The translations under genes and the position numbers were made by a program. Under the pieces are notes generated by a model, which was not told where the DNA came from, did not search any database, and saw nothing but the letters and a program-made list of their open reading frames with translations. A stretch of 57,326 nucleotides of DNA, the filler included, from Sphacelaria rigidula (lineage: Eukaryota), in NCBI GenBank assembly GCA_964200075.2. It is 7 parts of 7 records of this genome, joined end to end, with 100 filler letters (N's around TTAATTAATTAA, not from the genome) between each part and the next. Parts side by side here need not be neighbours in the genome. Positions count along the whole stretch, not along the records: positions 1 to 8,104 come from CAXNAA020012282.1; 6 more parts are not named here. The stretch is one strand, 5' to 3'. Shown piece after piece: positions 1 to 57,326 of this stretch (position 1 is its first letter; the number at the start of each line of letters is the position of its first letter).

Positions 1-2004
1 TTGATCGTGTGACCGGTGGCACCGATAGTTGGTTGCATTTTTGCGTACCTGTGACGTAACACGAGAAGCGTGCCGAGCAGCGTCATCGCGTTTTCGCTTC
101 GCTAGTGAGTGACAACTCTTTTGGTGTCGCAGCAGGTATGGTGCGAGATGGCAAGAGGAGACTTATTCGCTTTTCACGGAGGACAGCCGTACTCAAGCCC
201 GGAAGATTTCAGGCATCACCTGAAGAGCTTGAAATCCGACAGCTGTTGCACCGCGAGTGGTTCATCGTGAGGGGAGCCCAATCGCAGAATGGAGGCCATA
301 ACACTGCAGGCAGCTGCTGGGTTGAGCCGGGGGCGGACAATGGAGCAACAGGCTGTTATCATTCGGGGACGGAATATTCAATTCGTTCATGCCATGTACC
401 TGTTCGGTTCAGTTGCGTGCCGTCGTTTGTTGAATATTGGGGTCCCTGGCGTTCCCACGAGGGCTTCGTGTAGTCGTTTGAACCTTTTCCACGTCGATTA
501 TTGTCATCAATAGGTGTTACCTAAGGCCGTTTGTGTGTCTTTAGCTTGAGCTGCAGAGATATGCTCGGTTTGGCGAGTTGCTGCTTTGTCTCCCGATAGT
601 AATGCCCACGTTCGACAGCGTTTGTATATCATAGCCGTGGACCGGGTTGGCCGCGTGGGTGTCTGCAATATCCGGTGTGCTGCCGAGCAATGCTCGCTAC
701 ACACCATATGCTGTATCCCTGAACTCATATGGTCGTGTGTATGTGTCTTCAATAACTCATGTCTTGAGCGGTGGCTGGACCCCTCTGAGCTTGTTGAAAG
801 TGCTTTCTCAAGCGTCGTGAGCCGACAAGAACATGGAAGTGCTTGATCGTCTGAAGAGTGTTGATGAGCCAAATGCTAAAACACGCGCGTGAATATGAAT
901 CTGTGAATCTGTGAATCTGTAGTTTGTGCCTTGATTTACTGTACCGTACATGTGTCGCTTCACTCGAGGATGAGACTTGGGGCTACTGTAGCTATAGAGG
1001 CTCGGTGCGCTCAAACCCTTGCGATTTGCTTCATACCGGATGTGCAAAGAGTAAAGTGACCAACTCCAGTGCTTTTCGTAACCGCAGTCTCTCAGGGTGA
1101 CATTTGTAGCACAGCGCGCAGTACACGATTTTTCCGGATGCGTGCTGGTTGTCCCAACAAGAATAACATGGCGAAATTGTGCCCTTGAATCCCGCTTGAG
1201 CTGCAAAGCAGCGCCGATGTCTTGCTGCAGCTACACCGGTACCCACCGGCAAATTGACGAAGGGCACTTCCGCGGTAACCAAGGCCAAAGTCTCGCCTGC
1301 CCAGTTGTGACTTGAATCGAGAAAGAAGAATGTATTTCAGCTGGAAATTTGGTGGAGATGCCGAGTCCGTCGTTCCTTTTGCGATATGAATCTTCCTTTC
1401 ACTGCTAAAGAACTATTCAGAGAGGTTTGGTAAATTTGGGCATTCAAGACGCGTTGTAATAAAAGGCAAGCCGATCACTGCATCTGCGCTATCGAATGAA
1501 AAGGGTTCGAAAACACTCGCGGCCGAATCGGCTCAAGTTCGGGTTCGCAAACGCCGAAGAAGTTCATTTCAATTTGGAGCAACGTGCGGTCTTCTGTAAT
1601 ATTGCCCCTCTTTTATTTCGGCTGTTTCAGAACACTCAACACCTCAAAAGTCGAAAATTCACACACATGGCAGGCGCGCGCAACTGAATAGAAAACATCT
1701 TCAAAGTATGGATGAAGTCTCATGCGGAGGTTGGCTCCATGGTTTTTCCGGGGGTAGGAAAATAGCCGTCCCCGGGGCGGTATCCACCTTTTGGCATGTC
1801 GCAAACAGAAGATCGTGCCCCTGACGATCCTAGGAATACATGGTAAGGGTGTGAGGGTGTAGATGTTTCGATGATACCTCTCATGCGTTTAGAAGGATAA
1901 TGCAGTCCGCCCGCAAGTGACTAATATGTCGAATAACACAACCCCCGTGTTCGGGTGTTTGGCGAGGGGAGATTCTTATCTCGTCGTTGGGGAGGGGGGG
2001 GGGG

Positions 2005-2075
2005 TGGGGCGGGTACTCATTTGTTGCTTGCCTTAGTCATTTGACCATTGACCACGCATTCCTTTCGAGACGGAG
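2005..2075 (-). mobile_element. Poly(C)-ended mini-retroposon, subfamily A
   Basis: Matches copies at 3361, 21209, 26805 and 42038; flanked by 18-bp direct repeat gtcgttggggaggggggg (1983-2000 and 2075-2092). Confidence 0.8.
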
Positions 2076-2575
2076 TCGTTGGGGAGGGGGGGAAGCAAGA
2101 CATAATATCAACAATGTGTAGAATGCAGGCGACCATTCTCGAGTTGAGGGGCAATAGCATTCGTTTTTGACACTCCCTGACGACAGGTTATAACCGCTGC
2201 GCGTACGCAGGGACGGGATGTGAAACAATGTATTCCCTGGGGTGTCTGAAGCCCCGTGAAGCAGAACAGGAGGTGTGGCTAGGTAGGGTAGGTTGTACGC
2301 TTTCTGTCACCACCGGTCACGAGTTCACGTTTTTTATATTTCGGCCGTAAATGGTCCAGACGTCGGGTAACACCCCCTTCCCCGTGATAATGTTCGGAGA
2401 GGGGATGCGTTGATATCGTCACTCGGGGGGAGTGAATGGGGGGCGGGAGGAATCATGAAGCAGCGGTATCGTGTGGTTAGGTGTTTTCTGAATACCTTCC
2501 GCGTGTTCAGGCGTATCGCCATTCGTATTTTACAGGCCCTGACAGTAGGTTGTTACCCGTGCGATCACCTGCGGA

Positions 2576-2650
2576 GGGGTGTACTTCTGATCTTGCATGT
2601 CATAGTGATATGACCATTGACCTGACATCCGTGCAAAGCCGGGACGGAGC
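2576..2650 (-). mobile_element. Poly(C)-ended mini-retroposon, subfamily B
   Basis: Reverse complement gctccgtcc...ggtcaatggtca...agtacacccc is homologous to subfamily A and to copies at 12416 and 21291; no TSD visible. Confidence 0.65.
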
Positions 2651-3360
2651 ACGGCAAGTTTTCGCCGGACCAGGCTCTCAATCAATCACCAAACGACAAG
2701 TGGCGTGGTGTGTTCGGCGAGTCGCCCGATGGGTGACCTACATCCTGCTAAGATTGTTCGGCCCGAAGCGTACTGGTTATCTTGCTTATGGATGGCAGCC
2801 TCCAATGAGTTGCTTCGGGGATGGATCAATTTTCTCCCCGGCACGTCTCCCGTTGAGAGAAACGGATGGTACCGCTAGACAGGGTAGACCGTAGGCTTTC
2901 AATTATTGGTACCGATCACGTGTTCAGACTCGTCGCTGTCCGGCCGCGAATGACTCAAACGGACGACGACACCCATTTCACGCTCAGAATATTCGCGGAG
3001 GGGATGTTTTGATTTCATCCTCGGGAAAGGAATGCGGGGAGGAACGGGTCATACATCATTATAATAGAGTGGACACATACATTTTAGCGATGGCTCTCGC
3101 ATGTTCAGGGGCATCGCTCTTCTTGCGTCGAAATGCCTGCATTATGGGTGAGAACGGTGGATGACACGATGACACCCTCCATCGTTTTCGGGGAGGGGAT
3201 GAAGCGGCTCCATCCCCGAGTGGGGGGAAACGGGGGGCTGGAGATGAACAGCTTTTATTGTTTGCACGTGTTATCGACGCCTTCGTCTGTTTAGGTGCAT
3301 CACCATTCGTGTGTAACAGGACAAAATGGTAGATACCAGCCGCGAGAGATAATGTTTTAG

Positions 3361-3433
3361 GGGGGGGCGTACTCATTTGTTGCTTGCCTTAGTCGTTCGA
3401 CCATTGACCACGCATCCCTTTCGAGACGGAGCA
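3361..3433 (-). mobile_element. Poly(C)-ended mini-retroposon, subfamily A
   Basis: Near-identical to the 2005-2075 copy; 16-bp direct repeat taatgttttagggggg at 3350-3365 and 3435-3450. Confidence 0.85.
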
Positions 3434-5390
3434 TTAATGTTTTAGGGGGGAGAAGCATTCACCAAATCCTCGGGTGAGGAAGTACGTTTCATTTTTCATT
3501 CTTCTATAGTTCGACCATCCCAAAAGTAGTTCTGTATTGCCGTTCGCACGTTATGAACCAAACTGTGGATACCACCCCCAAATTCACGACAGAACTCCCT
3601 GCCGGGGACGGCTGTTTCCTCGTCCCCTGTGCCATCATGTACCCCCTCCCCCTCTCAGATTAGACTTGACCAATGTTGCTGTACGATCAAGTGTCATCAA
3701 TCCATAATTAGGCTCTTGATAAAATTTTCAAATGTGTCGGAAATGAAAATCCTCAGAGTGTGGCCTGGGTCATCGTGGTTGTGCCCCGGAGCACTTGAGG
3801 CTCACGCTCCGCAACAGTTCTGTATGCCCTGGAGTAATCATGTTACATTGGCAGCCCTGGACTCAGGCCTGTTTGTCAACGATATGAGGACCTTTCGCGA
3901 GCCGTTCGGAAGGAGCTTACCTTGCATGTAGGCAAGTAGTACACGTAGAACAACAGTGCTGTCGACACGAAGATGCCATTGACTACGCAACGCTTGGCGA
4001 GAGGAGGGCGACTGGTTGTACGATGCCCGCACTATATGGTATATCATGATTGATGTCGTGATACTGCGGAGGTGTTGCGGCGGCTGCGTTTCTGACAATA
4101 TGCCACCCTCTCAGTACAAAAGCCGTTCGACGATACGGGGGGGGGTTATCTGTGCAGTGTTGCCTAAAGGAGCACCGTTACGACACTGCTTGAGTCAGCA
4201 TAGAATCCAGTCGTCAACGCTCGGACGGAGAACCCCCTCCAACGGGATTGTGAGACGGGCTTTTCTTCATTTCCACTCGATCGAGAGGTGACATATCGGT
4301 AGACATGGGAGGAAAATACAGGTCGTTTAATAGAAACAATCTTTCCAATTTTGTTGTCGCGGCAACACAGGGGACGGCAGCCCGTTTTTGTGGGGGTGGG
4401 CCCAATTGCCCGTATTATATGGTCGACACACAAGAAGTTTTTTCGGCTTTTATAGTACATTAGAGCTATATAGCTAAACGCTGGGGGGAAACGACTGAGC
4501 CTATAGACAATTGCTTACCAGCAGAAGGATCAGAGTTGGTCCGATTGAGCGGAAATATCGAAGAGCCAGAACCTGGAGCGGCTGTTTGCTCGTGGATTCT
4601 CGACAACCACATGGCCCGTACAAATTGACCATGGGGATGGTTTCTTTCTCGGATTTTATTTCGAGCATAAACATAACCGTGCGTCTTCGTCAACATTTTT
4701 TTCAAATGCGAGACATCCACTGCGCCGTGGGAAATGACGGTGACCGAAGAATCCGGGGAAACCGCTTTCAGTTCAACCGAATACTACCCGTTCGTTGGAG
4801 GGACGACTGCGATAGCTGGGTTGCCCTTGATGTCGGTATTTGGCGACGTGTCGGTAGCTTGGCGGCGCATGATCGCATGGAAAGGCACGAAAAGACGCGT
4901 GTAGTTGTACATCAGAACCCGTCACCGCCCTCGTTGTTTCGGCCATCAATGTACTACTGCATGTCCTCCCTACCGTGGGCTGGCTCACAAACAAAAAATG
5001 GAAGAGGCAGAAGGCGTTACAAACCGGTTGGTTGCTCTCCTAGCTCCCTGCCTAGTACTATTACTACTTCTGAAATGCAGCGTATTATCATTATCACGAT
5101 AACAGCTGCTTTATCACCAGGCTTCCTGCACCGGCGCTGCACCAATTTTGAATATGGCTAATTCCTATACCCTGAGTGTAAACCTGGCAACTTCCTAGCT
5201 AGCCTATAACGGGACACTTCAGTCCTCCTCCACCCTAAAATGTCACACAGACTGAACCATTCTGTCCCCGGGTTTGCTAGAGGCATAGCGTGCTCGTTTC
5301 TTTTCGAGCACTCAACTGTTTGAGTGGCCCGCGCACGTTTCATTCCAAATCTCGCACAGCAACAGCCAGGCAACAAACGATCCCGCAGTC

Positions 5391-5512
5391 ATGATGACTC
5401 GGGCAGCAGCAACCGTTCGCGGCGCGGGGGCAAGGCTTCATCGTCAAGCAGGGGCTGGCCCTCCTCAGGTCGCATCGACATGGCGGTGCCTGGGCAACGC
5501 CGTGATCTCCAG
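5391..5512 (+). CDS. Possible first coding exon with an organelle-presequence-like N-terminus (MMTRAAATVRGAGARLHRQAGAGPPQVASTWRCLGNAVIS)
   Basis: ATG start, Ala/Arg-rich with no acidic residues, ends at CAG|GTATTG donor; no downstream exon identified. Confidence 0.3.
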
Positions 5513-5527
5513 GTATTGTATACGTCA

Positions 5528-5973
5528 AGTTTTTTCAAAAAGGCTTGCGAATAGGAAAGCCAACGGCCGCTGGCGGGTGTTTCGAGGTGTTTACTCTTAC
5601 CGTTGTCGTTGTTTGTGTACTCGTGTTTTGCCTTGCAAGGTAGTAAATCACTCCATAGAGTCGTCGCATTGTCAAGCTGCAATAAGTGGACTACTGCCAC
5701 TGTCCTTCACGCATGCATTTGGCCTATTGTCAATAGATACGCTCTTCTTCAGTTTTTTCAAAAAGGCTTGCGAATAGGAAAGCCAACGGCCGCTGGCGGG
5801 TGTTTCGAGGTGTTTACTCTTACCGTTGTCGTTGTTCGTGTACTCGTGTTTTGCCTTGCAAGGTAATAAACCACTTAATAGAGTCGTCGCATTGTCAAGC
5901 TGCAATAAGTGGACTACTGCCACTGTCCTTCACGCATGCATATGACCTATTGTCAATAGATACGCTCTTGTTC
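5528..5973. repeat. Tandem duplication, 2 x 223 bp
   Basis: agttttttcaaaaaggcttgcgaatagg... starts at 5528 and again at 5751, with only a few substitutions. Confidence 0.95.
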
Positions 5974-7325
5974 ATCCCACTCTCTCCGGGGGAACCTTTG
6001 TTTGTTTCCAGGCAAACATGATGTTGAGCTGTTCATAGCGTTCATTTCCGTCATTTTTTGCCCGGGTTGTTTCGACAACGAACGGCTGTACTCAGTAGTA
6101 GTTGTCCGCAATCTTTCTTGTTGAAGGCCAAGCGCGGGTTGGCTGCGCCGGCACAAAATAAAATGCAGCGAGTCATTGACCTGTACTTCCACGACTAGGA
6201 CAGAGAATGAATGCACTGGATGATCAGAATGAGAGGGCGCCGCGGGGCAAGCCAATATGTCGCGTTAGGGTTGCATCACGATACCTGCGTCAAGGAGTGG
6301 GAAGCAGCATCTTTACGGTTGCCAGTGTTTTCGCTCCCTTCTTTCCAAAATATCTTCAGGTCCCCTGTGGTGATATTTCCTGGTCGAGTTTTGTTCGGCA
6401 CAAAGCGCAGTCAGACTATAGGAATGCACGTGCAATACTACACTTGCTGCGCCCTGCTCATTTCCCTGTGACTCAGCAACTCTTCTCTCCCGCTCAACAA
6501 ACAAACTCACCGGAGGGCCTTGCTTGATAACCATCCCAACTGTTGAATTGTGTTGTGTTGCATGCTATTATTATTATTGTTGCATGCTTGAATATACGCG
6601 CATGCGACCACCGGATGCCATGCACAAAGAATAACCATCTTTCCCCAGAGAAAGTCACCCATATCATGTGCAGTGATAATGTACATATCTGTACAACACA
6701 CAACAGTAGACGGCATCTGTCGATGTAGGCTGAATGGCACCCCCTCAATTGAACGGAAAGATGAAATGCCGGTAACTCAGATAAGCCATTTCCACACACA
6801 CACCGTATGTATGGCCAGTCACTGACTGTTGAGTGCAGGGCAGTATCCAATGCTGCAATGCTGCACAGACAACAGTGGTGTGAATGCGCCGGAAGGACAG
6901 ATCCTAATCTTTTTGCAGTACGTGACGTTACAGATTGTTGTTTTATAACAGTGACATGATTCATACTTCACCATGTTGCTTTCCCAGAAGGGACAGAAAG
7001 TAGTTAGGTGTGACGAAAGTAAGCATCTGCATTCGAGCGGAAATCAACTGTGTTCCTATTCGCGACAGACGGCCAAGCGAGCTACGTAGTGCTGGTTATG
7101 GTTGAGGAAGCGCGTACGCGTACAGATGAGGATTATCTATGCAGAAGTTGTACTGCACATACAAAATCACCAGTAGGGCAAGCTCATGGCGGGGACTGCT
7201 AGTCGCGTTCATCAGCTGGCGGCGTGGTCCGTTCGGTCTCGGTTTGCAGGGAAGCGATATCTTATTCCCATCTCTCTGCATCGCTCTATGAGAGGTACTG
7301 TCTGCTGTACAGCTCAGTGCATAGC

Positions 7326-7387
7326 TATCTCCTTCACCTTGTAAGGTTGTGTTGTTGTTGTTGCTGCTGCTGCCGCCGCCGCTGCTG
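7326..7387. repeat. Compound (GTT)n(GCT)n(GCC)n microsatellite
   Basis: Seen directly. Confidence 0.85.
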
Positions 7388-8104
7388 AAAGTGGTCCCTG
7401 TGTACCCGTTCCGTAGCATTGTATCCCTTCCTCTCCTCCCAGTTTGCGTCGCTGTTTATATGTCAAAAGCGAGGGACAGGAGAGGTGCAGTCCAGCAGTC
7501 AGTACAGAGTAGTGAAGAAGCAGCTGTTGTTGTACACAACAGATGTTGACATGAGGCACACTCGTAGGTACCAACTAATTCGTCTACTGCACTGTCTGTA
7601 TTCCATCTGTGTAGCTTTGTACCGACTGCAGTGGTACATGCCCGACTATGTCATGACAGCTGCTGGACACGCCGTGCTCATCGTCCATCCCTTGTGTTTC
7701 GCGGGGCGCTTGTCTCTTACTCGCAAGAGCGACGGGTTTAGTGGACGGTCTGGATGACTGCCGTCCTGTCTGAAGCACTAATTTTCGAACCCCCCACTGA
7801 ATTACTCCGCTGGTTTGTGTACATGCTGGACGCGGCGCAGCTTCTCGAGTTGTTTTGGCTTATTTCCATCTGTAGTACAGCTAGTGCAGTTGTACGAAAA
7901 ACAACCGAGCAGCGTTGCCATTAGCCATCATCGCCAGTAGATGGCTGGTTCTTTTCATGAAGTGGTCGACGGGGTCTCGCCAGGCATGTGTATACTCGAT
8001 GAAAAAATTGCCTTGGCGCAGTTGACAAATTGTCGGCTGCAGCAATGCCTTCGGCGGCAATGGTTTGAGCGATGGCGCATGCTGGGTACGCTGGCGAGCA
8101 CTAT

Positions 8105-8204
8105 NNNNNNNNNNNNNNNNNNNNNNNNNNNNNNNNNNNNNNNNNNNNTTAATTAATTAANNNNNNNNNNNNNNNNNNNNNNNNNNNNNNNNNNNNNNNN
8201 NNNN
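8105..8204. other. Artificial contig linker
   Basis: N44-TTAATTAATTAA-N44, stops in all six frames. Confidence 0.98.
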
Positions 8205-8479
8205 TCATTTCTCCTCCAAACAAAGAAGGTACCCAGGTTTGTCGCTAATGCACCATGGTATATCCTACTGTGACGTTTGCCCTTTTATTTTTTACCCGCG
8301 TCCTTTCCCTTCTTGTGTCACGTATATCCCTTTTTCCATCTCTCCCTCTTTTTTCATCGAGTGTTGCTTTCCCCCTCAAGTCTCCTGACAACACTCTTGT
8401 CCTGTCTTGTCTCGATTGCTGTGAGCCGTCTCTGCTCTGTTGTCATCTTCCACACCCTCTGTCGCGTGCTTCAAAAAAG

Positions 8480-8613
8480 GCAATTTATCAAGCGAGGATA
8501 CGGCGTGATCTATCTTGCCCGCGAGGGATGTGCGGCGCCGTTTGCTCGGCGATTTCAGGACCTTGTGTCGCCTCACATTGATCTTCATTTCATGGATAAG
8601 CTCGTGCTTGGCG
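8480..8613 (+). CDS. PPCS: Internal exon of phosphopantothenate--cysteine ligase
   Basis: AAG| acceptor and G|GTAAGC donor; (E)QFIKRGYGVIYLAREGCAAPFARRFQDLVSPHIDLHFMDKLVLG matches the eukaryotic PPCS motif E-x-F-x3-GY-x-VI(F/Y)L-x-R-x-G-x3-P(F/Y)-x-R. Confidence 0.75.
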
Positions 8614-9221
8614 GTAAGCAGGGTTTGCCTTAGATTTTTTATTTTACTACTTTATTTATTTCATATGGTGAAGGAGTTAGTGAAGTGCGTCTTTTTTCTG
8701 GTCCACTTTTCTCATTATTTTGTATTTCATTTCTTGTTCTCAGATGCAATGCAACGATGTTTTATGTTTCATGTATGTGTGTATGCTATTATGATCATGA
8801 GGTATATTGACAGCGTGAATGTCTATCCGCCCCATACTCTTGCGAGTATGATCGTGAAGCTTTTCATACTTCAACCAAGTCCTTTTTTAATCATTTTGGA
8901 ACAGTTTATTACAATACGCTCTGTCTGACCGCTTTGTTCGCAAACGAACTCGTCACTGCCAACCATACCATATCTCCGCTCAACGGGCGGGCGAGATAGA
9001 AACGCGCGACTGCATCGAGATAAACACGGACAAATACACCGCGCTCTTCGTTTCACGTACCAAAAAAGAGCACCAATTACATTCAAAGTTCTCAGCGAAT
9101 GCTTGCACCGATGTCCACCAACAGCTTGTACGCGTCCCCCCACTTGGCACTTTTTTCCCCGTGAAGCGTGGTATTGAGTGAACACAGCGGGTTTCTCATT
9201 GTTTTCTTGATATCATGCTGA

Positions 9222-9366
9222 GTTGGGAGACGCCGTGATTTCTTCGCGTACTTTATCTGGTGTTGATGGGGAAGGCTTCCAGGGCAGAGGAGAACCAGTT
9301 CCACATGACGTCGGTGCAGATCCGCCGGTCCAACCATTACGATTTTTTAATCTACCAGCGCACAAC
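9222..9366 (+). repeat. Dispersed repeat; diverged inverted copy at ~13537-13685
   Basis: Shared gaaccagttccaca...gtgc(a/g)ga(t/c)ccgccggtccaac...tttt-aatctacc. Confidence 0.7.
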
Positions 9367-9392
9367 TTTTTATTTTATTTTTTATGCCCCCT

Positions 9393-9505
9393 CTTTTCTT
9401 CAGAGCGTGTTTCAGTTTCTTTTTCTTGGGTACGTCTATCATGAGACCACAGCTGGACCCCAGAGGAGTCAGTTAAAGTACATCAATCAATCAATCAATC
9501 AATCA
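9393..9505 (+). mobile_element. 3' end of a non-LTR retroposon with (AATC)n tail
   Basis: ttgggtacgtctatcatgagaccac-gctgga core followed by (aatc)n; further copies at 9803-9925 (-) and 36784-36896 (+). Confidence 0.7.
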
Positions 9506-9802
9506 AACAACAGAGCCGGTACACCATTTTTGAACCCGCCCTCGCACAACAGAGCCGGCAGATAGCACACGCCACGGCACGCACACCCACAACACCATAG
9601 CTCACACGCACACGTACGCGGACGAACCACCACCCACTAGCAGCAAAAGCCAATAGAGCATACAGCAGAACAATGAAGACCATCGCTCGTGCATGACAAA
9701 CGCACACGGACAAAAAGCTGGCCCATATATCCACCTTGGAGGAAAATGAAAAAAAAAAAACGGATAACCCTTGATATTATTTTCATACTACAAGGCCGGC
9801 GT

Positions 9803-9925
9803 GTGAGTGATTGATTGATTGTCGCACATTGAGTGACCCCCCAGGGGTCATGATCCAGCCGTGGTCTCATGATAGACGTACCCAACAAGAACGAAACTGA
9901 AACATGCTCTAAAGAAGAAAAAAAA
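9803..9925 (-). mobile_element. 3' end of a non-LTR retroposon with (AATC)n tail, inverted copy
   Basis: Reverse complement matches 9393-9505. Confidence 0.7.
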
Positions 9926-10536
9926 ACAGGAACACACACAAAAAAAAAGCGTGTGTTCGCTCTTTTTTGCGTTGTGTACTTCGAATCCGAAAGCGCCGGT
10001 TCATAACCTGTTTCAGGGCACTTCCCGCAGTGAGCAAGAAAAAGTCGGAAACTGACTTATTTTTGCAGGTTTCAAGGGTGAGCTTGAAAAGCACTCGGAC
10101 AAGAAAGTTCAACCCCGGGATGTTTCAGTGATGTGGAACCTGAATACGGAGGGCGTCACCTTAACGCAAGGTTTGTCCATATCAAGGATGTTTTCTAACA
10201 TCAAGTGTGTCCAAAAAAATGAAGACAAGTCGTCTATGGTCGGTGAAACGTCGTCGAACAGCTTTGGCGCTTTTCGGAGGCTAACATCACCTGATTAACA
10301 CCTCTAACGGTCAGGCTAGCCGTGGGGTTGGAGGCCCTTACTTGCTTGAACTAATAAATCAGGGTTAACGTCGGGGTAATTATTTGTTCTTCGCTATTTT
10401 GTTCAAAACCTCTACGCGTTGGAGACTCGTCGCGTTCATACCCGCGGCATTGCTGCCACGCGCGTCAGGCTTGGCTTAGCATACACGCTATTTCTTACTA
10501 TTTTTGTTATTATTATTTTCATTTCATTTTTATATT

Positions 10537-10571
10537 ATCATCATCATCATCATCATCATCATCATCGTCAT
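10537..10571. repeat. (CAT)n microsatellite
   Basis: Seen directly. Confidence 0.9.
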
Positions 10572-11276
10572 TGTATTTTGCTTTCTCTGTTCCACAAGAT
10601 GATCCCGTTTGGAGGTTTTGCCGCATTTCTCGTACGTATTTTCGGCTTTTCCCGAACGTTTTGTTTGTTGTTGTTCTCGTGAAGTTTTGGAGCAGAACTC
10701 AAAACCGAGGCTTTTGCCGAGCCCCCAATAGACAAGCAGCTGCACTCACAGCGATCAGAGTGTGTCGCTCGTGCATAACCAGAATCTAGCGGTTGACAGC
10801 CTTCGCATCAATTTTGGAGAAACGCTTTTTTCATGGTTCCGGAGGCGTTTCGGAGAACCGCCCGAATTCGTCATTTTCCGGTCTCCCGCCACCACAGCAC
10901 TTTTTGAGCACGAAGCCGTCTGCGTTCCCAAGGGCAGCAGCCGTCAGCAAGCGAGGAGACCCCGCGGACCGCCTTCTTGAGCATTACAGATCATGTCGAC
11001 GAGCCAGACTGCTGTTAATGCTGTTAGTGCGGTTTCCGCTTCTGTCGGCGCGGGTTCTACTGCTGTTGGCTCATCTCCTGCTGCTGATCTGCTAAAACTC
11101 CGGGTCTCCTTTGGAAAATCTCACTGCATAAGCCCACTTTGTGTTTTTTTCACGCCGGGGATGATGGCATGTGATCCACTGGAGCTTTTTTTTACATGAT
11201 GGCAACAGTATGTGAAAGACATGTTGCAGGTCCGTATGTCGCAAAAAACTGTATTGGGTACATTATCGCAATATTT

Positions 11277-11802
11277 CACGGTTAGGACAAATCAGAATTC
11301 ATACAAGTCGACTCCTCATGACGGGTAAGCAGTCATACTGTATAAGCCTTTGGTCCCGCTGAGTCGAGGGTGGATAACACATATGCACCGCAGTCATCTT
11401 GCGCGGACTACACCCGTGAGCANNNNNNNNNNGCCCATCGGAAGTGAAGATTCAACCTGTACAACATTTTGGTCCCGCATTAGCCCGAAAGTGTGGAAAA
11501 TGTACGGGCGCTCATCTCCAACAAGTTGGTCGAGTAAGTTGCACGTGACGTTCCCGACTCATGATGATAAGAAGTGCGTGGCATGTACAATCGATGCATC
11601 CAAATTTTCAGTGCAGGGTTGACTATGTGCCCATCATTTACCCCGGTAGTCATGGAAGGTATGAAGCGAGTACCTTCGGGTTATACTGAACCACGCACAA
11701 GCTAAGAAGCTGTATGAATTACAAATGATGTACGACGAGTATGATCTAATCATTGAAATGATGGCTCTGAGTTGACTAACGAGTTGATTTGTCCTAGCCG
11801 TG
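11277..11802. mobile_element. hAT-type MITE
   Basis: TIR CACGG(T/C)TAGGACAAATCA at both ends; perfect 8-bp TSD caatattt (11269-11276 and 11803-11810); the same end recurs at 43473 and 49224-49423. Confidence 0.85.
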
Positions 11803-11940
11803 CAATATTTCACCACGGGCTTATCCAATGAGATTTTCCAAATGGGCTTATCTTGTGGGACAGAAGAAGTATTTTTATTTTACTTTTTATCATTGCTATT
11901 ATTATCAAGCGTTTGTCGGGAGAAGATTTTCAGACACGGA

Positions 11941-12404
11941 TTCCCCCCCCCCACCCCCCCTCCTCCCGGAGGACATTTTTTCGGAAATTGTCATGTTTTT
12001 TTTCTAATATTGCTCAAGAAATCGATCAAGGAACACTGACAAAACCCAAAGGTCTGGTGGGCTTTGCGAGGTTCGTCCATTTGCTTCTGATCCTTGCCCG
12101 CTCTGTCCCGATGACCTTATGCCGGCCACGCTTACACACATGTATTCGCACGAGCGCACGCTAGCGACAGCCTGCAGGCAAAGTAGCAACATTATCTTAC
12201 TCCCCGCCAAACTTGCGAGGACTACTGGTGGATACTCGAGACACACGACACGGAACATGATACCATAAATGTAATCATGGGTGAATGTTGAGCTTGGGGG
12301 GGGGGGCGTGTCCGCCATCTCATCGGTCTCTGTACACCGCAGCTGACCGCATCCGCCAACGCCTCGGCAATAAACTAGTAGACAGCAGGCTGTGTGTCCC
12401 CCCC
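11941..12404 (+). mobile_element. Composite repeat 'family C' bounded by C-runs; holds one ~170-bp unit that is tandemly amplified at 56350-57060
   Basis: 11965-12125 matches the 170-bp unit; 12340-12404 (gcagctgaccgcatcc...gtgtccccc) matches 57168-57239. Confidence 0.7.
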
Positions 12405-12415
12405 TCAAAAATCTT

Positions 12416-12449
12416 ATGACTATGGCATGCATGATCATGAGTACACCCC
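12416..12449 (+). mobile_element. 5'-truncated poly(C)-ended mini-retroposon, subfamily B
   Basis: atgactatggcatgcatgatcatgagtacacccc flanked by cccctcaaaaa(a)tct at 12401-12414 and 12446-12460. Confidence 0.75.
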
Positions 12450-12674
12450 TCAAAAAATCTAATTTGTTATAATGGGCCTACGTGTCCAGACATGATTTTT
12501 TCGGCAGACCCTTCTTCTCCTCCTATTCATGAATGGCGTCAATGTCTCTCCGGTCCAAATATTGATTCATATAACGCTGACGTCCAAACTCATACTCAAT
12601 CCAAGTAAAAAATGATCCTTCTCGGAACACGTTTATACAATATTCAATATTCACTCGGTCCAACGCGGTTCCGA

Positions 12675-13140
12675 TGAAATCCAACAGCTGGGACTGTTCC
12701 TTTTGGAACACATCCTGCTCAACGGGCGTGACACAAACACATGACTAGACGCCGACAAATACACAGTGTAGTGCGTGCGTCGCAGGCGATGCTCTCTCGC
12801 GACAACCCGCGCTGTACAATATTGTACCGCCGTACATGCAGCGTAGTACAGCACAGTACCATCGAGCACATGTTTCTCTCCGCAAGCACTGAAGTATTAC
12901 ACGCAGAACTGAATCGAGGTCAACGCGGACATACTCACAACTGCACTATTTGCAAGCGATGAAATCTTCTCCGAGTAATGAAATCCAAGAGCCGTGACTC
13001 TTCCTGTTGGAACTCACCTGGCGCAACGGGCGTGACACAAACACATCACGGAACGCAGTAAAAAATACACCGTGCGTGCATGGCAAGCGACGCTTTCTCG
13101 CGACAACCGCGCTGTACAATACATTGTACTACCGTCTGTT
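12675..13140. repeat. Diverged tandem duplication, period ~303 bp
   Basis: atgaaatccaa...caacgggcgtgacacaaacacat...ctcgcgacaac-cgcgctgtacaat occurs at ~12675 and ~12978. Confidence 0.75.
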
Positions 13141-13340
13141 CTGTGCGCTCCAGATCGGCTATGTACAGTTATGCACTACTGCTGTACTGTACTGTCCGTA
13201 ATGATAGAGGTGCACATGTTCTTCCGCACACCACTCTGAACTCAAGACAAATGTAAACAAGTATGTCTCGACCAACGTGCGGGCGCGAAACACGGGTGAT
13301 ATTGACATGACATCGTGCAACACGACACACGGTAGCTCAC

Positions 13341-13438
13341 CGAACTGCGTCCCTCCATACTCCCTCGCAACACGCTCCCGAACGATGTAGTTTTTCTCTT
13401 CGGTAAAGGGCGGTGTTGAGTGAACACCAGGGTTCCAT
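13341..13438 (-). CDS. Possible exon or pseudo-exon with a Myb/SANT-like repeat (WNPGVHSTPPFTEEKNYIVRERVAREYGGTQF)
   Basis: AG acceptor and G|GTGAG donor; loose resemblance to the Myb pattern P(W/F)TxEEDxxIxxxVxxYG. Confidence 0.25.
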
Positions 13439-15673
13439 CTTATATTGTTGGATATGTGTACTTTCATGCGTTATCTGACATTTGCCGCAGGTAAACTCCG
13501 CCTTCCGGTTTACGGATATCATGCTAGCTCCGTCTGTTGTGTGCGGGTAGATTCAAAAATGATGTTCGTTGGACCGGCGGGTCCGCACAAATGTCCTGTG
13601 GAACTGGTTCGACTCTACCAGCAGGTTCTGTTTATGCCTGCGCCAGCAGACATACGCGGGGCAGTCTGCAGCAACAGAGAACCGCATCATTTCTGAACCT
13701 GTGTGCAGATCTGTGCTTTGGTTTGGAGAAGGATTGTGCACCAACTCGAGGAATATGAGTTGATTGTATTATTCGATCATCTGTCCAGACTCATGAATAT
13801 TTGATTGTTATCAACTGGGGTTGGTTGCTTGATTAAATCAACTACCCATGATCAGGTGAGCTCTTGTCGCAACTATCACTTTTCGGAAATTCACTTTTGA
13901 TTTTTTTTTGCTCCAATAACGACCGGTCTTGACTCTTTTCGACAAGCGCTTTTGTCCAGATCAAAGCTCAGATCTCCACACATGTACGAAAATGCGGCGG
14001 TTCTGGAAGTGGCCGTGAGTCCAATATCTCCGTACTGCTGCAGACGAGGCGCAGCAAGGTAACACAAAGCCTACACGCCGAACCACGAAAACCCATGCAC
14101 ACACCCACCACTCATGCGCATTAGCTCTAGCGCTAGCTCTTGATTATCTACACACGGCAGTCGGAAATCCATCCAGTTTTGAATAAGAGAAGTGGCCGCG
14201 TGTGCGTCTCATTGCAACTGAAAACTTACCTTTGCTGAATGTTGTGAGCGTGTGCTGTGCGCGCGTCTCACGCAAATCATCATTTCTCACCGAATTCTGA
14301 TCCGATTTGAGCCAGGTCACGCACAACATGCTCAGCTGATGAGCAGCTATGGATCGAGCTTTGTGCTTTGGTTTGCGAGGCCAAATGCGATCTTCAGGTT
14401 CGCGGTTAATTGTGTTGAGTTGCTTGTCAAGCCTTTGGTTATGCCCCTCGCAACTGGACGTTTTATGTTCCCGTTCGAGGTGTCACTAAATAACTTTGGC
14501 GTAAGTGATTCTCTGGCGCATGGGTGGGGTGTCGCAGCAACCAATCACGCCCTTTTTTCCAACAGCGATTATTTTGGAAAGTGACAGTCACGTCCGATAA
14601 GAACCCGCTTCAGATGATTGCTTTGAAAGTGTCAGAGCAACAAATGAACCCCAATGACCCGATATTTCATGGTGAATCATTTCACTGCGCACGCGCACGG
14701 CGGCAGCATTGCCCTGTGTGCGCTATGTCTCTCTTGCGCGCCTCAGAATTCGAAAGTTATCTTCACACGCCTTGAGTACATAAAACGGTTACTTAAAATA
14801 AAACTGTTGGAAAACGTGTTATTGAAAAACGGCTCTTCTCATAGTGGGTTTTTGACACATCAGAAGCGACGTTGTATTAGTCGTTTTTAATATTGTTACT
14901 ATTGCTGTTATTGCTGTTGTTAAGCTTGAACTCCACTTTTTGGCGCGCTTGAGATTCCTTACAAGAAAATGAAAAACAAGAAGCACCGCATGCCGTCTTC
15001 GTGTCTTATTTCAAGCGCTTTAGCTTGGAAAATAATCGCGTTGTAAACTCTGCTCCGCTCTGTCTCAATCTCATTTTCACACATCTTTCTCTTCTTTCTC
15101 CCCACAAACGTTTCTTTGAAACACGGACCTTACACGATTACACAACCAGCGCTGGGCACATGAGTATATATGTATATATACGATGGCTTCGGCGGCTTCC
15201 GCCGCCACGCTCAATGAGATCGATAGCCAAGATACATGAGGACCGGTCATCGTTACTCGCAGTAGATGGCGGAACAGATCATAGCTTCAAGTGCAGTATA
15301 TTGCGCTGTGTGCGTCTGGAGACCCGTGTCCCGGGGGCAGGATATGAAGAAGAGGCTTAATGATGTTTTGACGATTGTACCGATACGGTAGAACGGGCAA
15401 AAGACTACCTCCACCGTCGAAGAACATCGAAGAACAGATACGAAGACACTCATTACGTTTTCCACCCACAACAACGGATAGGAACCCGATACCCGGGGAC
15501 ACAAAGACTTGCGAAAGGCACACACGAGTGTTCGCAACCATGAATCCAGTACATTTGCACCGCAGAGACACTCATTGTACGGAACAGGGTCCAGAAACAG
15601 CAACTGAAAAAGCAAAGAATATTCATTCCCCCTCCTTCGTGTGGACAACGAAGCAGGCAATACCCGCAGTGTA

Positions 15674-16040
15674 CTCCCTCTGGGCGGATTTATAAGCAAG
15701 GTTCGGACCAGAAGCGGTCTAACTCGGGCATATGAAGGTCTTTTTCCGAACCGTTCTTTTAACTGTTCTTGGACCGCCGCTGCGGAACGCACAGAACCCC
15801 TGCCTTTCAGAGGTCGCACCGAAAATTTTCATCACACACCCCAGCAGAAGTTGCTCGAAATCACCACCCCAACTTTGGACCACCGCCCAAAAGCCTTCCC
15901 ATCTGCTGGTGAGACATGTCTGCTGCTGACAACGCCTCCAAGGGGCAAAAACGCAAGAATTTGGATGATCCAGAGAGAGAAGAAGTCATTCGGTACCTGT
16001 TGACATGCAGCGTCGATGGGGTTCTAAAGCGTGGTCTACG
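15674..16040 (+). mobile_element. 5' end of a plant-type (Stowaway/DD39D-like) mariner transposon
   Basis: TA|CTCCCTCTGGGCGGATTTATAAG resembles the Stowaway TIR; the ORF from 15916 (MSAADNASKGQKRKNLDDPEREEVIRYLLTCSVDGVLKRG) resembles the N-terminus of Osmar/Ppmar-type transposases; similarity stops at ~16040. Confidence 0.7.
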
Positions 16041-16308
16041 GTGCCCCAAACCGGGGATGATAACGAAATATCCCCCCCTTTTCGAGAGGGGACTCTTTAT
16101 TTTTTTGCATCAAATGTCGTGCCCCATTCGTACGGGGTATTCCGGGTTGTGGAACCTGTGACGGGGCTTGTTTATCCGTCGCTGGGTACATGAAAGCTGG
16201 ATCTCCACCGACATGACTGACCAGGGGATTTTTACGCACAATCCCCCCCCCCCCCCCCACCCCCCCGGTTGTTCACCCCCCCCCCCTACCGCCCCACAAC
16301 CACAACCC

Positions 16309-16408
16309 NNNNNNNNNNNNNNNNNNNNNNNNNNNNNNNNNNNNNNNNNNNNTTAATTAATTAANNNNNNNNNNNNNNNNNNNNNNNNNNNNNNNNNNNN
16401 NNNNNNNN
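16309..16408. other. Artificial contig linker
   Basis: N44-TTAATTAATTAA-N44. Confidence 0.98.
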
Positions 16409-16482
16409 GTTTCGTGCAGATGCCAGAAACGTCATTTCTAACCAGCCTCATTGGTCGTTCTGGAGGCCCGGTCCCAAAAGGG
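16409..16482 (-). mobile_element. piggyBac-like element end
   Basis: ...ggtcccaaaaggg|TTAA terminus; inverted match to 24446-24512. Confidence 0.7.
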
Positions 16483-17521
16483 TTAACATTCAGAAGAACC
16501 TTGCACACGGCCTAAAGCCTACTAGGGAGCGAAGTAGTCTACCTGTAGTCCATCCGACCTGTAGGGGAACAAAATGGCCACTTTGATCGCCGTCATTGGT
16601 CAGTATGGTCACTCCGCTCCTTTCGGGCCACGTTCCTGGCTTCTAAGTTTGCGTGGGAAACTTCCAGACACACATGGTTGACTTGATGAGCTTGTCGGCT
16701 GTTCTGAGAACAAAAGCCCCCCACCCCCCTGCCCAAAACCACCCCCCCGCCCGCTGGAACCCCCGGATGTCCCTGACTGTCAGCCTGTGAAACTGTTTCG
16801 CAGCGACGCTTGCCGGTAAGGATTAACCCTTGAGACCGCGAGGATAGTCCATCTGGATCATGAATACTTCGTGTGAGTTAAATTGATGTCGATTCAACAG
16901 ATGGTCCTACTTTTGCCGCCTGAGGGTTCATTATTGTACAACGAACCGTACATATTGTAGTGCCGAGTGCCGGGTGTCGATTAAAAGCAACCGTTTTGTG
17001 GTCTTCGGCAGCCGAGACGTACAGTAATTGGCAGCAGACACAAACACGCCAAATAAATGAGGCGAGGCTAGAAGATATTATACGAGTAGTACACAATGAC
17101 CCGTGCCATATATATGCACATTGGGCCATCTTCTACGCAACTGTACTGTTGTACTGAACTACAGTTGTTGTACGAGTATAACACGGCAGGAAGCCAGCCC
17201 TGCCCTTCTACTGCAAGTGAAACCCCGTGCCTGGCGGAGAAACCCGTAGAAAAGTGGAAACTGCCGAGAAAGCAGTGGACATTCCACATGACAGTACAGG
17301 ACACTTTCAGTGACTTGTGTTGATGGCTGGATTATACCCCGCACGAGAAACCCGAACAGATACTGCCCCTGTCATGCACTGCATCGGTGCGAGAGTACGG
17401 TATGCTACAACAGTCCTTTTATAGAAGTAGGTCCAGGAATGCAGCGCACAGCAGTACCGTACTGTTGTAGTGAGTTCCCCACTACACTCCTAGTACTACG
17501 CGGCAAACTGCACTACTGCAC

Positions 17522-17680
17522 CTTGTAGTCGTTTGTCAAGATTTTGGTCATGATGAAGAGCATAAACAGGGTGCCGGCGGCGGTGGTCAACATCTGCCTC
17601 ATCCATCCTCCGCGCAGATTCAAACGACTCCTGTCGGGGTACGCAGTGGCCACATTGGGGTCATCTCCTAGGCGAGGCAT
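17522..17680 (-). CDS. Coding exon of an unknown, probably membrane-anchored protein (MPRLGDDPNVATAYPDRSRLNLRGGWMRQMLTTAAGTLFMLFIMTKILTNDYK)
   Basis: TGCAG| acceptor at 17723, GCCATG start, GC3-rich codons, hydrophobic segment, AAG|GTGCAG donor. Confidence 0.5.
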
Positions 17681-19141
17681 GGCTTCTCCCCGGTTGGGGT
17701 AGCAAGTAGTTTGCGGCAAACCCTGCACGGCAACAGTGACACTCTGAATTACGAATGTTTTGCATTTGTCAGTATTTAAATACACACCACCTACACATAC
17801 TATTTTCCAAGTAAACAATGACGAGAGTTCTGCCACGGGAACATTGTAGTGTTCTGCTTCACCAGAATAGCGACGCTGGCTATCAGGTATATAGGCGCCA
17901 ACACACATTTGGCTTTTCTCCCTAACTGCGCTGGCTGTGCAAAGCCCTTCCGCAAGGCGTGGGGGACATTCGACGGGTTGATCTATGTGAGTTTTCAGGA
18001 TGCCAAGCGTTGAAGCCCTCCCCCTACGAACCCGTGTCAACTGCTTGCTGCTTCCCTTTTCGGAATTTTTAAGGGCAAGTCTTACGAAAGGCTTCTTGTG
18101 CCTCCGGGATGGATCAGCGTATTTTGCCTGAGAGTCTCATGTATTGCTTCGGTTTGTCTCGATACTGCTGCTACTGCTGTGGAGTCGGAAAATGCTTGAC
18201 TCGCTTCGCTGCTTGACGTTGGATTGCATATTGTAATGTTATCCGTGATTCTTGTACAGGCGGAGAGTATTTGCAGTACAGTACTGCACCCTGCGCGCTC
18301 TTTCTTTTTCAAGTAGAATTGATGCGATAAATGGAAGGCCGAGGGTGACGAGCTTCTGTCGTGCGACATACGGACTACAACAGTACAGTCAGTACATACA
18401 ACAGTAAAGTCAGTACAGACAACGGTAGGCCCCGAATATACGTGCGGTATGTCGTACGGAGGGTGAAGATCAACCGAGCCACATACTAGAGCCACTCTTC
18501 CAGACGTTATCAATGGAGAAGCCAGCAGTGCTGAAGAAAAGAGACAGATTTCATTTTCAGGTTTCTCTAACACATGACAGCACGGACAATCGCGAAAGAT
18601 TGAGCGCCCTCAGTGTACCTTTCACGGCGTTCTCGGGGACCTAGGAGTCATGCTCTCCCAGCTTATTTTCCCCAGCGGTCAGGGTACAAGCAAAGAGAAT
18701 GTTGTCTCTTTTTTTCACGGTGGCGGGCTACTCTAAAGCTATGCACAGCCGGCAGTATACTGAACGCGCAGTGCATGTTTCCGGGCATTCTGGTCATTTT
18801 CCGCTACAACTACCTTCCTTGTATAAAATAAGCGTACAATGTTGGATAGAAGCACGAAGACGACTTTTCATGGGCACAAATCACCCTGCAGCTGTGCAAA
18901 ATCAGGGTGACTGGTTCTTTCGAAAGTTAGATCCACGGGGGGGGGGGGGCATTATGGTTGCATGGATTTGTTTAAATAGCTCTGTATACGTGAAGTCATT
19001 TTCTGCAGGGGTTTGGTACCGTGTAGGGCGTGTCTTCGCACATTTTTTTTCGATCGAAAAACTGCGGTGGAAAAGAATAATTCAACATGACGGGTTCTCG
19101 GCATTTTCGTTCGTAGCTGCTTTCAACTCTTTCCTATAAGG

Positions 19142-19284
19142 GCACACGAGTTTTCGATCGAAAAAGTTGTGTGAAAAACAAAAATCCTGATCTGATAGGT
19201 CATGATTTCAACCATCTTCAATTACCGGCTATCAGATCAAGATTTTTGTTTTCCACCACACTTTTTGATCCAAAACCCATGTGC
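19142..19284. mobile_element. Small foldback/MITE with ~57-bp inverted arms
   Basis: 19142-19198 pairs with 19229-19284; the TCGATCGAAAA motif also occurs at ~19050 and ~19345. Confidence 0.75.
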
Positions 19285-20550
19285 TAGGACGGGGCCTAAG
19301 TGTGTCGCGCAGACAGGAAGTAAGAACCATAAAACTGAGCTTTGTCGATCGAAAATATGCGGAGGAAAGGCATGAAGCGGCACTTGATTCCTATCTTGCA
19401 CACCACACCAGATACCACCCGTTCACAGAACAATGCGCACCCCCACGCAATCCATTCTCAGCTACTACCGCATCTACCCTGCAGCATAGAGCAGAGTAGG
19501 TGAGCATGACGTGTTCATCTTTTGTTGGCAAAAACTTGAGCATATTATATGGAATGGGCCGGCGACGAGGGTGCGTGGTGGGGTGGGCGACCGACTCGCG
19601 TACATCCTCGTAGACAGTGCAGGCAGGACAAGACTGCACGTTGTTCCAAGTCCTTTTCACTGCACGTTGCCCGCTTCCTTTTCACACTGTACTGTACGGA
19701 ACACGCACACGCACTCAGACATGTTGTATGCAGACAGTTCAGACAGTCCTGTAGACGAGCGAACAAGTACCGCTTAACGAATTTCAGTCTTCTTTCGATA
19801 GAAAGCTTGCAAACTCGCTTGTACCCAACTCGCGAAGAACAGACGAATTCGCTCGAATCAATTCCACCGCACTTTTTTTCAATCAGAGGAAAGTTGCTAA
19901 GCCGAAAACAGCCAGGCAGTAAGTCATCCTTCAAGCACAGTGTCCCACCGTGTTACCCTAGGGTAATACAGTGCAATACCCTCCAGCAAGACGGTACCTG
20001 ATAATGCTGTGCGGTAATAAATGATGGTACAGTAGTCAGTATTGCGAGAATAGTGTACGAGGAGAGTTCAGTACGAATGCAATGCCGTACATAACCCTGG
20101 CAGTACAACGACAACAGACAGAATGACAGTACACCACCGTTCCTTACAGTGATACATACGGCAGTGCAGTGCAGTGCACTACATAACCATCGCCGCAGGA
20201 TATGGCGTCGACACTTCTTATCCGGTTGTCAAACCCCGTGCGGGCAGGCATGACCTGCGCGATCGTGAGACTGTCTGCTGCCGCGGATTCAAGAAGATCA
20301 AATGCCTCTTGCCCTACCATCGTAGGTCACCCACCCTATGCATGTCACCTTCGTACATGTTGGGTGGATGTCAGCTTTTCCCCAATCTGTAGCCCAGATT
20401 GGGAAAAGTCGTGCAAAAATCGAAAAACCCTTCTCTGAGGTCTCCGATCTGGGCCATATTGCGGTCCATAGCCAAGCGACTTCCGACTCTAACCTCCCCC
20501 GATTTGCGTAAAGATGAAGAATTGTCTCGCCACAAAAAATAGTCTGTTGA

Positions 20551-20802
20551 TGGGTGCACCATTCTCTGGGACCCGAGGTTTGTCTACGGCACCGCTCCGC
20601 GGCGCCTGACCCCCGTTGCCCGCTGCGGCACTTCCCTCAGTACGGTGACTGTCTCTGGTATAGGCTCCTCTGTGTTCGAGGGTCAATATGATTTGCATTT
20701 CATCGGGTTCAGGGTTGGGTTGGTGTGAGGGTCAACAAGGGCAGAAGGGACCAGTTTGTACACAAGTCATGACTCTTCGGGCCCGAGAAAATGGTGGACC
20801 CG
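20551..20802. mobile_element. MITE with degenerate ~26-bp TIRs and an internal telomere-like tract
   Basis: tgggtgcaccattctctgggacccga versus reverse complement of the right end cgggtccaccattttctcgggcccga; gggttcagggttgggttgg at 20705-20723. Confidence 0.6.
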
Positions 20803-21208
20803 TACGGTTCCAATTAGTGATTCTGATTGGTTGATGAGTATTGACTGTTGGTGGTTTCGTACAGTCAGTACAAGGGGATGATGATACATGACCAACACCT
20901 CACGATATTGAAATCCTGCTTCCATGTGTCTGCGCATATTTTCAGATTATCCGGAGGAAAATATACATTCCAGCTTTCAGCCACTTTGCAATATACCGTG
21001 GTCGGCCAATTTGTTCACGTTGTAAGGTGACGTGGTGTAGCTCGGTGTTCGCTCTTGTTTCCTAGGCGACCAATGTTGCTTTCTCCTTCCACGTTTTCAT
21101 CAAGGGAACGCGACTACAGTGCACAATCGGCATGCCCCCTTGACCACCGGCCTCGTCTCGGCACAGTATCATCAACTGACAGTCTAGGAGTATCCAAGAG
21201 CTTCCAGA

Positions 21209-21336
21209 GGGGGGGGGGGGGGGGGGGGGCGTACTCATTTTTTCCTTGCCTGAGTCGTTTGATGATTGGCCACAACTGCGGGGGGGGAAAGGAGGGTGTA
21301 CTCATGATCTTGCATGCCATAGTCATCTGACCATTG
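21209..21336 (-). mobile_element. Adjacent poly(C)-ended mini-retroposons: subfamily A (21209-21273) and subfamily B (21291-21336)
   Basis: G-run + cgtactcatttt..cttgcct-agtcgtttga, then G-rich run + tgtactcatgatcttgcatgccatagtcatctgaccattg. Confidence 0.7.
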
Positions 21337-22423
21337 CGGGGTGGGCTGCGTTTCATTTTGCTACCCTCCTTGACCGCCCGAGTGCGTGATGTGGGTCTTG
21401 TGTCTATTATTCAAGTGCAATGATGCCGATTTGACAGATTCCAGATTGCCCACTCTGATTGTCGAAGGTCTTGTAGAGGGTGCAGATTCTCAGATCCAGT
21501 CGTGAAGCTTACGCGTTGGTCTAAGAATGATTGATGACTTGATTTTGGAGTAAACACCGATGTTCGGATCTTTAGAGTGGCTGACAGTCCCGAGTGCTCC
21601 TGACACGCTTGCCCAGGATGCTTATTTGTCCAAATCGGCGCCGATGTGAAGTCTCTAAACAAGGCACATTTTGCCTGGAGCAAATTTTGCACACCCCTTG
21701 CCGGAGGGCTCTCGCATGCCTTGGTCGAGGTCAGGGTTGGTGTTGGGATGAGGGTTAGCGTGAGTTTTAAATCATAAATTTCCGAGAAAGCTCTGTCAAC
21801 CATTCTCACGACCCACAGCGTAAGCACCGCTCCTCACATCGTCAGAGGAATGCCACCACTTCAATCATGCGTACACCCTGGAGAGTTCTGGGTCGGGCAA
21901 CACACCTGTCGTGAAGTGACGATTTCACCGGAGTGACTGGTCGAAATGGTCATGATCTTCCCCTACAAAACGCCCAAAATTGTCCGTCTGCCGGGGGTGG
22001 AGGTGTTGACCATTTGAGCAACTAATCAAGCGATGAAGCGCACAGAGTGGGGGTGACTTGTTGCTCTGCGCAGTCATTTCCGCCTCACCTACCGCAACTT
22101 GTGCGATCAAGGCAGCTGTACTCTGTACGCATGTTGTCGTAGTGTAACACCGTCACACCGACAGTAGAGATGACTACAGCCTGCTGTAGACCGTGTAGAT
22201 GGATTTCTACCGCCCGAAGCAGTTGGCGTCTATCTGATCACCCTGACACGAAACACAACAAGCCGAAGCGCAACACAGCGCCCGCACCATTACCGTTGAA
22301 TAGACATGAACAGGCGCAACACCGAATCAAATACGTGAGACATGTGTGTGCCATCGAATCGGGCAGGCGCCCATTGGAAAACAGGGGGTTTGATGAGCAG
22401 GAGGGCACATGCAGTAGAGTTAA

Positions 22424-22722
22424 CCGGCGTTGGGCTACAAATGTTCATGGTTGATATTACGTAGTTTGAATGTGTACAACGAGAATCGGATATTTAGTAG
22501 GGCTGGCAGTTCCGTGTGCTCCTCGCGTGCGCAGGACGCGTTTTGGTTGAAATCGGCACCACAGGCGCCAATTTGGGGTCTACCAAGGCTGCACTTTGCC
22601 CAGGGAATACTATGCACCGCCCTTACCCGAGCGTTCTCGGTATGCATTGGGTTGGGGTTAGGGTTAGGGGTAGCGATACTCGTAAAATGTGTCAACCATG
22701 AACATTTGTAGCCCAACGCCGG
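22424..22722. mobile_element. 299-bp MITE with perfect 31-bp TIRs, TTAA flanks and internal TTAGGG repeats
   Basis: ccggcgttgggctacaaatgttcatggttga at both ends; TTAA at 22420-22423 and 22723-22726; gggttggggttagggttagggg at 22649-22670; truncated copy at 34978-35205. Confidence 0.92.
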
Positions 22723-23300
22723 TTAACTAGCCTCGGCACATTCAACCCCCATCTTGACCCGCCCGTGACGAAGTTCTGGAGCTGACCCTGTTTTATCAAG
22801 AAAATCCGCGAGTTGCCATGTCCGACTGGCGTCCATCTACGCCCATGCCTGCAGGCCATTTTCTAAAATCCGGAACGCATGAGCTTTGCATTTCGAAGCA
22901 GTTTATGAGAAAATGTGTTCTACAGGGTTAATTATTTTATGGCACGATTTTTGTTCGGGAGCCGTTACCTCACGTGCACGCACGCACATACCTTCTTCGC
23001 AATCGAGATCACACCCCTCCATAGCAAACGGCAAACTCGCCCCCGTCGCCTTCAAAGACGAAACCGCACTAGACCAACTAAATGAAGGGCAACTCCAACC
23101 ACCATTTTGTACCGCTACTGCGCAGCACTGCCGGCTAAACAGAGGAGCAGCAGCTATAGCAACAACAGCAGGAGCCGCGCCCTCTGCAAGGTAAGACAGC
23201 CTGCACACCTACCTTGTATCCGCGCGGCAGATACCAGCAGTAAAAAGGCGCTCTCGAGTGGTGGCAGCCTTCTGCGAGACAGTTGGCCACAAGATCCAAC

Positions 23301-23934
23301 ATGAGCGGGAACACAGGGGACGTCAAGTACTGGGACACCAGCTATGGAAAGGTACGTACAGTCCGGTGTACACGCGGTATAATTCAGTACCCTGAGTCTC
23401 CTTCGAAACAGGCGACCAGGGGGAGGAAATAGAAGGATGCTATATCTGGGAAGAAACAAGGCATCAGCACCGACAGGAAACGTATTGGTGCACCCGTGGC
23501 GACCCTGTCATAGGATGGATGCGTAACGCACGCACATATACATGTGTGTACGTACATTTGAGTTGATACTGTTGTTGCTGTTGTTGTTGGTGGTGATGTT
23601 ACTGTTGCTGTTCTCCACGTGTCATTTCTTTTCATTTTGCGTTGTGGACGGTGTAGAAGACCCTTCTCCCCGCGGGCATTTGTATGTGGTAATCTATACC
23701 CTCCATTGACTAGATGGTTTGGTGTGCAGTCGTTGATGAGCTTCTTCAACCATTGATATTGAAACACACACACAAAAAAAGGCGCTGGACGAGCTGGAGG
23801 GCCATGTGATGGCGGCGGAAGGTGGAGGGGGGGGCGACTCGCTGTCCGACGCGGCTCACACGGTGAAACGCTTGGCGGGCATGAAGAGGAGCTACAATGT
23901 GGAAATCAAGCTCATGAGCGACCCCGCTTCCAAG
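23301..23934 (+). CDS. Vti1/NPSN-like Qb-SNARE, first two coding exons (23301-23351, 23782-23934); remainder not on this contig
   Basis: Phase-0 GT-AG intron joins MSGNTGDVKYWDTSYGK|ALDELEGHVMAAEGGGGGDSLSDAAHTVKRLAGMKRSYNVEIKLMSDPASK; helical N-terminus resembles the V-SNARE N-terminal domain; probable 5'UTR donor at 23190. Confidence 0.6.
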
Positions 23935-24445
23935 GTGACGAGATATTCAGGCGTAGTGACAGACAGACGCAAGCAAGAGCAATCATGCCCTTTGAAGTTT
24001 TATTTTTGCGAACGCTGAGGATTTACTTGTCCAGAGAGGAGTATATCGTATAAATATATATCGAGAGATCATTCAATATACCTGTTTGTCATTGTTTCGG
24101 TGACCATTTGTTCCAATTGCATCGTTTTTTTTTGCATGAGTTTATTGTTTACTGCAGAAGCGTTTCGTACGTCAAATATTGTGTTCCAAAAAATGTTCGT
24201 GTCCGGCTCAAAAATGAGTATTCCACGAGTACAACGTGGCCGTGACGAAGGCTTCAATGCGAACATGCTCCAACAGGGTTGATGTAAATGATTTTGACCA
24301 CACTGCATGAGTACTGCAACGAGATGAGATTGTTCGCACGGAACAACGGAACTAACTCACGTGTGTGTATCCCGTACTCTTTATGGCTCCTGTCTCATGA
24401 GCTGAAACGCTGCGCGGGGATGTGTTGGGTGGGATATTTCCGTAA

Positions 24446-24512
24446 CCCTTTCGGGACCGGGCCTCCAGAACGACCAATGAGGCTGGTCAGGAATGACGTG
24501 TCTGGCGTCTAA
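24446..24512 (+). mobile_element. piggyBac-like element end
   Basis: (G)TAA|CCCTTTCGGGACCGGGCCTCCAG..., inverted match to 16409-16482. Confidence 0.7.
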
Positions 24513-24612
24513 NNNNNNNNNNNNNNNNNNNNNNNNNNNNNNNNNNNNNNNNNNNNTTAATTAATTAANNNNNNNNNNNNNNNNNNNNNNNNNNNNNNNN
24601 NNNNNNNNNNNN
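24513..24612. other. Artificial contig linker
   Basis: N44-TTAATTAATTAA-N44. Confidence 0.98.
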
Positions 24613-24982
24613 CTCGACTACCAGTACCCGCACGTGCGCATAATTTTATCCGCACGTGTGCATGTTCACTCAGTGTACCTGTTCACATGAACACAGTTTA
24701 CTCATTGAAGCAGTGAGCGCTCACTGGTTCAATGGAAAAACTATTCGCTTCCTGAACGAGGACAATCCAGTCTGTGAGCTGGCAAACTAATACGTCAGTG
24801 TTGAGGATACGTTTTAGTCTTACGTACGTGCAGAGTTTGTTTTTTGTTCCAAGAATTTGAGTGTGCTGAGCTTGGTCAACTCAACCATGCACACGCAATC
24901 ACTATCCTTCATCACCTTCTTCAGTTCTCTGCTTTGAGAAGAGACTGTGCGTTTTGTTTTGGTCTTGGCCGGAAGAAGAGCC

Positions 24983-25322
24983 TGTTCCTTGATACGTGAT
25001 CCGTACACAGGGACAGCTGGGAACGACTGGTGAAGTCGATCAAAGGACACGACCAAGCCGATCATCTTGTTTCAGAATAGTAGTATTACATAGCTAGACT
25101 ACGTGAAGAGAAATAAGAGAAGGAAGTGACTTGCTGCGGCTACCCAACACCGTGATAAGCGGAGCCTCCCTACCAGACATTGCGTACGTGAGTGCAAAAC
25201 ATGCGCCTACTATGGTAGTAAATCCTACCGCATGTGACTGTCAAAACCCGTGAAGACAGGTACCTCTGTACCGTGGTTGATCAATCCTGTAGACTACACT
25301 GGAAGGGCTGTTAACTCGAATA
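24983..25322 (+). mobile_element. 3'-truncated LTR of the same Copia family as 27732-28248
   Basis: Starts TGTT and aligns along its length with 27732-28092, with scattered substitutions and one ~20-bp indel. Confidence 0.9.
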
Positions 25323-26804
25323 CCCCCCTTGCACCGGCATTTCAGTAGCAGGCTTACAGGAAACCAGCCCAGACAACGACATTTCATCGTGTGAGCAGAG
25401 ATGCATCTCCCCAAACAACACACGTCACCAAATCAAACAGGTACTTTCGGAAAAAGATTAAACCTGCCCTCACAGACATTTTATACCAGTATCATGGGTA
25501 CGCCCATTCTTTCGAAAAGTTACTTTGAAATTCGCTGTACCTCATTCAAATTCTTGCGCTAAAAGATCTCGATCAGCGTGCCAAGACTCAAAATCAAGCT
25601 CTCGGGAAACTAGAATAATATCCGTAATTGGAAATTTGCAAACAGAGACTCCCACGTTTTTCGCCTTCCAACGGTGCAAGCAATACAGGGCACACCGAGT
25701 ATCGGTTCGGACAATCATTTAACTTTGCAACGCCGTACTTGAGTACAAAATCAACCCCTCAGGTGAGGTTTACTTGACGCCCATCTCGCAGTACGGCGTG
25801 CGCATCATCGAGTGCACATGCCCACATTTTCAAATCGTTGAGATATCAATATTCGAAACAGAAAACAGAAAAAAAAAATGATTTCAGTCAAAGACTTTGC
25901 AACCCTTCCATCGCGATCCAACAGAGCAAAAATGCTCGGCACCTACCTTCCGGCATACAGTCAGTCAAGCATATAGTCAGTCGTGTACCAAAACCTTACC
26001 TAGCGAACCGCCAGGGCGAACATTTGCTCAACTATTTTTAACACGCGCAATCAAAAGCACAATTTGACATGACAGCCCCCCCCCCCCCCTATTTTTTGCT
26101 TTCAAACAGTCTGCATCTCTCTCTTTCCCCCCCTCGTTTCGGGCTATGAAAATGGGTGGGCGTCTGCATCGCGGAGCATTGTTTCCTTTCTCAACCGATG
26201 CCCATCGAGATATCCATGCAGCGGGGATTGTGTTCGTTGCCGGTTTGCGCCCACCCAATATCAGCTTGCCACCTATCGCCTGAAAAACGATTTCAGATAT
26301 CGAGCCTCACCGGAAAGTAAAGCTCGACGCAAAACAGTGGAGATGGGGAAATATCCAGAAGCGTATCAGTTACCAGGTCTTATCAATAAAGTGATATCTC
26401 GCCCCATCGACCGTTATAATCAAGCAGTCAAAATTATTATTCTACAAGGAGTTGCATCATGACAGCCATCTGTATGCTTGCGCATGTCTACCCTCCGCAC
26501 ATGATCCCAGTGCCGTCAATATATATATATCTTGACCACAAATCCCATGGGGTGCAAAAAAGACCAGTCTTCGTTTCATCATGTCATGAAATAACACCTT
26601 TTGTCTACCGCATGGGCCTCGTTCTGCCAGCTCACAGCCCCAAAACTACATCAAAAACAGGTGCAAAGTAGCATTTTTTTCTTTCTCATGTCGACATGTA
26701 CACCTACCACATACTGAATACGTGGTGTGCATCTCAATCTGTACCTCACAGGGCACCGGCAATTACTGTTCCGTTTCAAACAGCCCCCCCCCCCCACCCC
26801 CCAG

Positions 26805-26868
26805 TCGAAAGGGATGCGTGGTCAATGGTCAAACGACTAAGGCAAGCAACAAATGAGTACGCCCCCCC
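26805..26868 (+). mobile_element. Poly(C)-ended mini-retroposon, subfamily A
   Basis: tcgaaagggatgcgtggtcaatggtcaaacgactaaggcaagcaacaaatgagtacg-C7; direct repeat ccccccagt at 26797-26805 and 26863-26871. Confidence 0.85.
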
Positions 26869-27529
26869 AGTTAATTAACCGCGTCAACGCCACAAGCCGC
26901 TGCCAAACGCACTTTGGCATCTCTTGTGTTTCCACCTTTATGGAAATCGAAATCAAGGGGCAGCCCATCAAGTTCACGAGGAGAAGTGTTCCTCTCTACT
27001 CTGTCAAAATAAAAGACCAAGAAGTATCATAAAATCAAGAATTTTGACTCTACGGAGTGTATGTCTTAGGAATCAACTGGTCGGCATCAGTCACATGGGT
27101 ACTTCTGTATTCTACTGGGATATCTAAATACCGACATCATCGGTACAATCAAGCCAGGGGTGTAGCGTCCTACCCGCGCTGCACCTATCGAGACGATCTT
27201 CATAACTTTTCAACGACCATGCTAGCTGGTAACAGTGCCCCGTGCCCCACACCCCACAGGCGACTTTAAAATGGAATACATTGGACTGGGTCCGCGTTTC
27301 ATGTGAACATGACCCCAGCGCCAAAAAGATAGGTCATCCGCAGATACCAGGTATCGAAAATACATTTCGCCATCAACCAACCAAGTTCGGAAAATTCAAC
27401 CCAACACTCCAAGGGGAAGCGAATAGTGCATTACTCTGACCTTGGAAACGGTACGTCCTTGTGAAAAGGTCCCAACGTCGATCACCTAGGGCGCCCAAAA
27501 CTACGTGCGCGTGGTGAGGTGCGTCTCAC

Positions 27530-27675
27530 CACTTGACTTTCTTCTCCCCGCCCGTGGGCAGTGCCCCGTGCATTAATCGGGACATCGCTGCCTTTGCTTT
27601 ACACACACTGCCTTTAAAGTCCGCGTCGTCCCCGGTCGCTGTTGGGGGTATGACTGCGTCCCTTGGTCCTGCCAT
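27530..27675 (-). CDS. Possible first exon of an unknown gene or transposase pseudogene (MAGPRDAVIPP...GGEKKVK)
   Basis: AAGATGG start, open for 48 codons, TG|GTGAGA donor. Confidence 0.3.
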
Positions 27676-27731
27676 CTTGGTCGAACGTTTGGACCACAAG
27701 CCATTAGGAAAATCAAATGGACGCTCTAGAG

Positions 27732-28248
27732 TGTTTCTTGATACGTGATCCGTACCCAGGGACAGCTGGGCACGACTGGTGAAGTCGATCAAAAGACACG
27801 ACCAAGCCGATCATCTTGTTGTAGAATAGTAGCATTACATAGCTAGACTACGTGAAGAGAAAGAAGAGAAGGAAGTGACTTGCTGCGGCTAACCAACACC
27901 GTGATAAGCGGAGCCTCCCAACCAGACATTGCGTAGCCTTCCAACCAGACATTGCGTACGTGAGTACAAGATATGTGCCTACTATGTAGCAAATCCTACC
28001 GCGTGTAACTGTCGAAACCGATGAAGGCAGGTACCTCTGTACCGTGGTTGATCAGTGCTGTAGACTACACTGGAAGGGCTGTTCACTCGGATAGAGCGCA
28101 ATCAACCATCTGCCTGATCTGTTCTTACTTTGAGTTGCAGACGCAACTGGTCTAAAAACCACGGTGCAACCTCTGCTACACTACCTTCTGCGCGATAGTA
28201 GTCAGCCTGTCTTTGGGACAGTGCTACAGAACACGAGCTATTCCAACA
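27732..28248 (+). mobile_element. 5' LTR (517 bp) of a Ty1/Copia element
   Basis: TG...CA ends (tgtt...aaca), second copy at 24983, followed by a degenerate PBS-like gactttgagcc and gag. Confidence 0.85.
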
Positions 28249-28444
28249 GACTTTGAGCCATCGATTTGCGAGCACGTAGGTCAGCAGGTCATCAGACTTC
28301 GATTCAAGACTACGTCGGTCAGCACCAGCGAAGAGACTTTCCATCAAGGTCGTCACAGCAGCAAAAAGTGAGAGGAGTCCAGCCTTCAGTTTTTTTCATT
28401 GCATAGGGTTTGAGGTGTGATGAATTATCACACATTTGTAGAAG

Positions 28445-30545
28445 ATGAATAATCAAGGAGAACCATATGTTGCACAGCTCATCAAGAGCGTCAAGAAATT
28501 CGACAGTACTAATTTCCTCGAATGGACGCGCAGCACGCGTGCCACGATTTCTCTGACACATCCAGGGATTTCTGATATAATGAATGGACGTAAACGTCCC
28601 GCGGATATTTTTGATGACGTGGAGCACATTCAAGGTGCCGAATCACTTCCAGTTGCACGATCCACGTCAAGGTCAACTCCGCCACACACCCGCTCCCAAG
28701 GAACCCAACCGTTTTCATCTGAAGGGGCAGCCGGAAGAAGTGATCCAGTTGAGGACCCGACTGGCGGCGAAGTGGACTTCTCCCGGGAGGACACACCTGT
28801 GAGAGTTGTGGTGAACAGATTTGAAGTTGAGAATGGGCGTCGCTGCAGCGAGCAGTTGTTCAATATTTGATACTCGACAACTACAGGCCCAGCGGGTAAT
28901 TTTTTCCTTCGCTTCGAGCCGAAGGGCCATGCAAAACCGAACGGCAAGACTGCGTGGGAGGCCCTGGTCGCTAAATACAAGAATTCTTCGAGTTAACGGT
29001 GGCGCATTCTCATGCGTCAGCTAGATAACATCAAAATGGCGCCTGGACAGGAACCTGACGTGTTTCTGACCAAAGTCTATCAACTTCGTGACCAGCTAGT
29101 GTACATGGGTGAGCCCATCTCAGATTAGAGGCTGACTGACATCGTGGTGGAAGGTTTGACCGATGAGTACGACAGGATAAAGTATGATGCAGAGCGCGAT
29201 CCTGACTTCAGCATCTCCGACATTGAAGTCACTATGAAGAACATGTACTCAAATCGCGTTGCACGCGGTATTTTGTCAAAGAGGGTACGTGGTCGTGATT
29301 CCGCCACGATAGCGGCATCGCCGCTTGATTCATCTGCAACACCTACAAGATTCACAGGAAAATGTTATTCCTGTGGGAAACCTGGTCACCACATGCGTGA
29401 CTGTCTTTTTAGAAGACAGTAAAACAGCGGGAACAGGCCTGGGAAATGGCGCAGTCTTCATCGTATCGATAAACTCGACAATTCTGAATGCAAGAGTCAA
29501 ATTGCCAACGGTAGTGCGTTTAAGAACAGCAGCAGGAACGACGACTACTACAACAAGAACAACAATCGCCGTCGTCACAACACACCCAATAATAACATTA
29601 TCTCCGGCTCCAGCGCAAGTGACATCATCAACCATCCGAATCAAGCAAATACCGTCACCATGGCTCCTGCATCGACCACTGCATCAACTACTGCATCGAA
29701 TACTGTTCTCTCCAATAACCAAGTTCAAGATACCAGCGGACCTTCATCAACAGTGACTGACTCATGCTCGCCACCAAGCGGCATGGGTTTCACCTTTCTT
29801 GCTGATCCTGCTGACAAGGACAACACTCGGACACCGGTTTCTATATCATTCCAGATGGCATGTGATTCCGGGGCTCACCACCATTACCTTGGCGACCAGC
29901 TACTGCCCAATATTGAAGAAGAGATGTTTGACTACCTGAAACTTGATCCCCCATGAGAATCCTTAGAGCAGGTCGCCATCTCCTTAGCGGAACAGGAAAA
30001 GGGGTGCTCCAATCCATTGTCTGTGATCAGCAGGGTAATTAGCACTCCGTCCGCCTTCCAGCGATTGTTGTTCCGGGCCTGGGAAAACATATTTTCTCAC
30101 CTATTGAAGCAACAAAGGGTGTTTCAACCATATTCTCCGTCAACTCTCACGTGGACCTTGCAAAATTCAAAATTCCAATCCGTACCGACAATAATGGTAC
30201 GCTACACTTCCTCAACATGAAGGTTATTCGGGATCAGAAGACCTTCCACACCAACTCCGGGTCAGCTCTTACTGCTGAGGTGGTGTCCGGAGAACGCATG
30301 GGCCCAGGGACAGCATCTACAGTTCACCGAGGACGACACCTCAGCTCTTTCAACCACTGTGAGTGCGGAAATATGGCATAGACGCCTTGGACATCAAGCT
30401 AAACCAGTTATGCATCGTTAAATGCATATACCTGAAACACATGTCAAGTTTTTAGGTTCACTTTCTTCCTGTGACACAGGCGTACTGAACAAAAGCACCC
30501 AGCAAAATCATCCCAAGACCGCCTCATCGGTGACTAAGCGCCGAC
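28445..30545 (+). pseudogene. Ty1/Copia gag-protease-preintegrase with in-frame stops, truncated before the integrase core
   Basis: Gag KFDSTNFLEW and AWEALVAKY; zinc knuckle CYSCGKPGHHMRDC (29363-29404); protease CDSGAHHH (~29861); WHRRLGH (~30373). Confidence 0.92.
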
Positions 30546-30549
30546 GATT

Positions 30550-32716
30550 AAGAGTGGATCCTGGAAAATGGGGTCCATCTCAAAAATGAGATTTAAGTGG
30601 AATATCCTTTTCGCAGGGATGACGCGACACAGTAACACAGAGCGAAACCATATTTCCCCCCAAATGTCTGTATCAGTTAAGCAGTTGTGGCTAGGTGCAC
30701 CGAACGAATGCGGTGTAAACGCGTGTCGATGACGATATCACCAGAGAGAGAAGCAACGGCAGAGAGGAAGCTCCTCGCCCGGATCCTCTGTGTGTCCTCG
30801 CTCGGCGATTACCAATCGCTCGAGAGACCGGCATCATCGATGTTACCAGCATGTGCCCAATTTTCCATGTGCCTGTACGCATGTTATTATGTTGCTGCGC
30901 ACAGCCTCCCAAAGAACAGCGACGCGCGGAGAGATTTTGTCTCTTCTTGCCCGTGGAGCTCACCAACGCGAAAATCGATTTCTCTCTGCCTCTCTGTTTG
31001 GACAGGGCGCGCCTCGGTGCGTTGAAAAACATGTCGTTGACAAACAGGGCAGTGTTCCCGTCACCGCTACTACTGTTCTCTGTCACACACATGCCAGCAA
31101 AGGCGGTGCTGCGGCGATAAGAACAGATCCAGTTTGAACTTGGGCGGTGTTATTCATCATTGACTTTACCCGACACGTGACCATATAGGCGCCCGACCAC
31201 AAGAGCGTGCCACAGGCGAGTTGGGGTGTGTGTGAGAGAGATCAAACACTTGTGGAGACCTTCTTGACATGCGGAGTGAATAAAGATACCGGTGGTGGTG
31301 ACCTAACTGTTGCTGGCGTGGTGCAGAGGGGTGCGTCAATGCTGCAATCCGGAGCTTTCGTTGCTCTACTGTACTGACTGCCGTCTGTAGAGACGTCACC
31401 CACCGTAACAACATGTATGTACCAAATTTCGGAACAGCTATAGAAACAGAACACTTCAATGTTATAACTGCGTTCACATGATTGGAATGACTCTTGTTAC
31501 CTGAGGAGCTATGGCTTCCTCGTCGTACGCTAGGATGGCTTCCCTGCCCCCCCGCCGGGTATTAATGAACGACGGTAGAGTTGTTACAAGCGCATACAAC
31601 ACTCATGGGGGCACGGAGAGTTTCTTCTCCATGAAAACACGTGTTTTCTAACCCACAAAGCGTTTCATGCGCATTGTTCTAATACAAACGGTGACTTGTC
31701 GATTTCTATTCCGTTCTCCACGGACTGCCTCATGTTCGATGGTATCTTCGCATGTTTAAGCGGACCCGAAGCGGCCACCTTCCCTCAGGTCTCGAGAGTC
31801 GTTTACGTTGTGTGGATGTGTAGCTGAGAAAAATCAAACTGTTTAGCTTTCACAACTGTTGCAAACTTCGGTGCATGTTATTACGGTGAACTGCTGTGAA
31901 CAGACGGGGGTAAGTACGGTAGAGCAACGAAAGCTAGCTGTGACCGAGTTTGCCTGCCGTACTGCCGACAGCGTTGCGTGAAAGCCACAAGACCTTTTGC
32001 TGTTGGGGGTTGATGGCGTCGGTCTCACATACAACGACAAGTGGTTGATCGCAGAGCATTCTCGTCCCAACTTGCAATGCATGACCTCCCCACATCGAAA
32101 TTAATTCTCAAAAGCTACTCGTACTGTACCGAGGTGTTCACGCGACCACCGTGTGCTCCAGATTGAAGCATGGGTGGACTCCTATGCACCACGCTAGCAA
32201 CAGTTAGGTCACCACCATAGGTCTTTTTTTTTTCATTTCGCTCATTAAGAAGGTCTCTACAAGTGTTTGATCATACACCCTCGACTGACGTCTGGCACGC
32301 TCTTCTGGTCGGGCACCCAGAGGGTCAGATGTGGGTAAAACCAACAATGAATAACACCCCTCACGTTCAAATTGAAAATATTTGTTATTGCCGCACCACC
32401 GCCCTTGCTGGCATGTGTGTGACAGATAATAGTTGTAGCGGTGACGGGAACATTGCCCTGTTTTTCAACGAAATGTTTTTCAGCGCACAGATGCACGTCC
32501 TGTCCAAACAGAGAGGTAGAGAGAAATCGGTCTTCGCATTGGTGAGCTCGACAGGCAAGAAGAGACGAAATCTCTCCGCAGCCCGATGTTCTGGCACATG
32601 AAAAATTGGGCACATGCTGGTAACATCGATTATGCCAGTCTCTCGAGCGATTGGTAATCGCCGAGCGAGGACACACAAAGGACACGGGCGAGGAGCTTCC
32701 TCTCTGTCGTTGCTTA
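30550..32716. mobile_element. Long-TIR foldback (MULE-like) non-autonomous element
   Basis: 30751-31450 is the inverted homologue of 31838-32715 (extra ~220 bp in the right arm); the right end runs into the contig end. Confidence 0.8.
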
Positions 32717-32816
32717 NNNNNNNNNNNNNNNNNNNNNNNNNNNNNNNNNNNNNNNNNNNNTTAATTAATTAANNNNNNNNNNNNNNNNNNNNNNNNNNNN
32801 NNNNNNNNNNNNNNNN
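32717..32816. other. Artificial contig linker
   Basis: N44-TTAATTAATTAA-N44. Confidence 0.98.
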
Positions 32817-33003
32817 GTTTGCAATATGACGGGAACTTGTCGGACGGTCCCGGTAACACTGTATTACGGCGGAATTTTTTCGGCGGTAGGCGGTTTCTCG
32901 TTTTTTGACGGTAACGCCGAATCTTGCGGTAATTCCCGTCATTACCGTAAATGTCCAAATATCGTGGGAATTTTCGTCGGGAAATTTCCCGAGTAGTACC
33001 CTG
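32817..33003. mobile_element. hAT-like element end
   Basis: Terminus reads CAGGGTACTACTCGGG on the minus strand, with repeated subterminal CGGTAA/TTACCG motifs. Confidence 0.5.
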
Positions 33004-33302
33004 ATAAAATGGTCCCCCCTATTTTGAGTTCGCGAATTTGAGTCCCCCCGATTTTTTTCAAAATCGGGGTCCCAAAAAATCGAGATTCGTTGGCCATCAA
33101 AGTGGGTCTGAGCCATACTGGCTGCTTGTTGCAATGTGCTCTGAAGAATTGGGGTCACCTGCGCAGCATGAAGCCTGAAACTTCATGACATCCCTCATGA
33201 TTTAGGAGAAGGCGGGCGCATTTGAAAGTGTATAGAAACAGAGTCAGTAGCCGTCACGACACTGTAGCTACTGTTGATGGGCGCGCCTGAAGTGTCACCG
33301 AC

Positions 33303-34866
33303 CAGAAGCACGAACAGACCGGAGATCTTGTTCATCCCCTGACTATGCACGCCGCAAAATCCCTCGAAGTACTTTTGATTTGAGTAGGGTTTCCATTTCA
33401 CGGTTTTGAAGTTTTCTCGTTCCGGAGTACGAACCACGGCGTGGCTCGGCTACGCACCAGCGTGTATTCGTCCAAGCTACAATTCGACCGGATGGTTTTA
33501 CCAAAGAAGTTACGGTGATCGAGAAAATCGCGAAAAACCCGTGCTTTTTTCACTTGATTCGTTATAGAATTCGCATCCTGATGAAAAAAAAAAATCATCC
33601 TGTACAATCGTAGCTGTCGTCTTGTCGCAGATGATGCAAAAAGTCGCATCCCAATCGATGGCCTTGGCGATGAGTATTTTCTGGAACAGATTGAGCTATA
33701 ATCGCAAACACGCGCCTCCAACCCTCGCCGGTTTCCACATAACACAAAAACCTCACCCCTGCCTAACGGCCTCAGAATAGATGACACCAATGAATGACTC
33801 TTGATAGTGCAGATGGTTGATACATCAGATGTGTGGAATCTTCGACAGGTGTAGAATTTGAACCTTCGACCGAACCCCTAGAACCTTCTGTTTCTGCGAG
33901 ACATTTCCCCCCGTCTGTGCATCGCTCGTGATAGTGACAAGAGTAGCGCTTGTTCTCCTGCACCCAGTGCTATCACCACGCCACCATCGATAGCGTTGCT
34001 TAGTATCTAATCTCACTTGGCGGCAAGTATGGGCAAACTCTGAACTGAAGGAGAAAATAAAGCCAGAGAGCAAGCTGACGTTAAAGACAAGAGCAGTACC
34101 CGCAATGGCAACACACTCCAACAGCCGTCATGAACATGATAGTGAGTCGCACGACGAAAGCAAGAATCAAGAATCATCTTCGCGACCTTGCAGCAGCGAA
34201 GTGAACAAATTATAACACTAACACTAACTCTACGATAACCACAACGAAGGCATACTGACAACCCTCGGGCAAGGCGGGTGCAACGTGTTCCCGAGGCGGA
34301 GTGTGCGTTGCCAGATTAACTCGGCGCCCCAGACTCCGATTTAGACAAAAACGCGTTGTGGGCACGCTAGGAGGATGCTAGGAGCACATGCCCCATGAAG
34401 GATCCGGATTTCGGCGTCCACGCTGAAGTCAATATGAACCAACTTACCCTCCCGAATTGTCAACTGTACTGCGTCAAGACGACACCAAAGACAGCATAAA
34501 GTCGTCGGCCCACTTTAACCGAAGCCACATGGCACCGAAGCCTCATTCATGTCCTCCAGTGCACCCACCCGTCCCAAGACACGCGTCTGTTGTATCGGCA
34601 CTGGTGGGTGATGGGCGACGGTTTGTTTTCATCCCCTCTTGGAACACAATATGTTCGGAGTCTCTGCATATTTATGAAATGAAAAGCCATGCCCACGGAC
34701 CAACAAACAGACTTGCACAAGGCGAGTCATTCATGCGCTAAAATTGTGGAACGATGGGATCCGATAAATCAAGCTTCTCAACACATGGCGAGGAGGTCGA
34801 CCAACATCAGCCCAGCCCACATCACAAACCCGGCGACTGTAATCCACTCGTCTGTGTAAGGGCTGC
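33303..34866 (-). CDS. Two candidate exons (34866-34785, 33342-33303) of a membrane protein, possibly an APC-type transporter
   Basis: Phase-compatible GT-AG joins give GSPYTDEWITVAGFVMWAGLMLVDLLAI-QGMNKISGLFVLL, two hydrophobic segments; the product call is weak. Confidence 0.4.
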
Positions 34867-34977
34867 CTTGTTGAATTTCATCAGTACATATGACTCTGTT
34901 GCATGTTGAGCACATGTGGTCCGCCAATGCGATCCGCGTTCCCAAAAATAAATGGTTCAGCGCTCTGGTTTCAGTCA

Positions 34978-35205
34978 CCGGCGTCTGGGTACAAATGTTC
35001 ATGGTTGATATTACTTGATTCGAGTGTGTACAACGAGAGACGGAATTCAAGTAGGGCTGACAGACCCGCCGTGTGGTCCTCGTGTGCAGAGAACAGGTTT
35101 TCGTTGACATCAGGCGCCGATTTGGGATCTTCCAAAGCCTCACTTACTTTAGGGAATGCGTGTACCGCTTTTGTCCGAGGGTTCTCGATGTGCGTTGGCT
35201 TGGGT
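34978..35205 (+). mobile_element. Truncated copy of the 22424-22722 MITE family
   Basis: ccggcgtctgggtacaaatgttcatggttgatattac...; colinear up to the TTAGGG tract. Confidence 0.85.
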
Positions 35206-35757
35206 CAACCCAACTACCAACTAGCCTTCAGGCATTCCAGCGCATTGCAAGTGCGGATGAAAAGCGAGGCAGTGGCGTGCTATACATGACGAACAGCAAC
35301 GGAAGTAACGGCAGGGTTCTGATTTTAGAATGCAGTTCACAGTTCACTTTTTCCCTATATGAATTTTGGATCTATGTCGTTCTCTTCCGATGACGTGAGG
35401 CACATTTTACCCGACGAGCCTGGATAAGCCCAAAAATCGATCTGTTCGTGATTTTGGTCGGTGGCACTTTTTTTGCCCATGTTGGGGGGTCAGGCACACC
35501 CATAATTGTTGTACATGTTTCTTGTGCATCGTGCATTACAATACACGACACTTTGCACTTGACCTCATTGGGAGTCTGGGGGTGATCCATCCCGACGGTC
35601 TGCAGGGCTGCTCATGTTTCGTGTTTCCACCCAGCGGTACCTCGTTTCCCGTCAGATCCCAAACTAAAGAACTTTTCAACGTTAAATCATTATTGGTGTG
35701 CAGTTTTGAATGAAGGAGTTGGGTGGGTTGATCGATGGGAGGTACATGTTCAGGTCA

Positions 35758-36370
35758 TGAGGTTGTGTTTGGATCGAACCTATATCCGTACCTCCCCAAG
35801 GTATATACCTGTGCTGATACCTGCAATGGAGTATATCTATAACGGTATACCCGAACCCCGGGTAGGGGTCAGGGAGGCTTACAGAGCTCCCAGAACTGTC
35901 GAGTACCGGTACTGGATGAAAGTCTTACAGAAATTACAGAAGTTGTCGGGTACGGTATGGGAGGCTCACAGAAAAACAGTAACAGCAATCGGGTATTTCT
36001 TCACGAGCATTCCCGCGCTCCGGGTACGGGTAAACATTCTGTACAGAACTCACAGCACTGTCGGGTAAGGGTTTGGGAGGCTCACAGAACTCACAGAAAC
36101 TGTCGGGTAGGGTATGGAGGTTGAACAGAAAACCGTACCCGCAATCGGGTATCTTATCAATAGCGTGCCCGTGCCCCCCGGCAACGGTACAGGAGTCTTC
36201 CAGAGATCACAGACCTGTCGGGTAAGGTTATGAACGTCTTCCAGAGATTACAGAACTGTCGGGTATAGGTATGAAAGTCTTACAGAAGTCACACAACTGT
36301 CGGGTGCGGTAAATTCCCGGCAAAATACGTCGGGTATACAGAAAACCGCACCCTACAGAACACAACCTTG
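35758..36370. mobile_element. hAT-like MITE filled with ~40-bp internal repeats
   Basis: Ends tgaggttgtgtt / aacacaaccttg; repeated acagaactgtcgggta-ggtatg-a-gtcttacaga units; no TSD found. Confidence 0.65.
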
Positions 36371-36783
36371 GTGGTTCCCACATGGTATGGGGGCTTCGCG
36401 GGCAAAAGGACTCCGCATTCCCGTGAGACGATTTATCAATTGATTTTAAAGTAAGGAAAACCCTGCGGAAACCTTGCGTCTACTGCCGCCCTCGCCAAGT
36501 CACATGCAACACACCAACGATGAAAATCATGTAAATCGGGGCCCTCCTCAGATTACGGCTTTCGGAAATGGTTGCACGGTACGGAACTTGATGTTCGCGG
36601 TATTATTGCGATGCACTGTGTGCCGTACTGGTAGAGTGCGGTACAGTACAGGTTGGTTACGTGTTCCCTTTGTTTTAATCGGAATGTGACACTCGCTTTT
36701 TTTCTCCTTTAGTTTACTTCAATTTCGCGATTTTTTTTCTTAGTTTACTCTGCTTGTCTGTTCCACCTTCCTTCTTCTATCCA

Positions 36784-36896
36784 CTTTTCTTCAACGAGTA
36801 TGTTCTTATTTCTCTATTTCGGGTACATCCATCGTATGATCACGGCTGGATCCCTGGGGGATCAGTTAGTGCGACAATCCATCAATCGAAGCAATC
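36784..36896 (+). mobile_element. Diverged third copy of the (AATC)n-tailed retroposon end
   Basis: gggtacatccatcgtatgatcacggctggatccctggggg...gtgcgacaatccatcaatc. Confidence 0.6.
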
Positions 36897-37547
36897 GTGG
36901 CATGTGGTCCCCTGACACTGCGGTGCGGTACGGTACGAGGCTGGACGACTCCGCCACTCACCCCGGTGCAACAAAAATGTTCCGGCCATCACAAGGGTGA
37001 ACGAAATGATTTTTTTTCTTCACCTATGTACCAATTTTGTTTTTGGACCTCTAGATGAGGGAGAGGGTACCCAACCACCATCTCCCCGCTCCAAATGCTG
37101 TACAAATCCTACATATACCGCTCCCATACTTGATCCTATACAAAGCGGGGGGCGCCGGAGGGGGGTACCCTCCCTGATGAGAGGGGATTGCATATGATCC
37201 ATGTGTCAACTCAGATGAGGCGGTGGGGGCTTGGCCGGCTCTATGCACACGACGATACGTACGCACCGTGAAAGAGGCAGGAAAAGAGAAGAGATAATAA
37301 TGAGCAGAGTCTCCGGGGAGAAAACAGCCCATAAGAAGGCGTTGCTGGTGCGCGTCTGCCGAAGGCGTTCGATGGTTCGGTGTACATGTGCTTCGGCGGA
37401 CACGACTTCGGCGACGGTTCAGGAGTAGACGCGGTCAAGGCTAAACAGCATGAGCTTTCGGAAAAAGACAAAGAGTGAGCGCAGAGAAATGAGGACTCAA
37501 GGTTGTTGTTGGAGAATATCATCTGTCTCGTAAACCAGTGCCTTGTG

Positions 37548-38085
37548 AGCAGCAGCAGCAGCAGCAGCGTGGAAAAGTACTGTGGGATCCTCGAGAGCAG
37601 TGCAGCGAAGGCTGAGAGACAAAGGGGGAAACTATTGCTCGAAATTTGACCATCTTGATGCTACTGCTGCGGTCTGTCGAGTTGCGCTGCTGCCGTGCAG
37701 TGGGCAGCAGCAGCAGCATGGAAAAGTACTGTAGTACCCTCGAGAGCAGTGCAAAGCGAAGGCTATGAAGATAATAGGGGAAAATATTGCTCGAAATGTG
37801 ATCATCGTGATGCAACTACTGCGGTGTCTTATTGTGCTGCTGCCGTGCAGCTGGCAGCAGCAGCAGCAGCAGCAACAACAACATGGAAAAGTATGGTAGT
37901 ACCCCCGAGAGCACTATGGCTAATGCTGAGAAATTACCGAGGAAAATATCGCGCTAGATACGATCATCGTGGTGGTGGTGCTGCCGTGTGTCGTGTCGTG
38001 CTGCTGCCGTTTGGCTTGCCACAGCAGCAGTAGCAGCGCGAAAAAGTAATACCCTGGACAGCAGTACAGCGAAGGCTGAAATAAT
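37548..38085. repeat. Tandem repeat, ~3.5 x 150-165 bp, each unit led by (CAG)n
   Basis: (cag)n-gaaaagta recurs at ~37570, 37720, 37885 and 38040. Confidence 0.85.
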
Positions 38086-38562
38086 GCTTGTGTCGCAACC
38101 CTTGATCGTTGATACTGCATGTTCGACCACGCCCACGCCGTTTTGTTGGCCCTGAGGCAAACATTATCCCTACACTGTGAGGTCCAGAGCCAGTTTTGAC
38201 GTGAATGACACAAGAACGTCTCAACATAGCGGAAAAGCTGCGAAAGAGCAAGAAGGGTGAGGGTCGTGGAGCCTCCGTAGTAGTCCGACGGGGCGGTAGC
38301 CAACAATGTGCACGGCGGGGGTTACAGCAGAAGGGAAGTCAGACGACTCTGAGGAGGAGGGGGAGGGGAAGGGAGATGAAAAGAAGCAAGAGAAGCCAGA
38401 CGTCAGGGGGCGTACGTGCACCCTGGAGATGCGTTTTCCTCTCATTTGGTGAAGGGGTACAACGGACAAAGAGAGCACACCCTGGACAATAGATAGCGTT
38501 GGCAAGAAGTGTACTGTGTACCGTATCGAATCTATTGTCTCATGCTCTGTTGCAACAGAAAA

Positions 38563-38841
38563 CAAGGTTTTCGTGAGATTGAGAGTTTGGTGCGGATTGA
38601 GAGGGGGTTTTATCATTCGCTTTAACTTCGCCAATTTTTCATTCCGTGTGTGCTTTTCGTCTCATCACTGCCATGTGCTTACAGCTACACGTTGATATCC
38701 TACTCAAGGGTATCGAGGGCCTCAGTGGCAAGCTACTACAAAGAGAATATTGGGCATGGTGNNNNNNNNNNGGCTTATTCACTAATTGACCGCTTTTCAC
38801 TCTCAATCGTACCTTCAACTCTCAATTTCACGAAAATGTTG
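38563..38841. mobile_element. hAT-like MITE
   Basis: TIR caaggttttcgtgagattgagagt / actctcaatttcacgaaaatgttg; the same end (CAGTGTTTTCGTGAGATTGAGAGT) occurs at 49071-49123. Confidence 0.7.
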
Positions 38842-40920
38842 TTGGAAGTAGATTCAATACATTCCACTATTTGCCAACGTAATCTTTCGTCAAGTATGTG
38901 AAAAATAGCGGGTGTTTGAAGGCAACCTTTGACCTGTGCTGGGTTCAGTATCATCTTCAGCTTCGATTGCAATTCGTTTCCATAGAAAATGATCTTTGCC
39001 ATACCCCCCCCCCCCCATTTTCCATGAACGCCTGTTAGATGTTGCGGACGATGTATTTTGTCACAACACCCCACACACGACCTCGTAGGCTCCTTCATCG
39101 TGAGTCCCTTCTGTTACTACCGGTTTAGACAAGCTATAAGACCTTTTCATTTCTTGTTGAGTTTTGTCCAAGGTTTTTGCAGGGGATGGTTTGGTTGGGC
39201 ATAGTTTACAAATGCTAGCGTTAAAATAAGCCAAGCCAAGCCAACCGCATCATGTAGGTGTTTCCAACATAGCATTTTAGCGCGTGTTAAAGGGGTAGCG
39301 TTCAGTGTGCACACGGGTTGAGAGGGTGAAGGCACGGGGGCAACAAAAATGCCAATATAATGTGAACGAAGTGGATTTCATTCCTCAGGGGAGGTTAGGT
39401 CAGTGTGCGGGATACCTTTCTTTATGTACCCTTGTCTACGACTGGGTGTGCGAATCGGGGTGGTGTTGGACTCCGAGAAGTATCTGTGCTGTTCGATGTC
39501 ATTCCGACCATGCACAACTTACTTTTTGCCCTCTTATTCCCGGGGATGCTCCACCTGGATACATTAGATTTTACATTATATTATTTGGTCTTGCTATTTA
39601 CGTCAGCGTTGACGTAATCTGTTACATCCGTCAGCGTTCAGCATCCGTCCCACAAGCCCCGCATGGACACAGCAACACATGGAAAACACTCACACAGTCT
39701 CTAGCTATCGTTCAAGCCATCGCACGGAGCAAACGGACCCGTACCAGATGAGATACGTGCTTATGGCAGAGTGAGCACCGCACCCCAAGCCGTGTAGGAC
39801 TTCAAGGAATCGAAGTCCCACCCGCCTCATCAGGACCCAGTAATCTATTGTGTACACTTGGGAAGTCCTTCCCTGTCGCTCGATCCATTACAGGCAGCGA
39901 ACAGCTGCGTAGCTGTGTTAACAGAGCCCTAGCTGCACGGTGCAGCTGCCCACAAGATCGCCGAGTATCCATATCCCCAGACCGCAGGTACTGACGAGAT
40001 TCTGTTCTGGTATGGCATACATCTGGATGGTTGATCATGACCATCAGACGGTGTGGACACCGGGACACTCGTTGCCTACGACGCAAGTTGACACGGAACG
40101 TATCGGGACACGAAAAACATCCCCGGCGGCGAAGCTGTGGATAAGATGGAACGCTTCACCGTAGATCCCGCTGTAAAGTCACTTGCGAAGTGCAAGGATG
40201 TGCTGTCTTTTGTCGCCCGTCCCCCGGAGTTGGGATCACGGCATGGTTTACCCGTGGATTGCGCCAAGCTGGTGGAGGCGAAGAGGTGCCTGAAAACAGG
40301 AAAACCCCATCAGCGGCGAAGTCCTAGCAGACTCATACCAGGTATACATCGTATGGATGCGTACCACCCAAGATAATGTATCTCCGTATCTCCGTCATGG
40401 CCGTGAGATGCACATGAACTTGACATCACGAGACGGATCACAACCGTCACTGTATTATGCATGTTTCGGTTGGGGCATCACCCGGTACTACCAGGTACGG
40501 AAAAGGTAGGGAACAGTGCAGACGACTCCCTACGCCTGTGTGCTAAAGAGGATTGCATCAACAAAGAGAAGGTAGAATGAGAAGCACGCGACGATCGTTC
40601 CCAAGATGGAGTAATCACGCACAGGGCATAACGAGTACAGCGTGTAACACGTACAGGGTATAACACCCCTTGACAGGAGAACACCGATGACAAAGCCTAC
40701 CGTCACAACAGAGCGCGAAAGATATCAAGAATCTGGGAGATAATAACGCCAGCATCGTTTTTTTTTTTAAAGTGAAAGTACCACGGGTAAACACTTTTGC
40801 TGACCCCGACGAGAACGTGATATTCACAATTCGGAAAGGGTAAGGGAGTCGGCACTTTGGCCATGACTCGTGTTTTTTTTTTTTGTATGTTCTGCATTTT
40901 TTGTTAACTTTTTCCCTGTT

Positions 40921-41020
40921 NNNNNNNNNNNNNNNNNNNNNNNNNNNNNNNNNNNNNNNNNNNNTTAATTAATTAANNNNNNNNNNNNNNNNNNNNNNNN
41001 NNNNNNNNNNNNNNNNNNNN
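40921..41020. other. Artificial contig linker
   Basis: N44-TTAATTAATTAA-N44. Confidence 0.98.
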
Positions 41021-42037
41021 GTTGCGGTCGCCAGCGAGGTAAGTGTTGGGTTGGGTTTCCTCCTTCCATCAAGGAAAAAAAAAAAAATCCGGCGAGACTA
41101 CAGCAGTCTTTTCAAAACCGACAAACTGACCAAATTGTTGCCATTTTTTGTACATGCACACCGCCGACATTTTATGGGACTCTATGACTAACTGCCCTGG
41201 GTGTGGTCGAATTGAAAAAGTAGACGCGGCATATCATTCCCACGAGCAAGGATTTCAACCTCTATTACGGGTATACTGACTGAAGAACCCAGCATTCAGA
41301 TCAACAGTACAGTAAACTACGATAGTCCAGGATGTGAAGAAAAGTCACGATCTGGTGCACACAAAGATGTCGTTGTTTGTTCTCTTCTGCAGTACGTCAT
41401 CAGTCCTGAACATGATCCCGTAACACAGAAGATTTTTGGCATTAGAAAGTGCGTGATCTAGATCTTTTCGCGCAGTCAAGTCTCCGACGGAACAACAAAA
41501 AGCTTGCGACTACATTTTTATAGAAGAACATTCTGCGATGGACGTGTGCCTTGCCATGCGAGGTGCAGAATGAATGCTGGAATGAAATGCTGGGTGGCAC
41601 CCCGACGGAATAAGCAAAGACGGAGCAGTACTGCCTGATCATTTCGGACAAGGCCAGGGTAGTACTGCTACTACCGCATCATAGTGAAGGACTGTCCTGT
41701 GCGGTACGCACGGACGATACCGGCGAAGCACATGAAGGATTGGCTCCCAAGAGGCAGACGGTAAATTCATCTTTACTGCTGTTGTAGCTTTCGAGATATG
41801 CCTGACTGAGTTCCCCCTCCCGGATGAGTGAAGTAAAGGAAGGCAAAATGAAATAGCTTGATACACTAGACGGTAGCGAGAAAATGATCGCTATATTAGG
41901 AGATGGATGGTGGCCACAGACGGCAAAACAGGAAGGGGTAAAATACGTAAAAGATTTTGTGTAATGTACGGAAAAACATAACGAGCGCCCAGATGTTGGA
42001 GGTGTCTCTATTAGGAGTAGGAACGGTGCTCTCTGTT

Positions 42038-42103
42038 CGTCTCGAAAGGGATGCGTGGTCGACGATTACACGACTAAGGCAAGCAACAAATCAATACGCC
42101 CCC
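42038..42103 (+). mobile_element. Diverged poly(C)-ended mini-retroposon, subfamily A
   Basis: cgtctcgaaagggatgcgtggtc...cgactaaggcaagcaacaaatcaatacgccccc. Confidence 0.75.
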
Positions 42104-42264
42104 TCCCTCCCTCCCCAAGAAGTAACATTTCCTGCCCAGGCGCACTATGATCTGGTTAACTCATGCTATATTCACACCATCGACGTGTCTGCTGACAAAG
42201 ACAAAATTATTGTCAGTTTTGCGTCGGTAGGGACGATGTTCACGAGGATAACATAAAACTGCTT

Positions 42265-45200
42265 CTAATCCTCGTCCTCGCCGTAGTACTGGGTCTCAGC
42301 TTGCCTCCACCCGAGCTCGCTCAGAAAACCCTTGGCTCTCGAGGTGCCCGAATCAATGCCCTGCTCTTTCATGTAGTTGTCTATTCCTTTCTCGGGCCAA
42401 CCCAACCTCCTGCGCAACGCTTCCAACCTGGTAGTTCAAGAGGCAAAGCCGTACGTTCAGCGACAGGGAGGGCATCGCCGACGAGCGTTATGGGACATGA
42501 TACTCAGGTCCAGTCAATAACCCTTGACCCATCTTGGTGCTGACCAGGCAGTATGGACTACGCAAAACACATTGGGGAATATCTTCTGACGTGGGCTACA
42601 TCGTTTCGACCGAACCGTTCGTGCTCCGCTCCCTTGCCATGAAGTGGCTACTTAAGAGCATCTTCGACGGCCAACAAGTCATCGGCCGTGCATCTGAACA
42701 TTCTCAAGGCTTGTGATCTCCGTGTATGTCACGTCAAGCCACGATACGACGAAGGCGTAGTCCCTGCGCTGCCTATATCTTACCACCCTAGTTCGTTGTC
42801 CAGCTACAAATTTTGCCTTGTGGGCCAACTACTGCAGCTACAGAGGGGAGGCGAAAAGTTGCTGCACATTAAGGTTCGTTGATATGACCGGCGGGTACTG
42901 ATGCACACCTGTTGCGGTTGGAGCCACCGTCCCCGACGATGACAGGCCCTGCGTACACGTTTTTCTGGCTGCTAGAGCGGAAGGTCACCAACCCGTCCTC
43001 CGGCCTGTTGCACAAAATTGCAGGCGTCAGTTGTTGAACAGCGGTGTTGAACCACGTTTCAGTATCCGGTGGATGATGACAAGCGCATCACTTCTACAAA
43101 ACCACTCGATCGGAAACCATCGAGGTCGAAGGGCGCACGATCAACGGTCGTTGTCCAGAAGGGTTGTACAGTCCACCTCTTCGACAGCTCGGATACGCTT
43201 ACGCGGTCATATGAGTCAAGAGATAAAAAAAATGTCAACACCAAATGACGAACGCGTTTTCGGTTCGTGGCTCCAGAGTATCCAAATAAGTTGCGATCCA
43301 CTGCTGACACCAGCAAATCTTGAGCAGGAGCAGACCGCCTCAGCCTCGCTGCAGCTCACATGACACTGTCAAACTATTAATTAATACACCACAAAAAAAC
43401 GGAATTACATACAACCGCCATATTTGGACATAGGAAGGTACACAGTCTGATCCCAAGGTCCTCACAAGCTTGCACGGTTAGGACGAATCATCACGACTAT
43501 GAATCACCAAATCCACGATTTCTTCGGCCTGAATGCTCAAAAGGAGGAAGAAAAAAAGTTGACCGCTGGTTCAAGGGGTATCCACGCAACTTTTGCGCCA
43601 TTCCACGTGTCTGGGCTGCGTGTACCTGGGTTGCAANNNNNNNNNNTTGCAACGCTGAAAACAAAGCCTAGGAATTGATTCGTACGATTCGAATCAGTTA
43701 TTCTAAAGCCAAGTAATTTCCAGACGAATCATTATTTGTCCGATCCTTGCAAGCTTGGTACGAAAATCTAGACGGGTCAAAGGTGTAGAAATACAATACC
43801 TCTCTGCCGCTCATGCACGTAGCTTGCGGTTCTCGGCGACGGCGATTTCTGCGCCAGCTCTGGCGGGGAATGTGTTGTGTTGATAAAGATACAGTAAATA
43901 GCCATTTATTGCACATAGGCACCGAATAAACAAGGTAGATCTACACCAGTGACTAAAGTGCAGGACGATGTGCCCATCTATCAAACCGCACCGTGTAGAG
44001 CACACGGGGACGACAGACTGCACGCGATCAATGTACGCCACTGCTTTGCGACCTCTTTGTATCTAGCAAGCGGAATCCTGTCTGTGCTTTCCAGAAAAAT
44101 CTCGAAAAAATACACACAGAAACAACGACGTAGCTCCACGGGACCGTGTTCCCAACTCACCTGAGCAAAAATTCTACTTTATCGAATCCGTCCGGAGGAA
44201 CCGCAGATCTTGCAACTGCCCGTAGGTAAAATTTTTCCGCGTCCGTTTCTACGGTTTTCAGATTCGCGTCCTTCTGCACAGCGTCCTCCTGCGGCCGCCA
44301 AGGGCACAAGAGAGATTGAATCAGTGCTGAGAGCGTGTCGGTGCGGAGGACATCCACAGTTAGCTCTGCTCGTTTAACCGTGTGGTTTGCCCGCCATTTC
44401 ATCCGTGGTGACACAAAACCGCCTCGTTACCTGAACATAACCCGTACAGCGATCGCTAGAGTGGAATGCGACGCGATGTTGCTCAAGTCTGAGGTTACAC
44501 TCCAGCCTGTCAAGCTTGGAAAGGTGGCAGTACTTGTGTATTCAGATCCAGATAAGCGACCGTCCTCTGAAATAAGCAAGGCTGCCCCTTTGCTCAAGCC
44601 GAAAGTTCGGGTGGTTCACGAGTGCGCCCCGCCCCCATGCAGAATAGGCGAACACATGAAGCCACAGCTTGAATTGTTTTTGTTACTCTGCGGGCCGTTG
44701 AATTAGGCGCATATTCTTCACCGACTGTGTTTTTTTCGATTCATCCCAGGTGCGGGTTCCGGTTTTCTCCAGCGGATTCTCGAGAATGCATCGCCAGCAG
44801 CGAGAATCATGACCCAAACACACACGTACCTACCAACGGAGAGCAAAAAGCAAGCTGTTGTTGTACTCACGAGCTTGGAGAAAGCGTCCTTTGGGTCTGC
44901 CTTGTCGTCCGCAAAATACCAGGGGGCCAGATACTTCTCTTGCATCACCTGGCATTCACCGTTCGTTGCGCATGGCAATGACGACGAACGCCGTCAAAAT
45001 CAGCAGAAAAAACAACCGCGAGTCATATCCTCCCGGAAGGAAGGGTCGGGTCTTGCACGGACGGCGAGCGCTGCAACTCTAACTCGGCCGAGTAAATGCT
45101 CCACTCTCACGAGAGTAGCTGGGATATTCCCAGCAACAATAGCGTACTATTGTAGCACCAAGCGCATCTTCTATTTCCTCGGGGCGTAAAAACCGGGACA

Positions 45201-45557
45201 AATTTGCCTTTCCATACCCTCCGTTATCTCAGCACCCCAATCGTCGGGATTCGCTCTGCTCCGCGAATGCCGGGGGTCCGTACACAAGGAGATAATAGGA
45301 ATGCCATGTTTGGCACACTGGATGCAACAATCGTGCATTCCTGATCTGACGGCATGTGTTATTATTATGGTACACTATGTCACATGGGCTCTTACCAGCT
45401 TGAACGACGAAGAGCTGACGCAGTTTCCTTCCGTCGGGCAACTGGGCAGGGAAGCGGGAGTCTCCGCGCCCGCGATAGATGCGCCCGCCAAAGACGTGAG
45501 TAGACCAGCCGCCGCAGCAGCAATCGCACCCCCTCGAGTCACCGGCTGTTGTGACTG
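42265..45557 (-). CDS. DUF1499-family protein; exons 45557-45396, 44948-44871, 44288-44161, 43004-42909, 42427-42265
   Basis: All introns GT-AG and phase-consistent; motifs LPSCPTEGNCVSS, YLAPW, FYLRA..GFDKVEFL, VTFRSSS, DGGSNRNRLEALRRRLGW; stop TAG at 42265-42267. Confidence 0.88.
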
Positions 45558-45652
45558 CTGGGTCAATACAACGAGGACGTCGCAGTACTGCTCGATCAAT
45601 ACATGATTTTGACAAAATAGTTGGCCACCGAAACACTCGCTCAATTTTTCAC

Positions 45653-46607
45653 GTCGTTCAAAATCTTGCCGTGATGACGTTCTGCAATCCTAGCGTTTCG
45701 CGAATCATCTGTTGGAGATCTGGATTTTTTGTCGGGTACTCCTGCAGGTGACAGCCGTGCCGAACATGGACTCTTTCTCATCGGGACCTCCATCGCTCCA
45801 GCAGCACAAATGAAAGCGTCGGCGTTTGTTTTTTTTCCCTCGCACTTCGAACCCCTCCCCTTCCTCGGGATATGAGTCCGTGGTCTCAAGGGATCAAGCC
45901 ATCTCTCCCCCGGTACGCACCTTACATTTTGGTCTCGCAGCACTCCCGCACCGCGTCAACTCGCGGCAAACAAACTCAGTCGACTACTTTGTTTACTCAC
46001 GTTCTCACGCTTTCCACGGCGAAAATCAGATACGAGTATTACGAAGAAAAAACCCAACGCATCGGGAATCGAACCCTCGTTCTCTCTATCCTAATGGCGA
46101 CAGTCGGACCATTACACCAAACCAGACAAACAAAACCCAAAAATAAACAAAAAATACACACACATACAAAAGGCCACAATGCCTCAGCCCTGCCGCATCG
46201 CCGACAGCTTGAAAGCACGAGTTAGTTTCCCTTGGTTACAAATATCGTCAAGCTGTGTGGTGGTGTGTTGACATGGTACGGTAACGACTGTACATCGTAT
46301 CTTTCGGCAGAAGGGGTGTCTCTTCCCGTAAAATTAAATCAGTTTTCGCAGGCTGTCTTTCTCGTATACAGCAACGCAACTTTGGGACTAGCAGCGAAGG
46401 GTGTATGCCTTCGCGACACCTCCCGCATCCTCGGTGCGTCACTAGTCCCCGAGTTGCTCCAGGGGGAAACGGTGAAATGATGACGGGGATAGTGCGCATT
46501 CGCTCACCAGTCCGATACACCGAAGCGAGAACAAACAATGAGAAGTGGCGAAATCCAGAAAAAAATATCGTGTAAGAAATGCACCACGAGGGAGGTACCG
46601 CGTCCAT
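45653..46607 (-). CDS. Candidate upstream exons of the DUF1499 gene (46607-46508 with ATG; 45741-45653)
   Basis: G|GTGAGC donor (phase 1), CTGCAG| acceptor and GAC|GTGAAA donor (phase 0) keep the frame; no homology support. Confidence 0.4.
45826..46127 (-). mobile_element. tRNA-derived SINE
   Basis: Minus-strand head has A box TGGTGTAATGGT and B box GGTTCGATTCC, A-rich tail at 45826-45836; related copy at 55293-55647. Confidence 0.75.
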
Positions 46608-49123
46608 GAGGAAAAATCTGAACCTCAAGTAAGAAAAAAAACTGTATGAGAAAAAAGCCTCCCCTCCCCTGCCTTCCCTCCCGCTCTGTGCGTAGTATCC
46701 CAGAGAATGAATGCGTATCGACTCGTATCAGCGCCGAATAAGATGCTTAAGGTTGAAGCAGCCGATAGAGCGTTTGCGCAACGCGGTGTCTACGCATCAC
46801 GCTTCCTGAAGCGCGTAGCTGGATCTTGATGCCCTGGTATTTGATGCTAATGTACGCAAACATAGTTCATTGGTTACTTTTCTCTGTACGAAGTGCTTTA
46901 TCCAAGCATTTCGCCGTTCTCTGGGTTGTACAGCAATTCAAGTGACGGATGACAGCCCGCAAGGGCCGAAGACAGCCGTGCAATACATCAAATGTGTTGC
47001 CCCTCACGATTTTTCAGTCAGAAGTGATGAGGCAGGCTGCAAGTGCGAAGGCAGGCATTTCCATGTTGTCACTCAGCACCCGCCCACTCGCAGCTGGAGC
47101 ATACCTTACACGTGTGCAGGGTTCTTCTCGCATTCACAGGGGCACTGAGAGTGGCATGCGCACGTGTCTGATCGCAAAATATGTGCGACCAGCAGAGGTC
47201 GCCCTTCGGGCCTTCTGACTGCGGGTCGTGTCCAAGGTTGTAGAAATAGTCAAAAGTGTCGAGAATTTGTCTTGACTCAAAACAGCAAAAACTGATCCAC
47301 AGCAAAGACGAAATTCGGTAAAAATGTAGGAGAAGCGGAGAATGCGGAATTTGGAGCATAGACCGTCCTGAAGAACAACAGGGATACTCACGTGACCGCA
47401 TTGAGCCGCTATGTGCGCCACGAAATCGAGAGGAGGAAGGCCACAGCGTACAGGGAGTGAGAGCGGTCATCCGCCGTGAAAGATCTGTATCGTGGCTGCT
47501 GAAGTGAATATCGAAAATTCATGATGCAGGATTCCCGGGCGGCCTGGCCGGCTAAGGTAGAATCTAAGAATATCCGGAAAAGCGGGGTCGGCTCAGTTGA
47601 GGATTCTTTTCGTATGTCCTTTCATGGTAACATGAGGCTCATCACAACCATCGTGGTCAAAAAGCGTGCACGGCATGACGGGATCAACAGCGAGGGCACC
47701 AACGTATCGAGTCAGGTTTAAGGGTTGCTGTACGAGGATTGTAGGCGCACACACGAACAAGAGCAGTGCACCGCTGTCTGCCCTTTGCCTGCAAGAAAAC
47801 TCCAGCACATATGTGCACAGTGCACTCTTTACAACACAAATGAAGAAGTTCTTTCGATTTGATTTTAAAGGCGAAGAGCAAAACATGCGTCTGTGAGAAA
47901 GTGATTTCTTGACAGACATCTGTGGGAATGTGTCCCTTCTATGTGGTGGTTCCCACGTCACCCCCCCTTTTCATGAACCCCTGGGAGGATTTGTAGGGGT
48001 AACCTGTTAGCCCGACTAGCAGTTGGAATCTTGCCTTTTCATTCACCCATCTTCCACGTGTGTTAGACCATCTTACCAAGGATCGCCGCAGGAGATTTTC
48101 CGTGAGTTTTGGCCTCAGGAACAAATCATACTTACTGTTCCGAACATCCCTTCTGCGACAATTTCCCCCCCCCACACCAGTCCAATCTGGAGTCCTATCC
48201 TAGTCACTAGGATCTCGGTTGAGACAACATGGAAAAATCGAGATCAAAATCCTTCCCCGAACATGATGTTATTAGGGAAAATGGAAAAATCCAAGTACAA
48301 GCGATCCGGCCGAACCCCTTTCCCCTCAGCTGAATAGGACCTCGAGTTCTGAGCTTAGATAAAAACGAGGTCTGTACTGACGGGTTGGTACGCCACAAAT
48401 ATTTTGTACTTCATACAATTGCTGAATGGGATGGTACTACGCAGGGCCATCACGTAAGCTGGGCTGCAAGGTAACGCACTCTTGCCTCGCCGCCCTCGAG
48501 ACAGACGGGCACACTGCAGGGGCGGTAGGTGTATGTACGAGTGCACAACAAGTACGTCAGGGTCAGATCGACTTTTACAGCGGGCTGATCTGACCCGAAG
48601 AGCACTCTGACGACCCGACCACCTGGACTGGGATAACGTTTTGCAACTCATGGAAGCATGAAATACCCACATCACCCGAACCGCGATTTTCATTTCCTCA
48701 CAATATTGTTCAGAAGTTTTCCGGTGATTTAAGCGTCATATCACCACCTGTCGATCTAGCTCACGCTCACAGTAGCGAGGCGTCGGGGTCTGAAAAAATG
48801 AGATTTTTTGTATGTGAGCCGTGTGCTGGCGTTCACCGTCGTTTTCCTGCATGAATTATTGAGAAGCGAGAGTGGGATGCAGCTCGCAAGAGCCCCAAAT
48901 TGCCAACAATGAGGACGTTAACTAAAAGCAGTGTCGTCCTGAAGGACATCACGGTTCTCCAATATGAACAAACGGGCGGGATGTGTAATGTTTAACTGTA
49001 TCAGCCACCTACACGTACGGTAGCGAGATCGCTTCGCACTTCTTATCGTTCCTGGGAACAACGATATAAACAGTGTTTTCGTGAGATTGAGAGTAGATGA
49101 TACGATTGAGAGTGAAATGCGGT

Positions 49124-49223
49124 NNNNNNNNNNNNNNNNNNNNNNNNNNNNNNNNNNNNNNNNNNNNTTAATTAATTAANNNNNNNNNNNNNNNNNNNNN
49201 NNNNNNNNNNNNNNNNNNNNNNN
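49124..49223. other. Artificial contig linker
   Basis: N44-TTAATTAATTAA-N44. Confidence 0.98.
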
Positions 49224-49423
49224 GAACTTGTCGCACATGGCGTGCATGTACAAGCCATTCACGCCTTGAGTCACGAAGACGGGTTGACTGCGTGAATTAC
49301 ATCATGCCTTGAGTCATGAAGAAGGGTTGACTGCGTGAATTACAACTGATGTACGAACCGCATGATTTATTCATTGAGATGATGACTTTGAGTTGACTCA
49401 CGAGTTGATTTGTCCTAACCGTG
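49224..49423. mobile_element. Right end of the 11277-11802 hAT-type MITE family
   Basis: gagttgactcacgagttgatttgtcctaaccgtg terminus; internal ~43-bp tandem duplication. Confidence 0.8.
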
Positions 49424-49624
49424 GTACATTTACGACCACTACCCGATAAGCACGGGCATGCTGGTATTGCCATTGATTAGGGTACTTGGAACAACGCCAT
49501 TCCTAGGGGCAAGACCGTCACAATTGGCTTTTAACCCACATCCGTCTGAAATGATTTCTCACTTGGCTCGTTTGTCTGTGTGGAAACTTTCGCCTTACAA
49601 CCGCCGCATGTTGTCTCCCAAAAG

Positions 49625-49771
49625 ATGCGGATATTCCGGTGGTCTCGTGCGCTAGAACTCGCGGTGCAGCACAAAACGCATGTGGATACCGTTTTGGGCT
49701 ACCGTGAGAAGTACCTTAAACGTGCGGGCAAGGAGGAGACGGACAAACGATTTCTGCAGTATGCATCTGAG
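49625..49771 (+). CDS. IFT80: Near-C-terminal exon of intraflagellar transport protein 80
   Basis: AAG| acceptor, GAG|GT donor; [47 protein letters not shown] matches the IFT80 motif [22 protein letters not shown]. Confidence 0.9.
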
Positions 49772-50206
49772 GTGTGGTTGGTACAAACCCAGAACAGAAT
49801 ATCTGTAAATGAATAAGACCTCCTCCAGCGTTTACTTCTTTGATCGAAAGTTTGGTAACTATGATTTTGTGAACCGTAGAGTTATGCTCGTGCAAATGAA
49901 TCATAGTATCATGGTACGGCAAAAAAGCTGGGTACGTACGAATCGGACCGTACTGACTCTATTCAACGCTCTAGTGATGAGAAGTTGATAGCTACCCAGT
50001 AGATTAATGGAGGCATCTGTTTGAGTGAGTTATGTATCCACAATTTCGGGGGTCACTCGAAAGATCTCACCCGGGGCGTTTCTTCTCCACCTCTCGTCTG
50101 GGGAAATCGACGAGATCGTGCAGGTAGCCAACGCAGGGACATGATACAAGGTACCCGGTACAGCTTGGGTGTTGTAGCTTCACGCGCTATTGTGCCGGGG
50201 TTCTCT

Positions 50207-50209
<3 letters not shown>

Positions 50210-50248
<39 letters not shown>
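50210..50248. repeat. (TG)n microsatellite
   Basis: Seen directly. Confidence 0.95.
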
Positions 50249-50252
<4 letters not shown>

Positions 50253-52029
50253 TGTTTTGCTAAAGTTGGGTAATAATCGTTACTCAGAAGTATACCAGTT
50301 ACCTATCATCTACGGTATATCCAGAGGCGAGCAGAGCAGAGCTCAGACGTTCCAACACGCAGAAATTTCCATGCAAAATTAGTGTCGCCCACGCGTGAAA
50401 AGCGAGCGGGTTTGTCCTCCACCAACTCTCTCCTCGGAACGACACCAGCGGCTAATATTCAACGTTGAAGACCCCGACACCATACCTGAACAACTCCTCC
50501 CCGCTTGCGATAGCCACCCCCATAATTGTAACTAGTCAAATACCGTGTATCCCGTGGCTCTCAACCCCTTAGTCATGCGATTGTTTCAACCAAAACGGTT
50601 ATTTTCACATATTTTCAGTGGTTCATTTACGGTCGATCGAAGGCGATCTCCTCAGCACCAGTGCGTGGGAACAAGTGCTCCCTATGAACAACAAGCAGGC
50701 GTGCACGATACCGTAGGGTGATGGAGGCTCCCGAAGAAAGGTTGTTCGTAGCTTCTGCTGCTGATGACCGCTGTAGTTGTCCTGATGCCGACGGGAATAC
50801 TAAAAGTGCCTTACATCTCTTTGTGTGACATGGGAGCAAGAAGGCAGGGACAGCCGAGGTTTGTCTAGCCTGTGTACCCGGCCTCATAACATCGTGCTCC
50901 TCATAGGTAAGGCAGGCTGTTGTCGAGGATCGGGAGGTCCAACAATCATGGGCGAGACCGGTCCTTTCGGCCTGGTCCGTCTCACGTTGTTGTCGAAGCG
51001 GTTTTTGCCGCGACAAAGGGGCCTCCGATCATTTGCGCATGTTATGCCATCTGTTTCCAGTGTCCACATACATTTGTGGCTTTCTCACCGAACCCTCTCC
51101 TTTGTGTGCGTCGACCTCACACGGACCGGATTAGATGTGGCTGAGGCGATCATTCAGTCAACGAAATATTCTTGTCGCAAAAGACAGTCTTTGCATTATG
51201 TGATGCAACCGTTTGTGAAGCGAACCGTTCCTCCGTGGAAACCATTTCTGAACTGTGTGCGACTGTTCATGAAATCACGGGCCTCTATAACAAGTGAAGC
51301 TCTTCTCTGTACTGTGGTGTTGATTAACACGTACTGTTATTTGTAGCTATCCTCAGCTATCGATCCAGGCGAATATTTTCCGCTCATGCTAGCGTGTCCT
51401 GGACACTGGGCGTTAGATGCGAATCCGCGCGGCTAAATTACATTTATCCACCAGTGAGCATGTTTGTCAGGATTTGGTCATTCGTGAGAACCGTAACAAA
51501 GGATATCTCGATCGAGATAGTCGTCTTGGAGTTTTGCGAGGATCAGGTAATCCGTCAAAACCAGTATCAAATAGATCCGGTGCAAGACGACTGTCCTCGA
51601 TATTAGAAACGAGGCAATGCAAGCCTGTGTTTATTCTGTCCGCACTCCTCGTGTTAAAACTCAAAAATTGAAACTGACTTTTGTTGTTGTCATGAATGCC
51701 CACGTTGTTGTTGGGATGAACCCTGATCAGCACGGTATCCCCTTCACCTTCCGTATGACGCAGCTGTCGCTGGATTGCGTGTTTAGGTGTCTCCAATACT
51801 CCATTATGTTTGTCGACATGGCTCAGTTTTCACATGCCAAGCTATTTCCCAAAACATTTCGCTCGTTCTTAACCAATGAATCAAATCAGTGTGTAGCCGA
51901 GTTTATTGTGAGACCACAAGTTCAACGCATTCAACGTTTCATCCAGTTAGTTGACCAGTCCCTTCGATTTCTGTTCCTGGCATTGTTGGAAGGCTCATCT
52001 GGTCTTGTCTCCCTGGTGAGTTCATTAGC

Positions 52030-55000
52030 TGCTCGGTAGGCACTTGGCTCGGTAGGCCAGGTCTGCCGCAGGGCTGTATCCTTCCAGGCGCAACCGATAC
52101 ATTGAATCGGTCGAATTTTACTCCAAGACCATGCTGATGACCTATCGTAGCACTGTGTCCACCGAGGACCGCGAATGATGGCTTTGCACTTCACCTACTA
52201 GGGACAACGTATCCTGGCCTAGCACTTTGTCAACAACACATTGTAGCTTTTTTTTAGGCGACGTTAGGTGTGGTCAGCCCACCTCAGGGAGAGGCAGTGT
52301 TTCGTCCAAGAAGTGGTGGGCCAGTGTTTTGAAGTCTTGCTCTGTAGGAGTCGCCCGAGGCTCATTTCTTTTCAAATTGGAGAAATGTACCGACACATTT
52401 CTAGAGTTGGTGTCTTAACCGTCCTCGAACTGTTACCAGTCATATTGTCGATCAGCTTGTGTATGGTTCTCGTTGCCGTACAATTGAAGCTCTGAGACGA
52501 AGCTTGAATGCTAGGTAAGACACGATATATTTTGTTCTTGTCCTTCTGCTTGCCCAAGATCTTGTAGATTGCGCCTAACAACTCTGGACGCCGAATGACA
52601 GGTGGCCTGTGCGCGTGTGTGTGGTTTCGTAAATTCGTTGTTGTCGTTGCCTGCTTTTCTTCAGAAATATCGAGAGTGATGACTACTGCTAGCATTAGAA
52701 CGTTGAGAAGCGTGGAGTCTCCTGCATCGTTACGTGAAATGACGCCTCATGAAACATCTGTACAAGTTTGAGTGTTGATACCTTTTTATCATCACCAACT
52801 GAAAGTCTGCATTTCTCGCATGACGTGCATCGTAGATGTACACGCTCCGACATCTAGTTTCCTTGAGAGTGTCGAGACGTCGTCCGTATTTTGTATTGAA
52901 TCGCATCGTGCTGCTATTTATGAAGACTATTCTCAAACTCAACACCATGATCGGAATTCAGATCTCGGGGATGCCGGACGTAGTGGACTTTTGAGCAATG
53001 AGTGTTCCTACTAGTGCTGTTGCCTTTTTACTCGGCACTGGTATACGTCATTCAACGTGTTTCATGACGGATAGTATATATTCAAGTCGCACTCCATCAA
53101 TAGGCACCGGTGGTGTTGTGTGTTCGACTCAGTATACCAGTATTTCTGGTATGCCCGCTCCATTGTATATAATATGTAGGTAGTTCCGAGTTTCGATCTG
53201 TCATCGGCCGTTTTGCAGCGCTGGGACTTTGCCACTCTGAGCACCATCGACGCTCATGGTAGGCTACCAATGTTCTTTCTATTTTTGTCGGACGTTGGTT
53301 TGAACGCTACGTGTGCAGCTGACAGCGCATGGTTGTGGCATACATGTTACACAAAATGGATCAACGTCAATGGTTACCGTAGTACAAATCACGGCCCTGC
53401 TTGCTGGTGCAATACTTGGTAACACCACTGCTTTAAAAAAGCATGAGAAGTACGTGTTTTTATTCTTTGTTTAGATCTACACCCGAACACATATCGAACT
53501 CGAGTGTTCTTCTCTAGATAGCCAAGCCTACTTTTTATTTTTCCTCGGGAACCGTGGCTTTTCAAAATATAGGTCAATACGGTAGAATATGTAGTTTTTA
53601 TGATCATAAGGTTAGAAAGTTCAAGTCTTCTCATTTTCTACTTTCATCAACAATTAGTTCATATTTGAATAATCCACCCACGATATGGATGTCCGTCCGG
53701 GATATTGGTGTCTGCCTAGGGTATAAATGCCTTGGGGTATGAGTGTCCATCTGGCATATGGATATCCATGTGGGACGTAGACATCCCACATACATATCCC
53801 ACATGAATACCCCCGGTGAAGGTCCATCGTTCATATTTCAGATGGACATCTCAGACGGGCCTGATATCCCAGATGCATATCCTAGATGGACATTGAAATC
53901 TCAGACGGATCTGCCAAATGGAGGTTGCACGACAATACGAGGCTCCCTATTTGATTATGGAGTGAACTGTTGTTTAATGTGTTCATAACTTCAGACAAAT
54001 TACGACAATTCGGCCCTAATGATGGCTTCATTTCGGCCTCCCATTGCTCCTTGAATGTATATCATCACGATAGTTTGTCTGGAAATATGTGCAATTTTCC
54101 TTAACTCTGGTTCATTGCAAAATCGACTGATTGTAGAGCGAGTCCCCACCGTGTCAGCATGTTTCTTTGTGCCCTGCATTGCGTAGAAGTATTTGAGGGC
54201 TGCGTGATCATCAACGTATGCAAAGTGTCGGCTCCACAACAACGAGCGCCTGTGTTCTTTCGCTCGTATGACTGTGCAGAACTTTGTGAGAGTTGGTGAA
54301 TATCATGGCGCGACTGAACATCACTGGAACCCTTGTGACAAACCGTGCTTTGATCACACGTCGCCGTCCCTGTGCGAAACGTACGCACCTACCGCTCGAC
54401 CACGTTTGTGTCGATTATGACCACCAAGTTTTAGATCAAACCAGGGAATGTAGAATAGTTGTCCCTGTCAAAAATTAAACGGAGCTGTTGCGGACGCTTT
54501 TTTGTGCTCTAGATTTCATCCCTTTGATATTCGCTGCACTACCGTTTTCCGCGAGATCAACCTAAGGCGCGGTTTCAAAAGCTGAATTGGGTATGTATAC
54601 GTCAGATGTTTTCTTCCACGCCATACTAAGTACTGACCGTTGATTTCTGGAGGCCTCAGCAAATTCAAAATTGCCGTGATTCGGTCGTCGTCGATGGTGA
54701 GTTCATCTGTCTGCAGTGCACACCCTAAATATTTGACTCCTTTTGAGTCAAAATCGCACTTTGGACGACCTCAAGGTTAGGTTAGGCTTCCTGCTCAAAG
54801 TGTTTGTTTTGATCGTGTTTTCCAAGAGCACGATATGGCTCTCCGAAATTGATGAGCAACGAATCAGGTCGTCCATATATAGTAATGGTCCACTCTTGTG
54901 TTCAAGGTGTGCAAATGTACACGCCATTGCTCCCAAGAAGACGAAGGGTGAAGACGCTGAAGCGCACGGTAAGCTCAATACACATTAACGAAGCTGAGTA

Positions 55001-55030
55001 CCAAATGCGGCTTCTTAGAATCTCCCAAGT
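52030..55030 (-). pseudogene. Heavily decayed Ty3/Gypsy pol (RT-RNase H-integrase-chromodomain-like)
   Basis: LYMDDL (54868-54879); RNase H region LWSRHF..DHAALKY..LTRWGLALQSVDF (54065-54245); integrase NSDHGVEFEN and HSQGN*MSERVH (52835-52960); YRLRLEGYSPAADL (~52060-52101); Gypsy domain order. Confidence 0.85.
53680..53912. repeat. Degenerate GGATATCC/GACATC-motif repeat inserted in the Gypsy relic
   Basis: Repeated gatatgg/atatcc/gacatc motifs interrupt pol between RNase H and integrase. Confidence 0.5.
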
Positions 55031-55292
55031 GTTTCAAAGCACGTTGCTTCCGATGGTGCCGTCATTGTCAGCGCGAGTCTTCGGATGCTATTTTTCTGCG
55101 TCCCGGTGTAAGACACCTCCAGATGCACTCAAGATTGTGTGCTTCTAGTGGTGAAACAACGGTTTATTTGAAAGCAGAGTCGCTTGTTCCAGCGGGATGG
55201 AATATGACTATTACCAACGAAAAAAACAAGCGGATCAGTTGCTTAGCCTCTCAAGAAGCTGTTTCACCATCATGCAGTCAGAGCAGTACTAC

Positions 55293-55647
55293 TGTTGTTT
55301 TTTTGTTTTGCCCTCACCTCTAACTTGTCCCCTTCCTCGTGACGCGTCCGTGACCTCAAGGGACCGCCCCAATCCCTCCCGCGATTCGGTAGGCGCCTGC
55401 CATTTTGGCATCGTAGATGAAGTCAAGCGGCACTCTGGCATCGCATCGACTGTCGTCTCATAAATATAGCCAAACGTACTCTTTCTGCTGCTCACGTACG
55501 TCCTCACGTACCTCTTCACGATTACAACGGCGGGAATCAGATACGAGTACTGCTGACAAGAAAGCTATACGAGGCGCATCGGGTGGAAATCAAACTCGCG
55601 TTTTTCCAGCTCTAATGGTGCCAGCTGTACCATTAAATGACTAGAGC
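55293..55647 (-). mobile_element. Older copy of the tRNA-derived SINE family
   Basis: Shares cccttcctcg..gtccgtg-ctcaaggga and cggcg--aatcagatacgagta with 45826-46127; decayed A/B boxes. Confidence 0.65.
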
Positions 55648-56327
55648 GCGGCGGCGATTTTCACGGTACAATGCAGTAGGGTACTGTACTGCCACGCGTT
55701 GCGCTTGGCAAACCATCAGCATCTATTGCTGAAGCTCATGAAGAATCACCCTTACTATCTGTGCTGTAATCCCATGACGGTAACACCTCCCGAAAACATA
55801 CACGAGAGTTGAACCACCCCACCGGCTTCAGCCAAACGCGCTGGCAGCTTTTAAACATGAAGAAATATCGCAGGCCTGTCCACCGAAAAGCTACAATTTT
55901 TACCGTTCAGCGGCTAAGTTCTATATATGAGAACTGCAACAGCTTTGCCAACTGCACAAAAGAAGTATTAATACCCCGCCAGTCACCAAGAAACATACAT
56001 CAAAATGTTGCACTGACATTTCTCCAAAGCCAGACACTTGTCAGGGTGGCGGAGATTCAACAATAAAATGTAATAGGGCCCACACGAAACACCGTTTCGA
56101 TTCCTGCGGCAAACCGCGTTGCGTCGAAATTTGAATGCATGTTTGTTGTGTAGAGTGTCCGACATTTGACTCCGCCGAAATAATCAACGCCACTCAGGGG
56201 GAAGAGCGGAGGAACGTTTTTGACACGCAGGCCCCCCTCCCCCCCNNNNNNNNNNCGAGCTAGTGCCTCCGCCGAACAAAAAACACCCACCCGGGGGGGG
56301 GGGGGGGGGGCGGGTTTTTCTCGGCGG

Positions 56328-57240
56328 CCCCCCCCCCCCCCCCCCCCCGCCCCCGCGGAAGGCGTTGTTTTCAAAACTTGTCATGATCGTTTTGATTTGT
56401 TTTTGTAAACTTTGTTGCAAGAAATTGGTCAATAACCGTTGCTTTGATTTTTTCTGTTAACTTTGTTACGAGAAATTGATCAATAAACGCTGGGAAAATC
56501 CGAGAAGTCTGGTGGGCTTTGCGGGGTTCGTATATCTGCTTCTGCTCCTTGCTCGTTCTGTTCCGATGATCTCAGATGCCGGAGGGTATTTTTTCGGAAA
56601 TTATGCTGTTTTTTTGGAATTTTTTCTGTTGACTTTGTTGCAAGAAACTGATTAATGAACATGGACAAAATCCGACAAGTGTGGTGGGCTGTGCGGGGTA
56701 TGTATTTGCTTCTGCTCCTTGCCCGCTCTGTTCCGATGGCCTCAGATGCCGGAGGGCATTTTTTCAAAAATTGTCACGGTTTTTTTTATTTTGTTTCGTT
56801 AATTTCGTCGCAGAAAATTGATCAATAAGCACTGCCGAAAACCGAAAAGTCTGGTGGGCTTTGCGGGGTTTATAAATTTGCCTCTGCTCCTAGCCCGCTC
56901 TGTCCCGATGGCCTCAGATGCCGGAGGGCATTTTTTCAAAAATTGTCCTGATTTTTGGAATATGATGCTGTCACCTTTATTGAAATAAACTGATCAATAA
57001 ACATTGACAAGATCCGAGACGTCTTGAGGGCTTTGCGAGTTTTGTATATTTGCTTCTGCTTCTTAATATATATATATATATAAAAAAAATTATATATATT
57101 AAGGGGTAGAAGCATATATAATATAATGAAATATATGATACTTACATAAAGATCTCTACTGTCCACGGCAGCTGACCGCATCCTCCAACGCTGCGGCAAT
57201 AAACCAGGAGACACACGGCTGGGTGTCCCCCCCCCCCCCA
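56328..57240 (+). repeat. 'Family C' element with ~4 tandem 170-172 bp units, a (TA)-rich stretch and a poly(C) end
   Basis: ccggaggg(c/t)attttt starts at 56579, 56749 and 56921; the 3' part matches 12340-12404. Confidence 0.85.
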
Positions 57241-57326
57241 CCCTCCCCCTATGTAGAGACGTCGAAACGGGAGGGTAGTGGCCCGACAGAACTGCAGAGA
57301 GAGTTTACTAGAGATGAAGTAAAAGA

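What the first reader, a model, noticed from the sequence alone, without database searches (positions are those of the whole stretch)
1983..3450. Tiny retroposons with poly(C) tails and TSDs that begin in C/G tracts
Seen: at least 8 copies on 5 unrelated contigs (A: 2005, 3361, 21209, 26805, 42038; B: 2576, 12416, 21291) of a 30-75 nt element. All share the 3' end ...AGTAC(G/A)C followed by a C-run (AATACGC in the 42038 copy), with variable 5' truncation. Four copies have direct repeats of 18, 16, ~14 and 9 bp, and in element orientation each repeat starts with the C-run. Established: variable-length TSDs, 5' truncation and a tail matching the target are hallmarks of target-primed reverse transcription, usually with poly(A)/T-tract or microsatellite priming. 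Inference: a non-LTR element here nicks G-tracts and primes on a poly(C) RNA end, a G/C mirror image of L1/Alu. I know no described family like this but cannot search. No Pol III boxes are visible, so these may be bare LINE 3' ends.
Basis: partly seen in the sequence, partly recalled or inferred. Interest (0 to 1): 0.75.

Follow-up and report, generated by a model that had tools for sequence, protein, structure and literature searches.

The report
C-tract-targeting LINE retrotransposon remnants
These short repeats are truncated copies of a common jumping gene and its freeloading partner, which insert at runs of C; the same kind is already catalogued in the brown alga Ectocarpus, and only an unusually frequent 65-base form is left unexplained.

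Summary
All 8 copies on 5 contigs are present, and exact 3'-end motifs occur 4,282 (A) and 3,112 (B) times in the 244-Mb genome. A is the 3' end of a 5.3-5.9 kb single-ORF APE-endonuclease/RT LINE whose stop codon lies 5 nt before the C-run. B is a ~560-nt non-autonomous partner sharing the LINE's 5' head and 3' ~50 nt. C-tract targeting holds: 55 of 77 non-nested sites have >=5 C just upstream, 27 of 93 have exact TSDs (shuffled 1.35), and 9 of 141 have empty paralogous sites. It is not undescribed. Dinatale et al. 2025 (PMC12477816, Supplementary Material 3) list Ectocarpus RTEX-1/-2_Ec32 (single EN-RT ORF, (C)n 3' end, C-rich TSD, 5.5-5.9 kb) and ~600-bp RTEX-N1, and this genome's RT groups with Ectocarpus proteins. 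Direct comparison with their consensus was not possible. A poly(C) RNA tail is not shown; much of the 'tail' is the TSD. Unexplained: 26 of 46 A copies are 60-68 nt, start sharply and look younger than long copies. Verdict: new member of a known kind.

The parts
2013..2075 (-). Family A copy, last ~63 nt of the LINE (ORF C-terminus, stop codon, 5-nt 3' UTR)
   Evidence: 95% to long copy L104; tblastn to residues 1343-1360 of P0001
1983..2000 (+). 3'-side copy of the 18-bp TSD of A2005; the G-rich stretch 2001-2012 is the C-run junction
2075..2092 (+). 5'-side copy of the 18-bp TSD of A2005
2580..2816 (-). Family B copy, 3' 237 nt of the ~560-nt non-autonomous element; no clear TSD
   Evidence: 80-81% to three full-length B copies; repeat depth over 2592-2843
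3368..3433 (-). Family A copy, ~65-nt class
   Evidence: 97% to L104 and to metagenome LINE L213
3350..3365 (+). 3'-side copy of the 16-bp TSD of A3361; 8 G at this junction against 6 at the other
3435..3450 (+). 5'-side copy of the 16-bp TSD of A3361
12415..12445 (+). Family B copy, 3' 31 nt; TSD 12401-12411 / 12446-12456 exact, about 14 bp with one indel
21230..21273 (-). Family A copy, 44 nt, followed by a 21-C run (21209-21229); adjacent to a B copy
21297..21336 (-). Family B copy, 3' 40 nt; 7-nt repeat 21277-21283 / 21335-21341
26805..26861 (+). Family A copy, 57 nt; TSD 26797-26805 / 26863-26871
41848..42098 (+). Family A copy, ~250 nt, encoding the last ~80 residues of the ORF (broken); TSD doubtful
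   Evidence: 65% to P0001 1281-1360, E 1e-21
57251..57326 (+). Internal A-LINE fragment (linker before the RT) starting right after a C-run at 57227-57248; cut by the contig end
   Evidence: 84-90% to L102, L105, L213
16731..16752 (+). Empty paralogous C-tract site; the homologous repeat in L119 carries a 65-nt A insert here
   Evidence: flanks 73-80% identical

Best explanation
A is the 5'-truncated 3' end of an abundant, now decayed RTE-X-type LINE: 5.3-5.9 kb, a fixed 5' head, a ~63-bp tandem array in the 5' UTR, and one ORF of about 1,360 aa (N-terminal RRM-like domain, APE endonuclease, RT, C-terminal Cys/His knuckle) that stops 5 nt before a C-run. B is its ~560-nt non-autonomous partner, mobilised through the shared 3' module. 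Mechanism: the endonuclease nicks the G-rich strand in or beside a G-tract [inferred]. The G-ended 3'-OH pairs with the C-run and adjacent bases at the RNA's 3' end and primes reverse transcription [inferred from junction overlaps and from the RTE model in PMC6007223]. A second nick 7-20 nt away gives a TSD that starts with C [shown as product]. Most copies are 5'-truncated [shown]. Each insert leaves new C-tracts that later copies reuse [shown]. The RNA's C-run is most simply copied from the donor's own genomic C-tract by read-through, with no tailing enzyme needed [inferred].
For: Parent: L020 runs 5' into an RT. 30 more loci show a truncation gradient and APE/RT motifs; Pfam RVT_1 E 4e-20 and Exo_endo_phos E 2e-5 on own copies. 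Intact relatives P0001, P0003 and L213 end in the same C-terminus as A, and own copies L102, L104 and L105 are colinear with P0001. Head-to-tail copies are 5,305, 5,705, 5,919 and 6,804 nt. RT tree: 3 own copies + L211/L212/L213 + Ectocarpus-labelled P0129, P0144, P0008, P0039, P0020 form one clade, SH-aLRT 100. Targets: 55 of 77 non-nested sites have >=5 C within 25 nt upstream; G 0, A 1, T 0 of 77; baseline 2.2%. TSDs 27 of 93, 24 of 27 starting with C, 7-20 nt. 205 of 231 ends are followed by CCC and 1 of 231 by A6. 9 of 141 sites have empty paralogs; e.g. L086 vs L307 has target C7, 14-nt TSD and 3' run C12. 16 of 93 lie within 70 nt of another A/B end against 1 of 88. B shares 47 nt of the A head (81-83%) and ~52 nt of the A tail (77%), longest ORF 89-107 aa. 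The Ectocarpus curation matches on every listed feature.
Against: No direct comparison with RTEX-1/-2/-N1_Ec32 or Repbase RTEX sequences: the FASTA supplements could not be read, so the clade name is borrowed. The tree is the quick one, unrooted and without named clade references. Only 27 of 93 sites show an exact TSD (49 of 93 allowing a mismatch, shuffled 13.8). No intact ORF among the 141 and 150 scored candidates (longest open frame 650 aa). No empty allele seen in 4 sequencing runs, all contigs. Nick position and RNA end are not observed. The host is inferred to be a brown alga from homologs only.
Confidence: 0.87

Rival explanations
1. The ~65-nt A class is its own mobile unit, not random truncation: an RNA with a discrete 5' end equal to the ORF-protein-bound 3' module (trimmed or cut from read-through or intron RNA), retrotransposed in trans and in a later wave than the long copies.
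For: 26 of 46 scorable A copies are 60-68 nt (binomial p 1e-16 against uniform over 20-100 nt); 7 of 17 incidental copies are 61-69 nt. Of 46 short copies, 19 start at exactly -65; the match rate falls from 35 of 46 at -65 to 17 of 46 at -66. Mean pairwise difference is 0.074 (n=33) against 0.171 (n=15) for long copies under the same motif filter; inner region 32/673 vs 22/191, p 0.048; exact TSD 13 of 27 vs 0 of 8, p 0.015. The unit folds as a closed three-way junction whose first strand begins at -66.
Against: Short and long copies have the same majority sequence. B shares the module but has no peak at the homologous site; its peaks are near 96-99, 300 and 560 nt. Folding z-scores are only -1.0 to -1.9 and covariation does not exceed shuffles (236 of 500). 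Classing by alignment length favours clean short copies, and TSDs of long copies are harder to find; 3 of 3 copies of 86-90 nt also have exact TSDs. No Rfam hit. A late, poorly processive master LINE stalling at a hairpin would give the same picture.
Confidence: 0.3
2. One reading: the RNA carries an enzymatically added poly(C) tail, a true mirror image of L1/Alu poly(A).
For: The element adds C beyond the target in some sites: 8 of 27 exact-TSD sites; L062 A65 has a 4-C target copy and a 10-C 3' run; A3361 has 8 against 6. There is no room for a polyadenylation signal in the 5-nt 3' UTR and no poly(A) at the junctions.
Against: Median pure C-run after the end is only 6 (A) and 4 (B); the 3' run is shorter than the upstream run in 15 of 27; many tails are interrupted; several inserts have no C-run and overlap the target by the last element bases instead (L116, L175, L203). 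Every donor already sits in a genomic C-tract that read-through would supply.
Confidence: 0.12
3. The endonuclease has no G-tract preference; C-tract sites are selected only because G-ended nicks can anneal to the RNA's C-run.
For: PMC6007223 (passages) reports for RTE-related elements that the first TSD base follows the 3' repeat and that base pairing may select sites. Sister and more distant relatives end in AT-rich, (TC)n, (CA)n or (TAG)n repeats, so the tail turns over easily. Some targets have only 3-4 C.
Against: Sites usually hold far more C than priming needs (31 of 77 have >=8). L116 and L175 primed without the C-run yet lie 0-3 nt from a C-tract (two cases only).
Confidence: 0.3
4. 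The repeats are termini or internal pieces of a DNA transposon, Helitron or Penelope-like (Chlamys) element.
For: Chlamys PLEs also favour (C)n (PMC8557442 passage) and occur in Ectocarpus.
Against: The parent encodes APE + LINE-type RT; fixed 3' end, graded 5' truncation, variable TSD; no terminal inverted repeat or pseudo-LTR seen in full-length A heads and ends.
Confidence: 0.01

Closest known systems
RTEX-1_Ec32 and RTEX-2_Ec32 (Ectocarpus LINE/RTE-X; PMC12477816, Supplementary Material 3, rows seen)
   Same: Single EN-RT ORF, (C)n 3' end, C-rich TSD, 5.5-5.9 kb, thousands of mostly short copies. Ectocarpus-labelled proteins are the closest named homologs (64% over the RT), and P0129 ends in the same C-terminal motif as A.
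   Different: Different host genome (244 Mb); copies here are old (about 82-85% alike) and no intact ORF was found; only one autonomous family is seen (best match to the second type 45%). The 65-nt mode, TSD statistics and nick geometry are not in the passages and tables I read. Sequence identity to their consensus is untested.
RTEX-N1_Ec32 (604-607 bp non-autonomous element, same source)
   Same: ~600 bp, non-coding, head weakly homologous to the LINE 5' end, ~60-bp shared 3' end, C-rich TSD, often in tandem.
   Different: B is ~560 nt and carries a ~48-nt repeat at its 5' end and ~100 nt from its 3' end, which gives a second size class near 96-99 nt; identity to RTEX-N1 is untested.
RTE-clade LINEs and their SINEs with microsatellite-like 3' ends (PMC6007223, passages)
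   Same: First TSD base matches the 3' repeat; LINE and partner share a 3' end; base-paired priming is proposed.
   Different: Those use T/A-rich repeats such as (GTT)n and (CAA)n and an upstream T-stretch; here it is a C mononucleotide tract.
Chlamys Penelope-like elements (PMC8557442, passages)
   Same: Insertion bias to (C)n.
   Different: GIY-YIG endonuclease and pseudo-LTRs there; APE endonuclease and LINE RT here.
Mammalian L1/Alu (recalled; ORF2p is the best PDB match, E 7e-21)
   Same: APE-RT TPRT, homopolymer at the 3' junction, variable TSD, 5' truncation.
   Different: Poly(A) and T-tract nick, two ORFs, relaxed RNA recognition; here C-tract, one ORF, shared 3' sequence module.

Membership tests
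Ectocarpus-type RTE-X LINE (RTEX-1/-2_Ec32) | Single ORF with endonuclease and RT | tested here: met
   Own copies are colinear with the 1,360-aa P0001 and intact L213; Pfam Exo_endo_phos + RVT_1. Own copies are all broken.
Ectocarpus-type RTE-X LINE (RTEX-1/-2_Ec32) | (C)n 3' end | tested here: met
   205 of 231 ends are followed by CCC; also L211, L213 and L214 from other samples
Ectocarpus-type RTE-X LINE (RTEX-1/-2_Ec32) | C-rich TSD | tested here: met
   27 of 93 exact TSDs against 1.35 shuffled; 24 of 27 start with C
Ectocarpus-type RTE-X LINE (RTEX-1/-2_Ec32) | Length 5.5-5.9 kb | tested here: met
   5,305, 5,705, 5,919 and 6,804 nt in 4 head-to-tail copies, some with indels or insertions
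Ectocarpus-type RTE-X LINE (RTEX-1/-2_Ec32) | RT groups with Ectocarpus LINE proteins | tested here: met
   Clade support SH-aLRT 100 in the quick tree of 117 rows. That these proteins are RTEX-1/-2 is inferred: the curated RTE families end in (CAA)n and CRE in (CA)n.
RTEX clade (Repbase) | RT phylogeny or best hit with named RTEX elements (RTEX-4_NV, RTEX-1_BF) | not testable with these tools
   No Repbase; FASTA supplements unreadable
RTEX-N1_Ec32-type non-autonomous element (family B) | ~600 bp, non-coding, LINE-like 5' head, ~60-bp shared 3' end, C-rich TSD, tandem copies | tested here: met
   ~560 nt in most head-to-tail copies, longest ORF 89-107 aa, head 81-83% over 47 nt, tail 77% over 52 nt, 18-bp TSD in L156; adjacent copies common
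RTEX-N1_Ec32-type non-autonomous element (family B) | Sequence identity to the RTEX-N1 consensus | not testable with these tools
   Supplement FASTA unreadable; a B-like piece follows the LINE end in metagenome locus L214, 73-77%
SINE (Pol III RNA-derived head) | tRNA/5S/7SL-derived head | tested here: inconclusive
   ARAGORN 0 genes in 10 loci; Rfam gave 2 chance-level hits in 7 loci; a degenerate head would be missed
Chlamys Penelope-like element | GIY-YIG endonuclease | tested here: not met
   The endonuclease is Exo_endo_phos/APE type
L1/Alu-type | Poly(A) tail and T-tract target | tested here: not met
   1 of 231 ends with A6 nearby; A>=5 upstream in 1 of 77
TIR transposon / Helitron | Fixed two ends, fixed or no TSD, transposase or Rep-Hel | tested here: not met
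   Graded 5' truncation, TSD 7-20 nt, RT-coding parent

The most novel reading that the evidence does not exclude
The ~65-nt A class is a self-propagating minimal retroposon: just the LINE protein's 3' RNA-binding module plus a genomic C-run, released from read-through RNA with a discrete 5' end, with no promoter of its own. It amplified after the full-length LINE had largely decayed, using a G-tract-cutting APE endonuclease.
Probability: 0.25. Interest if true: 0.62.

Novelty: new member of a known kind. Interest (0 to 1): 0.3.

Why it matters
The system is already catalogued, but only as rows in a supplementary table, and I saw no mechanistic treatment of it in what I read. It offers a natural G/C counterpart to L1 for asking whether the endonuclease or RNA-DNA pairing chooses LINE targets: intact ORFs exist (P0001, P0003, P0144, L213), and sister lineages with AT-rich tails give a matched control. 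The family shapes this genome (at least 7,394 exact 3' ends, about one per 33 kb) and seeds its own targets. If the 65-nt class is a real mobile unit, it defines a minimal TPRT template.

Tried and rejected
Empty allele at the window loci: 4 runs laid, contigs only, no listed joint removing an element; uninformative. No RNA holder listed. Ribozyme or known RNA at either end: Rfam none; by-eye HDV, hammerhead and pistol patterns (recalled) did not fit. RNAalifold on a poor alignment missed the first helix; on a better alignment the proposed structure was 95.8% paired but with no covariation above shuffles. Second autonomous family as B's parent: best identity 45% among 150 of 3,846 candidates scored. 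3' transduction or poly(A): shared downstream sequences were other A/B copies or common target repeats. A metagenome scan with a single protein found nothing; the alignment found 80 loci. The single-sequence fold of the N-terminal domain failed (pLDDT 36); the profile found no PDB sequence match and Foldseek no hit at E<=0.001. The ESM Atlas gave only generic EN-RT clusters. Pfam found nothing in 12 window ORFs, and one ORF search gave one unnamed hit, so the host was not confirmed from host genes. Literature searches; only PMC12477816 described this family, and one search listed no paper on a comparable 65-nt class. Three look-ups in earlier findings returned nothing.
Full report
Observation. 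The window is seven contigs joined by N spacers; its first piece is G000:C12282 of a 244-Mb, 27,214-contig genome. Their true extents are A 2013-2075, B 2580-2816, A 3368-3433, B 12415-12445, A 21230-21273, B 21297-21336, A 26805-26861 and A 41848-42098; a ninth, internal A piece lies at 57251-57326. Exact flanking repeats are 18, 16, 11 (about 14 with one indel), 9 and 7 bp, and begin with C in element orientation; three copies have none that convinces. Genome-wide, an exact 19-mer of the A end occurs 4,282 times and a 20-mer of the B end 3,112 times, with 0 hits for each reversed pattern. These are lower bounds.

What A is. Among the first 30 genomic copies, L020 continued 5' into a reverse transcriptase. 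Walking 5' gave a truncation gradient and APE endonuclease and RT motifs, Pfam RVT_1 and Exo_endo_phos, a ~63-bp tandem array in the 5' UTR and a sharp 5' head shared by 30 of 30 loci fetched for it. Four head-to-tail copies measure 5,305-6,804 nt. All own copies are broken, about 82-85% alike, and the longest open frame among 141 scored RT hits was 650 aa. Intact relatives exist: P0001 (1,360 aa), P0003 and metagenome locus L213 end in the same C-terminal peptide that the tiny A copies encode, with the stop codon 5 nt before the C-run. So A is the last ~20 codons plus a 5-nt UTR of a single-ORF LINE.

What B is. B copies extend to a fixed 5' end about 560 nt upstream. There is no long ORF (89-107 aa). 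B shares 47 nt of the A head at 81-83% and ~52 nt of the A tail at 77%, and carries a ~48-nt internal repeat at its start and ~100 nt from its end. No tRNA or Rfam family was found. No second autonomous family turned up as its parent (best 45% among 150 of 3,846 candidates scored), so A is the likely driver (inference).

Target and junctions. The sample was the loci of the first 30 listed hits of each pattern plus 20 more each in list order, skipping hits close to contig ends. That gave 106 distinct ends, of which 13 were dropped for contig ends or N gaps. Of 93 sites, 27 have an exact repeat of >=7 nt with >=3 non-C bases, against 1.35 (maximum 4) in 100 shuffled pairings; 24 of 27 start with C; lengths are 7-20, median 11. 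Allowing one mismatch gives 49 of 93 against 13.8. Sixteen of 93 lie within 70 nt of another A/B end, against 1 of 88 further upstream. Of the other 77, 55 have >=5 C within 25 nt upstream, none has >=5 G or T and one has >=5 A; random window 25-mers have 2.2%. Across all 231 ends in hand, 205 are followed by CCC and one by A6. Nine of 141 tested sites have empty paralogs. The cleanest are L086 against L307 (target C7, 14-nt TSD, 3' run C12) and B or A copies inside antisense A bodies. So the tracts pre-exist and the element can add C. But the 3' run is longer than the upstream run in only 8 of 27 sites, equal in 4 and shorter in 15, and a few inserts overlap the target with the last element bases and no C-run. 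The 'poly(C) tail' is therefore part TSD, part element-supplied.

Mechanism. Shown: the products above. Inferred: a nick on the G-rich strand in or beside a G-tract, pairing of the G-ended primer with the RNA's C-run, reverse transcription by the ORF protein bound to the shared 3' module, and a second nick 7-20 nt away. This follows the model for RTE-related elements in PMC6007223 (passages) and the shared-tail rule for LINE/SINE pairs in PMC3747384 (passages). The RNA's C-run needs no tailing enzyme, because every donor sits in a C-tract. Whether the endonuclease or the pairing picks the site is open: long tracts (31 of 77 with >=8 C) and two C-run-independent primings beside tracts favour the enzyme, while rapid turnover of tails among relatives favours pairing.

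Comparison with what is known. The closest named homologs are Ectocarpus proteins (64% over the RT; clusters). In a quick tree of 117 RT rows (careful search unfinished, no named clade references; L086 and L214 fell below the length filter), three own copies, L211-L213 and the Ectocarpus-labelled proteins form a clade with SH-aLRT 100. L211, L213 and L214 end in the same stop-plus-C-run. Related loci L215 and L218 (a neighbouring clade) and L249 keep a similar end motif but have AT-rich tails, and more distant loci end in (TC)n, (CA)n or (TAG)n. Dinatale et al. 2025 (PMC12477816; I saw the abstract, outline, main-text passages, part 1 of 3 of Supplementary Material 3 with row searches, and rows of Supplementary Material 4) list RTEX-1_Ec32 'single EN-RT ORF; (C)n 3'', RTEX-2_Ec32 '(C)n termini/TSD', both with C-rich TSD and 5.5-5.9 kb, and RTEX-N1_Ec32, 604-607 bp, head weakly homologous to the LINE 5' end, 60-bp shared 3' end, often tandem. 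A and B match these descriptions point by point. Their FASTA supplements and Fig. 1C could not be seen and bear directly on the naming. (C)n targeting is also reported for Chlamys PLEs (PMC8557442, passages), which this is not. PMC4421812 (passages) reports an RTEX-1 in kelp; PMC5753468 (passages) only lists the clade; of PMC4245944 I saw the abstract and outline. The host is probably a brown alga; this rests on homologs and on a run labelled algae metagenome holding the stretch, not on host genes.

What remains unexplained. Twenty-six of 46 scorable A copies are 60-68 nt, and 19 of 46 short copies start at exactly -65 (98 copies examined, 52 long). The short class is less diverged than long copies under the same motif filter (pairwise 0.074, n=33, against 0.171, n=15; 51 of 69 ends classed) and keeps exact TSDs more often (13 of 27 against 0 of 8). 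The unit folds as a closed three-way junction. Against a separate element: the majority sequence is the same as in long copies, B has no peak at this site, the fold has weak z-scores and no covariation above shuffles, and classing by alignment length may bias the age test (inner-region p only 0.048). One dedicated search listed nothing comparable; that is thin.

Verdict. A real, abundant TPRT system; a new member of the C-tailed RTE-X LINE plus non-autonomous partner already curated in Ectocarpus. Interest 0.3; the 65-nt mini-element reading has probability about 0.25 and would deserve about 0.6.

Noticed in passing
ORF residues ~15-90 (L213:907-1290; P0001 N-terminus): Conserved ~90-aa domain in front of the APE endonuclease in the same ORF; AlphaFold pLDDT 74 overall (84-95 in the core), RRM/ferredoxin-like, best Z 6.5, rmsd 2.6 over 72 residues. 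May be an ORF1-like RNA-binding domain fused to ORF2; a Z under 8 is not decisive.
   Followed up: partly
A head (L291-L320, from ~1505) and B head (L321-L350): A 47-nt stretch shared by both 5' ends forms a hairpin whose loop could pair downstream and looks by eye like a tRNA D-arm or A-box (recalled); ARAGORN and Rfam are negative and folding z is near 0.
   Followed up: partly
B elements, e.g. L156:105-668: A ~48-nt repeat at the very 5' end and ~100 nt from the 3' end; 5' starts of short B copies cluster at the second copy (about 9 of 47 at 88-99 nt) and near 300 nt.
   Followed up: partly
Proteins P0010-P0047; loci L215, L218: A neighbouring clade at about 45-52% RT identity, some on contigs of 0.1-3 Mb with hundreds of cluster members and unnamed host, keeps the C-terminal motif; the two loci with DNA have AT-rich tails. 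A patchy host range is possible but untested.
   Followed up: partly
L116 (G000:C35, 5' junction): Ten extra bases at the 5' junction read like telomere-type TTAGGG repeats; single case.
   Followed up: no
window 30751-32715: Long inverted repeats (128 nt 93%, 211 nt 87%, 88 nt 78%) suggesting a foldback or TIR element; each arm holds an empty paralog of an A insertion seen in L109.
   Followed up: no
window 38560-38864 and 49066-49121: A ~300-nt element with terminal inverted similarity that is also inserted inside LINE copy L105; MITE-like.
   Followed up: no
window 28442-29956 (+): Broken ORFs, one ending in a DSGA motif suggestive of an LTR-retrotransposon protease (recalled); no Pfam hit, one unnamed homolog at 39%.
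   Followed up: partly
window 5528-5974, 35916-36305, 37555-37868, 56447-57064: Tandem repeats of 223 nt (x2, 96%), 41/157 nt, 152 nt and 172 nt (x3.6); a single related unit of the last lies at ~11966-12117.
   Followed up: no
window 24983-25322 and 27732-28093: Direct repeats of 204 nt (95%) and 108 nt (90%) about 2.75 kb apart, enclosing the A26805 copy; possible LTR pair or local duplication.
   Followed up: no
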